From Oopsacas minuta (Eukaryota > Animalia > Porifera): 64,000 nucleotides of DNA. The first letter of the stretch is position 1; each line of letters starts with the position of its first letter. The notes beneath the pieces are model-generated. The model saw only the letters and a program-made list of their open reading frames with translations, did not search any database and was not told where the DNA came from. The stretch lies in the NCBI GenBank assembly GCA_024704765.1, contig JAKMXF010000177.1, forward strand, positions 568,963 through 632,962, written 5' to 3'. Both the position numbers and the translations under genes were made by a program. Below are positions 1 to 64,000 of this stretch, piece by piece.

Positions 1-2216
1 TGTCTACTGCAGAGGGAATAATTGGAGTGTTCAAGAGTTGTAAGAACTTGCAACGCAAGACAGGAAGTAACAAGTTTGCCGCATGTGTTGTCCTGGATGA
101 AGTAGGTTTAGCAGAAGATTCACCACTTCTTCCTCTTAAAGTACTTCATCCTCTCCTTGAAGATAACGATTATGAGTCTGAAGAAATAGAAAAAATGTCT
201 GAACAAGACGAGCTTAAGACAAAAGAAATACATATTCCAGTGAGTGAGGAAAAAAAGCCGAGTAAAGTCGAGTTTGATGATATGAAAGATCGTGTAGCAT
301 TTATAGGCATTTCTAACTGGTCTCTTGATCCTGCCAAAATGAATAGAGGTATTATGGTAGCGAGAGGAGATCCTGATGTAGATGAATTAATCGCGAGTGC
401 TGAAGGAATATGTAAGTTTGATTCTCAAAGCGGTAAACGATCCAAGAGTATACAAGTACAAATATCAAACTTGTCGCAAGCTTATCATAAGCTTACCCTC
501 GACAAAACTGAGGTAGTAGGAGTTTCTCAAAATCGAGAATATTACGGACTGAGAGATTTTTATAGTCTCATTAAAATGCTCGTTTTCATATGCAATGAAT
601 ACAAAACCTTATTGTCACCTGGTATTTTGGAACATGCTGTCAAAAGAAACTTTGGTGGTATGACATGTGTAGATCCAGTCAAGATATTCAACGATATTGT
701 TAAAATCCCTAGAAAAGACACTAACCAATGTCCAGATTCTTCTCCACTTGGATTGATCAGAGCAAACCTGACTAATCTTTCTCGCTCTTACCACGGTGAA
801 ACTCGTTACTTACTACTACTCACTGAGAACTATGCTGCTCTTAACATCTTGTTACGTTCACAAGACATGTGGCCAAAACTGCAGGATATTAGAAATATCC
901 GTGTCATATTTGGATCTAGCTTTCCATGTGATCAGGAGTACTCTGCAGTTTGTCGTAACATCAATAGGATAAAGGTGTGCATGGAATCTGGTAAAACTAT
1001 AATTTTGTTGAATCTTGAGAACCTCTATGAATCTCTGTATGATGCTCTGAATCAGTACTACATGGAAATGAACAATCAAAGATATGTAGATCTGGGGTTA
1101 GGTACCCATCGAATGAAGTGTCGTGTTCACAACGAATTCAAACTAATTGTAGTTGCAGACACAGAGACCGTACAGGAGAGATTTCCTACTCCTCTAATCA
1201 ATAGACTTGAGAAACATTTTCTAACTATGTCCACGGTTTTATCTGAAGATGAAATGATAATATCAAAATCCCTAACTGAATGGGCTAACGATTTCTCAAC
1301 GTTAGATAAGGATCGATCACTAGGATTTCAACAGAGGGGCAGTTTTACAATAGGTGACTGTTTTATTGGATATCATGACGATACTTCTTCTTCCATTGTG
1401 TTCCACTTAATGAAGGAGATGTATCCAGCTAATACAACTTCCTATACAAATGATAATTTTGTGGATGTGTTTGAAAGATGTAAAACACTATTATTAAGAA
1501 TGGCAACTACTGATGCAGTGTTTCGTGTTAAGAACAGTTCTCTGTCTTGTCAATATGAAGAAATTATTAATAAATATTTTAAATCATGTCAAAGTAGTCT
1601 TGAAGGATACCTGAGGGAAGCACTCAAATGTACTCAAATATGTGGAAATGTAACAGCTGAACTTAATGAAATAGTATCAAATGGTACAGGAGCACATCTC
1701 ACACTCGCTACAACTCATTCCCGACTCCTGACAGAAAAAGATGTAGATCAGTTGAAAGAATGTCTCTCCACAGACTCAGACACTGATACAATTGAGATAA
1801 CAAGTATCTCTCTACAACAGTTCCAGACAGAGCAACAATACACTTGTGAGATTCAGAAGTTCTTGAGAGGGGAAACAGAGATTGAAACAAAGGAAGGTAT
1901 ACACAGAAAGATATTGCTTGTTCAGTGTGAGAGAGGGGCAGACAATGCTAAACTGATTGCTTGTGCTCGTCATAAGGCAGTAGATGAGTTGAAGGATTGG
2001 AGAGAAGAGAAAGGAGAATATATGTTTGAGGTATGTTTGGTATTCTTGATTCAGCTGAGTAGAGAAGCACATGGGAGTAAGTTTATCAGTTTTTGTGGAG
2101 GAGACTGGAACACAGTACACATTGATGATATCCGTTCTTTTGACAGCATACATATGCTTCCTATCTCTGATCTTATTAGAAAACAAATCTATCAAGTATT
2201 CGGTGGTTATAATTTG
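1..2216 (+). CDS. RNF213: RNF213-like exon 1 in window (AAA+ core, Walker B VVLDE)
   Basis: Frame open from base 3 (STAEGIIGVFKSC...); donor TTG|GTGAGT at 2217. Confidence 0.95.
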
Positions 2217-5200
2217 GTGAGTGTATTAGTCTTGTTAGACAATTACGTATGTGTTCCTTTACAAACTACTTTTTCTAGGAATCTAAAACATATTCCCCTT
2301 CAATAAATTATCAAAAAATGAAAATTATTGAATGTATTCAATCAGCAGCTTCTAGATTGGATGATTCTAATGGTAGTGAAGAACGGACCCTTACTCGTAT
2401 TGGTGACTTTGTTAAACTGTTTAAAGAAGAGAAGTATTTTGGTGAGTATAACACGCTTAGCTGTATGCACCAATTCTTAGGAGCGGTCTTTGTAGCGTGT
2501 TCCATATATGGATCCCGTACCATTTCATACCTGCCAACCTGAGTGAGGAAAAGCCATACGGAAGATACTAATTTAGCTAGACATCGTGGGATGTCACATA
2601 TTAGCATTCTATTGCACTACAATAATCGGGACAGTTCAAATACGGGTCTGACATGTTGTATGAATCTATGTGCAAATAATAATAATTTGTTATAATTTCA
2701 GGACTCTAGCATCACACCGTAAATAGATCAATAATAATAATAATAATACTAACCACTATTTGTATAATTATTCAATAGTTAGTTTTATTTAGACATTTTA
2801 ATATACCAACCTTCGGCTTGTCGCTTCGTGATGAACTCGGCTCCTTACGCCTCGAGCAGGCCCCACTGAGAGGGCTGTAGCCGGGCAAATCCCGGGGCCC
2901 CATCTTGATGGGCTCTTTAAGAATTTTTAATAAGCTGAGTGTTAGGGGAACAATATTCACCAAGGGGAAACACTCGGAGAAACAGGAATCCCTATGATAC
3001 TGGAAATGTTTTGAATGGTAACTGTTAATTCTGTACAAATTTATCCTCACGTTCGACACTTTTGTACTCCATGGCTGCTGAATCGGCACTTACGTGCCCG
3101 CCATGCGCCCAGATAAACCCCTTGCACTAAATTTTTTACAAAGAAACACAAAATGTAGATTCACTAATATACGTAATGTGTTCTTGGTTATTTTAAATTT
3201 AATACTTGTATTATGAAATAATCTTGTAATTTAGATGAATTTATTCAACCTTTCTGTCAAAGAATGACAAATCTATTGAAGAACCAGTATGATTCTTCAT
3301 TAGATAGTAGTTATGACTGGATCTTACAAACTGCTAACTGTGGAGAAGACATTAAATCTTGTGGGACCTTTCATAAAGCTGTTAATCTCCGTATTAATAG
3401 CACGATTACTCCTCTTTTATCAGAGTTGATCGCTTTCATAGATAGAAATGCAAACTTTGAATTGGCAGTGCAAGATGAAAAGGTATCAAGATGTTATTAT
3501 GATCTATGGTGTGATATTTTCAAAGATGAACAGCTGTTAGTATTTCAATACGCAGATACAATTTCTAGTAATACGTTCCTTCCTAGAAGGAAAGTACCTG
3601 TTTTGAGTGATGGAGCTGGAGGGAAATTCTTCAGAGCGAATTTCCCATTCTCATGGTTAATACAAGAGAATTGTTCTTTACTAATGTCTAAGGCCAAGAA
3701 TTTAGCAGGTAATATCACAAATTTGATGAGAGTCGTGTATAACGTGTTTGAATCATTTAAATTGCAGCACCTATACGGAGATGCACTATTCAACATGTAC
3801 TATAGCCAACTTTTTATGAAATTTGTATCATGACCACACCCAGATCAACTGCTAGTTCACGACTACAGGTTCTGTCAGGATTGGTTATGTTTGGTCACCT
3901 TTGGTAAAAATGGCCATAATGTTTGACCTACCAAAAAATGACGTAAAATATCTCTGCCGCAGTGTGACCAAGTTTGGTCATATGATCCTCGACCACAGTT
4001 TAATAAACCCTGTGTTATAGTATTGAATATACTATCCACTCTCTGGCCAAAAAAAGTATTTGAACACTCTGCCACAATTGACACATTGCACAAATATGTA
4101 TTTTACTTTAGCTGCATAGGCTGAAGATAATTTCAAACATTTGTGAACTTAATTCTATCATATATTTTATCATTACAATCGCCTTTTCTGATATATCCAC
4201 AGACTATTCAATACGTATATTCTCGCAATGTGTCATTAATGGTATGGCGTTCCAATAATTTTGGATTTGGGAGTGTATACAAAACCAATCAAATTGGGAA
4301 GAGTTGGAAGAAATTCAGGATTCGATACTTCAATGCCTTATGTTAATCTTGCTGGGGTTCCTTTGGTGGCTCCCTACATATGAATTTCTTGAGATTGATT
4401 TGGGGAGGTCTCCTAAATCAATCTGAACAAATGCATATTTAGTGCCCTACAAACCTTTCTATCTTCTAGGGAAAATTCTACCTTGGATGCACTTTGAGTC
4501 TGTATTTAATGAAACACCTCTTGGTAAACTTATTTACAAGAATTTAATGTCTAATGAGGAAAATGCCAAATATATTGAGCTTTATTTGAGAGACTTTATT
4601 TATATGAAGGTGTATCCTACTTCTAAAGCTGATTATTTGGTAAGTATTAGCTATTAGGATATTCTAATTCTGCTGATATTTCGAAATTAGTATCTTTTCG
4701 CATATTCATTCATCAATTGACTTTCGAGCATGTCGATTAGAGAGGAGTGCCTCGAAATGACTAGAAACTTCTCAGCAGGTATAGCTACTAATTCAGGGTA
4801 AATCCTTACTCCAACAAAGCAAAATGACTTGGAACAACATCCAAGCAGGTACAGCCACTTCAAACGAAACCATGTATACTTAATCGCCAACCTCTTGCGC
4901 GGAAAATGTTTAATCTTTAAACGGATTTATAAAGCACTGGGAGCAACAAGAAGGGCTCAGGTTATTCACTAGCCCAATTAAGGCAGATTTTTGATGAATT
5001 TTCTCTATTCTTACCCTTGGTGTTGTATCAGTACCTTTTGATTACTCAGCTACTCCAGAAATATTACGAACTTATTCATACTTCAAATTCGGACTTATTT
5101 CGGCGCCCATTCTTACAATATATAATAATATACACTCAACTTCCCATTGAATAAAAGGATCATTTGGTCAATTCTTAATTCTTATGAATTATGAAATCTA

Positions 5201-8200
5201 TTATGCACCAATTTTGCCAAATAATGCTTACTAAGCATAAAATTACACATTTAGAGATTTTTGCTTATCTACATTAATGTAATATGTACATTCATCGAGT
5301 AAAAAATTAAAAGTCTATACATTCTAGATATATAAGTCACATGTCTACAAGTTGGCCTGCTCACATAGCCCTGGCCCATTTTTCTGAACCTGCACCATGA
5401 CCTTGTACAATATGAGTCCCGATTTTGGCAACTGAAATTTCCATAACCTCGCTATATTAATGATAGATACTTTTAAGTTTTGCCTGATTGATTGAAACTA
5501 TTCTTCTTAGGTATTTGAGTGTATCTTGCTGAATTGTATCCACAATCTGTGTTCAATCGATGCGAGCGAAGGATATGAAGATATTCGTTATTCTGCTAAC
5601 AAAACCACTATTCCTAAGATTCATTATGCTTACCAGGACTCTAGACAGCTAATTGAGCTTTTCGAACAAGCTTTTGGATTGAAAGATACTTTGGGCAGAA
5701 CAATCTCTGATATGCTCCCACAAATGTGGGATGATCAAGATATGAAGTTGAATTGTTTGGAATTAGTTTTGATAGAAGAAATCATTTCATTATGTTCTCA
5801 TAATAAGGATCGTACTTCTTCAATGGAGCTAGCAGAAATATATGTTACTGAGATCAGAAAATGGCAACCTCTGATTGAGAAGGGATTGTCTCGTACTCAT
5901 TCAAATAAAGATATTAATGAATATCAGCTCGAAATTAGGTGATTTGAAAATTTCTAAAACAAATAATCATATACCGCTTATATAGGATCTGGATTGGAGT
6001 ATACACTCAATGGCCAAAAGTATTGAAACACTCTGCCACAATTGACACATGGCACAAATATGTATTTACTTTACTGCATATGCTGAAGATAATTTCAAAC
6101 ATTTGTGAACTTAATTCTATCATTAATTTTGTCATTAGAATCGCCTTTTCTGATATATCAACAGACTATTCAATACGTATATTATCGCATTGTGTCATAT
6201 GCCGTATGTGTGTTACTAATGGTATGGTGTTCCAATACATTTGGCCAGGGAGTGTATAGCCCCTTTAGAAAGTAGGATAGGACCGACTACTATGAATGCA
6301 GACCATAACCAAAGATTGGATTCAGGATTTTATTGTCTTCCCTGATTATTCCAATGGAGTGCTAGTACTATTCTAGGTTATAGGGTTTAGAATACTTACT
6401 ATGACTAGATTTATTTATTGTTTTCTCTGAATTTCTCTCATTATTATTATTTTGCAAATAGGCGGAAGTGGAACCGTATTATAGCAGTTCAATTATTTAT
6501 CTCTCATTGCACGCTAGGAGTTGGTCTTAATGTTACAGAAAGCAGCATAAACAGATTATTCTTGGTAAGTAGAATGGACATCTTAGGTTGGAAAATTTCT
6601 GACACAAATTCATTGTATTACAATCCCTATTCGGTTAACACCTACACTCTAGTATATTACGTAATTAATTTGTTCCCCTAAGGGGGTACATATTATCCAA
6701 GATCTACTTTATTAATAACTTAATTATTTACACATCTTCTATGTAAAATACAAAAGCAAGCTAGATATTAGGTTTCAATATGCTGTCAGGGGTAATTGGG
6801 CGTGTAGAGTCCGATTTTGACATTTTTAATTTTACAGTCAAACACATAGCGGCCACCTAAAAACAGGGTTGAGAAATTTCCAGAGAATTAAGCGCTCCTA
6901 ATTTTTGGGCGCGCTCTCATCCCCGATCCTTATTCAGAAATAGGAGTGCACTCCGGCTCCCACTCCACAAAAATGGAGCGCGCTCATTTTCATTCTTTCA
7001 GATTTACATTAGGTTTGTATTTTAAGTAATTAATATTAAATTTATTTAATTATTTCCTGAATCTTAAATGGACCGTGCTCCTCTAATGCCAGAAGTGGAA
7101 AATCATTATCTTCTGAATATCAGCTCTAATCCTCGTAGATTTTCAATCTGGTTAATATTTGTTTATATTCGCTATTTCAGCTCTAAAATTATGGAGTTTT
7201 GTTATCTCTCCCAAATATTATCCACATTCGAAGATAAATGCTAGTTAGGGTTCTGTTTTGGGGCCAGGATTTTCAAATCCAGAGCGATCGATAGTTGTAT
7301 AACTATAAACTATAAACGAAAATTCTGTATCATTAAATGTACTTTTATTACCAATGAGGAGATGGTCACCCTTAGACTTAAAGTCAAAAATTTTTTTCTT
7401 GTAGAGTGGATGTTATTGTATTAACACGTTAATAAATTTGTATTGATATTAGTCTGTGTTTATTTTATTCACTAAACTCTTTAGCGTATACACTTATTAA
7501 TTATATGATTAATCATATTTCACCCTCTTATCAATACTTCAAATTGGTCCTAGAGGTTAGCTTTCGTCTGATAATTAGGGTAAACAGGGAAATAGAATCG
7601 ATTCTAACACTTTAAATTGTCTAACACGATTATTTACATAAAATATTAACATTTTTTGTAATTGAATTATTTAATAGAACATTACAGACTAAAAATATAC
7701 TAAAATAGATTTAGTGAAATTCCGTCAGTAAAGGCTGTGATTTGAGAATTCATTTATTTTAATTTCGCTACTAATTCTGTATCTTAGATCCTTGGAGAGT
7801 CTCCAGATTTTACTTCACTAAAAGTTGTTAATCATATTCTCACAATTATTTCTAACTGTTTTAAGAAAATGAACAAAGAATTAGGGTAAGGAATGTTATG
7901 AAGTCATTCTATTGAATGTGATCTAATTTTGTTATTTGTTCATAGGACTCAATCGCCTCTTAGAGAAAGGTTCAAAGGCTATGCAACAAGATTTTTCATC
8001 AGTATTCTCACCAATTTATCATTCAAATATTTAGAAATTGAAGATGACAATACTGATATTATTCGTTTATTGATGGGATTTGTTTCACTAGATGAGACTA
8101 CTTTCTCGCAAAGTTTAACAGAAGAGACGAATATTAATATACTCACTAAGAATGAACTTGATCCTTCTCCAGCATTCAGAACTTTCTTACTTCAACTTTT

Positions 8201-11200
8201 GATCAAACACAGGTAATATCTCAACTAAATACATATACGTAATGCTAGCATTAGCACTTCGTCTCTTTGATGCTAAAGCAAATTTCAGATTTTAGCCATT
8301 TATTATTCAAAAATATTGAATAATGTTGAGTTTGTCATTCCATTATATATTTGCAAAGTATTATTTTGGTAAATATTTATCCTCAATATTTGTTTATCGA
8401 TCAATCATCTGAAATACAGTCCATATACGTATACCACATCTATGATTGAGGGGAATATTCGAAAATTATCTGTGTAAAAGTTAAATTCTCCGAACCAGGC
8501 CCGAAATACTGCCAATATCAGTCAAATAAAACCTAAGAGTATTTAGGTTATTCAATCCATTATTCAAACGAATAGTTACGTATTATTTAATGAAAATGTA
8601 GATCAATCTCAGGCAGCTCTGTAAGAAGTGAAATACCTAGTTTTATCTCTTCATTTCACCCTAAGTAATGTAATGATGTTGTTAAGGTATTTTTTGTATA
8701 AATATAGTAGACATAGAATATTGATTGGTAGGGCCCTTTGGGACAACTTGAATTATAATGAGTCGAAAATCCTAACCCAGGACCAATTATCGGGCTAAGA
8801 ATTCATCATCAATATCTATTATTAGGCACGATTTCTTTAAACAACACATTACTGAATATTTAACAGATACAGTTGGGAAGTTTCAAGATACATTGAAACA
8901 ACGAGAATTATTTCTACTGATAGTTCAATCAATCGAGGTAGGATTTTGTGTATTATTAGATTTATTATGTTTGTTTAGGCCGTTTATAATTAGATATTAT
9001 TAGAGCTAAAAACTTATTGCTTACATTTCTTTTCATTCGTTTTAATATTTGGATTACATAGAAACACTTTGCTGTCTCTAATTTACGGGTAGCGAGGGAT
9101 CTGGTACAGGCAATAATATTGGGCATTTATCTTTATACACACTTTAGGAGGGTTAGGCCCGAATTTCTTAGAGAGAGAGAGAGCACTTTATAGAGCTATA
9201 GGACATCTCGGAATAACATACTATAAATCCTGTTCTTGATAACGAACAAACAAGCAAACAAACAAACTAATAATAATTGACCAATAAAGTGGTTGAGAAG
9301 GAAAATATGTGAAAATTTATGGTCACATTGCAATAAACTCATCTACAAACACAAAACACAACACAAATTATCGATTGATTAGGAGTAACCTCGGTGCAAG
9401 AAGGGCGTCTATTGCGGACACGAAATGTCTGAAACCGTGTACCGCAAGGAAGCGTAACTAACTTGTCTATATATACAGGAATGGGAAATTTATAGTCTTA
9501 TTAGAGCGTAAAATTTCCAACTTTTCTAAAATGAATATGAGCGTGCTCCAAAGGATGAAGAGCGCTTAATCCTCTGTGTAATATATTGCAATTACAATTA
9601 CCGTATCCAGGTTCAGGGACTTTGCTGATCATTCCGAAAACTTATCTCGAATCCACATTATTCTTTCAAGTGTGAGGATCCGAGTAGAAATTGCGTCACT
9701 TTTCAGACCCGACCGACCAGAAAAACCCGAACCCGATTCCAAATCTGGTGAGGTCTTGCAGTCATCAATAATACCATATATAGTCATTTTCAAGATTACG
9801 TCATATTCATCAGCGATTTCATATCAAAATGTATTATCAGGGTATGGGAAGTCGGAAATATACTAATTGTTTGTAAATGATTTGGTACTATAATTATTCA
9901 ATCAATCCCTGGTCCAAAATCTTAAGTAACCATCAATGCCTTATATAATTTAATATATGCTTAGAATGCTTTATGTTGATCAATTTTAGGATTTATTTCA
10001 TCAACGGTTTAAAGAATATACTCAGGAACATCAGCACCAGCTTGTTAAAAGTCAAATAGATACTGAAATAGCAGTCAATTCTGATATTACGAAAGTATCT
10101 TATGAGTTACTTGAGCAGATTGGTACTCTGAGGTTTATTAGTGTCCACATTTCTAATTGGATTATTGATTGTTATAACTTACTAAGAACACAATTGGATA
10201 CACAACCACCTAACTATTTCACAGAGAGAGATAGGTTAATCACAGATTTTAAAGACATGTGTAGGCTGGAAGGGAATGAATATCTTCATTTATTCCTCCT
10301 CAAGAATATTTATCATCAATTAGGCAGTGATACGTTGCAATTGATTACTAAGAATGATAAATGTTCCTGGATTATACCAGATGATGTGATGGATATCATT
10401 ACTGAGGTATGTTTAACGGATAATTGTATATAGCTCAGCTATACTACATAGAATACAGTTTTTTGTGAGCCCTATAGATGCTAACGACATGACATGGTGT
10501 CTTTACGTCCGTCCACTCGCCGTGCGAAATCTAACAGTCCGATTAAGCTGAAAATATGTACACAAAACACATACATTTTGGGGTGGAGTTTGCACCTGCG
10601 ATATGAATTATTCTAAAGTTAATATTCAAATCATTCTATGTAAAATTCGAAAGCATGCTAGAGGCTAGGAGGATTCAATTTGGTGTAATTTGGTGCCGAT
10701 TTTGAATTTTGGAGTGTGATAATCCTATTTTTACCTTTTGACATATATTTCAGTTTGATGCCAGAAAAATTCTTTTCAACGGCTAGTCAGGGTAATCGAG
10801 CATAGGTACAATACTAAAATTGTACTAAAATGGTACCAATTTTTATTATCCATGGTCCATCCATATTTCATTTAATGACCTTCTGTGGTTATGTTGCAAT
10901 ATATTAGAGATTTTCGTGTGTACGCGTATACACTAAATGTTTCGGGTGTACTCGTACACACGATATTTTTTAGTGTATTAGAGTTTACCTCAGCATATGG
11001 GTTGTTTATATGTGATTTGTTTGGATTAGTACATACCAGCTTTAGCGTTATCAATCAGATGTTATTACGTTTGTTGTCGTCGTTACTACTAATTGGGTGA
11101 TATTTCTTGGATATACAATATATCTGTAATAATACATATAAGCGTACATTCAATATACATAATATTTATCTGTTGATGGATTCAAGGAAACAGAATTTTA

Positions 11201-14200
11201 TCAAATCATTATTGAAGTTGCAGGAACAAATTATTAAATTAATACCACGTTATCAGCATAAGATATATTATCCATAGGAAAGATATGCGTGACATAATTA
11301 TCTTAGAAAGAAACAAGAGCCAGAAAAAGAACTAAACAAACAAAACAAATAAAATGAACACTAATATAATGGAACTACAAAAACAAAGAAAATACTGATA
11401 ACTATATCAAGCAATGAAGCTATAAACACGAATACATCATGATCTTGCGGTAGACAAGTTATACATTTCGAACACCTCTTATCACAAACCTTGGAAATAC
11501 ACAGGGTATATAAACAACCCATATGCTATGGTAAACTCTAATACAATAAAAAATATTCGTGAGTACGCGTACACCCGAAACATTTAGTGTATACGCGTAC
11601 ACATGAATATCTCTGATACACTGCAACAGTAATATTGTTGCTGCTACGTGGCTTTTGGTTTGTAATGTGGCACTTCATGCTACGAGTATTATGAAATTCG
11701 CAAAAATATCGAAATTCGGGGAAGTTTGATTTTTATACAGGTCCTGATGACGTACTATACATACATATATAGACACACACACACATATATATGTTACCGT
11801 CCAAATTGAGTAAGGTTATTCTTACACAAAAATTGAGATTATACATTATGGTTTACTAAATAACAATATTTATAATTTCAAAGATATGATTTATGGTCTG
11901 CTAAAAAATATGAAATGTCCAATTCTGAAATTGTATGTTGGATCTAGATTCAATCTACAATTATATTCCTTCAATTGACTTAGTATTTGACAAATACTAA
12001 TACTATTTGTATGGTTTAATACAATTAATATCTAAATATACATTCACAATATACTATAAAAAATTAATAATCATGACAGAGTAGGAGATAATGTTGTAAA
12101 TGTACTTCTAGAAAGTAGAACTCTATTAGTTTTCAGTGAATTAGTTGTCCAGGATAATTAGTTGACCAGTTGATTTCGGTGGTTTTGACAAAACCCTGTT
12201 TTACATTACTATCTGTTCTCGCATACGGTGCCTGTGACACCTATAGTTGCATTTAACCGGCTTTCGTTAGCACTAGTAAGTCTTCAGACAGCTGTCTTAC
12301 ACTAGCATAAGGCGAACTACGTAACTCTGCCTATACAGGTTTCAATCCGGGATTTACTTTTGGGAGGGAAGTTCTCATAATGGGGAACGCTATATATCCC
12401 TGACTATTCTTTCGTTTATTTAGCTTATTCAGATATTTTGTCCAATTACTATACTAAATACAAACAACAATAATTTCAATATGAATATTTTAGGAAAATC
12501 TGTCTTAATTAACAATACACAATATTTATGCTTGAACCTCACAATACTATTCTACGGCTCTTTTTCCCTGTATAATTATCAACAAATTCCTCCAACATAT
12601 CATTCGTTAGGTGATTAAGGCCTTCAATGCATATGCCTATCATATGTTCAAGCGCGCCATCTCCCTAAACCGAACTTCAACTATCGCCTAACTATGGTAT
12701 GGAAAAGAGGAGATGGAGAAGGTCGAAAACGAACATAGAGAGACTAGATCAGTGCACTCCATCCTATTTCGGATATGGTCAATCACGCTTTGTATTTATG
12801 GCCGATACACTGTCTGAAGAAGTTGAATTTTTTCCTCTTCCATGATCACAATGTGTTTTCCACCAAGCTGAGTATCATCTGTAAAAACTAAAGACTGGTT
12901 CTGTTTACTATTTATTTAATCTCTGTTCTTCTTTCAGTGGTACTATTGACAATGAAGTAGTATCTTAATTGCACAAAATATCGCATAAGCTAGATATAAC
13001 GAAAGAATAGTCAGGGATATATAGCGTTCCCCATTATGACAACTTACCCCACAAATGTAAAATCCTGGATTGAACCCTGTAGAGGCAGGGTTACGTCGTT
13101 CGTCTCATGCTAGTGTAAGACAGCTGTCGGAAGACTTGCCAGTGTTAACGGAAGCAGGTTAAATGCAACTCGAGGTGTCACAGGCACTCTACCGTATGCG
13201 AGAACAGATAGTAATATAAAATAGGGTTCTTTCAAAACCACTTCAATCAACTGGTTAATTACCCTAGACAATTAATTCACTGAAAACTAATAGAGATTCT
13301 ACTTTCTAGAAGTACATTTACAGCATTATCTCCTACTCTGTCATGATTTTTAATTTTTTATAGTAAATATTGTGAATGTATATTTAGATATTAATTGTAT
13401 TAAACCATACAAATAGTATTTGTAGTTTGAATCTAGATACAATATACAATTTTAGAATTGGATATTTCATGTTTATTAGCAGACCATAAATCAGGAGTGG
13501 GCAAACTACTCGCTTGTGATTTTGAACCAGCCCGCCTGGCTTAAGGTATTTGGGTACTCTAATTATTTGATCACTGTCTTACTCTTCCTTACGCATTCGG
13601 AAATTTCGCCCCATGGAAAATTTCATTAATATAGTTAATTATTGTTTGTTTTACAAATAGCTAGTAGAATTTCTCTAATAATTTAGAACCTGGAACGTAC
13701 TCGTAAGTCAATATGGCCCGCATAAAAATATGGAATTAGAATGCGACCCGCGCATAAAAAAGTTTGCCCACCCTGACATAAATCATATCTTTGAAACTAT
13801 AAAATATTGTTTTTTAGTAAACCATAATATTTAATCTCAAATTTTGTTTCAAAATAACCTTACTCGTGAATACGTAATATAAGGACTGGAAACAGCAAAA
13901 AAAACTGGACCATGGATGAACTACAAGTGCATTCGTTTTTTGCTATTTATTATTATTAGTTATGAACTTTAAACGATAAATGTACCTATTTTAATTGGAA
14001 ATCGACTTTGAGATTGGACCAGGGATGAGATAGAAGTCATTTAAATAAAGTATATTATTATCATAGCATATCATTGCTTATAACTGAAATAATAACATAA
14101 TAATAGGTCTAAAACAACATGAATATAATAAAGGAATAGGAAACCAAAATCATTACAAAACTGTTAAGTAATTTATTAGCTGGAACTAACATGTCTCCTA

Positions 14201-17200
14201 AATAGATCTAAATTTCTTCAATTTCCGAGAATCATTCTTACTAGATGTGATTTCAGAGTTGACATTGCGAACTTTATTAGCTAGTATGCAATTAGTACAT
14301 ACACTAAGGATCTTCCTAAGGATAGTCCAACCAGAAGTACCACAGCCCTTACAATTATCTCTCCAATGTGGGCTAAAATTATCAACCAACATATTTTCAG
14401 TCAGCTGAATTAATACCTTCCTTGATGGCGAGGAACAGAAGTGTTTCCTAAGAGTTTCATTCTCATCAACCTTGATAAATATTTTCCATAATACAACAAT
14501 TGATTCAACTACTATTTCTGAAGGCCATTTCAGAAAACCACGATCAATGTACCTTATAAGGTCATATTTAATCGTGTCTGTAATATCAATATCTTGGTTC
14601 TCAGTTAGTTGCTGACTACAAAGATGGCAAGTGGCAGTTTTAAGATAAGAGTATACAGCGTAACCACCAATAAATACAATTAATTGGAGAACATGAAGGT
14701 CGAGGTCAATAGAATTTAGATCATGTAACAATTCAGTATACTTATCGCAAGATATATTTGTGAATTCATCCAAAGTTGGAGAAAATGTGTTAATGGATTG
14801 TTTTTGTTTTGAATAAACTAGAGATCATCAAGGCAAAACCTTTTTAGTCGAAGTAGTAGGATCAATCTCACCAACCACCTTCCCGCCTAAACAACATAAT
14901 ATGAAAAGTTAGAACACCATAATTAGAAATTATATTACCATGTATTACCTTGATAAGAAATATCAGATGAAACGTGGATCTCGTCCATATTGAGGGCAAC
15001 ATGTCGATTCCCCTTAGAAAAATCTACTGTTAAGTTCTTAAGTATATGGAAATATTCACTATCTAACCCAGGGGTGCCCAACATACGGCCCGCGGGCCAA
15101 ATCTGGCCCGCGTAATAATTTTATCCGGCCCGCGCAAAATTTGCACTTTGTAATATATACTATTTCTTCATGGACAATTCCTAAGCCACATTTCGATAGC
15201 ATTCATACTGGGTGTCGAATTTCAATGTATTTGACATTTTGAGGATTCTTATTCATTTTCAATACACGACAGGTGCATGCGTTTAGTAATAATAATCCTT
15301 AGCGGTGTATAAATATAAACTAGTATAATTCTAACCTTATAATTGAAATTCAGATACTGCGTTTACTCATCTCCTAAATTACCTGTAGAATATATATATC
15401 ATTTATATTAATGGAGCCTTGTTCTAAGAAAAGGAAAGTTGATATCGAGAGTAGAACTTTCAACGACAGCTGGACCGAGAAATACTTTTTCACCAACTTG
15501 CTTAATATGCAAGCAGGTCATCGCAGTGATGAAAGAGTACAACATCCAAAGACACTATAGTGCTAAACATCAAGATTACAAAGCATGCTCAGGGCAGATA
15601 CGGAAGGATAGAGTACAATCATTAATAAGGGAACTTTCGGTACAGCAAAATATTTTTACAAATACTAATTCTGAGTCAGAAAAAGCTGTTCGTGCAAGCT
15701 TTGCCATTTCCAAACTTATTGCAAAGAAATATAAGCCATTTACTGATGGTGAATTTATCAAGGAGTGTGTTATTACTTTGGCGCAAATTATGTGCCCAGA
15801 GAAACAAGTTATTTGAAAACATTAGCCTTTCAAGAATGACAATTAGCCGTAGGATAGAGAACTTATCAACAGACTTAAAACTTACTTTAGAAAAACGTGC
15901 GAGTGAGTTCCAGTACTATTCTCTGGCCCTTGATGAGAGCACAGATGCCACTGATACTGTCCAACTTGCTGTTTTTGTAAGAAGAATCGATTCAAAGTTT
16001 AATCTTACAGAAGAATTGGCGAACTTACATAGCCTTCACGATAAAACAACTGGAGTTGATATTTATAAAGCGGTGATGAATGGAATTGATGCTATCGGAC
16101 TTAAGTTGAATAATTTATGTGAGGTAACGACAGATGGCGCACCATCAATGATTGGGAAGGAAAGGGGCTTCGTTGCTCTTCTGGAGAAAGAAAGGATCAA
16201 TTCAGGAAGTAGTACTATGAAATTAGTCAAAGTGCATTGTATAATTCACCAGGAAAATCTCTGTTCAAAGCCATTAAGAATGCAGGGTGTAATGGAAATA
16301 GTAGTGAAAACTGTCAACTTCATTCGTGCTCGAGGACTCAATCATCGACAATTTCGAAAACTTTTAGACGAAATGGATTCTCAATATGGAGACCTTCTTT
16401 ACTATACGGAAGTACGATGGTTAAGTAGGGGTGCGATGCTTCGACGCTTTTATGAACTCAAAGAAGAAGTATTTCATTTTATGGAGGAGAAGGGGAAACC
16501 AGTTTTTCATCTCAATGATCCATTATGGTTGTGTGACTTGGCATTTTTGGTCGATATCACTCAATATTTGAATAACCTCAACTCAAAATTACAAGGAAAA
16601 AATCTGCTTATTCACAATTTGTTTGACTTCATTTGCGCTTTTGAAAGAAAGCTCGAGATATGGGAAAAACAATTAATAGAAGAAAATCTTTATCACTTTG
16701 AAACCTTATCAAAACATTCCCCTCCAGATACAGGTGTATACACAATCAAAATCAATTCCCTGCACAAAGAATTCGAGAATAGATTTAAAGATCTTCGTAG
16801 CAATATTGTAAACTTCGCTATATTCTCAAATCCTTTCTCTTTAGAACCTATTGAACTCCCCGAGCATCTCCAGCTAGAATTGGTTGACATGCAATGTAAC
16901 CAGGACTTGAAAGCAAAATTCAATGATGTCACACTTATGGACTTTTATCAAAAGTATTTATCATCATCAGATTACCCCAATCTTATCAAGCATTGTAAGA
17001 TGATGGCTTGTTTATTTGGGAGCACATACATATGTGAACAACTGTTCTCCCAAATGAAGCTAGTAAAAGCAAATGCAGAACTGTTTTACTGATAGACATC
17101 TCGAAGATACATTAAGAATAGCTACTACGGATATGGAACAAAACATCGACCATATAGTCAGACATATGCGTCATCAATCGTCATCCATGTCAAAGTAGTA

Positions 17201-20200
17201 AATCATTGTCTGTACTCGTATTAGCGGTGGTAAAATGAGTATTCGGGTTTCTTATTAGTTAGTATTTTTGATCATTTTCTGTAGTCTGCCAATATTTCAT
17301 ATGTGTGTTCCCTTTCTGTAGCATTTCCACTTGGATATTCCAACAAATTTTCTCTAAATAAATCTGAAAATTATAAATTGGTCCATGTGGCCCACCAAAC
17401 TATTGAGGAAGCCAATGTGGCCCGCAATTAAATCGAGTTGGGCACCCCTGATCTAACCCAATGCAAGACGATAATGCACGAAGTAATCTAGTTGTTGGAA
17501 GAAATAGACAATCCAATGATTGAAAAAACCGATAGCAAGCAGGTGAGATCAAATGTGCTTTCAAGGCGACTGCCTAGAATGAGTAAAAAGGGTAAAAAAA
17601 GAAACAAAATAGATAAGAAATGTAGAAACACTAACCTGAGTAACTACGTTATATCCCCTTTTGGTTGGTGAAACTAATGAGTTTCCAAGCTAACAAGTAA
17701 TGAACTGTAGGAGAGGTAACAAAGTAGTACCCTTTACATCATGCTCAGTTATTTCTGTATTTTCTAATATTGAGATTGATTATTGTAATTTGGTGACGGC
17801 CTCTTTGATATTTTTCTAGAAAAAACTGGATTCAAATAACTCAGGATTAGTGTAGTTTAGAATATCACCAATTAAGATTTCAATTCCGTATATCTGTTAA
17901 TCAACTGAGATTCAAAGGAACTTGGTGTTGGCAACAAACTGCTGAAACTGTTAAATCTGAATGAATTGATAAGGTAGATAGAATATGTATAGACTGATTG
18001 GCGAATTCCAGCTGTATGATCTCTAAGGTATTGCTAGAGGAGTACCAGATCGCCCAATCTTGGTTAAGGTGTAACTCTGGCAACTTAATTTTAAGATCCT
18101 CAAAATTCCCCAAACCGAACCGTAATGAATCTTGTTGATCTTGTATAATGCTATCATGAAGAGCTTTAGCAAAGTTTTCCTCTTCCTTAGATTCAAGATT
18201 TAAACGCTTTGCTATTTGACCAGTTATATTCAAGTATGATGGGCCTGCTTGGAAAATAATAGGCACTGCATTCGGACGATAAATTGGTCTAATGCGTGGT
18301 ATTTCAGAGCAGCAACCATCAGCTTGGAGTGCCCGGTCAACGTGGATAAGATCTTCCTCCTAAAATGGTGTATGCAAATGAATATCTTATCCTCTGGAAG
18401 GTCTTCGGCTAGATCCCTATGAAGAGCTCTAATCCACTTCCCTTTCAAGTCTTAGATCCTTTCGGTAAACTGAAAACAGTGCCAGTAGGGTGACCTCTGT
18501 AATTAGTTTTGCACCCAAATACAGAACATGTATTTAGCATTAAGAAGTGTCTAAAATACATGTGAATAAAAGAAAAAGGTAAAACGAAGAAGGAGGAAAT
18601 GTATAAAGACGAAAAATCAGGGAATTCCAATCACGGGACAAGTTTCCGGTAAAATACAGCATAGAATATTCCAAACAGTACCTGTGTTCATTTCATAATA
18701 TAAATTAATGATATAATCCAATTATGGTTTAGATGTTATGGGTTATTAATGATATTTTATTTAAATGACTTCTATCTCATCCCTGGTCCAATTTCAGAGT
18801 CGATTTCCAATTGAAATAGCCACATTTATCGTTTAAAGTTCATAAGTAATAATAAATAGCACAAAAACGAATGCACTTGTAGTTCATCCATGATCCAGTA
18901 TTTTTTGTTGTTACCGTCCTTATATTACGTAGTTCACGCCTTACTCAATTTGGACGGTAACATATATACAGTAGATGTCGGATATAAGAACACCAACTTG
19001 AATTACGGATACTTTTGTGTTCTATTCCATGGATTTTTTTACCGGTTATAAGAACATTCTATGCCGGATATAAGAACATCATAATAGAAAACGGTTACTA
19101 TATACCCTATATAAATTCTGCTGGTTATAAGAACACTCTTAGTGTAGTACTAAAATTGGTTCTCATTACCAGTATGTTTGTAGAAGTCGGGATTAATTAT
19201 ATAGTAGATGTGAGAATACTTTTCTTTAATATGGTTTCTACATCCAAATGTGATTAAATGAAGTGTTCTCATAACTGGCATCTACTATACTACATAGCGG
19301 TTATAAGAAAATTATGTCCAGTTCCCGACGATTTTCTTATAACTGACATTCACTGTACTGTAACTTTAAACTGGCAAAGAAACAAACTATTTATCATACT
19401 AAAGATGAGAATGCTAATTGAACTAACTTTTCTAAGTAGTTGATTCTTGTCTAATTTATCGATTGATCTATGATTATTTGTAGTTACCAACATTTGTACC
19501 TGATTACTTCATTATTTATGGCGAAGATTATCTAACTATCACGAATAAAGTGGAACAATTATATCTTGTCGAAAAGAAAGATGCTCTTACCCTTTTCTTC
19601 AATACAGAACCAGTAAGTAATTGTAATAGTTCCTAGTTAGTTAGTGTGTTCAGGGAATATCTCAAAGTCCGGGAACAGATTCCTTAGCAAGAAATTTCTT
19701 CACCAGTGTGTTTATAAGGGTGTCTACTAAATCTCAAAAAATTTGAATGCAACTCCCGTAGGGGAACCTAACCAAATTCTATAAACTGGAAATTGTCACC
19801 TGTGTCTCTCTCGAAATTATTCATAAGGGATAGTTACCAGGCTATTAAGACTGAAGATGTTCTGATCACTTTTGAGTGATTACAAATATCACAATAAACA
19901 TTAACATAGCCTACTCTATGAAATTAGATTCGATTTAAAGAGGAAAGGAGTTTATGCATTTTAACGTGTTCAAATATTCCTGGTGGTTGTGGATTCCTAC
20001 TTTCAGCAACTGTCATCGGGTACCCTATGGGAGTTGAATTTAAACTTATTGAAACATGTTAGTGAACACTCTTCAGGCGCGGTACGTCCCTTCGAAAAGT
20101 GCTACGGCGACAAATTCACAGTACAGTACAAACCGGTTTTTAAAGCAGCCCCTATAGGGAGATGCCGTGATGGTATAGACGATATGCCACGTCCGTAAGT

Positions 20201-23200
20201 CCGTCTGTGCTGCCCTGAGAAATCTGGTGCATTGCTGCATCAACACGTGCCCCTGAAAAGAACAAAAATACATAACCCTGAGCTGCACTTCCAGTTTGTC
20301 GGTTGGACATTTTTTCTTACTATTTCTTTACACGGAAAAACGAAATAATTACAATTGTACGGCGCTCTACGCACCAACCATACCGGGTATGCTGCCCCTG
20401 CCAATATCAACACATAGGTGAAGAAATTTCTTGCTAACGAATTTGTTCTCAGACTTTAGCTGTTTATTCACATTCCCTACTATCCAAAGATATTTCATGT
20501 AAAGGTTTACCTATACTGTTGCTGCATTTAAATTATCTTCACATACTGGAAAAGCAAAAACCTATTCAAGTATTCTGAATCCTCATTGACCGGAATGTAG
20601 CCAGAGACATGGGACAAATCTGACTACACCTCTGCTCATTGAAGACATTGACCAGATTAGATTATCATTTAAGAGTGTCTTAACTTTAAGGTGGAGCATC
20701 CTCTTCATATTCACTGTAACACAATAGATGTCTTATATGTAAGCCAAGCGCAGCAAGAATATATATTTGGGAGTAGCTGTGTGACTATACATAATTCGTG
20801 TTATATTACCTCCCTTTTATCCTTTCAAGCTTTAGGTCAGAAAAATGAACTGAACGTCTAAACCGTGTGTTATTTGAAATATATACACGGACATTCTATG
20901 CTATATAATATTGTTTTTGTTGTATTATTTCAATTATCTGCTTTAATATCAAATACATTTTCTTTAGGAAAAAGCATTGAAATCATTTGAATATGTATTA
21001 TATTCAATATTTCAAGAAGTTATCAAATACTTCATGGTACTTCACGATGAAATGAGCATTGAGCAGGTAATGTTAGTTGACTAATTCATTAATAATAGTA
21101 CTTACTTGTATAAATAGAAAATACTGAAAACTAATGCCTTTGTCGTCAAATTTGCCTATTTTCGGAATCATTTTGGTTTAGATTTGAAATACTCTTTTCT
21201 CTAGCTGCATTAGCTAACAAGCAAGCTTCGGCTTGTGCACACTTTGTGCACAAGCCGCGGAGCAATAAATTAAATATAATAATGAGTATATATATCCCGA
21301 CCCGAGTCCGAATCGTGTTTACTTTATAGATCCCGACCCGAGTCCGAATCTCAACACGAACTGACTGAACCAGGGACGTAGGGAGCAAGGTTATTGGTGC
21401 GCCTTGCCATTCCAGCTCCTACGGACTTGTGACTCCGCACCCTACCCGAAGGCATCTCCCTATAGGAGCTACACTAAAAAATGTTCAGCTGACATACTGG
21501 AGTCAGCTCGGACATCTGGGTTATGTTTTCACCCCTGATGAATAATGATTAGTCATTAGAAACAAATTAACAATATCATTTAAAATATGAGCGTAATGGA
21601 GTGAAAATGCGATTAATCATATGATAAAATATGTAGAAGTAGTTGTTAAAATATCATAATTGGAATCTACATACTTGGTTACCCCTGACTAACAGTCGAA
21701 ATGAAGTTTCTAACATCAAAATATATTTTGATGTTAGAAAGATTTAACAAATGATTAATCATATGAGAAATCTGTGGATTTTAAACTTTCAGACTATGAA
21801 AATGTCAAATTCGGACTCTACGCACCCAATTACCCCCGACGATACGTTGAAACCTAAACTCTAGCATGTCTTTGAATGTATATGTGTACCAATTGTCATG
21901 TGAATCCGACTGCTAGATTTTGCACGTCACACATTGTCTATGCCATAAGCGCATCTCCCTAAGGAACTGCACTAAATCATTGGGTTTTAATCAAGGTTGC
22001 AACCAAATAATATATGGCGAATTGTTCAATATTCGGTTTCCAACTGAATATCAGTATTAAGTATTCAGTCAGGCTGCTTTTCGTGAATACTGATATTCGG
22101 TTCTATCAGTTTCAACCTTGGTTAATTGTATATACAAGATGTAGCCAGGGACTTTTCTGGGAATAATTAGATGATTGCAAGGGACAAACTATCATTTCTG
22201 ATTTATTGGATTCATTAATACTATGTAGGTAGGGAAATGATTTCATCTTGTTTCTAGAAATTTTGCACTCTGATTGATTTTGTTAATAATGATTTTGCTA
22301 TGATAAATCAAGAGCTAAAGAACCTTACCAATCAAATAGCGACGAACAACTTGGGAGATGGAATTCTGCCCAATCTCATTCTAAATGATCGTTGCAGAAA
22401 CAATGAATTATTCCTAATCAGACTAATCTACCATGTAGCTGTTATGCTATCTTATAAGAAATATCACCAGCTGTTCCTACCTATTGCTTTGATTTATGAA
22501 AAACCTGAGACATTAAATGATAAGTTATTTCCTACTATGATGGATGATCAGTTTCTATTTACAAAGAATGCTATGACTGAAGGTGGGAAATGGTATGAAT
22601 GTCCTAATGGTCATCCCTACTTCATTGGAAATGTAAGTTTAGAGTAAACTATTCGGATAATAAAGAGATATATTAATCAATACTAATAAATCTCTGAATT
22701 TCCCGAATAGTTTTACTCTAACGTCACTTTCAAATTTCAAATTTTGACCACTGTTCCTATACAATTGCCCTATCCATCAATTGTATTCTGGATTTATTCA
22801 TGTTTTGTATCTAGTGTGGGAGACCTTGGGTGGTTTCTACATGTAGAGAGTGTGGCTCCCAAGTTGGTGGGAGTAGGCATAAATTAGATGATAAGAATAA
22901 ACTCCTCGATGTAGCTAAAAATGAAACTAAAACAGGATACTTCATTGGAAAAATGAACCATGCTACAACCGTTCTTGCAGGGGAAAGGTAATTTGTGTCT
23001 GAAATCAAATCAAGGAATTGATTATTATTATTATCATCTATAGGTTACTTGGCCCTGCATCAGTTAAGATAATCCGTGTATTGATTGACATCTCTTTCAT
23101 CTGGTCATCATGTTCTAAATACCCAACAGTTAGTAGCCATGTGCTTCCTTCTCTTGTGACAAAAGGATTAGATGACCCCAGAGATCTTCCTAACTTCTTC

Positions 23201-26200
23201 TATTTGCATCTAGAGAGAGATATTATGGATCTGGTAAAGCTAACTGGCAAGAACTTTGGTGAAGTTGTATTTTACCTCCATCTGATAATCAAATCCCTGA
23301 TGGAGACATCAGAACAAACATGTGAGTAGTAGTATTCTATATCAGCTGATCCAGCGTTCTGAGTTCTAACAATTGTTTTAGAATTAAGGGTTTATCGTTC
23401 CCCCAGTATAGGGTAGGCCGATAATTATTAGCTTAATTAAAAGTACCGGGTAATATTCATGATTGACGTTTTTGATGGAGCATACTTTATCCTAGTTAAC
23501 GAGCCTTTGGCTCATCGCTTTGCGATTAATTCGGTGCTTTGCGCCTCGATATAACCATTAATATCCTAATTGATTCATATTACATATATAAGTATATTAT
23601 ATCACGAAATCAACAGTAAATTTACATATGAGAAACTTCAAATACGAAATTCGGATTCAGCGTACTTTTTACCACTATTTTAACCTTTGCAAGCAAGTCT
23701 CTATGTATATCTTGAGATTTGACTCATCTCTTTACTACAGTAAAACCTGTCTTTTACGACAACCAGGGGTTCCAAGGAAAAAGTCCGTAATGACAAGTGG
23801 TCCTTGATCACAGGTTTGGAATAGCCATTCGTTTAATATTTATATCAGTCTCAACCTTTTCGAACTGGGGAATACTAAAAATTCAAAATTCGGTCAGGAA
23901 AGGTGGCATATTGTGGGGAACCTGTGATTCAAATTCCAAACTTCTATCACGTATATTAGCTGAGCTGTAGTTAATAATTTGATTATTCGAAAATCCAAAA
24001 AGGTGACAATGATCTTGTCCGAACCAGGCCCAAAATCAGCCCTTGGTGCCTTCCAGTTTCTCCAATCAATTCTGGACATATATATATATATACTAGCGCG
24101 CTTCGCTTTCTAGATCGCAGCGAGAGCTTAGTGCCCCAGGTTTGCTTAAGTATTAATTAAATAGTTCAAAAGTGGTATTGGCTAAGTTGTATAATACGTG
24201 ATCAATTTTGACGTCTTATCCGTCTAGGATAACCTGAGATATGAGATTTAACATTGTTCTACTTGTATAAGCCAAATTATTATCAAATATTATATAATTT
24301 GGTCAACTTATACTGAGAATTCTCATTAACAATTATAGAACTACTGTTATGATGGATAATACTTATTGCAGAAATCAGCCTAATATAAATTACGTCACCA
24401 AAAATTGTAAATTGAACGTATAACATATTATAGTAATACGTCTTCATTGAAAGATGTATTAACAAATACTCGGAACTACGTGCCTTGAATTCACAGAATA
24501 GATAAATTTTAAGATTTATTATCCATGATCCATCCAAATTACATTTACCGGGTAATTCAAAAAAATGCAACCCAAAAGTAAATGTTTGCAGTGAAGACAA
24601 TTCTTAATCAAACTCAATCAAACTCAGAACATACGTAGAATATCTATATTTTTAGTACATATTAAAAATTCAGCGTACTACAGTCAATATTTTATGAATT
24701 AGAGCAAATGTTCCAAATGACCTCCTTTGAGTTCTGTACATTTCTTGAGTCGTACCACCAAGTTGTTCATGACATTTTTGCATACAGTGGTCGGAATCTT
24801 TCTTATTTCTTCTCTGGTGTTTTCCTTCAACTCGCTGATGGTTCTAGGCTTAGTAGAATAAACTCGGTCTTTAAGATAGCCCCACAAGTAGAAGTCAGGA
24901 GGGTTTAAGTCGGGGCTATAGGGGGCCCACTCAAAATTCGTCTTGAGACTGATGACTCTTGCTCCAAAGTGTTCTTTGAGCCAGTCCCTGGAGAAATTTG
25001 AGGTGTGTGAGCTCGCTCCATCTTGTTGGAACCAAAAGTGATTCAGAAGTGATGAGTAGAAGACTCTGAGCTGCTCCCAGAAGAGCTCAAGGACCTGGAC
25101 ATAATGTTCTTTCGTAACTGTAACAGCCCTGTCATTTTCTTCAAAAAAGAATGGTCCTATGATCCCTTTCGCCGAAATGGCTGCCCATACTGTGCATTTT
25201 TCTGAGTGTAGTGGTTTCATTGCAACTTCCATTGGTCTCTGGGTTCCTCAGAACACGTTTGTCTTGGAGTTGATTTTTCCATTTAGGCGAAAGTGGGCTT
25301 CATCGGACATCCAAAGTAGTGAAAGAAATCGGTCCTGACATTCAATTTTTTCTAACAAATTCTTGGACATTTTAAGCCTTTTGGACTTATCACCAGCTGT
25401 TAACATCTGTTTTGTTTGTATACGATATGGAAACCTCTTAAGATCATCAATTAGGATCCTCCTGATAGTGCTTGCAGATATTTTTCTATCCAATGACAAT
25501 GATTGACTCCTCCGCCTGATTGACCGTTTTGGACTGAATTCAACAGAATTTCGGACCATCTCAATAACTTTTGTTGGTCGTTTCTTTCTCCGACCAGAAT
25601 GCGTTAGTCTGTCATCACACTTACTATTGAGGTTTTGAACTGTCCCATACTTCCTAAACTTCTCCACCCAACGATAGATCATCGATTTATCGGGAGCAAC
25701 TTGGGTCTGGAATGATGTACGAAATTGCGTCTTTACAGTCTCGTATGAGGAGATATTAAAATAATGTTCCACGCAGAAAATTCGGTGTTGCAGTATCCAA
25801 TTTGGCATTTTCTGATCGTTTAGACTCAAACTAATTATAATCAAAAAGAATAAATAGGATTAGTTAAGAAATAAAGATAGGGTACCCGTAAAACATTTTG
25901 GGTTGCATTTTTTTTGAATCACCCTTTAATGGCCTTCTGTGATGACACTGGAGATGCTATGTCACTTGTGGTTAGTACTCTTGGCACTTCGTGCCTCGGC
26001 TAATAAGAAATTCTGAAATTTTAGAAATTGGGAGAATTTTGATATTTTTGTACAGTCATGATGACGTGATAATCTCCTGATGAGTTAGCTTTAGTCTAAA
26101 TCATGACATCAGAACATGTGACATATTCATGGGTACTTGTGATTCAAATTTCAAACTTCTATCATTTATATTGCTGAGCAGTGGTTAAGCGAATATTTTA

Positions 26201-29200
26201 GTATTTGGTTAGGTTGCTATTCATGAATACTGATATTCCGTTCGATCGGTTTCAACCTTGGTTGAATTCAATCCTGAATACTTAGGATACAAATCTAATG
26301 TAAATCTAAAAGTATGAAAAGGAGCGGAGGTGGGTGCGGCGCTCCTTTTTCGGTTCCAGAACTCGGAGCAAGAGCGCTCCAAATAATGAGAAACGCTTTA
26401 TGATCTGTACATATGTTTATACGTCTGGAATTGATTGAAGAAACTGGAAGACCCCCAGGGTGATTTTTGGCATGTGAGGCATGAATATATAAATTGGGAT
26501 TACAGGCAAACATTTTTTGGTTCTATACACTAGAAACTCCCAAGATATTTATATCTCCTCTTCTACAGGCGATATTAATACTGAATTAAGACAGTACAAG
26601 TTGAGAGAGCAGTGGGAGAGAGAATTTGATAAGAAATTCATTCAACCTATACTCACCTCTCTAAACACAGATGTACAGAAACAGATGGAACAGGTGCTGA
26701 GTGAGAAGGGGATAGCTAACAATCCTTTACTCAGGTTAATACAGAGATTAATATATTAGTTGAATTATCTATGAATTGTCCCAAATATTTAGAATTGTAT
26801 ACGAGAGAGATGAATCAGAACCAAACAACCCGTTACCTCATTTCTGGCGCTACAGAACTATTGTGAGCCTGGAGCATTTCTCTCAGAGCTTCAGTACAGC
26901 TGATTTAAATACCAAAAACAAGTGTCCGTTAGTAGACAAGTTCCTGAAAGAAGAAAACAAATTATTCGTGACTCGTTACTTACCAGACATTGTACAGCTA
27001 CAGAGACGAGTAGGAGATAAGTTCCTACACAGACTGGAAAAGAGAGAAGCTGCTAATACTTCTATTAAAGATTTCTTAGATAGAATGAAAACTGGTAAAT
27101 AGTTTATAGTTATACTCTATTCTCTCTTTTGAGATGAGTTTGCCATTTTGAATTTTATTCTTAGAGAACAAACAAGAATCAGAAGAATTAGCTAGACTAG
27201 TGAAGAGTCTTGCTACAGCATGGAGTATAATTGGAGAAGATGTGAAGAAGAATGGACGTCTCAGAATTGAAGAAGCTCTAGAACAACAAGAAATAACTCC
27301 TGCTACTTCTCTATCTTACCTGCTCCCCTCCTCAACAGGAGATGGACTGCTGATCACCTCACTCACTGACTATCTAGTGCTGATACACAACTCATTTGTA
27401 CACGCCTACAGAGACAGAGTGAAGGGGTATGTATCATTCTATTAAATGATATGTCTATAGACATGTGTCATATGATTCTTATTGTATTAGGTCTCGTAGT
27501 AATAAGATACCACTCCGTGAATTGAATATGAGTCATGTAATTGAGTACGAAGAACATCTGCAGCCTCTACTACTGTCACAAGCTCACTACTCACTAGCTC
27601 TCGGACAAGGAAGTCAGGTGACTTATGATTTTGAGGGAGTAGAACAGCAATTAATGGAACAATTCATTCAGAACAAACCTCTTATTCTAGCAGAACATCT
27701 CCGCTTTGAATACATTCGTGAGGCTTACAACTTGGGTGTGTTTGAGCAGGTGCGACACAAAGTTCAACAGGTGAGTAACTCTTTAAAAGGAATATCTTCA
27801 GTGTTCTTTCTGTCAAACACTAATATATTTGGTTATTAATCAATATTATCTCATCATTAGACTGAACTGAAGAAAATAGTATGGAGTGCAATACGGAAAG
27901 ATATGGACTCTCTTGAAGCAGTTACTGATGTTCTCCTACTACTAGATGTAGTGATTGGATTCTTATCATCAGCAGGAGGAGATCCAGAACAGAAATTGTC
28001 TTCTTATCTTTATGATGTTCTAAAATACTCTTACACGTCAGAAGGAGCTGGTCCTCTACAGAGCAGAAGAGTATGTATAATTGTACATTATCTGTAATAT
28101 GTATACAATTATAGTAAACTCTCATTATAAAGAAGCTCCCAGGACATCTGTTTCATTTCGTTGTACACCCAGTTACATACATTCAAGCAATCACTTTGAT
28201 ATAACCGAAGATTACTGTCTGTCTTTATATTTGTTCTAATATACTTACCTATTTTATTGAAGGTATAAATACTTGGCAACTTCTTACTTCCTTCCTTCCA
28301 CGTGGCAATTTGAATTTCTGAGTTCTAGTTGTATTAATTTGGGGATATAGATGTGTACCCATTGTCTATTGTCTAGAATGTGCTATTTCCACCACTTCTC
28401 AGTTCTCACAGTTATTACAATTAATTATACAACGGTTTTGTTTACTAATATTTCCATTTATTCTTTTCTTTCTACAGGCAGAGAGTGCATTGCGTTTGAA
28501 ACATATACTGAGCTTTTGGGAATTTATGTCAATAGAGAAAGCTCGTAAACTTTGTCTCCATGGTCAGGTGAGTACCAGGTGTATTTGGTTGACATCTATT
28601 TATCCGGCACACATCTTGCGAATACTGATTAGAGTATTACTAGATCACCAAAATTACTGTGAAGATTTAGAATATAATATTCTAACGTAAAAATTTCCTA
28701 TTATAATTCTTAATAAATATAGAATTTATTAACGAGTTTGAGGCACATCGATTCTACTGTCTCAATTACCTCCATATATTGGACATTTTGAAAATGTCAA
28801 ATTATCACTTGCTCAGATTGTAACCTTTTTCCAATATAGATTCCCTTCTCTTCTCTGAAAGATGAGTTTCAGGAAGTTGTGAGTGATAAGGAGAAACGTC
28901 AAATAATACGAAGCTGTACCCACTTTCCAGTAGAGAAAATTCTGGTATTTCTTCATGATTTTATTCTCTTCTTTGTGCGAGTGAGAGATGCTGAAGAGAA
29001 GGATTTTGGGTAAGAACTCTAAACTTTCTATATACACAGAATTCATAAAAGTTGTATAAGTATTGCATGGGCTCGCTTTGTTGGCTTATTTTCGTATCAA
29101 TATACGTACAATGGGTATCACTTTAATATTTCTATACATACTAGTCTGGAATGGAAACACCCTTAATAGAATCCTGGATCCGCCACCGATGTAAAGTATG

Positions 29201-30672
29201 AGCACCTGCAGTGAAAAACCTTCAGTTTTTTGAGCATTTTTAACGCCCTAAGATGGCACAATAGCCTCTGCAACATTGCGAATCGTGTACAGTCGAAATG
29301 GGGTGTTTCTCCACAATACTATTTAAATTTTTGTTACCTTTATTGTGTAAAATAGTGCAGTTCTAATGCATTTTTTCGGGTTATTTTTCCTTCCTGTTTT
29401 TTGCCCTGTGTTAACTGTTAAGTGATCAAAAATTTGATTTGCAATTTTAATTGATTAAAATTATTGGATTTACAAAATTAACGCTGCAATGTCTAACAAA
29501 TTTGATATAGAATACTTATAACAAATCAGGCAGTGTTAATTAACAACTTAGTACAGTAAACTCTCGCTATCACTACCAGGGAGTATTCCTAGCATAAAAG
29601 TAAGGGAATGCTTCAAAGCACTACCCATTCCATTAAATTTGCGTCTCTTATGTGGTATAATCGGCGCCTTCTGATGTCCTAGTTTAGCTATAATCCAAAT
29701 TTTCCATAAAGAAGCGCTTTTGCGTTCCCCCCTGTTTATATAATGTAATTAGATAGAAGGACCTACGGACCATTGGACCACTTCGTTATATGCAGGTTCC
29801 GTTGTATCCGACTTGGTTCGACGGGAGTTTACGTAATAACTCATCTGGCCAGTACTTACAGAGTTATAGTACAGTAGATACTTGCAAACTAAGTTGCTTG
29901 GAAAATAGTTGAGGGACGATTGCGAGAGTGATTTCTTTGCGGAAAACTCTAAATCTGAGAGGTGTGTCCAATTTGCGATTGCCTACTGTAATTTAATTGG
30001 ATAGAATTATATTCTACCTCTTTAATTAATTCAATGCTAATTAGCATACTTAGCTACTTAGCTTAGAGTATATATCAAAATTGTTAGACATTGCATCCTA
30101 ACCAATAGAACCCATTGTTTATTGTATAGTAGTTATTACTTAACTTATTGATTTTGTATTATTTGTACTACATAGGCTAATTCGATAAACGCCTTCATTG
30201 CGTTTGGGGCAAAAGAAAACAGATTTCAACTGTATAAGTATTATAACACAATTTGTTTGTACAATAATGAGGACTTAGATTTAAAGATTACGTTTTGCGA
30301 AGTCATTTGCTGTGTAGGAGGATTTGCTGATATATGTTACCAATACGTATTTAAAACGAATACCCAATAATATATGTGTATAGCTTATGTTATGTGTTAT
30401 TGGTAGTTGCCCACAAGATTCTAAAATGTGTTAAGGGCCTTACCGCAGATGCCATACCTACAGTACAAATTAGTGAGTTTACTGTATTCAAATTTGATTT
30501 TTATAGACTGAGGGAAAGCATAATGGAATATGCTGAAGAGAATGATTGGAAACTCCCTGAAGGGTTCTGTAAATTTCCTGAAGGAATCAAACTATCACAA
30601 TGCGCCTCTGCTTGGTCTGTGTTAGCTGTATTAGAACACAGTATTTCTAATTCTTATATTACTGACGTATAA
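1..30672 (+). CDS. RNF213: RNF213/mysterin-like giant AAA+ ATPase-E3 ligase, 5'-partial, 23 exons in window
   Basis: join(<1..2216,2279..2441,3235..3708,4470..4639,5511..5938,6462..6564,7788..7885,7946..8212,8826..8937,9990..10406,19484..19612,20968..21066,22258..22632,22815..22987,23044..23321,26569..26734,26793..27094,27165..27426,27491..27770,27861..28070,28478..28567,28840..29009,30507..30672). All introns are GT..AG with matching phases; from base 3 the exons sum to 7146 nt (2381 aa + TAA). Motifs recalled from human RNF213 occur in order: VVLDEVGLAEDSP, ISNWSLDPAKMNR, GLRDFYSLIK, LYDALNQYY..YVDLGLGTHRMKCRV, CPNGHP..CGRP..CxxCG, LGFLSSAGGDP, terminal FPEGIKLSQCASAW. Confidence 0.95.
2279..2441 (+). 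CDS. RNF213: RNF213-like exon 2
   Basis: ttttctag acceptor; ESKTYSPSINYQKMKIIECIQSAASRL..KYF; donor gtgagt at 2442. Confidence 0.85.
3235..3708 (+). CDS. RNF213: RNF213-like exon 3
   Basis: atttag acceptor; DEFIQPFCQRMTNLLK..ANFPFSWLI..; donor gtaata at 3709. Confidence 0.9.
4037..4275. mobile_element. Tc1-type MITE, copy 1 (RNF213 intron 3)
   Basis: CACTCTCTGGCCAAAA start, ..GGGAGTG|TA end; collinear with 6004-6254. Confidence 0.7.
4470..4639 (+). CDS. RNF213: RNF213-like exon 4
   Basis: tcttctag acceptor; ..SVFNETPLGK..ELYLRDFIY..; donor gtaagt at 4640. Confidence 0.8.
5511..5938 (+). CDS. RNF213: RNF213-like exon 5
   Basis: ttcttcttag acceptor; VFECILLNCIHN..IPKIHYAYQ..; donor gtgatt at 5939. 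Confidence 0.85.
6004..6254. mobile_element. Tc1-type MITE, copy 2 (RNF213 intron 5)
   Basis: TA|CACTCAATGGCCAAAAGTATTGAAACA ... TGTTCCAATACATTTGGCCAGGGAGTG|TA: ~27-bp imperfect TIR, TA TSD. Confidence 0.8.
6462..6564 (+). CDS. RNF213: RNF213-like exon 6
   Basis: RKWNRIIAVQLFISHCTLG; aaatag acceptor, gtaagt donor. Confidence 0.85.
7788..7885 (+). CDS. RNF213: RNF213-like exon 7 (helix preceding the expected RING position)
   Basis: ILGESPDFTSLKVVNHILTIISNCFKKMNKELG; atcttag acceptor, gtaagg donor. Not in the ORF track. Confidence 0.85.
7946..8212 (+). CDS. RNF213: RNF213-like exon 8 (helices following the expected RING position)
   Basis: TQSPLRERFKGYATRFFISILTNLSFK..DPSPAFRTFLLQLLIKH; catag acceptor, gtaata donor. 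Confidence 0.9.
8826..8937 (+). CDS. RNF213: RNF213-like exon 9
   Basis: HDFFKQHITEYLTD..ELFLLIVQSIE; attag acceptor, gtagga donor. Confidence 0.85.
9990..10406 (+). CDS. RNF213: RNF213-like exon 10
   Basis: DLFHQRF..HLFLLKNIYHQLGSD..WIIPDDV; ttttag acceptor, gtatgt donor. Confidence 0.9.
10460..10830 (+). repeat. Dispersed repeat with GTCC microsatellite (possible Helentron-associated HINE/DINE-1-like)
   Basis: T-rich start, GTCCGTCC core, then GTGCGAAAT..TTTTGGGGTGGAGTTTGCACC; collinear with 38280-38570. Related pieces near 6740-6830, 7490-7750, 20140-20320, 21450-21975 (minus) and 38620-39360. Boundaries approximate. Confidence 0.5.
10892..11628. mobile_element. Non-autonomous TIR element with TGT..ACA ends and ~125-bp TIRs
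   Basis: 10892-~11020 (TGTTGCAATATATTAGAGA..GTGTACGCGTATACACTAAATGTTTCGGGTGTAC..) is the reverse complement of ~11505-11628; flanks GTTA/GTAA (imperfect 4-bp TSD). Confidence 0.7.
13492..13775. mobile_element. hAT-type MITE inserted in the right arm of the foldback
   Basis: CAGGAGTGGGCAAACT..AGTTTGCCCACCCTG; 8-bp TSD CCATAAAT/ACATAAAT; the left arm shows the empty site. Confidence 0.85.
15069..17450 (+). mobile_element. hAT transposon (SPIN/Charlie/GTF2IRD2-like), full length
   Basis: Perfect 14-bp TIR CAGGGGTGCCCAAC; perfect 8-bp TSD ATCTAACC (15061-15068, 17451-17458). Confidence 0.95.
15411..17198 (+). pseudogene. hAT (GTF2IRD2/ZBED5-like) transposase with three frameshifts
   Basis: MEPCSKKRKVD..CLIC..RHY..KH zinc finger; LALDESTD, TTDGAPSM, HCIIHQENLC, VRWLSRG, CEQLFS. 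Frameshifts near 15500, 15810 and 17080. Confidence 0.92.
18969..19355. mobile_element. pogo/Tigger-type MITE
   Basis: TA|CAGTAGATGTCGGATATAAGAA ... TTCTTATAACTGACATTCACTG|TA; internal GG(A/T)TATAAGAA motif repeated about five times. Confidence 0.8.
19484..19612 (+). CDS. RNF213: RNF213-like exon 11
   Basis: LPTFVPDYFIIYGEDYLTI (cf. recalled human DRYLVYGDEY); tttgtag acceptor, gtaagt donor. Confidence 0.85.
19665..20465. repeat. ~65-bp inverted repeat pair in RNF213 intron 11 (probable decayed MITE)
   Basis: AAAGTCCGGGAACAGATTCCTTAGCAAGAAATTTCTTCACC vs GGTGAAGAAATTTCTTGCTAACGAATTTGTTCTCAGACTTT; boundaries approximate. Confidence 0.5.
20968..21066 (+). CDS. RNF213: RNF213-like exon 12
   Basis: EKALKSFEYVLYSIFQEVIKYF; tctttag acceptor, gtaatg donor. 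Confidence 0.8.
21992..22120. mobile_element. Short hAT-like MITE
   Basis: CAAGGTTGCAAC..GTTTCAACCTTG termini; no clean TSD; a matching right end recurs near 26225-26260. Confidence 0.5.
22258..22632 (+). CDS. RNF213: RNF213-like exon 13 (ends in first half of RZ finger)
   Basis: ..KLFPTMMDD..GGKWYECPNGHPYFIGN; tttctag acceptor, gtaagt donor. Confidence 0.92.
22815..22987 (+). CDS. RNF213: RNF213-like exon 14 (second half of RZ finger)
   Basis: CGRPWVVSTCRECGSQVGGSRH..TKTGYFIG; atctag acceptor, gtaatt donor. Not in the ORF track on this strand. Confidence 0.92.
23044..23321 (+). CDS. RNF213: RNF213-like exon 15
   Basis: LLGPASVKIIRVL..HLERDIMDLVKLTG..YLHLII; donor gtgagt at 23322. Confidence 0.9.
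24548..25926 (-). mobile_element. IS630-Tc1-mariner element, DD41D (rosa/VS-type)
   Basis: TA TSD at both ends; ~30-bp TIR (A/C)(A/C)GGGT(G/A)ATTCAAAAAAATGCAACCCAAAA; transposase inside. Confidence 0.9.
24699..25808 (-). pseudogene. DD41D transposase with one in-frame TGA
   Basis: MPNWILQHRIF..WMSDEAHF..NVF*GTQRP..WFQQDGA..SPDLNPPDFYLWGYLK; 41 residues between the second and third Asp; TGA at 25248-25250 where Trp is expected. Confidence 0.9.
26569..26734 (+). CDS. RNF213: RNF213-like exon 16
   Basis: DINTELRQYKLREQWEREF..IANNPLL; ctacag acceptor. Confidence 0.9.
26793..27094 (+). CDS. RNF213: RNF213-like exon 17
   Basis: IVYER..FWRYR..RYLPDIVQLQR; gtaaat donor. Confidence 0.9.
27165..27426 (+). 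CDS. RNF213: RNF213-like exon 18
   Basis: ..YLLPSSTGDGLLITSLTDYLVLIHN; gtatgt donor. Confidence 0.9.
27491..27770 (+). CDS. RNF213: RNF213-like exon 19
   Basis: ..HVIEYEEHLQPLLLSQAHYSL..YDFEGVEQQL..FIQNKP; gtgagt donor. Confidence 0.9.
27861..28070 (+). CDS. RNF213: RNF213-like exon 20
   Basis: ..LDVVIGFLSSAGGDPEQKL; gtatgt donor. Confidence 0.9.
28478..28567 (+). CDS. RNF213: RNF213-like exon 21
   Basis: AESALRLKHILSFWEFMS; ctacag acceptor, gtgagt donor. Confidence 0.9.
28840..29009 (+). CDS. RNF213: RNF213-like exon 22
   Basis: IPFSSLKDEFQE..ILVFLHDFI; aatatag acceptor, gtaaga donor. Confidence 0.85.
30507..30672 (+). CDS. RNF213: RNF213-like terminal exon 23
   Basis: LRESIMEY..KFPEGIKLSQCASAWSVL..TDV*; tttatag acceptor. 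Confidence 0.9.
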
Positions 30673-32057
30673 CATGAAATATACAATGAATATATTCTTC
30701 AGTAATACACTGAATTTAGTATATAATATTATAAGAATTGTTTTATGCTTCTTTTTGCTATTTTTGAAATGTTTTGGTAATTCTTTAATTCCCAATTATA
30801 CTTTTGTAATATTTATTTTGTACATATACTTGTATAATGAAATATTTTTATTTATTTACTTATTTGATATTTACTAATTAATTTATTGGTCAGATTGTAA
30901 TATCTTTATATTCTCATATTAAGCCACTAATTTCAGGCTTGCATCTATTCTACGCTGGGCTATCCAAATTCTAACGTAGCTTGACGAAGTATATTTGCCA
31001 TGTAAGATCCGAGGACAACCCAATCAGCATTATTATGTCACCATTATGATTCCATACTTTGATTTAGATTCTTATATCTTACAGGATCATACTGAATCAT
31101 GATTTATTACTTTAGAGAACAAATCTTCCAGGCTACTATTCGAGTATACATTCCATGCTCTGAAATCTTTCGATTCCACACACCCTATAAACATAGACAA
31201 GGTGTTTGAAATCGAATATCGAATAATTATTACAATATCTTCCAGACTATAAATGCTAAAAAGCAATCCAATCACTTCGTCATAACGAGATTTGCCTTGT
31301 ATCCTAAAAAGTTGTAGATACATCAAGTGTATACAAAAGTATAAATTGGCCTTATAGTGTTGGTAAATCAAGAAGATCTGAGTGCTTAAATTGTGTAGGT
31401 AGCCCTGAAGTTGCTTATTCCAGCTCTAATGATAATATACTTCCTGGATCTCGAGCATTTATAGATTAAGAGATATTGGAATATACAAATGATTATTCGA
31501 AAAGCATTTCATATCAGGCGAGGAATGTAATTTCCCATTTTATTGAAACCATCTATAGAAAACAAACGTATAATGTGTTTGAAGTGGACCAGAAATAATA
31601 AACCTTCTTTTCTAAAATCCTATTAAGCACACTGATGAGGAAACAGTACACATTTAATACTGGTCAACTGTCCTGATCCCTATAATCCAGGGAAATTCTG
31701 TTATTCGCTTTTCTGATTCAATTACCAAACACAATCCCAAACATTGGTATTATTGGATGTGAAACTTGGAAATCAGGGAAATTTTAGAAAATCTACATCA
31801 TTTTCATTTTGAATTTGAACCAAAGTATTAAAAATTACAATTCCTTACCTCACAATTGAATGCCCCAAAATGTATTTGTTATAATAGATTTCATTCAAGT
31901 AGTTACTATAAATAGCTATTTATAGGAGCTTATGTGAAAGCTATTATCAAAGGACAATGCTTCCACATATACAAACTATTGCTCGTATTACAAATATAAT
32001 AACTTAACAAAAGTAGTAATAATAATATTTATCACCACCAACCTAATCCGAGATAGT

Positions 32058-34061
32058 CTAATTATTTACATTCAAATACTCGTTCTGCAAATCCTTGTAC
32101 AACTCCATTGCGGCGATGGGATCAGCACCCAGCATGAAAGCAGGTGGCAAGGTACCAGATCTGTTCTCTAGCTGAGTACGGACTAACAACATCTCATTAG
32201 GTACACTTAGTCTGGTAACTATATCTTTCATGTCAGGACGCTGATTAGCTCTAGGATGCCAAGTGTCAACCATAAGTTCATATATAGCACGAGAACAGCC
32301 AGATGGAGGGGGAAGGTTTACTCCCCGTGCCATCTTCTCCACGGTGCTCCTGTTGTCCTCATATGGCCATGGCTGCCTTCCCACTGACCAGATCTCGTAT
32401 AAAAGCATACCGTAGCTCCATACGTCACTCTTGAGAGTGAAGCGCTTGAAGAAAACTGCCTCGGGAGCAGACCACTTGACTGGAAGTTTGTTGCTTCCTT
32501 TTACCTTGTAATAATCTGATTCAGTTTGTAAACGTCGTGACATGCCAAAGTCTGCAATCTTACAGACAAATTTGTCTGTTAAGAGAATATTCCTTGCAGC
32601 GATATCTCTGTGGATACATCCTCTCTCAGCGAGGTGCTGCATTCCACTTGCCACCTGTCTGCTGACGGAGAGGAAGTGAGGTGCTATAGTCTCATAGTCT
32701 AGTTCTTGATTGTGTTGTGTCTGTAGATCGATTAGGAAACGTTTCAGTTCTTCATGCATGAGTTCGGTCACTATCATGTTTGGTACTGTCAATGTCACCA
32801 CCCCAACTAACCTCAGTATGTTAGGATGCGAGAACTGACCCAAAATAGCAGCTTCTTGTAGCAAAGCAGTCTGTGATTGCTTATCAATATCCTGGTTCAT
32901 TACTTTCACAGCCACATTCAAATCTCCTACAGGACTTTGCCATATACCCTTATTTACTTCCCCAAATTCTCCTGATCCTAACAGTTCCTGGATAGATATA
33001 GTTTCTTTGTTGATTTCTAGGAGTTTTTCGTTCGACATTTGGATATACAGATCCTCTACGTTATCAGAAGGTTCCCAGTATATTGCTTCAGCTTTTGACA
33101 AATAATCATCTTCAGCTTTATCCATACTTACGAATCGAGTATAATATAGTGACTGTTTTTTTGCATTATGATTGGAATTACTCAATTTCCTTTGTTCTAG
33201 CGTCGGAACCACGACGTAACTGACAGTCCCTGAAACGTTCGTGGAATTAGAATTAGTGCGAATATGTGAAATTTGATTTTCAATAGTTTGTTCTAAATCA
33301 GCACTAATACGAACAGGCTTGGTTTCCCTCATTTTACGATAGAGATCTTCACTGTTATTGGTATAGCACCTAAATGAATACAGATTCTCTGTTTCTATAT
33401 CAACATAATCATAATCCTTGAAATTTACCTCAGCGTATACAGATTCAATTCCTGGATTAAAATGTAATTGTGACTGAACCAATGGATTTATTGTTACAGA
33501 ATTAACGTTTTGTATTGGTATACTCTCTTGGGGATTTACACATGCGAAAGGGTGATCAGATTTCTTCTTTCTTACAACTATCCACAGTAGAGGAACGCAA
33601 GACAATGTTACCAACGATATTATGACCAGTATTATGAAGATAGCCACGGCTAAAATAATCCAAACTATATTTCTATTTTCAATAAAAGTATTGTCTACTA
33701 ATAAAAACCCTGTACAGAACAAATCTTTTGTGACTTCACCCGTCCGAATGTTAGCAAAGCTGCAATTACAATCCACGCTGTTTATAGCTTTAATTACTAA
33801 CAAAGACTTTTCCATACAAGTTAAGACATAGTTATTTAATAAAGAATCTGTTGTATTGCTGAAATCATGAGGGATAAATTCATTAAATATAGCTGGAGAG
33901 CAAAACATGTCGTTTAAGTCAATCCAAGGTACTATATCTTGAAATCCGATGTTAACATTACATAATACCTGACATTCAATGTTCACGAAGAAGAGAGAAG
34001 TTAGGAAGAAGACAAGAAAGATATTGTTCATTGTTTTAGAAAATAGAGAACCAGTTCTCAT
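32058..34061 (-). CDS. Single-pass receptor tyrosine kinase (Eph-like kinase domain), intronless, 667 aa
   Basis: Signal-peptide-like NIFLVFFLTSLFFVNIEC; ~100-aa Cys-containing ectodomain; TM WIILAVAIFIILVIISLV; Tyr-rich juxtamembrane; GSGEFGEV, VAVK, HRDIAARN, DFG, PVKWSAPE, SDVWSYG. Confidence 0.95.
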   Translation of the reverse strand: MRTGSLFSKTMNNIFLVFFLTSLFFVNIECQVLCNVNIGFQDIVPWIDLNDMFCSPAIFNEFIPHDFSNTTDSLLNNYVLTCMEKSLLVIKAINSVDCNCSFANIRTGEVTKDLFCTGFLLVDNTFIENRNIVWIILAVAIFIILVIISLVTLSCVPLLWIVVRKKKSDHPFACVNPQESIPIQNVNSVTINPLVQSQLHFNPGIESVYAEVNFKDYDYVDIETENLYSFRCYTNNSEDLYRKMRETKPVRISADLEQTIENQISHIRTNSNSTNVSGTVSYVVVPTLEQRKLSNSNHNAKKQSLYYTRFVSMDKAEDDYLSKAEAIYWEPSDNVEDLYIQMSNEKLLEINKETISIQELLGSGEFGEVNKGIWQSPVGDLNVAVKVMNQDIDKQSQTALLQEAAILGQFSHPNILRLVGVVTLTVPNMIVTELMHEELKRFLIDLQTQHNQELDYETIAPHFLSVSRQVASGMQHLAERGCIHRDIAARNILLTDKFVCKIADFGMSRRLQTESDYYKVKGSNKLPVKWSAPEAVFFKRFTLKSDVWSYGMLLYEIWSVGRQPWPYEDNRSTVEKMARGVNLPPPSGCSRAIYELMVDTWHPRANQRPDMKDIVTRLSVPNEMLLVRTQLENRSGTLPPAFMLGADPIAAMELYKDLQNEYLNVNN

Positions 34062-34764
34062 AAATATAAGACTTTCATTGAAAGTACATATTTATTCCAT
34101 TGTGTATCATATTTCAGATAGACTTAGTAGATATACAAACCTCAGCGAAGTAAAGACTACGGATCTATTATTTGCTATTAAATTCTAATAATTAGGAAAA
34201 GGAATAGATTTGGGAGATCTAATTAGAAATAACAATATTTCAATGTATTAATGTTAGCAATCTAATATACTGCATAACGTATAATTCAGGGATGATTAGA
34301 TGTATCGCTAATTTTCATCTCCGTCTGTCTATTACATGGCAGTATGAGACGGTCGATTGGTCAGGTTTCAACCGAACCAACATTTGGATTGCTAATACAA
34401 ATAGTATTAGTCGAACGGACCAACTTGGATAATCTGATTTAGACCAACTTGAGGAATTGAAATCTTGTAACGACCTGTATCAAAATCTATGGACGGTGTA
34501 TGTTTGGTGGCTTAGCTATGTTACAAGGCTCAGGAAATTGGTGACTATCCCTACCAAACCACGGAATTTGTCGAGCACAAGAGAGTAGGCTCCAGCATGG
34601 TTGGCGAGGTAATGGAATAATTCCTACTCTTTCCAATGAGACGAATAGAAACATATGTGTATGGTCTACCAATCCGCATCCCGAGTCTATGCCCCTGTTA
34701 TTTTGCAAATGCCTACCAATGAATGAAACATGATTGGTTTTGCTTGAATTTTGAACTCTTAATA

Positions 34765-34911
34765 CAGTGGAGTCTCCCAAAACGGAAACCTCGTGCCACG
34801 GATTGAATTTGCCAAGCATGTAATACTTAAGCAGTCTCCGAGTAGCGGATAATTCTCTACAACGGACAGATACTATGTCCCCAACGTGTCCGTTATTCAG
34901 AGGCTCCACTG
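34765..34911. mobile_element. pogo/Tigger-type MITE
   Basis: TA|CAGTGGAGTCTC ... GAGGCTCCACTG|TA. Confidence 0.8.
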
Positions 34912-36437
34912 TAACATATTAATGTTGTCTGGACAAATTTTAATGGATTATGTGAATGCGATCCATCTGGAAGATGTGCCAGTGGTGGTTGTTTTAGCAC
35001 TAATATAGTACGTATAGTTTGAACCACTATACTATAGGCAGTGGCGCGGTAGTTCCACATCCGCCAGTTATGCGTAACTTTCCGTGTAATTGAATGCATT
35101 AATATTTACTTCTGGCGCCACATTAACTTCCTCGGATCCATATCCACAGCACTGAGGCACTGACTATATGTATGGTTGGATCGGCAGAGTAATAACCCGG
35201 ATTTTCGTATCCCGAATGAAGTCCGTCGAGATTCGGGATTCAGAAGCGAAAAGTTTTCAATAATTATTATTTCAATGGAGGCATCGACCAGAAAAGCGTA
35301 CGATAATGCTCAATATTATAACTTGTATGGTCAATTCTAGGTTGATAGAGCATACGAGCTATATCACTGATTTTTAGATAAGATTAAATACTATCGAGGG
35401 TAAGATGCGAGTAAAGCGAGCCGAAAATTTCCAGTTTGCAATTTAAGCGAAGGCGGTGACATGCCCCGAGTCAAATATCACTTTGACATTGAGCTATAGC
35501 TGGGTGAAATTCCTCCGAGGCACATTAGCACATAAACCGATACGCCTGGAAGAAGCCTGAAATGTATCCATTTTTCATATACGTAAAGCACAAAGCAAAT
35601 AGGAAAATTGTCCAAGTAAATGTGTATTAGGCGGTTTTGAGAAATTGTTTCAAGATTCAAATCAAGATGGCAGTACAAAGGTAATTAATGTGGTAGCTAT
35701 TATAGCTTATTGTCCAAGGGATCACACAGATAATACTGGAAGACATACAGCACCCCAGACCCCCAGCTAGAGTTGCCACGCGCATATGCAACTGGGAGCC
35801 CTCAAATATTCTCCGAGCTACATATCATTACTCCATGGGACTAGTAAAACCAAGTTTTTGGGGTAATTGCAGACCAAACGTTATTTCTTTCATTGTTTCG
35901 CTCCTGGACTTACTGATTTACTGATTGTTTACAGCACACATAGGCTTTGAAATCTGGGAGTGCAAAAATTCAATCTGGTAGGTAACGTCTAGAACTTGTT
36001 GACAACCAGATTGAATTTGTGCACCCTAGATATCAAAGCCACACGACCCCACTGCTCAGCTGGATGGTTATCGTACTCAACTAAAAATTTATAGACCCGC
36101 CACTAGGCATGCTCTTGCTAAACCCACTAAACACCTTGCCCACCGTCCTGCTCCTTGGAACTTCGTGCACCCTGATAATTTTTTGGCCCCCCCCCCCCTT
36201 AGGTGAAGTATCTGGCGATTCCCCTGCCCATACCCGCGGGCATCCCTCTCCAGGGCAGCGCTGTATATTAGTTAGCGAAGGTAAAACCAATTTATCTATA
36301 CAATTTGATATCTCTCTTACGAATAAAACTGGTATATTGTCAACTTATCAAATCTACACATGACAAACGTTCAGTATACACAAGTAAATAATATAATTGC
36401 TTGTCGCTGTGTTACATGGAAAGTTCCTTCTCGAATC

Positions 36438-37094
36438 TCAAGTCATGAATATCAGTTTGGAGCATCTGTATCCAAATTTTAATGGCATGTTCAGGATCGA
36501 AAAAGCGATCAAAAACAGGAAAAGTAATATCGAAAACCATCCACGCTTTCTCTGAATTTGCTTGTTGTTGCTAACTTGGATTGGCTGGGGGAAATTGAAA
36601 CTTCCTTGTGATGTCACAGACCGTCTCTCCACCTCACTGCCTCCAAATTCGCTCTCTGTTTTTCTATCATACCAATCAGGGGAGTTGATGTCAGAAAATC
36701 TCTGAGTTTCATAGGTAAATGCTGAAGAGTCTGAATCGCTACAAGAATCATTCCTTATTCCCTGATAAATCTCATTATCATCGATCTGTTCTTCTGACTT
36801 GCTGCTACTTCTTGCAATTATCGTTCTAGCCAGCTCCGCGTGCTGAGTATAACTGCTATCACGTACTACAATATCTAAGAAAGGATAAAATCCTCTCCTC
36901 TCGTCTTGTAGATACTTCACCAGAGCGAGGTTCTGTTTCCTAGGGCTAATTATGTTGCTTATCTTTTCTCTTTCATCCTCCCACATCAAACTTGAATTCA
37001 CAAGCTCATCTCCAATCCTTTCGAAATTCAACTTACTAATGATTATATATTCATAAGTGTAGAAATTCATGTAGGATTTAGTAAAGTCACTCAT
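36438..37094 (-). CDS. CARD/death-fold protein with C-terminal transmembrane anchor, 218 aa
   Basis: Residues ~5-95 fit the CARD helical pattern (IISKLNFERIGDELVNSSLMWEDEREKI..RKQNLALVKYL..FYPFLDIV..HAELA); Ser/Asp-rich linker; RKRG-WFSILLFLFLIAFSIL near the C-terminus; no signal peptide. Confidence 0.75.
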   Translation of the reverse strand: MSDFTKSYMNFYTYEYIIISKLNFERIGDELVNSSLMWEDEREKISNIISPRKQNLALVKYLQDERRGFYPFLDIVVRDSSYTQHAELARTIIARSSSKSEEQIDDNEIYQGIRNDSCSDSDSSAFTYETQRFSDINSPDWYDRKTESEFGGSEVERRSVTSQGSFNFPQPIQVSNNKQIQRKRGWFSILLFLFLIAFSILNMPLKFGYRCSKLIFMT

Positions 37095-39766
37095 TTTTTG
37101 TATCGTGGGAATTATGTAAATATGTAAATGAGTTCACTATACTTGTTATCGTATTTATAGTGTAAGGACAACGTTATGAGACATATGTATGTACTGCCCA
37201 ATAGAGCATATTGTCTCTAATTATTCAATTAATTATGACTGACTTGTCTGGTAGTGATATTTTTGACGCAACTTTATACGAGTAATACACAATACATACA
37301 TTCGCAATTTTAATTACCGACCAAACCTATAATTTTGATTATTCCCCATGACTCTCGTTTTTGTGATTAATTCTAACACTGTCTAATTGAATATTGCATA
37401 TGGAATAACATATTAATTGCTACAGGCTATTAACCAATTGTCATTAAAATTATTTTGACGTATCTAATGTTAATTAATATCACGTATTACAGCATTAGAA
37501 CTTAGAAGTTCATCTAATCATTAATTCGTGAGAATAATTAAATATTAATTTTCATTAATAGCTTTTTCGTACAGATTTATTAACTGTCTGATTCTATTAG
37601 TCTGTATTCAGCATAATGATACAAGCAAAATAAATAAGATTTTATGGCGTATGATTATCAAGAGTATCTGCCTTGTCTGGCCACTTTAAAATTGGAATCG
37701 TTTAGAAATGTGTGCAAATTAATAGGCTAATGAATGGAAATATCATGTAAATAGCTTGTACATGATAGTGACTGCAATATCTTCTTTATCTCCAGTTACT
37801 ACGCTTTCTTTATGGATAATTAGAAAACATTTATCAATTGTAATCTCTCTTTCAAAATAATATATTAAATATATAAACAAAAGGTCTGTTATATTATAAT
37901 TATCCATTCAGGAAAATCAAAAGATATTAAATTGTAATATTATATACACCTACAGTCGTACACATTGTCTAAAAGTGTTTTACTAATAAATTGCACTATA
38001 ACTCCCATGATGACTGTTATGTCAGCTATCATATTCCAGTATATCATTCTCCCGCTAACAATAAGAAATATAAGATGTTGAAATTTATAACGTGTTAGAA
38101 TTTATCGAGACATAATTGTATTATGGGTTGATATTGTGGGTTATGTAATATATTGGAGTCATTTTGTATCCGAATTGACTCCAAGGATTTAAGTCGTTTT
38201 GATATATTTAATCATATTTTAGGCGCAGATTATTTTGGATAAATTTGTCTTTAGCTGCTCTAAAATTATTTTAATCATTGTAGTGCAGCTCCTACAGGCT
38301 GCCCTAATAGCATGGACGATGTGCGACTTCCGTCCGTCCGTGCGAAATGTAGCAGTCGAATTAACATAAAAATTGGGATACATATACCTTTTGGGTCGGA
38401 GATTTGCACCTCAGGTATGCATGTTTTCTAAAGTGAATATTTCACACCTTTTGATGATTAATCATATTTTCTCACCTTTTGGATATTATTCAAAATCACG
38501 CTAAAGATTTCGTTTGAACTGCTAGCAAGGGGTAATCGAGTATGTAGACTAAATATATTGATATTCATAATAGCTAACACAGTTTGTATAGTATTTAACC
38601 GAAATTATTTCTCAGAGTAAGGAGCCCTAAATTTGGGCTGGTGCAGTGTGGTATAGACTTATACACGGGGGGCGTCAGCGGGAGCGTGGCCCTCTTGAAA
38701 GAACATAAACAACTAATCCTAAGCTGCATTCCCAGTCTGTCGGCTAAACATTTTACTGTACCGAGTATAGTGGCTCAGTTCTAAAATGGTTGACTTAGTA
38801 TTTATATGTTTTTCGCTCTGCTTTTCACACCTTTAGAGATTAAGACACCAAATTCGGCATGTATACTCGTAGTGACTTCTAATTTTCCACCTGATATTTG
38901 GAAAATTTCTAATGTGTATATTTTCACACCTTTTGATACTTCTGTATTTTAGCCCAATCAGTTGGTAGGGATTTACAATTAGGCATAAACGCATACAATT
39001 AGTTCTGGTGGAGTGTTTGTAATTTAATTAGCACTGTGAAGTATTTGTAATGATGTATACTGCAATTCTATTAACTAAGACATTCTATTAAGTATATATA
39101 TACTGATTTATCATATGATTAATCATATTTTCACATCTTTTGGTGAAATTTCAAAATTATCTTAGAGATTAGCTTCCACTTGTTAGATAGGGGTAAACAG
39201 AGACGTATAATTCTATTCTAACATTTTGGAATGTCTAACAGATTATTAAAATTCAATTTTATATTTGCTAAAATGAATATTTAGTAGAATAGCATAATTT
39301 CAATAATCTAATAAATTAATTTGGTAAATTTAAGTCGGCACAGATGGTGATTTGAGATTTTTCATTGTCATCTGATCTGTGGATATCAGTGTTATGTGCG
39401 TGTTGGACCATCATCCAATCTATTTATGTCTTGGCCTATTGTTTAGTATTGTATAATTATCAAGGTTCGAAAAAATATACTTGGATTATTCTTATTTTCT
39501 AATTTGGAATTTTTTCATAAACTTGAGTGGAAATTCCTGGAATTAAGATTAAATAATACAACCTATTGGATTTCGTTTAGGTTCATATTGTATCTTCTGC
39601 CTCTGGGGTGTCACTATAGAATAAAGTATGTAGTATAATATACGGATTGATAATAAATACAGCAATACTTCAATTTTGAGTTTTTGACTTATACAAAAAT
39701 AAGCTTAATTAAAACATGCGAAATTAATCAAATGAATATGCATACAATACGGAAATTATCATAAAT

Positions 39767-40726
39767 TTACAATTTCTTCATGTAATCTGGTAATTTGATG
39801 GACAGTAGTTGAGGATGCATCCCTCTAACCACGCAATAGAGGACTCGTGTAATCTCGTCAAAGATCAAGCCTGATGGTTTGAAGTAGGGAATTTTACCTG
39901 AAGAAAGATTAATATTAGCAATAACATTTCCTTTAGAATCTATAAACGATATTGTGTTATCTCCCCAGTTTGATAAGATTATGTTATTATTAGAAGTCAC
40001 CGTTAAGTTCATTGGAATGTGCACTGCATTTGGTAAGTCACTTGCTAAACCAGATACAAGAGCTGAGAGCAGTATTCCATCCTTGATTGAGAATACAAGA
40101 ATACACCTATCTGACTCGTGGAGTACAAATAGCTTATTTTTCCGTTTGCAAATGTCTCGTGCCACTTTAATATGGTCGATACCAAATGCAAACCTCTCTT
40201 GACTAGTAAATGTACAGCTGATCTCTATTATTTCACCTCTTACATTACCCTGGTAGTTGACAGTATATAGCAAGTAGATAACATCCAACGAGTCTGCACA
40301 GACAGCCAGCAGACTAACTTCAGAAAACCTTCTAGGATGTACATATTGTATGACAGATATCAACTGCCCATCCAAACTACAGAGAAGTAATGTAGAAGAC
40401 AATGACACTAGAATTATGTTATAGGAGGAGAGACACTCCGTGTGTAAAGTGTGTCTGTCAATATTTGGATATCTGTGATCACGAGGCAAACGAGGCAAAA
40501 AACGAGTAGGGTAATTAATTACATACTCAGAATCAACGTTATTGGGTAACAGGACAGACTTTCCACTGAGGGAATTAGAAATATATAAACTACGAGATAA
40601 AGGGTCATGTGTGAGGTATCTAGGGTCTTCAAAATTTATGGGACGAGATATTATGCTACAGTCTAGTTTTATTGGATCTATTGGGACTCTTGGAAAGTCA
40701 TCAGTTCTTGAGAAGAGTGTACCCAT
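39767..40726 (-). CDS. NHL-like beta-propeller protein with N-terminal MGxxxS motif, 319 aa
   Basis: Intact ATG ORF; repeats PRYLTHD..LYISN, ARDI..LFVLHESDRCILVF, PMNLTVT..IILSNWGDNTISFID, PSGLIFD. Confidence 0.7.
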   Translation of the reverse strand: MGTLFSRTDDFPRVPIDPIKLDCSIISRPINFEDPRYLTHDPLSRSLYISNSLSGKSVLLPNNVDSEYVINYPTRFLPRLPRDHRYPNIDRHTLHTECLSSYNIILVSLSSTLLLCSLDGQLISVIQYVHPRRFSEVSLLAVCADSLDVIYLLYTVNYQGNVRGEIIEISCTFTSQERFAFGIDHIKVARDICKRKNKLFVLHESDRCILVFSIKDGILLSALVSGLASDLPNAVHIPMNLTVTSNNNIILSNWGDNTISFIDSKGNVIANINLSSGKIPYFKPSGLIFDEITRVLYCVVRGMHPQLLSIKLPDYMKKL

Positions 40727-42062
40727 TGATTAGAGAAGATAAAATGTGCATGTAAGTAGAATCTTAGATACTGACTAATCTAGCTGCTATATTCTAAGTA
40801 AGATTTAGTAGATTGGTCAGTATGTTCTATTTTGAATAAAATTTGTGTTTTTAAGGCTAATACGGATATATTTTATGCCAAGTAAATTGCAATATTCTTC
40901 TGTCTCTGTTAGTCTGTTTGTCTGTTGTCAAACAAAGGATTCATTGTGTGCTATTTTTAATTGGAATTTCTTAATTCCGACATGTCGCATAACTAGGTCA
41001 TTAGTCGATCACCATCTTAATGATCACAACCACGATCACAACCGTTCATTAACAGATTACGGGATGAGTGCTACGCTCGTTATGAAGAGGAACACTAAAC
41101 TTTTACCACTTCGTTTTAACCAATCCCAGTACCTAAAACGAGATTTTAGCACCTTTTAGACGTCATAAATTCAAAAATATTCCTGGCCATATTCAGTAGA
41201 TCGTGATCATGCCATCAATGATCGCATGATACTAATGCCCTACGCGTAACTACGTATTTCTCGTTTTTCAATGGCCAATTTCCGTGATTGTATTACGTAG
41301 TAGAGTCATGTGAAATTTCTAAATAATTTAAGTATTGTTTTAATCGAATTTAAAGAACTCAGCTAACTTAAAGCGTTTTTCAGATTAACGAATTAAGTAA
41401 GAAATTAGAATGTTTGAGTATTCAAATTTTTAATTTTCGTTAGCAAAAGATACCACAAATAATGTGATAATAAATAAATTGCGAGAAGAATTAGCAAAAG
41501 CAAATAATAAGCAAAATATTACTACATATTACAGCAAATACAAGGAGAGACAATGTATAATTGTATATGCCTTGAATTCCAATAAACTTGAATATATAGG
41601 ACAAGAGTAAGAAAACTAATAGAAACTCTAATTCCCAAATTACAACAAATATGTTATCCAGACACAGTAATTAAATAAGTTTGTTTTATCAAGGTTACTG
41701 TCTCTGTATTATAAAATGTAAATTTCCGTAAAATAGACATTGTCAACAACAAGGCATAATTTGTAAGAATATTAACCAAAAATTCGATTAGAACCGCTAC
41801 AGGCGAGTCGGGCCTATCGTGGAATATATCAATTATGGATATACATCAAATAGGTATGTAAACGGTTGTATTCATGCAAATGATTTTGTGGCATAGAAAA
41901 TTATCTGGATCCAGCACACCTACTGAAATATGAAGTCACATAGAATATGTGACTTCATGTTTCACCTCACGCGCTGGGATGAAAGCATGACAGTATATTG
42001 TAAATAATATTACATACCAGTCAATAAAATTATACTGGGCAGTACTATACTCGTGGCGTCGT

Positions 42063-42209
42063 GGGGACCAGTCAACTCGTACCAGTACTTAAGTCAACTC
42101 GTGGCAGTGTTTGTAAGTCAAGTCCTACCAACTCTCTACTAATTTTTAACTGGTATGAGTTGACTTAAATTAGGTACGAGTTGGTCATTGGTATGAATTG
42201 ACTGTCCCC
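42063..42209. mobile_element. Small TIR element (MULE-like GG ends) just upstream of the GTPase
   Basis: GGGGACCAGTCAACTCGTACCA..TGGTATGAATTGACTGTCCCC with repeated GTCAACTC(G/A)TACC motifs; no TSD seen. Confidence 0.6.
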
Positions 42210-42268
42210 CTTTCAACGTCATATTTTCTACTAGGTAACAACTTAGCGATTGCAAACAATAAGCTGTA

Positions 42269-43180
42269 ATGGCTGGAGTAACACATTTAATACCTGATAG
42301 AACAGAGGAAAAATCAATATTGAAAGCTATGAAAGAAAATAGTACGAAAATTACAATTGAATGTAACAATGAAATGGATATGTATTACTTTCCAGCAAAG
42401 AAAATATCAGTCAGTGAGTATCAAAAGGTAACAAGGAAGAACCTGAAAAAGATAATCATGGTGGGAGAAACTGGAAGTGGGAAAAGCACACTAATCAATG
42501 CATTCGTTAATTATGCGGCTGGAATAGAAATAGAAGATCCATTAAGATTCAAGTTAGTTAATCATGAAATTGAACTTCAAACAAGGGAGATATCTGGATA
42601 TCTCATTGAGGATACTTTGTTCGAATATCCCATCATGATATGGGATACTCCAGGATTTAAGTTTGCAAATGGGAGAAAGATAGATGAAAAGATAGAACAA
42701 CAAATTCAAAAGCTACTCAGTGTAGAAGATGAATTTCATGCAATATGTTTTGTGATAAAGGCAGACGTAAACAGACTGACAGATGTACAAAATCTCATCA
42801 TTGATAATGTGAAACGCTTATTTGGGAGAGAAGCAGAAAAGAACATGTACACTCTCACTACATTCGGGTACGGTGATCGTCCAGAGGTGCTGAGAACTTT
42901 AATGAGAAGCAATTTCCCATTCGATGAAAACCGTTGGTTCACATTCAACAACAGACATTTATTTAAAACTGAATCTCAAAGGTGGTTCGGTTCTAAAATA
43001 TATTGGGATATCACTATTAACAGCATTATCCAATTCCATAATACACTAGCCCATCAACTACCATTCGGAATAACAAGAGAAACTAGAAAAGCTAACGTCT
43101 TCGGATATATGAAAGTAGAAAGTGATGAAGATTATTATGCTGATTATGTAGAAGAATTAAGCTCTCCAGAGAACAAATGA
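42269..43180 (+). CDS. TRAFAC P-loop GTPase, septin/AIG1(GIMAP)-like, intronless, 303 aa
   Basis: G1 GETGSGKS, G2 QT, G3 DTPG, HAICFVIKA, RLT..Q..I..LFG, TTF at G4, FTFNN. Confidence 0.85.
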   Translation: MAGVTHLIPDRTEEKSILKAMKENSTKITIECNNEMDMYYFPAKKISVSEYQKVTRKNLKKIIMVGETGSGKSTLINAFVNYAAGIEIEDPLRFKLVNHEIELQTREISGYLIEDTLFEYPIMIWDTPGFKFANGRKIDEKIEQQIQKLLSVEDEFHAICFVIKADVNRLTDVQNLIIDNVKRLFGREAEKNMYTLTTFGYGDRPEVLRTLMRSNFPFDENRWFTFNNRHLFKTESQRWFGSKIYWDITINSIIQFHNTLAHQLPFGITRETRKANVFGYMKVESDEDYYADYVEELSSPENK

Positions 43181-45499
43181 TTGATCCAATGGGGTACCAA
43201 GATTTTGATGAGGTGAAAAGCAGCTATCTTCTAGAAAAGATATTGCCTAGTCATTAGTATAAGTGTGTTTTAGTAGTTTGGAATAGAATATTTGTATTTG
43301 TAGTTACGTGTGACAATGTGAAAACATTATGAGCTATTTCCAATTTTATCTCTTAGAATAGTAGTAAAGTTGGTCCATATTACCGGTATGATTTTAAAAT
43401 CTGCATAAATAATACAGTATATATGAGAACCCTAATATAGTTCCTACCATTGGCGCAACTAGGCTCATGAGTCAGGGCGGGCAAATATGACGTCATACCC
43501 ACCCGCCCTATACTTTTTGTATTACGATGGAGTCAAATCTGGGTGGACACTTTATCGTTTACCTTATAAAGGTTGCGTTTCTGTCTCCAATATTTTACAA
43601 AATTACGAAAAACACATAGAAATAGTTTATGCTCTGTAAAGTTCTATAGATTATTTGAAAAATAGAAGAAGAACCTAAGCCAATGTCACGTAAATTCAGA
43701 TCCAATTGACTATGAGGAATGATACTAGCGATAACGGAGCAAACTAACAGAAAATTAACTGTTGCGAATGGTAAATAATCATAGAGAGAAGGTAAGATGA
43801 TAGATACACTCGACTAGATATAAAACTGATCAATTCCATTCTTACCGAAGTAAGCTTGGAGAGGATAAATACTTTGTATAACATAGCCTCCTGGTAATGT
43901 AACCAGTCCATCTCTTAATAGTGTACTTATACGGCCAGTGATGATACACCAGCCTAACTTTCAATAATAAGCAGAGCAATGGGACATGGCAAATTCGTGA
44001 TATATATGGTAATATGGCAAAAGACATAGCACAATGTCATATGAAAGTTATACATATTATAATATTGTGCAAGTGTCTTTACGTAAATGAAAAATGTGGC
44101 AAAATTATTATAATTTCGACAGACAAAATTATTATTATGGAATTTGTGATCATACATATACATTTAATTTTCAAATTTTCATATGATTAACATAACTTGG
44201 ATTCCATTATTGTTCTACGGTCAAATCTGTTATGTCTACATACAGATAATATCTATGGCGTATAAAGTAGAAGAGAACCAGGACAGCTGCTATGCAGAAT
44301 GGGAATGTCATGGATGAAAGATTAAATTCCGGGATGACGTGGTTGTGTATTAGAGCCTATTATAACTATTAGCGAATATATTAAATTGGTATCAAAAACG
44401 AAGTGATAAAATGTTAGTGTTCCATTCATTACGAGCTTAAAACGTAATCGGTTAATGAATCAATTGAAAGATATACACGGCCATACTAGGCTACAAAATC
44501 CTTACAAATAGGACTTATAGAAGGCTATTCAGTGAATTACTTAGCCCACGGTTATTCTCACCTCATTCTCTAAATTTAGGAAAAGTCACCCATTCACATT
44601 ACTCAATAGTTAATAACAACGGTTAATTTTGTATAGCAATAATAATGTCACCATTTACTAAACAGAATTATCTATGTATAGTTTACAAAATGCAGGTAAA
44701 CTTCCAGGAGACAGTATCATCGGTGAATCATTTGTGCTGTATCTTTTCCAAATCCTGGGGCCCGTACTCAATAATTATGACTCTCTCTTTACCAGATACA
44801 TACTTGTCAGACACTATGATCATTTTTCAAATGCTTATCTATAATCAATACAAACCTTCATGCATATACTCAATATTATTTAGTGATTGCATACCTGCAA
44901 AATGCAAACCTATTTGTGTCTTATCCCTGTATAGAACTCTTATTTGTTCTTCCATTGGCCAGAACCCTGTACACCCACAAGATCTTTACTCGCTCCATGC
45001 GGTCGCGTTCAGAGAATCAATGTATGCGTGAATATACATAGACTCAAATATGGTTGACGTATACAAAAATACTAATTCGGGAAAGAGAAAAGTATAAATA
45101 GACTGTAATGGAAATCCAGGTGTGTTTGAATAAAACTGTTGATTTACACAACAAAATGTATAAACCATGCCTGCCAAGTGCCAAGTGTCCCGATTGTTCC
45201 AATTGTGAGTAATTGGGAACATGGATAGGAGGATCATATAATATAGACTTATAGTAGTGCATATGTTATGAGGAATCAACTCCTAGAGAAGTAACACTCT
45301 TCTGTAGAATGAAATTGTAGTTGAACAGATATGCGAAATTGGGCATTTGCAAAATGCCCAATTTAGCATATCTCCCAAAATACAGATACCTAATACGATA
45401 TATATTATCTTATCCATGTCTCAAGTCACTGATGGGTAAATTTTAAAATTATTAACAGTGTTGATAATATTTGTGAGTTATTCATGACTGTTAAGTTAC

Positions 45500-46300
45500 G
45501 ATGTGTGACAAGTCGTAGAATATAGAATAGACAATCAAGAGTGAGGAGTAATTTATGACTTTTACTTTTCCTCGAGAAATGATATTCTTCTGGGATATGT
45601 GATTATGATTAAAGAGATGAATACAAGGATTACTATTATCCAAAACAAATATACTTTCGTATGAGAGTTTACATCTTAAGGCCATGAGGATGTCTGAGTG
45701 AGTGTACCGTTACCAAAGTATTTTGAAATCTTTGGAAAGTATTTGGATTCGATTGTTGGAACTATTACAAATATATATATCTTCATTAAATTCGTCAAAT
45801 ATTAAACCTGAAGGATTGTTAATACAATTTCTCAGCTTCCAGTTTCCAGATGCAATCTAGAGACAAGTTTGCAATTAATATTCAGGATATAGTGGTTATA
45901 TTGAGAATAAGAATTCTATCTCCGCAAATAACTAAACCGCTTAGGTATATCATCTTTCAACTTTGTTGTCTCCAAATTTAAACAAATACTTAACAGTACA
46001 TTCAAATATTTTACCACTGATTAAATGGATGTGATTCAGTATTATTTCCTTTTAAAACTTTTACACACAAACTTATGCAAAACTGGATTGAGTATTATTT
46101 TCTTGAATAATCAATCCCACTTCTCACATTCTCTACCAACTTACTCAACTTGTTAACAGTTCACGGTTGTTGTTTCAGAACAGAAGGTAACGTAACAATT
46201 AATGGTTGTTTTGGAATCTCAATGGAATCAAGTTTGTGTATCGATTCATTGAAAATTTAGTGAGGATATCTCACTCAAGAATAACCTAGTTTCAGATATT
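45500..46300 (-). pseudogene. Decayed NHL-repeat gene of the same family as 54126-55322
   Basis: Fragments across frames: NNPSGLIFDEFNEDIYICNSSNNRIQILSKDF, RHPHGLK, IFVLDNSNPCIHLFNHN..NIISRGK; many stops; boundaries approximate. Confidence 0.6.
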
Positions 46301-46575
46301 TAAGTGCTAGATCATTTCATTTATTTGTTTATAAAAAGTGCTAATGTTGTGGTTTCACCAAGCTATATTTCCTGGATAATTACAATTGGAGCCTTTGATT
46401 TATAGTAAAAAAGTTCACATGAAAATACATAAAAACACAAAAATGAACTGAATTATCCTTAAACTTCAGAAGAAGTATAAGATTTTATAATTATATAATG
46501 TCTTTTCACAACACGATATAGTTTTAATATTCTCTCCAATTATATTTCATTTTAATAAGGGAAACATTAGAGATG

Positions 46576-46632
46576 TATTATTAGTATTATTAGCATTATT
46601 AGTATTATTATTAGTATTATTAGTATTATTAG
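46576..46632. repeat. Imperfect (TATTATTAG)n tandem repeat
   Basis: About six 9-bp units read directly. Confidence 0.8.
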
Positions 46633-47389
46633 CATAGAGAGATCAATCAGTGGAATTGTGCGTGGCACATATTTAAGTTCTGTCGCAATTAACAGGCTGT
46701 GTTGTGCACAATATTGGCTGTATTTTAATTTATCATCAGAATGAGAAGAACCTTAGACAGTGATTTCAATACAGGGTGTAATACATGATTACTGAAATCA
46801 AATAGTACAATGCAACAATGCATACAAACTGTATGCATTGTTGCAGTTTATTAGAGAATACGTGTGTACGCGTACACCCGAAATTCTCTAACAACTATAC
46901 CGTAGCTGAATGGGAGAGCATAAAATGTAAATTATACTGATCTATGATATATCAATTTCAATATTATTTGGTGAGAGAAAATCAGAATTTCCTGAGACAA
47001 AAGGTATTTTCGGATACAGTATATAAAAGATATATAGTGATAACGCTGGGAGCACTGATATTAGAGTCAAATAATCATTATATCCAATAAATTTTGTGTG
47101 GGGTATACTGTAGACGTGGAGAGGAATCAACAAACAAAAATATCACTATAAACATTGTCACTATATCCGGAACGCCCATTGTGGGAATTAAATTGAACTC
47201 TTCTTATGTACTCAATCCTGATATCTGAAATTACGTTATAACGAATACTTAAGATATTATACAAAATAATTCCGCCAAAAGAGTTAGACATGTAACAACC
47301 GAGAATACGTATAACCAAGGCCCTTTGTAATTATAATCCAATTCACAACACAGACAAATAATGTGAATATAACTTGCAAATAAATATAA

Positions 47390-47770
47390 TTAATTCTTAG
47401 GGGTATCAATATTAATTCCATATTTCTCTTTGAGCTTTTCCAAATGTTCCTTCCGCTTATCAGGGTCCATCCTACTGAATGCTTTATGTGGCTGGTAATA
47501 CAATACTATGAGATATCTGTTACATACGTTAAAGCCAGAGAGATGCTCACAAGCAACTTTAGCATCAAATATATCATCAAATATTACGTAAGCAGTTCCT
47601 TTAGTGTCAGGGGCGTTTCCTAGACGTATTTGCCGGATCGGGCCGAACTTACCGAAAATATCATAGAGTTCTTCTGAGGATATCTTCCATGGTAGGTTAC
47701 GTATATAGAGTATACGATTAACTTCAGGAGGGAGACGTATACCTGCTCGTTTAGCGGCAATAAGAGCCAT
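47390..47770 (-). CDS. SF3B6: Splicing factor 3B subunit 6 (SF3B14/p14), intronless
   Basis: [54 protein letters not shown], characteristic of p14. Confidence 0.97.
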
Positions 47771-48995
47771 CTATTAGCTATTCAAAAAATAATTATCATA
47801 TAAAGTATATAATATTTTGTCAGATTTAGTTATGTTCTCTTCTACATTAGGGTCCCGCTAATCCGAACAGACTTGTACCCATGAAATATACGTATGTTCC
47901 GATTAGCGAAATTGGTTGGATTAGTGAATAGCATTGAAACAATGCGATACTATTATAAAACGATGAAAAGAATCAAAAACATGTCTGTGTAGCATAGTAT
48001 CATAATCCAAAGTAGAATTGGTCACAATGAAGTGAATGAACTACAGCGCAATATGTCAGTCTTGTTCGGATTAGCAATGTTGAGTGTCTACTGTATCTAT
48101 TCTATCACAACTAGTTAAGATAGTATAGTATGGTGGTAACGGAATTTTCGTGCCTCAAAATTTTCATTCTTGCAAAACTTGCATCCTCAAGGTTCCCTTA
48201 GCAGGTCGCTTCCTACTATTCTTACTGTAGTGAAGAATTTTAAACTTGGAATAATGTAAGTTTGCTCTTGGGTGTTGCCCGGATGTATGACAAGCTCCTA
48301 GTTGTTGGTTTGGGTCTTTGGAAGCAAAATCTCGTTGATGAGTTGGATATTTTTTGAATTGGTTAATTATTTTGCTATTAATTGTCGTATTTATATTTTA
48401 CACTATTTTGTAGTGACGCATGCCAGTACATTTTAATAACTCGAAAATACGAGGGACGAAAGTTCAGTATAGTATGGTGCAGTAAATTATGTGTTACTGT
48501 TATCTTAATAGGTTACGTAACGCTTGTGAGGCTTAAAGAATATACAAGAAGAAAACCAAAATATAATACAGTAAACACATAATATATCATCAAAGCAAAT
48601 TAATACATAGTATCATAGCCTATTATTGTATTATATGCTATACTAATGGCAAAATAGTTCATTTTGAGATCAGCTGTACCTCGTTACTTTCATGAAATGG
48701 TAAATTCACAATTGTGGTGAAAATTATCGAATTCACACATATTATAAGGAATAATTACGTACTACCGTTCAGAAGGTTCGTAATAAATAATATTTTAAGA
48801 CACACCGGAACTTGATAATATCAGAATATATACCTGAGTTAAAAGTTGTATTGCTATAGAATATGTCACAGAGTAGAGTACTGCAGGTTGGCAGAATATA
48901 GTATCAGGATAGGAGCATAGCAAGATACAATAATCATTACAAATAAATTGAATTCTGTAAGAACATCTGTAAAGTGATTAGGACTCTACCATTAG

Positions 48996-51900
48996 TCAGA
49001 ACGTTGGTCGGTTGAGAGAGAGAGGAGCGATAGGATTGAAAGGGAATTGTGGATTCGTCTTGAGAAGATACTTAGGATCTGCGGAGATATCTACTATATT
49101 AGTCCTAGCCTCTTTAGAGGAGGCCGCTCTGACAGGAGGGGGAGTTAGGTTGGGATCAGTGACAGGGTTGAAAGGTAGAGAAGGCTTAAAATCTTCAAGA
49201 GTAGTGCTAGGGAGATCGCATATCTTCTTCTTATACTGCAGCTGGTATTGAGGAGGAGGTGGAGGGAGAGGGAGAGAAGGGTTACCGTTGAAATTAGTAC
49301 TATGAGAGATAGCACCAGATACACGTAGTGGTATACGAGATGGAACTGGCAATGAGTGATTCATGGAAGAAGCAAGGGGTTGTGTACGAGTTATAGCTCT
49401 GTCATTGAGTTGCTTATTCAGCCAGGATATCACATTTTCATTCGTTTTAATCTGTTCTTGACACTCAAATAATTCCTTCTTGCTCTGTTCCAGCTCATGT
49501 CTAGCTGTCTTACTCTCCTCTCTAAGTCTAGAGCTCTCCTTTTCCACAAGCTCTAACTCATTAGAAACTCTCTTCATTGATATTTCTCTCTCAGCTATAG
49601 CCTTCTCTTGCTCCATAGTTACTGTGTTTTTTAATCTGAGTCGTGTTTTAGTATTATGCAGCTCCTGTTGCAATTTCTGTATTATTTCATTGCCTTTGTT
49701 AACTTCCTGAGAAGCGGTCTTAACAGCTTGCTCCAGCTTCCCTACCATCAACTGTTTGTGTTGTACAGCTGTTTCAAGTCTCGTACGATCAGCTGTGAAT
49801 TCTTCAATAGTTTGAGAGCTCCTGAACAGCTGTTGTTCTCTCTCTGTACTGTTCTGCTCTAAAGTGGTTAGTTTAGTAGTCATTCTTCTTAACTCGTCTG
49901 ATTGATCTTCTGCCCGCGTGTGAGAGCTCATATTCTGTAACCGAGTCTGACTGAGAGACTCCTGCAACTCTTGACACCTGAAATAATATCAAACTTAGCA
50001 TATTATTGATTTAACATTAACTATTGAGAATTAGTAAAGTAGAAATCGGATAGTACGTAAGATATAATTCATATTAATAAATTAATACGAACTAAATTTC
50101 TGATCCAAATTCATCAACATATACAGTTAACATTTGATAACTCGAACCCTCAGGGGAAATTCTGTACGAGTTAATGAATGCTGACTGTATAACTATGCAA
50201 ATTCTCTCACTTAATATGAATACGTGTATAGTTTATACAGATCGAATGTACATTTTTGGTCACCGAGAAGGCATTTAGTCTTTAGTATTTTAAATCCTAC
50301 CTTATTGAAAAAGTTTCTTTCTCTTTCTTACTCTGTTCTAGAGATGTTTCCAGCCTCAATACTTGTTCTCTCAGGTCTGTTAGTCTGTTCTCTAACTCCC
50401 TCTTCTCCTCTCCCCGATCAGTTCCCTCTTTCTGGAGACGAAGTTGTAACTGTCTCTTCTCTGTCTCAACCCTCTCCAGGAGATGCTCCTGCTTCTTGTG
50501 GCTGTCCTCTCTTTCAGCTCGGAGCTCTTGCTCGTTATGCAAAGACAATTCACTCACTCGTGTCCTTACCTCCTCTTGGAGTCGATGTAGTTCAGACTAG
50601 AAGAAAGTATATTAAATAAACAATAGAAGGTTGCGCAGCAAACACTGCGCATGTGTGTGTTGCGAGCACCATGCTGAAACCGCATCAGGAAGATAATCGG
50701 GTTTATTTACTATAATCTGGCTTATAGATTACATCCGTGTCTAATCAATGATACCCCAGAATATATCCCCTTAGCCCAGTAAATGATACTAGCACATTCC
50801 CAAGAGGTGTAGCATTCACGCTGAACCATTAAAAATGTGTCCAGATAACTATAATACCCGAGGAGTATTCTAAAGATTATATCTGGGTATATTCTGGGCT
50901 ACTACACAGCTTCCGATGCATATGGTTCTCGAGTGTACGCATGCGCAAGCCTTTTCTATCCGTATGCACAGTTGACTATTACATATACAGTGCTACCTTT
51001 ACAAACGGGGTGTAGGATGGAGAAAAATGCTACCCGTCCATTCGAACAGCTGTTCCAATTGCAAAATAATTCGTTCGGATTAGTGAAATGCATAGAAACA
51101 ATACTATAGAATCTAGTGGAGATTTTTTCGAAAGTTGTACAAAGGATGAAAAGCCTGCCATGCGGCAACATGTGTAATATAGTAATATATATTACACATA
51201 TTGCCGCATGGCAGCCTTTTCATCCTTTGTACAACTTTCGAAAAAGTACACAGTAGAACTGGATACAATTAATTGTTTTAGAACATTTTCCAAAAGTTGT
51301 ATAACTTTTCTGACCTGTTCAGATTAGGAAGGTATAATATATTGTACTTCAATCGAATCACTCCATTTCAAGATGTTCCCGTTTGTGGAGGTTACACTGT
51401 ATGGAGTAACACTAAAGTATATTAACTGAAATTTGCCCATTTTTGGTGAAATTTGATAGGATTCGTGTAAATAATGTAACAAACATTTTCAAAGAAAGCA
51501 ATGCGTCACCATTACAAAATAATACCTCCTGCTGTGCTGCAGCTGCTCTGGAAGCTGACATGTGTCTAGTGAGCTCGTCCTTAGACACAGCAAGCTCCTC
51601 AGACAATCTACCATTCTCAGTCTTATAGCTCCGCAAGCACTCAGCTAGATATTCCTTCACCGTCCTGTCTGTACCAGGCAGAACCCGCAGTGATAGGTGT
51701 GTCAGATGTTTGAAAGGATTCGTCTCTACTACCTCGAATACCGTCCTACCCTCTCCAGCCTGAATCAGCTGTAGTACGAACTTAGGTTGTTCTTTACTGT
51801 GCTGAGCTCTGCATAGAGTCAGCAGTTCTATTAGTTTCTGAGGGAAAGATGCAAAGTCTATGAGCAGGCCCTGTTGACTCTTCAGATCAGAATACTCCTC

Positions 51901-52092
51901 CTCTGACAGAGCTAGAGTGTGGAGAAAGAATGGATCGCTGTCATCTGTCAATCTCAGAATGAGTTCTTGGGAAAATGGAGAGGCAGATGATGCTGCGTTC
52001 TTAGAGAACACAGATATTCTGATTCTTACGAATCTCTCCTCAGAATTCAGTTTGGTTAGGACAGGAAGTTCCTGAGAGAATAACTCTTCCAT
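48996..52092 (-). CDS. SASS6: Centriole cartwheel protein SAS-6, 3 exons, ~614 aa
   Basis: complement(join(48996..49977,50301..50596,51526..52092)); phases 0 and 2 consistent, 1845 nt. Head domain LRLTDDSDPFFLHTL..DLKSQQGLLIDFASFP..ETNPFKHLTHLSL, long coiled coil (NEIIQKLQ..LKN..QEK..NENVISWLNKQLN), Pro-rich tail. Confidence 0.93.
51124..51245. other. 58-bp-stem hairpin in SAS-6 intron 1
   Basis: 51124-51181 pairs with 51188-51245 with two mismatches; 6-nt loop GTAATA. Confidence 0.9.
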
Positions 52093-54125
52093 AGAAATAG
52101 TATGACCTAAAATTCTAAATAACTACAAAGAACTATTAGTGGGTTTGTCACTGGAAAATTGGACCTACCTACTCCGTGGCATAACAACCGGGGCAATGGG
52201 AAACGTGCCCCTAGCGGCACTCTTTTAGGACCGCATTTTGACATTTCGTCCCACACACATGTTAATATATATCCGTTTCAATCATAGTTACAATATTGTA
52301 CATGCATTTTTTCAAGGACTTGATACCAGTTGCCAATGATACAGTAATATTTTTAAATAATGAGAGTAATGTTTCTATAAGATATGTACTCCAATCATCT
52401 AAAGCTAATGGTCGGCTGAGCCAAACGCGCAGTTGTCAAGTCTCACTTCAACTTTTGCATTCTCACTTTGAAATTTAATGTTATAATCGTGATTAAACAA
52501 GAAAAGAACAGTATTAGGTCATTATCGTAAAATCGTATTTCTAATAGGTATTTTAATTTCTTTAAAAAACTAGCAAAAATAAAAATAATCTTAACGATAT
52601 CACGGAAAGAAATAGTCATAAGTTGACAACTATGTACTAACTTCAACACACAGATTAGGTTAACAGGCAGTGGTGTTTTGTTGAAAAACGAAGTATAGGC
52701 GCTCCAGATTCAAGCAAATCCTAACATCCGAGATGCTTTGTGAAAACTGACACCTAGACATGAACAAAATTTCGTGCCCTCTAGGTGAAAAATCCTGGCG
52801 AAGTCTCTGGCCGCAGCACGAGCAAGCGAACCGCACTCGTAGACATAAAAGTGAAAATTATAATTATATACGTAATAAATAACTTACATAAGTGATATAA
52901 TTGTTGTACAATTATGCCTAATTATAGGTATTCTCTTCACAGAGAAACTCCTTACTCTCATATTTATGGTTGAATAATATGAAATCATTACGGAATATTT
53001 CATACAACCTCCTCCGTATATTCAGTGGAATTTCACTGAAATACTGGTTACATTTGGCACGTGTTGCTTTCTTTTCAAATGGTATGAAATACAAAGGAAA
53101 CTAGAATCAGAATGTGTAGTAAATTTAAGTTATTGGGAATTCATGAAGTTCTGTAGGAAATGAACACTAACTAATATACAGTGTCAGGTAAATATGTATC
53201 TCTGAGTCATTCTAAAGCCTAATAGAACTTATATTTATAATGTTATGTCTAGAGTGCCAGCAACGGCACCCAACTTTGAGTGTGCCAAATTTCTGGGAGG
53301 TAACCTCCCAAATTCAATAAATCCCCGAATAGTATAATTGTATGCTTTACGTGTTCTGTACTATCCCTACTATCCCGGGATCTTATTTCTAGTACGTGAA
53401 ATATTCTGCGACTGGTGTAAGCACGTCACTACGCGAGGGTGGCCTGATAGCCAATACAGTAGAGAATTTGGGTCAATAAGCAATCTATATGGAGTGTTAT
53501 AGAGCATTCCAAAAGTTCTGATTTCTACTATTATTTGAACGAATATATATTCGAATAAAATAGTATGTGTTACATATTTTCGAAGTAATCACCCTTGACC
53601 TCTATACACTGTTTAAGGCGCAGGATCCAATGTTTAAATATCTTTTTATACTCATCTTGGGGGATCGATTTTAGGTACTTATAAATGGCCGACCCTATCT
53701 CTATCCTACTTTAAAATCTCTCCCTCAGAGGTGACTCTTCATCTCGGTAAAGAGCCAAAAGTCACAAGGACTTAGGTCTGTAGAGTAAGAAGGATGCTCA
53801 AGTATTTCCTTCCAATCCTTTCGACATACTCGATAACCACTTTGACTTTATGACTGGATGCATTATCTTGCAACAGCTGTATTCCGTGGCTCTACTTTTA
53901 GGCCTGCGCTCTAGGTAGTGTTTCTCAATAGCACTAATAACTTGAGTGGTGTAAAACTGTTCAGTAAATCGCTCACTTTAAGATTTGAATTAACGTTATT
54001 GATATATAATTGATACTAAACAATATACAAATAAAATAGGATATAAACTTATAAAAGTTAAGAGGGGTAATCAATAATAAACAACTGGTATACAGTAAAT
54101 ATGGATATTTATGACGATATGGTAA

Positions 54126-55322
54126 TTAATATCTCTGCAAGCAGCCTTTGCCTTCAATGCCATGATTTACACAGATAATATTATCTGACTTATCTAATAC
54201 AATACCGCATAAGAAATAGAGATGTCCTCTACCCAGAATATGCTTCATCACTCCTTGAGGTGAGAAGATACGGATTTCGTCAGCAGAATTGTCTGTAATT
54301 AAGAAGTTCCCCTTCTTATCAATCGTGAAGAAGAAAGCTTCTATCATTGGCTGATCCTGTCCAGTTAGCTGTATAATATTCTGGAGAATACAGCCTCTGT
54401 TGTAGCAGTGGATGGAGTTGTGGTCTAGAGATAGGATGTAGATTCTGTCAGAGATTACTGTAATGTCTATTGGATAATTGAGTTCTCCGTTGCCGAACTG
54501 TTTAATGAATTTAAAATTAGAATCAAATATTTGAATTCTTTGCATACTACCATCACAGACATATATTAACCCAGCTTCATGACACAATCCTGCGATACCA
54601 GTAAATCGCCCTTCTGTAGTGCCTCTTGAGCCTGTTTCCTTTAGGAATTGTCCTGCTAGGCTAAACTTCACAATAGACTCTTTAGCTCTATCAGTAACGA
54701 ATACTTCTTCTTGTGACAGACATATATAGTGCGGCTCCTTCAAATCGTCAGTCCCAAAAGAACGTAAATACTTTCCTTCAGCATTCAACACTTGAATCCG
54801 TCTGTTGCCTATGTCACAAATGTAAAGTACATTCATTGCTCTATCTACAGCTATTCCTGTGGGATTACTCAATTCTCCACTTCCCCTACCACGCTTACAA
54901 ACCTTTTTGATGGGATTTTCTCTCTTTACATATTCGGGACTAACTTCAAACAAATCAATTTCCTTCACAGCAGATCTAATTTTTTGAGGATAGCAACGAA
55001 ACTCAACCATCTCCAAGTTATCTACTGCTACTTTTGAATTTTCTAATCCTACCAACTGGTCATCGAATAATTTTCTCATCGGGTCTAACAAATTGCTCTT
55101 CATTGTTTTTTGAGCATTTTCTTTGGTAAATTTCAGTTCTTTGATTGCTTCGTCCAAATTTAGATTTTTCTCATACCCCTCTTTCACTTTGGCAAGTCTA
55201 GTCAGTAGGCTATCCCTGTGTTCCGAGAGAAATGCGAAAAGTTCATCAAAATTTCGGATAATTTCCATTTTGAGAGCTTCCATTTTTTGTTCGGAATTAA
55301 ACTCCTCTATTACTTCAGCCAT
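54126..55322 (-). CDS. Coiled-coil + NHL-repeat protein (TRIM-NHL-like without RING/B-box), intronless, 398 aa
   Basis: N-terminal coiled coil (EIIRNFDELFAFL..); NPTGIAVD..LYICDIGNRRIQVL and further NHL repeats. Confidence 0.88.
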   Translation of the reverse strand: MAEVIEEFNSEQKMEALKMEIIRNFDELFAFLSEHRDSLLTRLAKVKEGYEKNLNLDEAIKELKFTKENAQKTMKSNLLDPMRKLFDDQLVGLENSKVAVDNLEMVEFRCYPQKIRSAVKEIDLFEVSPEYVKRENPIKKVCKRGRGSGELSNPTGIAVDRAMNVLYICDIGNRRIQVLNAEGKYLRSFGTDDLKEPHYICLSQEEVFVTDRAKESIVKFSLAGQFLKETGSRGTTEGRFTGIAGLCHEAGLIYVCDGSMQRIQIFDSNFKFIKQFGNGELNYPIDITVISDRIYILSLDHNSIHCYNRGCILQNIIQLTGQDQPMIEAFFFTIDKKGNFLITDNSADEIRIFSPQGVMKHILGRGHLYFLCGIVLDKSDNIICVNHGIEGKGCLQRY

Positions 55323-56109
55323 AACTATAACAATATACAGAAATTGAATGCAATTCTAGTTTAGTATACATGATGCTACTTTGTTGCAGTTGCTTGCAGC
55401 AAAGTTACAACGTGTATCGTGCAACAATGTTTATGAAATGGGTGTGTTGCCTACAGCTTTTCCAGTGGCACTATTCTATCTTACTAATAGTAGCCTTCGG
55501 TTAACTATGCTAATTAGATTATTCTAATGCTAATATTTATTGGGGGCAACGTTTGTGGAGAATATCCGTGAGCGAAACGCACAAAACTCTATCCAATTTT
55601 ATTTTCTGTGCTGCTGTGCCGACTCAAAGTATTAATTAATTGCAATAAAGGATTGGGCAAGATTCACAGGAGAAATATAACACTACTTGTATGGTGCTGT
55701 TTCTTGCCAAGTGACACGATTAACTGGTAAAGCGGAGTCTACTGTAGTATAATTGAAGGTCATTTACCGAATACTAATTGTAAAGTAGATCAAACAATAA
55801 AAAACACACAATAATCAAATTATCTTATTAAGTCATTGTCGTACTTACCAAATACGATAAAGGTAACAAATAAATTGGAGGTGTTTGTTGTTGTTGTTGT
55901 TGTTGTTGTTTTGAATTAGAGTTGTGTGTTTCTCGCGGTATAATCAAATGATCAAATTGAACTACAAATTCAATCAACTACTTATTATATTGGCCTCATT
56001 TTATATATATTATGGGTATATTTCAATACTTAGCTATCCTATTACTGATGAATTGCTTAAGTCATTAAATGGGTGAATTTCGAACATAATTATCAGATAT
56101 ATTTTACTC

Positions 56110-56837
56110 GGAGAGAGACACTTGTGTACAGAGACATTTGTGCACAAGACAAGTGCGACATTTGTGTACAGCAGAGTTGGAATCGGGTCGGGTTTCTCGG
56201 GTCGGGTTCTGGTTAGAAGTTGATCATTTCGAACTTCGAGCGTAATTTTTTAAATTCAATTATTTAATTCTAGTCTTTGAAAGATTATATTTACATTAGA
56301 AACATCTATGGAACTTTAATGAAATGGACTCAAAAGGACATTTATGGGATAAATATTATTAACCCATAATATTGTAAGAACATATTTTCCTTAAAATACA
56401 AAACCTGCTACTAGTTACTTAATTTACTCAATTTATTTACTTAATTTAATAAAATATCAACAAAACATATATTTTAGAGGAAATTGAGTAGATCTGGAAT
56501 CTTCTAAATTTGAACTCAGGGTTCAATTAATAGTGGTTCTTTCTTGAATTTTCTTTTTAAAATATACAAGTATAATTTTTATTAAAACAAAGAAAATAGT
56601 TGTACTACAATGAACATCTCGAATGCCCGTTAAGTCGAACATTTGTTATTTCGAACAGAATTTGATTTCCTCTGACGGTTGGAGATAACGGATGTTGACT
56701 GTATATATGTACAAGAAGAGAAATTCTATTTATTATCACAAATTAAAGATTCTACTGGTGTACACACAGAAAATCTGTACACAAATGTCGCACTTGTCTT
56801 GTATATAAATGTCTTTGTACGCAAGTGTCGTACTTCC
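56110..56837. mobile_element. Mutator-like MITE (~65-bp TIR), containing a pogo-end fragment near 56610-56703
   Basis: GGAGAGAGACACTTGTGTACAGAGACATTTGTGCACAAGACAAGTGCGACATTTGTGTACAG vs the reverse complement ending 56837; flanks ATTTTACTC / ATTTTTACTC (~9-bp TSD). Confidence 0.75.
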
Positions 56838-57462
56838 ATTTTTACTCACAAGTACGTAGTTGGTTATAAATTTCATCTTTGACTTGTTTCATGTATAAAA
56901 ACAATGTGCTACATACTACAGTAATAAACTAAGCAGGCTTGCCGTGGATATGGACATCCATGGATATCCCCATGGATATATCCATGGATATTCAATAATA
57001 GGGATGCTGTTATAATTAAATTAACAATATTACTAAGTACACTTACTAGTGTTGTTCAGTGGCGGCTCTAGCATGGAGTTAGATGGGGCTAGCGCCCCAT
57101 CTAAATTTTTGTCGGCCCCATCAATTAGCCTCTTCAGTTAAGCTGGTGTATTACATGTAACTAACCAGCACCACACAATTATTATTTAATACTGTATGAA
57201 TATCAAATTATCAAATTATTTGATTTCCCAATTGAGAATCGATTATGATGGAAAATTAGTTATTATCGGTAAGATCGGTGGAGTCGTGTAGGTAGCCAAT
57301 TATTGTAATGTCAGCAATTGTTGTGTCACGAATAGTGCCAGATTTCATGTAAAGTTTTGAATTCTTTCAAGATCTATGTTGGTGAAAGGTAACCAATTAC
57401 TATGCAATTATGATGCAATTATTGCTACTGCTATTCATCCCTTTCACTCGTGAATTCTGGTA

Positions 57463-57804
57463 TTGCTAGCCAAAAGGCCAAAGGCTACTACTCTTGGTAT
57501 AGAACTCCAAGAATTCAGAGACACCCGGGTACCAATGAAGGATCCAACTCAGTTTTGGCGGTACAGTGTCTTAACACGTCTGCACTCCTGTGCAAAGATA
57601 ATTTTCTCGGCACCAATATCTTCTGCAGCCGCGGAGAGGTTGTTCAGCCAGACCGGCAATCTACTTTCAAAAATGAGAAAGAGAATGTCACCGGGCGGTC
57701 ATGAAGAAATTAGTACACATCAGATACCAGAAAATGTATATCACAATAATCAAACTGGGAATTGTAATCGAGCCAAAGGAAGTTGCGATGGTCATCGACA
57801 ATGA
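57463..57804 (+). pseudogene. hAT C-terminal dimerisation domain fragment
   Basis: DPTQFWR..LHSCAKIIFSAPISSAAAERLFSQTG..KMRKRMSP. Confidence 0.85.
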
Positions 57805-57911
57805 GCCCATGTCCCTGTCATTTGAAGACGATAGTGATATCGAAGAGTTTATGAATGACAGTTTACATAATATCTAGAGCTTCAGTATAACGTTTAGTAT
57901 ATGAATAGATT

Positions 57912-58444
57912 CAGGGTTTCATCCAGGCGCGTATTTTAAAAAGATATTATAGTTAAGCGCGTGAAAATTTTAACAGCTAGGCGCATGGACGCGCCTAGGT
58001 TAATATCGACAAATAATTCAATGGGTTACGTCCAGGCTTCCATCCAGGAGCGCCACGCGCGCCTACAGGCGTGTATTTACAAAAAATTTGTATAGTTAGG
58101 CGCAAGAAAATTTTGAGAGTTCGACGCGTGTCACGCTCCTATGCTAGGCGTGCTGTATACGCCTAATTCCGATGAGTAATTTAATGGGTTACGTAAGAAT
58201 CATAAAGGTCAGAGAGACAATGAATAAATAAGAATATACAATGTTAGGTCAATAGTTACTTATTTAAAGTGAAAGATTCTAGATGACACCTCTGGAATGT
58301 AGTATTAACCGTATAATATGTAGTGGATGTAAGGTCTGCTTAAAATTTAAGTTTGATGCTTCGAAAATTCAAATAGTCTAGGCGCGTAATTAAAATCGAG
58401 AACTCATTTAGGCGCGCTACATATAAAAGCTGGAAGAAACCCTG
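57912..58444. mobile_element. hAT-type MITE nested in the 56934-58608 element
   Basis: CAGGGTTTCATCCAG..CTGGAAGAAACCCTG; perfect 8-bp TSD AATAGATT; AGGCGCG-rich internal repeats. Confidence 0.9.
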
Positions 58445-58537
58445 AATAGATTTTCATTAGTAATCTACATCTACATAGCGGTTACCTGTACATAACAGTC
58501 ACTACTAGGCTTGAATGGCCGTTATAGACAAGATGTT

Positions 58538-61500
58538 CTAGGTCTTTGAAATATCCATGGATATGGATATAGATATGGATGGGATTTTTCTCATCGACGG
58601 CAAGCCTGGTATTTTGCTATTTATTAGTCCTTTTTGGGTGTACCAAGTAGAGATTCCTGAATCAGAGGATACTCCAGAAGTAGAGCTAACTTTATGAGAT
58701 ATATTCGGACTACCGCCTATATACTCACCAGAAGCAGTATCATCAGGATCAGACAGGAAATGCCCGGATATACCAATAGGATTCTCGTATGTAGTGTTCT
58801 TAAAAGGAGAAGGTGAACGAGAGAGAGTGTGTGCTTCTGACGGATCAGGGTAGTAGGTCAAACCACGGTACAATTGATGTTCAGAATCAACCGACTCACG
58901 GAAGGTCTCTTTCTCCGCATCCTCTATATTTTGTATCTTCACTTTAGCCACATTCTTCTTCTTATAAACCAAACAAACGATAAATAATATCGTAAATACG
59001 ATAATAAGAATAATGATAATGAAGGCTAATGAAGGTGTCCCTACAATTAGAAGTATCCTTCCTATAGGTAATACAGTAGGATCACTACTACACTCATCAG
59101 ATATAGTGTGTAAACAGTGTAGCTTAGATGGAAGAGACAATAGATCACCATCTGGTGTCAATAAAGTAATACCATCAGTAAATATAGGTTCTGAATAACT
59201 ACTATGATCTTGTATAGAAAATAAGCTGGAAATAGGAGGAAGAGACCGTGAGGAATGTAAGTAGATAAATACTTGTGTAGTGATAGAAATCGGGAGAAAT
59301 AGATCAGTACTGACGGTATAGAGGGATGGATTTGATTCAGGACTCGCTTCAAATACAATTAAGCTGATTCCACCAGTATAAGTTTGAGATACGAATGAAC
59401 CTATACACAATTCCCAATTAGTATAATCAGATAGATCAGCCATACTGAATAATCCCAAATATACTTTAACTGTATCGAATTGTGTGTAAGGAGAGTGTTG
59501 TATGTCTGATAACTCAACTCTGATAGAGAGATGGCATACGTTAGTGGAATTGAAGGTTTCATAGAAAACTGGTAAAGGCAAAACACCGAAATGCGAGGAA
59601 AATAATCGACGAAAATCTTCGAAGATAACCACACCATCTGCAGTGACGTCATTCATATTTTGTACATAGAAGTGGACCAATCACGAATAACAAGTTCCAC
59701 TTCATGAATAAATATTGTAGCAATTTCCAAATCTTTCCCCTATAGAAATGAATAATCAGCTAACCTCCAAACTTCATTAATAGCATCACTAAGATATTTT
59801 CATCCGTCAATTCCCTAATACTCAGCCTCCGCAATTGGTTCATTTCTTCAAATAAGTTTAGGCTAACACACTCATCTACATTGCTGTATTCCCATACTGG
59901 CTGATCAGCTGTGCATTCATATGGTGGAATACAAGTACCTGAAATTACCTCATACAAAGTATTTGGGCATTGCTTACGAATGGTTATACCAATGGGTGTA
60001 TCTGGATATACAGTCCCAGTACTATCAAGAATACTAGGACATTTCAGCCCATCTATAGACGGTGTACAATCTGATCCAGTTGGAAAGAACCCCTGTAAAC
60101 ATTCGCAGAAATCCACCTAGAATGTTTTCACACTTTTGGGTCGATCCGCATAAATCAAGTGTAGCACACTCATTGATATCCACACACATTTTCTCCTTAC
60201 AATCCTCAGTATAGTAGTAAGAAGGTTGTGTGAGATTGTTCGAGGAATATCCAGTAGGACAAACACAATTAAACCCACCTACAATATTCATACAAACAGC
60301 TGGATACTGTCCACATGCTGGGTAATAGAAACTACACTCATTTATGTCTGTACAGGCAAAGCCATCACCCATGAAACCTTGTTTACACACACAAGTATAG
60401 CTGCCATATGCATTGGTACAGATTGTATCCACGTGACATGGAAACCCAAGACATTCATCGTTATCAAAACAAGGCCCAGGTTCAATTCCTTCAGCGAAAG
60501 CAGGTCTGTTACCAATACAGTGATCTACGTCACAAACTTCAGTGATCAGGTCGCACGAAGTATTTCCACATGGAATCCTCGTAAATCATACTCGCATGTA
60601 TCACTATTCAATACGCTTCCTACACCACATGTCAAGTTGCATACGTCACAATCCATACCTTGAAATGAGCTTGTACATTCACATATGTATATAGCGTTAC
60701 CGTCCATACATAGTCCATTCACACAAGGATCAGGTATACAATTGTCAATCACCTCACTGCAGTTCTTAGCAGTGATATCAGGTACACAAATATACATATA
60801 ATCATGTGGAGGTACATTAAGACAATCTATGGAAAATTCAGGGTCACAAGGATTAGGGTCGCATGCATCATCAACAACACACACACAGGGTATATTTGGT
60901 CAATAAATATGTACGCTGTATCACAGTCACAATCGTATGTATTTGGGTGGGTAAGGTCAGTACAATTGCTACTAATTCCACACGGATCACAAGAACATAA
61001 GTCTGCTTCCTGATCGCATAAGTCAACTGTCAGTGTACGAGGACATTGACACCCAGTGCAATTTGAATATGGACTAGTACAATGTTTGCAGTCCAGCCCA
61101 CAGGTAGTACAACTAGAATCCTCCCAATACTCTCTACACAATCACATCCAGTACAAATGGTGTTGTGAAAGCCTTCGTTTCCACAGGTTATGCCACAAAC
61201 TGAGCAATCAAATCCTCCCCATGAGGTAATACAAGTACAGCCATGACAAGTTGAATTAGCCGTTCCAGCATTCAAACAGCTGGAAAATTCACAAGTACTG
61301 CAGTCGATACCAGTCCATCTCTCCACACAATTACAGCCATCACAAGTTGAATTTGGTGATCCACCATTCAAACAGCTCGTAAACCCACAAGTATCGCACT
61401 CATCACCACACCAATTCCCTACACAATCACATCCATTACAAGTTGAATTTACTTATCCACCGTTTTTACATACAATAGGACAAGTAGTACAATCGGTACC

Positions 61501-62358
61501 CTCCCACATGTTATTACAGTCATATGTATACACATTATCTCCTATACCATCAATACATAATCCCCCATCTTGGCAAGGAGTACCCAAGCAAGGAAGGTAT
61601 TGGCTCTCGCATACAGTACCCAAATAATCAACAGCACAAATACAAGCACTACAATCTGTCCAAGTTGTTCCATTCTGGCCGATTAAATCACAGTTTGAGC
61701 AGTCAGGACCTGATCTATTCGGAGCACATAACACAAGTAGACTCAATATTATACACACAGTTCAAAGGACACATGGCACACACATTCCATCGAGACTATA
61801 TGAGCAACACTCTGATGCAGACTGTCTGTAGCAATAGCCTAATGAGGTATTAACACCAGCTCTAAGACAATCATCATGGCATTCCATACAACCGTACATA
61901 TCACTAGAGAATGGAGAGAAGTTAAGATTACATTCATAACAATCTACACGCAAATAAGAAGAATTTAGAAATACAGGGGGGTTATTAGGTACAGAAATAG
62001 TACCAGTGGTATTATCAACTATCCATATCCCCACGTTACAAATCAAAGACAATCGTGCATAGTAGTTCGCGTCATCTTCTATTACCAAGGTTAGGAAAAT
62101 GTAGGTATACTTAGATGTATCATTCTGGTCTCTTACTGAACAGCTGTGATAGGAATCTACCATTGTAGGGGAGCCTCCTAATACTAACCCAATTGAAAAA
62201 CCCTCTTTCATAGAATCATCTGGGAAATCACATTCAGCTGATGCTTGTAGACATGTGATGGATAGTAAAAGTATAAGAAAATACTTCAAAACGAGTCTGA
62301 TGTTTTGAGTCAAACAAAAATCAACTAATATAAGAACACTAGTTATAAAAACCGGCAT
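58538..62358 (-). pseudogene. Disrupted multi-EGF / HRM-like single-pass membrane receptor
   Basis: Eight consecutive minus-strand ORF pieces in shifting frames: signal-like LKYFLILLLSITCLQASA, Cys-rich/furin-like segment, many EGF units (CLNGG..C, CIPDPCVNGLC, DINEC calcium-binding EGF), HRM-like segment 59862-60041, TM ~58960-59060, Tyr-containing tail. No convincing introns explain the shifts. Confidence 0.8.
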
Positions 62359-62600
62359 AATTATGGAGATCTGAAAACAATTTTCAGTACACCTCGAAGT
62401 ATATCAGCTGATATACTTCCAGAAATTGTAAGTGCGCTGCATGCCTAGTAATAGTTAATTCAATCAAATAGCAGGATATTTCCTTTAAATACAAAAAATA
62501 ATACATGCAAAATATAGTACAGCATGATAAATATTACAAACAAGTTCTCTAGTAAACAATACACACAAGTTCTTTAGTAAATATGCACAAAGGAGCAGGT

Positions 62601-63470
62601 TTAACTGGAGGAGAGAGAAATAGAAACGTATTCGTCACCTTTTGAAGGTGCTGTGCGATGAAAGTCAATAAAGGTGTGAAAAAACGCAGGTAGTGTTTCT
62701 GCAGATAGTTGGTACTCTACAATAATCCTTACGGACAGACAAGCTAGTCTTAAAGCTGGGGTAGATACAGCAATGAATGTGTTCAGTACATTTTCATTTT
62801 TAAGAAAATACTTTGATTTCATAATAGAATGGAAAATAGGTTCATCTCTTGTTAATGGATGAAATAATAGCTGCAGTGCTTCTAACATCACAGGATTTCT
62901 ATAAACGACAGACTCGAAAGTAGTGAAAGATGGAAATTTCTCCAACCAAATATCAAGAAAAGTTAATACCCCCTTCAAACACTTATGATACGAAACGTTC
63001 ATATTAGTTTCTATGCCTTTCAGCAAAACATTATACCTTGTGTATATACACTTGAAATATGCAGCAAACCTTTCCATTGTCATAACATCAGTATTGAACG
63101 CTGGCAATAGTGTATCTACCTGATGCAAGAGCACTTCAAATTCATTGACAGATGCTTGTGTTGGCATCCAATTTGTCTTTACGACAGCTTGTAATAGCTG
63201 ATACAATAGCTTACAACATCTCCAATAATACACAAAACCTTCACTATACAAATGGGTGGTTAATCTATTCTTAACATCACAAGATGTATAGTATAATGGC
63301 CCGAATACTCTCTCGCTTATTAGCACACACTGAATGAGGTAGTTTTTCTGTGAAATATTATAAAAATCACTTAATGCTCTAACTTCCTGTACACCCACGT
63401 ATAAATCTATAGCTGGTTTCCCGGGATAACCTAAATTGTGTATTTCTCTCAATTCAAGCACTATCCTCAA
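62601..63470 (-). pseudogene. Orphan 289-codon open frame, probably the 3' part of a disrupted gene entering from the window end
   Basis: Long stop-free helical-looking frame with no upstream in-frame ATG; another open frame runs from 64000 to ~63806 and breaks inside the tandem duplication. No family recognised. Confidence 0.45.
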
Positions 63471-63500
63471 GCTTCAGTTACTTTAGAAGAAGGATAATCC

Positions 63501-63884
63501 CCGAATCTCTCTATCCCTTTGACTAACCACATATCAACTTCACATTCCAGAGTACATTCAGGCTGTTTAGCTTGAGATAATCCATTGCATATTCATTGTG
63601 ACATTTGGTAGCTACAAATAAATGACAGGGGGTTGATACACCTCTGGTACTGTGTAGTAAGGTATAGGAGGAGATGGAGATTGGGCTCTATGATCACCGA
63701 ATCTCTCTATCCCTCTGACTAACCACATATCAACTTCACATTCCAGAGTACATTCAGGCTGTTTACTGAGATAATCCATTGCATATTCATTGTGACATTT
63801 GGTAGCTACAAATAAATGACAGGGGGTTGATACACCTCTGGTACTGTGTAGTAAGGTATAGGAGGAGATGGAGATTGGGCTCTA
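63501..63884. repeat. Near-identical tandem duplication, period 196 bp
   Basis: 63501-63690 and 63697-63884, separated by TGATCA; they differ only by a substitution and a small indel. Confidence 0.95.
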
Positions 63885-64000
63885 CATGGCCAGATGATAT
63901 TAGTTTCGACGTGGATTAATCGATTGAATAACTTCTGGGATTTTTGTTCTATTGTTATGTGTACTAAGTCTATTCCTGCAGCTGTTGTCTGACTGAGATC

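Follow-up and report, generated by a model that had tools for sequence, protein, structure and literature searches.

RNF213 (mysterin) is the main susceptibility gene for moyamoya disease, and it is an immune ligase by which bacterial lipopolysaccharide is ubiquitylated. The other protein with an RZ finger, ZNFX1, is built on an SF1 helicase core, without the dynein-like AAA ring or the E3 scaffold of RNF213; it resembles the gene described here in its RZ-type zinc finger (PF20173), a comparison made by Pfam family alone. Mouse RNF213 has been engineered to carry a GSGSG linker in place of residues 3941–3999, and this deltaRING protein showed wild-type-like auto-ubiquitination (Ahel et al. 2020, PMC7311170). 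Because the engineered deletion keeps activity, the role of the RING that gave RNF213 its name is still in question. In the literature we found neither a report of a natural RING-less RNF213 nor a study of RNF213 in sponges.

The 64,000-nucleotide stretch of Oopsacas minuta DNA that was analysed (contig JAKMXF010000177.1, positions 568,963 to 632,962; hereafter the window) starts inside a gene of the RNF213/mysterin family and contains its 3' two fifths (Table 1). We consider it very probable that this is a real, transcribed relative of RNF213 which is without the RING exon and has kept the RZ finger, the missing exon being a loss and not an ancestral state. Membership of the family, as proposed in a preliminary description of the locus, was confirmed at several levels. 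The AAA core encoded by the first exon (759 aa) matched mouse (6TAX) and human (7OIK) RNF213 with an E value of 8e-129 over AAA4–AAA6 (6tax 2260–2886), the VVLDEVGLAEDS motif being identical in the match. A library search gave 424 proteins with E values no higher than 1e-30; among the matches listed, all 15 that were named by their source were annotated as RNF213, RNF213-like or uncharacterised. In relatives, the first-exon region is a single open reading frame of 3,200–3,600 codons. Downstream of this homologous, dynein-like AAA core, the E3 scaffold (E3-back, shell and core) is colinear with that of vertebrate RNF213, with ten window segments falling in order on a family profile and further support from tblastn with bilaterian RNF213; the RZ-type zinc finger has its conserved cysteine, and the gene is placed inside the RNF213 family tree. 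In contrast to vertebrate RNF213, the gene consists of a giant 5' exon and approximately 21 small 3' exons, and it has no C3HC4 RING between the last two E3-back helices, the flanking helices being joined by few residues. As no cross-brace zinc-binding domain of C3HC4 or C3H2C3 type was found in the window gene, it should not be classed as a RING E3.

Table 1. Exons, introns and other features of the RNF213-family gene (positions in the window)
Feature	Position	Strand	Evidence and remarks
3' part of giant first exon, AAA core from ~AAA4 on	1–2240	+	homology; end approximate
Exons 2–5, hinge and first part of E3 module	~2276–2428, 3231–3710, 4484–4648, 5502–5938	+	profile columns 4–48, 38–81, 107–205; colinear with paralogue L001
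Exon 6	6462–6564	+	X4 joints; profile columns 218–234 (weak); 74% amino-acid identity with L001
Intron 6, without RING exon	6565–7787	+	GT..AG; skipped whole in X4 contigs
Exon 7, helix preceding the RING in RING-bearing relatives	7788–7885	+	profile columns 260–290
60-nt phase-2 intron; relatives have here two introns with the RING exon between them	7886–7945	+	
Exon 8, segment following the RING	7946–8212	+	profile columns 363–434, E 3e-9
Exons 9 and 10	8826–8937, 9990 to ~10409	+	X4 joints 8212/8826 and 8937/9990; profile columns 439–472 and 499–600 (E 4e-13)
Transposon	inside intron 10	.	ORF 15692–17089, weak DUF4371 match
Exon 11	19478–19631	+	profile columns 610–630; conserved with L001
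Exon 12, ends in first half of RZ finger (..KWYECPNGHPYFIGN)	22258–22644	+	
Exon 13, second half of RZ finger (CGRPWVVSTCRECGSQVGGSRH..)	22815–22988	+	
Exons 14–22, C-terminal domain	23009–30660	+	boundaries approximate; colinear tblastx blocks with L001; tblastn to C-terminal parts of bilaterian RNF213
Exons 14–18	~23009–23326, 26562–26741, 26791–27099, 27161–27440, 27483–27781	+	
Exons 19–22	~27861–28034, 28442–28645, 28840–29019, 30493–30660	+	

Direct phmmer searches with exons 8 and 10 returned no PDB chain above noise. Since the E3 scaffold is too diverged for this comparison, a family profile was built from 26 RING-bearing RNF213 homologues, in which the RING occupies columns 299–339. 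The window exons mapped in order on this profile and the sole unmatched stretch was columns 291–356, with exons 7 and 8 on either side of it (Table 1), which agrees with the earlier suggestion that these two exons encode the segments flanking the RING. Exon 8 was additionally placed by tblastn on residues 1504–1582 of the Saccoglossus protein P0017, approximately 24 residues past its RING (1442–1480). In an hmmalign alignment of the spliced exon 6–8 peptide exon 8 alone was aligned, so that exon 7 is placed by a separate weak match (E 0.5) that shows the LG..DFKS..L..C pattern, by colinearity and by comparison with relatives, a counterpart with an identical phase-2 end being found in L001, L002, L005 and the bilaterian gene L004.

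The C3HC4 pattern was absent from all six frames of the window, and C/H-x2-C/H pairs are limited, in the exons past the giant first exon, to CREC, which is part of the RZ finger, and an isolated HNLC in exon 5. A RING-only profile, run as the zf-RING scan proposed at the outset, had no match in the gene; nor did it match any open segment of at least 8 codons in any frame of the window, where the best scores (E of 2.2 or worse) fell outside the gene or on the opposite strand. For the N-terminal part of the protein, which is encoded outside the window, analogy with the paralogues P0002 and P0003 suggests that it would also be free of a RING. With the RZ finger intact (see below), the preliminary view of a RING-less, RZ-only protein holds for the window.

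Exon 7, translated as ILGESPDFTSLKVVNHILTIISNCFKKMNKELG, continues in frame (GG/G, phase 2) into exon 8, TQSPLRERFKGYATRFF...LLIKHR, across the 60-nt intron from which the preliminary description had started; the intron begins with GT at 7886–7887 and ends with AG at 7944–7945. In the DNA-like run X1, positions 7755–8297 are covered by a single contig (543 nt), and the mini-intron is thus present in genomic reads. A further public run, X4, carries no RNA label, and we infer its RNA nature from exon-only depth and GT..AG joints: the depth of its contigs is high, transcript-like and almost solely on predicted exons. Besides the joints given for exons 9 and 10 in Table 1, the contigs connect 5938/6462, 6564/7788 and 7885/7946, the last being the junction that was to be sought in RNA. 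The contigs with this joint differ from the window at one or two positions of the junction codon, and their source could be the other allele or a very close paralogue.

It is extremely improbable that a RING exon has simply been missed, whether it were located in intron 6565–7787, as had been considered earlier, or confined to a rare isoform, so that the RING-less form would be a splice variant or an annotation artefact. The X4 evidence consists of contigs, which drop rare variants and in which a rare isoform may go undetected, and the clean gap seen in the models of other animals could itself reflect exon skipping or assembly gaps. However, exons 6, 7 and 8 are connected directly in X4, none of its contigs joins exon 6 or exon 7 into the intron, and the intron has neither a match to the RING or family profile nor a block conserved with L001. 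The profile searches of all window frames described above also argue against a hidden exon, as does the fact that the structure is common to four relatives (L001, L002, L003 and L009), all without RING.

Two of these, L001 and L002 (paralogues or orthologues of the window gene), have the matching arrangement of exon 7, mini-intron and exon 8. In the sister subclade, L005 (product P0015) has an intact C3HC4 RING (zf-C3HC4_3, E 3e-5), encoded by an own phase 2/2 exon of 192 nt (22621–22812) between the equivalents of exons 7 and 8. The bilaterian gene L004 likewise has a one-exon, phase 2/2 RING between the equivalent exons, and in both genes the position of the RING exon is exactly that of the mini-intron in the window. 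At this very position L007 (product P0024) has a decayed RING remnant, of which only C-x2-C ... C-x2-C is left. L005 and L007 share with the window gene a clade of 100 support, the giant-exon structure and exons similar to exons 7 and 8, and differ from it in the intact RING exon of the former and the remnant in the latter. Of two other loci, L006 (P0010) looks truncated or has long introns, and L008 (P0043) ends at an exon 7-like exon.

In the tree, the window row belongs to a 15-row sponge clade with 100 support, nested within RNF213-annotated rows. The RING-less sponge subclade lies nested within a set of 50 RING-bearing rows and accounts for one of five state changes on the tree; a RING is present in every other major branch, the metagenomic rows at the midpoint root among them. 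Since the RING-less genes are nested among RING-bearing ones and the RING is an old exon, its absence is a clean exon loss rather than an ancestral state. The preliminary description had left both origins side by side, and of these the loss has stood, whereas an ancestral state with later insertion of the RING is contradicted by the exon in L005 and L004 and by the nested tree. Under the latter scenario RNF213 would have begun without a RING, the sponge gene would preserve that condition and the RING would have been inserted later at the mini-intron. The location of the RING at an intron position, on a self-contained exon, is what one would expect of an inserted module, and the sponge clade does form one deep branch of the tree. 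Nevertheless, with a RING exon in L005 and a decayed one in L007 within the sponge clade itself, and a RING in all other major branches, the nesting would then require that a homologous exon was gained several times independently at an identical place and phase, and we regard this scenario as highly unlikely.

For the clean loss, we propose the following history. In the old family structure the RING lies on one small exon of approximately 64 codons, flanked on both sides by a phase-2 intron; this exon was very probably deleted in the ancestor of one sponge paralogue clade, and the two flanking introns fused to give the present 50–60-nt intron, with the reading frame kept. The helices on either side of the former RING are now connected by a short linker (..KELG/TQSPL..), in a protein that retains the AAA core, the intact RZ finger and the remaining E3 scaffold.

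The two halves of the RZ finger each score above the Pfam cut-off (PF20173, cut-off 27 bits), the exon 12 half with 33.1 bits over positions 3–24 and the exon 13 half with 35.6 bits over positions 25–53. Exon 12 aligns to RNF213 chains, and exon 13 (CGRP...) to 7oik 4462–4508, its first residue being the Cys at 4462 (7oik chain numbering). The comparison of E3 exons with L001 yielded a dN/dS of approximately 0.23 over 682 codons, a rough value, as dS is saturated (1.44), which indicates purifying selection on these exons. Furthermore, the RING-less structure is common to genes that are only 53–70% identical and must therefore have been kept for a long time. All these observations bear on another possible explanation, namely that the RING was lost while a redundant tandem copy was turning into a pseudogene, its ligase function being gone. 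The RNF213 family is indeed expanded and tandem here, a transposon is found in intron 10 of the window gene and L006 has a truncated look. Yet the selection estimate, the RZ scores, the high transcript-like depth on exons and the long-kept structure all speak against decay, and the conserved frame is open in each of the 22 exon blocks, with stop codons, four in number, confined to the approximate margins of four blocks; we judge this explanation unlikely. In a retained, RING-less gene, RZ-finger transthiolation, which is RING-independent, most likely still gives the protein ubiquitin ligase activity, by analogy with mouse deltaRING; this activity and any immune role of the window protein are inferred.

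The window gene carries by nature a deletion that was previously obtained only by engineering. The segment missing from it and from mouse deltaRING (PMC7311170) is nearly identical (one exon of 64 codons in the sponge, 59 residues in the mouse protein). Unlike deltaRING, the sponge case is natural, heritable, shared within a paralogue clade and under purifying selection. The novelty assumed at first has to be lowered, as the engineered mouse deletion is active and RING-less RNF213 models are already listed in RefSeq and UniProt: those of Xenopus tropicalis (XP_012809139.1), Nipponia nippon (XP_009475166.1), Branchiostoma floridae (C3YWC5) and Mizuhopecten yessoensis (XP_021359260.1). Like the window gene, these frog, ibis, amphioxus and scallop models have a clean gap at profile columns ~292–356, and all eight members of the Xenopus cluster are without the RING pattern. 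They are predictions, in which skipped exons or gaps in the assembly may be the cause, and constitute tree events separate from the sponge loss.

The RING is one old symmetric exon and can therefore be lost without damage, which also accounts for the several database models that are cleanly without it. A broader reading, plausible but doubtful and offered here tentatively, is that the RING is an ancient cassette exon (phase 2/2 in sponges and bilaterians) which was dropped repeatedly in animals, always with the RZ finger kept: first at the base of the sponge clade, which is expanded, tandem and expressed, and possibly again in frog, bird, amphioxus and scallop. If true, the core activity conserved across animals would be the RZ route, with the RING as an accessory module, and the sponge clade would be a ready-made natural system for what the RING adds. 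An expressed and selected RING-less clade is evolutionary evidence that RZ-based activity can stand alone, and the presence of RING-less genes beside RING-bearing paralogues offers a natural comparison for the contribution of the RING.

The first 2.2 kb of the window form a single open frame, the window beginning within the gene, and the product of this frame matches mouse and human RNF213 (E 8e-129, residues 2260-2886 of the mouse structure 6tax) and shares with RNF213 an identical VVLDEVGLAEDS motif. The G+C content of the window is 32-40% and the introns are short, with GT..AG ends; these features mark the genome as eukaryotic. Close relatives of the gene all derive from unannotated ENA assemblies. 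Since each of the closest library proteins is encoded by one open frame (3,200-3,600 codons) that terminates at the same point as the first exon of the window, the N-arm and AAA core constitute one giant exon in this clade (see table), whose gene structure is unusually lopsided, with the E3 module split into about 21 small exons as against one intronless exon.

Exon 7, translated as ILGESPDFTSLKVVNHILTIISNCFKKMNKELG, is followed by a 60-nt phase-2 intron (GT from 7886, AG at 7944-7945), after which exon 8 reads on in frame (TQSPLRERFKGYATRFF...LLIKHR). The stretch is contained in four public sequencing runs from one sample, three of them DNA-like and the fourth, X4, carrying no RNA label and judged transcript-like from its exon-only depth and GT..AG joints. 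Depth in X4 is almost confined to the predicted exons, and its contigs contain GT..AG joints at 5938|6462, 6564|7788, 7885|7946, 8212|8826 and 8937|9990. The exon 7-intron-exon 8 structure proposed in the preliminary description is thus borne out by the joint 7885|7946, the GT and AG ends and the continuity of the frame. In contigs with this joint, one or two letters of the junction codon are not those of the window; as a G>A variant at 7885 occurs in the DNA-like runs, the mismatch is allelic or stems from another, closely similar copy. X1, one of the DNA-like runs, has a 543-nt contig that covers 7755-8297. Exact exon boundaries were set for 5938-9990 and are approximate elsewhere. In contigs of X1, X4 and a further run, X2, approximately 680 nt of intron 6 are swapped for 40 other letters, a change explained by an indel polymorphism or by a repeat within the intron, the exons being untouched.

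With the 759-aa exon as query, 150 homologues were gathered, and an E3 profile of 634 columns was made from 26 RING-bearing homologues, spanning 300 residues on either side of the RING (columns 299-339). Open segments on the plus strand of the window follow the column order, and none of them matched columns 291-356. No match to the C3HC4 pattern, strict or loose, was found in six frames of the window; in the exons 3' of the giant one, C/H-x2-C/H pairs are limited to CREC, belonging to the RZ-type zinc finger (RZ), and a single HNLC from exon 5. A RING-only profile, which scores 4e-18 and 3.5e-12 on genuine RING exons elsewhere, gave no match in the window part of the gene. For this part, patterns and both profiles therefore agree with the earlier suggestion that the RING is missing.

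Giant exons, E3-profile matches and other features of the window and of related loci
Feature	Sequence	Position	Strand	Match or remark
Giant exon (N-arm and AAA core, intronless)	window	1-2240 (3' part)	+	
Giant exon	L001	10001-20380		
Giant exon	L002	10001-20923		
Giant exon	L003	10001-19813		
Giant exon	L005	10001-19495		
Open segment	window	3222-3830	+	columns 4-48
Open segment	window	4427-4654	+	columns 38-81
Open segment	window	5511-5939	+	columns 107-205
Exon 6	window		+	columns 218-234, weak
Altered part of intron 6	window	6819-7503		
Exon 7	window	7788-7885	+	columns 260-290, E 0.5
Exon 8	window	7946-8212	+	columns 363-434, E 3e-9
Open segment	window	8776-9000	+	columns 439-472, weak
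Open segment	window	9990-10430	+	columns 499-600, E 4e-13
Open segment	window	19484-19633	+	columns 610-630
RING exon	L005	22621-22812		192 nt, phase 2 at both ends
Decayed RING-like exon	L007	22717-22908		
Second giant exon, tandem	L001	29490-30380		
Further RNF213 copy	L009	1-1583	opposite	upstream
Transposon-type ORF, 466 aa	window	15692-17089	+	DUF4371, weak
Transposon-type HTH ORF	window	25251-25844	-	DUF4817/HTH_32
Tyrosine-kinase ORF, intronless	window	32061-34061	-	PK_Tyr_Ser-Thr, E 3e-80
AIG1/GIMAP-like GTPase ORF	window	42269-43177	+	E 5e-10
SAS-6 N-terminal domain ORF	window	51415-52092	-	E 2e-32
NHL-repeat ORF	window	54129-55322	-	E 2e-14

The DNA downstream of the giant exons was examined in several of the closest relatives. 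In loci L001 and L002, whose products are 70% and 68% identical to the window exon, a mini-intron of ~30-50 nt separates the counterparts of exons 7 and 8, and no RING match was found in loci L003 and L009. Locus L005 (protein P0015) carries an intact C3HC4 RING (CIKC..C.H..C..C..C..C; Pfam zf-C3HC4_3, E 3e-5) on a separate exon between the equivalents of exons 7 and 8. At the RING position of L007 (P0024) lies a decayed exon with C-x2-C ... C-x2-C and without C-x-H, a remnant that looks like an intermediate between RING-bearing and RING-less copies. In the bilaterian gene L004, whose product falls together with RNF213 of hemichordates, the RING is also one exon, phase 2 on both sides; the 60-nt intron of the window occupies the exact site of the intron-RING exon-intron of L005 and L004. 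A quick IQ-TREE tree of 71 AAA-region rows unites the giant-exon genes in one clade (support 100), in which the RING-less genes make up a 9-row subclade (support 99), sister to the clade with P0015 and P0024. The RING is present in all other major branches, and its state changes at least five times, once in the sponge subclade and four times in isolated public proteins, one each. It follows that the ancestral gene had the RING and that the RING exon disappeared from the sponge genes in a single event; of the two origins considered in the preliminary description, the phase-2 RING exon of L005 and L004 and the nesting in the tree sustain a clean loss and speak against an ancestral RING-less state.

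Additional RNF213 copies were seen around these loci: in tandem, ~1.3 kb past the end of the L001 gene; as L003, which shares a 1.03-Mb contig with L001 at a distance of 230 kb; and upstream in L009.

A clean gap like that of the window gene already exists in public RNF213 models, namely those of Nipponia nippon (XP_009475166.1), Branchiostoma floridae (C3YWC5), Mizuhopecten yessoensis (XP_021359260.1) and Xenopus tropicalis (XP_012809139.1 and isoforms; P0029, P0151-P0157), all eight models of the Xenopus cluster lacking the RING pattern. Such gaps may reflect real losses or skipped exons, and Xenopus tropicalis has either a vertebrate RING-less RNF213 or a RING exon absent from the models. 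Searches of the literature turned up neither an account of a naturally RING-less RNF213 nor any work on sponge RNF213.

The frame that the window gene shares with L001 is open in every exon block, four stop codons falling at the edges, which are approximate, of four blocks; the exons have high depth in X4. Over 682 codons of the E3 exons, comparison with L001 gave dN 0.32, dS 1.44 and dN/dS 0.23, a rough value given the saturated dS. Together, these observations argue for purifying selection on the gene after the loss of the RING. The RZ finger, predicted earlier to be retained, is intact and intron-split: exon 12 carries PF20173 positions 3-24 (33.1 bits) and exon 13 carries positions 25-53 (35.6 bits), both above the cut-off of 27, and the second half opens with the Cys aligning to position 4462 of chain 7oik (human RNF213).

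The gene is neighboured by tyrosine-kinase and AIG1/GIMAP-like ORFs, and its surroundings may represent an immune-type neighbourhood. SAS-6 and NHL-repeat ORFs were also detected in the window, and two transposon-type ORFs lie in RNF213 introns, the HTH one between exons 14 and 15.

In mouse RNF213, the E3-RING (3940-3999) sits inserted between the last two E3-back helices, and replacement of residues 3941-3999 by a five-residue linker left wild-type-like auto-ubiquitination with UbcH7 or UbcH5c (Ahel et al., PMC7311170). The segment missing from the sponge gene almost coincides with that removed in the engineered mouse deletion, and the window protein would, by this analogy, work as a RING-independent, RZ-dependent ligase.

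Follow-up and report, generated by a model that had tools for sequence, protein, structure and literature searches.

A glass-sponge gene for a CARD protein with a C-terminal membrane anchor, and the family to which it belongs

The 64,000-nucleotide stretch of DNA analysed in this work (hereafter, the window) contains an intronless glass-sponge gene whose product consists of a CARD, a linker and a C-terminal membrane anchor. Our best reading is that the gene belongs to a lineage-specific family of tail-anchored CARD proteins for which we found no description beyond the automatic label of a single Oopsacas database entry. We think it likely, at a probability of roughly 0.6, that this member of the glass-sponge family is a tail-anchored CARD platform that can be likened to MAVS and CARD19 in its working principle, with orthology demonstrable to neither of them. 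The first-pass annotation of the window had spoken of a compact, membrane-tethered CARD adaptor, possibly an undescribed one, in an early-branching animal. The results described here support it in so far as the protein is compact, combines a CARD with a membrane anchor at its C-terminus, and comes from an uncharacterised family of an early-branching animal, a glass sponge.

The gene, its transcript and its surroundings

The open reading frame occupies positions 36438-37094 of the minus strand, begins with an ATG at 37094, and encodes 218 amino acids in a single exon. The features of the gene and of its product are the following:

36438..37094, minus strand: complete single-exon coding sequence of 218 codons plus stop, with the stop at 36440-36438; homologues keep the start and stop positions
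36798..37076, minus strand: CARD, residues 7-99, with a kinked helix 1 (H7-13 / H15-21) and then five helices, from Pfam CARD, the domain model and structure matches
36543..36797, minus strand: Ser/Asp/Glu-rich linker, residues 100-184, predicted disordered (pLDDT <50 over 100-182)
36714..36737, minus strand: acidic phospho-type motif DSDSSAFT, residues 120-127, with the core [DE]S[SG]x[FY][ST]; aligned in 14/16 members
36570..36584, minus strand: PIQVS, residues 171-175, read from the ORF
36492..36542, minus strand: transmembrane helix GWFSILLFLFLIAFSIL, residues 185-201, from hydropathy and from a helix at 185-201 in the full-length model; kept in 16/16 members
36441..36491, minus strand: basic C-terminal tail, residues 202-218, net charge +3, with the conserved pattern MPLKxGYKCSKFI from the homologue alignment
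37152..37159, minus strand: TATA box TATAAATA, 65 nt upstream of the ATG, read directly from the sequence
36364..37130, minus strand: probable extent of the transcript, 5' end approximate, from the contig depth of run X4

The mean Kyte-Doolittle hydropathy over the 17 residues of the helix is 2.51, and since the runner-up segment anywhere in the protein scores just 0.45, a signal peptide is absent. Before the helix stands QRKR (net +4 in a stretch of 10 residues), and after it comes the 17-residue basic tail. The protein thus has the layout of a tail-anchored one, with a single transmembrane helix near the C-terminus and no N-terminal signal sequence, as do all 16 members of the family. The reading frame, the PIQVS motif, the hydrophobic segment and its basic flanks are all found where the first-pass annotation had placed them; the 16-residue hydrophobic segment that it had counted 17 residues from the end, with no signal peptide in front, corresponds to helix 185-201, and its Ser/Asp-rich linker is confirmed, with residues 100-182 predicted to be disordered. 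Because this layout recurs in 16 homologues and the gene is under purifying selection, it goes beyond what chance would produce.

Four sequencing runs were compared over positions 34800-39200, with contig depths that are coarse. In the DNA runs X1 and X2 the depth is flat (48 and 171, respectively) over the gene and its unique flanks, a single X2 contig covers 36187-38418, and the gene is present at single-copy depth. In run X4, which was made from the same sample, the depth is 430-880 over 36364-37151 vs about 10 over 37152-38180, i.e., the gene is covered about 70 times more deeply than its flanks. An RNA library with slight genomic background would give this contrast, and we infer that X4 is one; none of the runs is recorded as RNA, and the case for expression therefore rests on the X4 depth contrast, from which the gene is probably transcribed. 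The X4 contig 36364-37007 runs through the stop codon and 74 nt past it with no difference from the genome and no joint. Since the X4 depth peak is colinear through the stop, the transcript appears to be unspliced and the helix truly C-terminal, and the stop is likely to be real rather than the product of a retained intron, a possibility that the first-pass annotation had raised. Two other observations favour a genuine C-terminus: in 16/16 homologues the stop codon follows the helix at a distance of 12-20 residues, and a 986-nt contig from another run holds the whole of the paralogue P0011, exactly colinear with its genome. Run X5, which carries a different organism code, contains a copy that is about 94% identical over 36345-37205.

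High-copy repeats at 34800-36270 and 38181-39200 enclose the roughly 1.9 kb of unique sequence that holds the CARD gene, and tblastn found no second family member within the window. The first-pass annotation had described the gene as lying next to RNF213. The RNF213-like stretch (6462-8212) is, however, located about 28 kb away, and the interval contains, among others, transposase remnants in the form of a split DDE_3/HTH transposase (24699-25844) and the gene of a receptor tyrosine kinase (32058-34061); no RNF213-type gene is present in the four related loci examined. Given this distance and the absence from the related loci, we attach no meaning to the adjacency. Synteny of the kinase was also considered and rejected: the receptor tyrosine kinase of the window and the kinase beside the paralogue P0011 are just 24% identical, so the two loci are not syntenic in this respect.

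The family and its linker

A word search returned three homologues of 219-237 aa with 49-66% identity. When 1.84 billion representative proteins were searched with a profile, nine matches were obtained, of which eight are true clusters: five full-length relatives, which we call subfamily A, and three proteins of 269-274 aa that match over the CARD only, subfamily B. The repetitive protein P0013 (1152 aa, 12 stretches), which has many spurious Pfam matches, was discarded as a false positive. The same search of 1.84 billion proteins yielded no true match outside the sponge family. Together with their cluster mates, the true matches make up the set of 16 sequences used throughout. All 16 members, across the two subfamilies, keep the order of CARD, linker and anchor; in each, the only hydrophobic segment is one helix that lies 12-20 residues before the C-terminus and is flanked by basic residues, the hydrophobicity of the helix being 2.1-3.1 and the charge of the tail +2 to +5.

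The only named member is KAI6661095.1 (UniRef A0AAV7KJI4) of Oopsacas minuta, automatically annotated as 'CARD domain-containing protein'. Because this sole named sequence comes from Oopsacas, we read the family as hexactinellid, and as far as can be seen from the available sequences it is restricted to glass sponges (Hexactinellida). We found no literature on the family beyond the automatic label of the Oopsacas entry, and the Oopsacas genome paper makes no mention of CARD domains. The locus of KAI6661095.1 is intronless and stands in orthologous synteny with a locus of another assembly, both having the gene order FYVE - kinase - CARD gene - Nrap - 249-aa gene - Amidohydro_2. In one genome, two subfamily-A genes are separated by 3.3 kb, and a gene of subfamily B lies on the same contig at a distance of 650 kb. 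A canonical TATA box is located 47-87 nt upstream of the ATG in 6/6 family loci examined. In comparison with the closest homologue, P0002, the overall dN/dS is 0.25 at a dS of 0.76, and by region it amounts to 0.18 in the CARD, 0.31 in the linker, and 0.34 in the helix with the tail; with all regional values at 0.18-0.34, each of these parts is constrained. Two paralogous subfamilies thus share a conserved layout that is under purifying selection.

The first-pass annotation had read PIQVS as a TRAF-binding PxQxS motif. The motif is indeed present at residues 171-175, but its conservation fails: PxQx[ST] occurs in 1/16 members, and 4.8% of shuffles of the window protein contain one. Oopsacas KAI6661095.1 reads PIEVS, and in the other members of subfamily A the site opens with S, L, V, I or F. 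TRAF motifs were rejected as evidence after PxQx[ST], Px[QE]x[ST], [PSAT]x[QE]E and PxExx[FYWDE] had been searched for in the 16 members and none was found to be kept at a homologous position; 46% of shuffles of the window protein carry at least one of three TRAF motif types. A TRAF6 motif is found in 0/16 members, pLxIS occurs in only 2/16, at non-homologous chance positions, the LIR pattern [WFY]xx[LIV] is not conserved in the linkers of the 16 members, and a proline-rich region is absent.

The one element of the linker that is conserved is the core [DE]S[SG]x[FY][ST], which stands at an aligned position in 14/16 members from both subfamilies, the linkers being otherwise unalignable. Subfamily A has it as DSDSSAFT, and subfamily B as DTESGIYS or NESGIFS. 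DSGxxS is the motif phosphorylated by IKK-type kinases and recognised by beta-TrCP. Subfamily B matches it well and subfamily A has Ser at the position of the canonical Gly; the resemblance of the sponge core to an IKK/beta-TrCP phosphodegron is a low-confidence lead, suggested by the sequence pattern. An alternative reading of this acidic-aromatic motif as FFAT or phospho-FFAT was set aside, as by eye it fits one subfamily at most. Oopsacas KAI6661095.1 is devoid of most of the linker, including the conserved motif, and its locus shows no annotation artefact; the motif is, therefore, not essential to every member.

Fold of the N-terminal domain

With residues 1-95 as a query, CARD is the only Pfam family matched, at E 0.05 and 14.1 bits (cutoff 23.9). 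It is also the sole family matched by the first-found members (4/4, best E 1.4e-4), and it is matched again by 6/8 further members, the best of them at 21.7 bits (E 2e-4), so that no member reaches the gathering score of 23.9 of Pfam CARD (PF00619). Pfam CARD_2, the MAVS/RIG-I type, gave no match in any member (E 1-10 or below). A profile built from four sequences matched the CARD of BCL10 in the PDB at E 0.0014. With a profile of thirteen sequences, PDB CARDs were matched at E 0.02-0.08 only and were interspersed with unrelated matches. The CARD-type matches of the thirteen-sequence profile were two designed proteins (one on the Apaf-1 CARD and one with a CARD-like fold), BCL10 and an MDA5 CARD. 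Assignment to the BCL10 subfamily was rejected, and no CARD subfamily is assigned, because the affinity seen with four sequences faded with thirteen (E 0.04).

The domain was modelled with AlphaFold2 on the thirteen-sequence alignment (pLDDT 90.4, pTM 0.81), with helices at residues 7-13, 15-21, 24-33, 39-46, 51-64, 69-78 and 83-99. In this model, the N-terminal domain is clearly a six-helix bundle with the first helix kinked as in CARDs. An earlier full-length model was aligned exhaustively with 48,161 PDB representative chains, and the best 30 rows are all CARDs or designs on a CARD template (Z 7.6-11.1, 66-92 aligned residues), with death domains and death effector domains ranking below CARDs. 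These 30 rows include Apaf-1, caspase-9, CED-4/CED-3, MDA5, a chain of the RIG-I 2CARD-MAVS CARD complex and NLRC4, as well as NOD1, Dronc, ARC, CARD9, ASC, BinCARD and BCL10. In a Foldseek search with the domain model, CARDs occupy 48/50 top rows, with probabilities up to 1.00, TM scores of 0.6-0.73 and weak E-values of 0.06 or higher, the latter being usual for small helical bundles. In the ESM Atlas, 10/10 nearest clusters carry Pfam CARD. The predicted structure is therefore a kinked six-helix bundle that is nearer to solved CARDs than to DD, DED or PYD, and no CARD subclass stands out either by sequence or by model. The six-helix CARD-like pattern that the first-pass annotation had seen at the N-terminus thus gives a faint though recurrent CARD signal in sequence, at scores below the Pfam cutoff, and is clearly a CARD by predicted structure; the structure and profile comparison that it had called for found death-fold similarity, with CARD above DD and DED.

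Proposed working and its alternatives

Of all CARD proteins, just two, MAVS and CARD19, are known as integral proteins of the mitochondrial outer membrane (PMC8997538). The sponge protein has the C-terminal membrane anchor of MAVS and, as far as can be predicted, its N-terminal CARD, non-globular middle part and cytosolic orientation of the CARD; by analogy, the two presumably have in common that they provide a membrane-fixed platform for CARD-CARD assembly. Human MAVS is, however, more than twice as long as the 218 aa of the sponge protein. The sponge family, which is detectable in glass sponges only, also differs from MAVS in that it has no CARD_2-type signal, none of the proline-rich region of vertebrate MAVS, no conserved TRAF2/3 motifs, no TRAF6 motif or pLxIS, and no counterpart of the death domain found in oyster CgMAVS, where it stands between the CARD and the transmembrane helix in a protein that binds RIG-I and TRAF6 (PMC5557890). 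No match to MAVS was obtained in the PDB searches with the four- and thirteen-sequence profiles.

CARD19 (BinCARD-2) resembles the sponge protein in being small, both falling within about 180-220 residues, and in carrying an N-terminal CARD, a single transmembrane helix and a brief C-terminal stretch. It has no detectable sequence relation to the sponge family beyond the CARD fold (Z 7.9, 22% identity over 76 residues), its helix is more central, with 37 residues after it as compared with 12-20 in the sponge family, and the acidic Ser-rich linker of the sponge proteins with its conserved motif is missing from it. CARD19 is, nevertheless, at least as close an architectural match as MAVS, and it is nearer in size and simplicity. 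The best sequence-level match of the sponge CARD, that to BCL10, weakens with the wider profile and for this reason is taken as general CARD similarity and not as orthology. BCL10 is of similar overall size and has a Ser/Thr-rich region after its CARD, but it is without a membrane anchor. The closest folds are those of Apaf-1, caspase-9 and CED-4 (Z 9.7-10.6; Foldseek probability 1.00, TM 0.64-0.73), whose CARDs, in contrast, are carried by soluble NB-ARC ATPases or proteases and are just 13-20% identical to that of the sponge protein.

In the mechanism that we favour, the protein would be inserted post-translationally into the membrane of an organelle with its CARD facing the cytosol. In mammalian cells, a hydrophobic helix and a charged tail shift tail-anchored proteins from the ER towards mitochondria and peroxisomes (PMC5450235). 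By this mammalian rule of thumb, helices of 2.1-3.1 with tails of +2 to +5 fall between the mitochondrial/peroxisomal and the ER classes (PMC5450235), and mitochondria or peroxisomes would fit better than the ER, given the strongly hydrophobic helix and the tail of +2 to +5; we do not name the organelle because the targeting rule is a mammalian one. Fixed to the membrane, the platform would recruit other sponge CARD proteins through CARD-CARD assembly, and phosphorylation of the [DE]S[SG]x[FY][ST] motif of the linker may control its activity or turnover.

One alternative, that the frame has arisen by chance or is a remnant of a pseudogene lying among repeats, might be suggested by its position between the two high-copy repeats and by the fact that no run is recorded as RNA, but this reading is effectively refuted by the sixteen homologues of the same length class and architecture and by the dN/dS of 0.25; the conserved TATA box, the single-copy depth in DNA and the X4 depth peak limited to the gene point in the same direction. 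It is improbable that the protein is a true orthologue or functional equivalent of MAVS, which would be placed downstream of RIG-I-like receptors with CARDs and would activate NF-kB and IRF by way of TRAFs recruited to PxQxS. The order of CARD, linker and C-terminal anchor is common to both proteins, PIQVS in the window member and PIEVS in Oopsacas KAI6661095.1 recall the motif, the CARDs of MAVS and MDA5 are among the good structural matches (Z 9.4), and oyster MAVS shows that the linker may differ from the vertebrate one (PMC5557890). The PxQx[ST] motif is, however, confined to a single member and turns up by chance in 4.8% of shuffles, the other MAVS-specific motifs and a CARD_2 match are missing, the profile search of 1.84 billion representatives returned no MAVS, and the CARDs of Apaf-1 and caspase-9 match at least equally well. 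The first-pass annotation was correct in describing a MAVS-like architecture, and the specific link to MAVS that it drew is not supported, given the unconserved motifs, the absent CARD_2 signal and a fold that is as near to the CARDs of Apaf-1, caspase-9 and CED-4 as to those of MAVS or the RLRs. MAVS orthology is not supported by the sequence comparisons or the models, and a MAVS analogue in function would be a hypothesis based on analogy.

It is also possible, and in our estimate quite unlikely, that the protein is a CARD19/BinCARD-2-like component of the outer membrane with a structural or regulatory role in mitochondria, e.g., in cristae or contact sites, and not a signalling adaptor. The similar size (218 aa vs 183 aa) and the succession of CARD, transmembrane helix and short C-terminus would agree with such a role, as would the mitochondrial targeting of CARD19 by its helix and distal C-terminus with the CARD in the cytosol (PMC8997538), and the BinCARD CARD has the highest residue identity in the structural list. 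The dissimilar position of the helix and the lack of an acidic linker in CARD19 speak against it, no BinCARD/CARD19 match was found at E <=10 against the PDB or in the 1.84-billion profile search, and the Z of BinCARD is lower than that of Apaf-1 (7.9 < 10.6). Finally, the protein might be a membrane-bound decoy or repressor which, in the manner of CARD-only proteins and ARC, sequesters CARD-caspases or an Apaf-1-like protein and so restrains cell death. CED-9, which holds CED-4 at mitochondria, offers a likeness, ARC combines a CARD with an acidic C-terminal region, and apoptosome-type CARDs (Apaf-1, caspase-9, CED-4/CED-3, Dronc) lead the structural matches together with ARC and ICEBERG. The Z gaps between CARD classes are, however, within about 1-2 units and thus do not discriminate among these classes, and no sequence feature separates an activator from an inhibitor; we regard the decoy as an outside chance.

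The tail-anchored CARD platform, our preferred reading, can be extended further, although only as a tentative and, taken as a whole, rather doubtful proposal. The family may represent a convergent, MAVS-like solution of glass sponges, in which a tail-anchored CARD on mitochondria or peroxisomes nucleates CARD filaments and, within the syncytial body, links sensors of the cytosol or ROCO/NLR-CARD-caspases with outputs of the death or NF-kB type, with the phosphodegron of the linker as an off-switch. To our knowledge, CARD adaptors anchored in a membrane are so far undescribed from animals outside the Bilateria. The reach of any such claim is limited by the restriction of the family to one sponge class and by the missing MAVS-specific motifs: the protein is an architectural analogue, and an ancestral RLR-MAVS axis in animals cannot be argued from it. 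Of the MAVS-like adaptors characterised so far, that of a mollusc is the oldest (PMC5557890). The sponge family supplies a concrete, short, intronless and readily cloned candidate for a non-bilaterian membrane-tethered CARD platform, with which the existence or convergent origin of membrane-tethered CARD assembly in sponges can be examined directly. If the convergent scenario is true, membrane-anchored CARD platforms would be a recurrent convergent design of animals and not a bilaterian invention.

Neighbours of the CARD gene in the window

The gene for the protein with an N-terminal CARD, a Ser/Asp-rich linker and a C-terminal tail anchor is bordered on both sides by high-copy repeats, in which the summed contig depth reaches thousands, versus 48 and 171 for unique sequence in the DNA runs. 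These flanking repeats show numerous variant joints and include, near position 36200, a run of ten G on the minus strand. The features of the window considered here are:

24699-25844, minus strand: Tc1/mariner-type transposase in two adjacent ORFs, HTH/DUF4817 (25248-25844) and DDE_3 (24699-25232)
32058-34061, minus strand: receptor-type tyrosine kinase, single ORF of 667 aa (PK_Tyr_Ser-Thr, E 3e-80)
34800-36270 and 38181-39200: high-copy repeats on the two sides of the CARD gene
36705-36716, minus strand: YETQ, residues 127-130 of the CARD protein
42269-43180, plus strand: AIG1/GIMAP-like GTPase ORF, 303 aa (PF04548, E 5e-10)
51412-52092, minus strand: SAS-6 N-terminal domain ORF (E 2e-32)
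54126-55322, minus strand: NHL-repeat beta-propeller ORF (E 2e-14)

The split transposase is probably a decayed copy. The tyrosine kinase, which has an internal hydrophobic stretch at approximately residues 138-158, is encoded on the same strand as the CARD gene, 2.4 kb downstream of it; it is not an orthologue of the kinase adjoining P0011, a subfamily-B member of the CARD family (24% identity). AIG1/GIMAP-like GTPases are frequently expanded in the immune repertoires of invertebrates. The SAS-6 and NHL-repeat ORFs are ordinary genes and help to indicate that the window consists of nuclear DNA of an animal and contains long single-exon stretches.

A YxxQ pattern in the linker

Immediately C-terminal to the conserved acidic motif of the linker, the sequence YETQ fits the pattern YxxQ, the motif by which gp130 docks STAT3. 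Five of the ten subfamily-A members, and none of the subfamily-B members, have YETQ or YDTQ.

Paralogous loci and the origin of the two subfamilies

Two further glass-sponge loci, L003 and L004, carry the following genes:

L003 10001-10672, plus strand: P0007, subfamily A, 223 aa
L003 13990-14709, minus strand: subfamily-A gene of 239 aa, taken as P0009 because of its size and the shared contig
L004 10001-10825, plus strand: P0011, subfamily B
L004 19846-20825, minus strand: gene of more than 2000 aa with RdRP and AAA_11/AAA_12 helicase domains (RNAi-type amplifier)

The two L003 paralogues, found in one glass-sponge assembly, are convergent and separated by 3.3 kb; the N-terminal extension of 17 residues in P0009 probably reflects a mis-called start. 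The proximity of the RdRP/helicase gene to P0011, at about 9 kb, is a single instance. At all four loci (L002, L003, L004 and L006), the subfamily-B locus included, the CARD gene has a large FYVE-domain gene 6-8 kb upstream of it, which suggests that subfamilies A and B originated from a segmental duplication that took in the FYVE neighbour.
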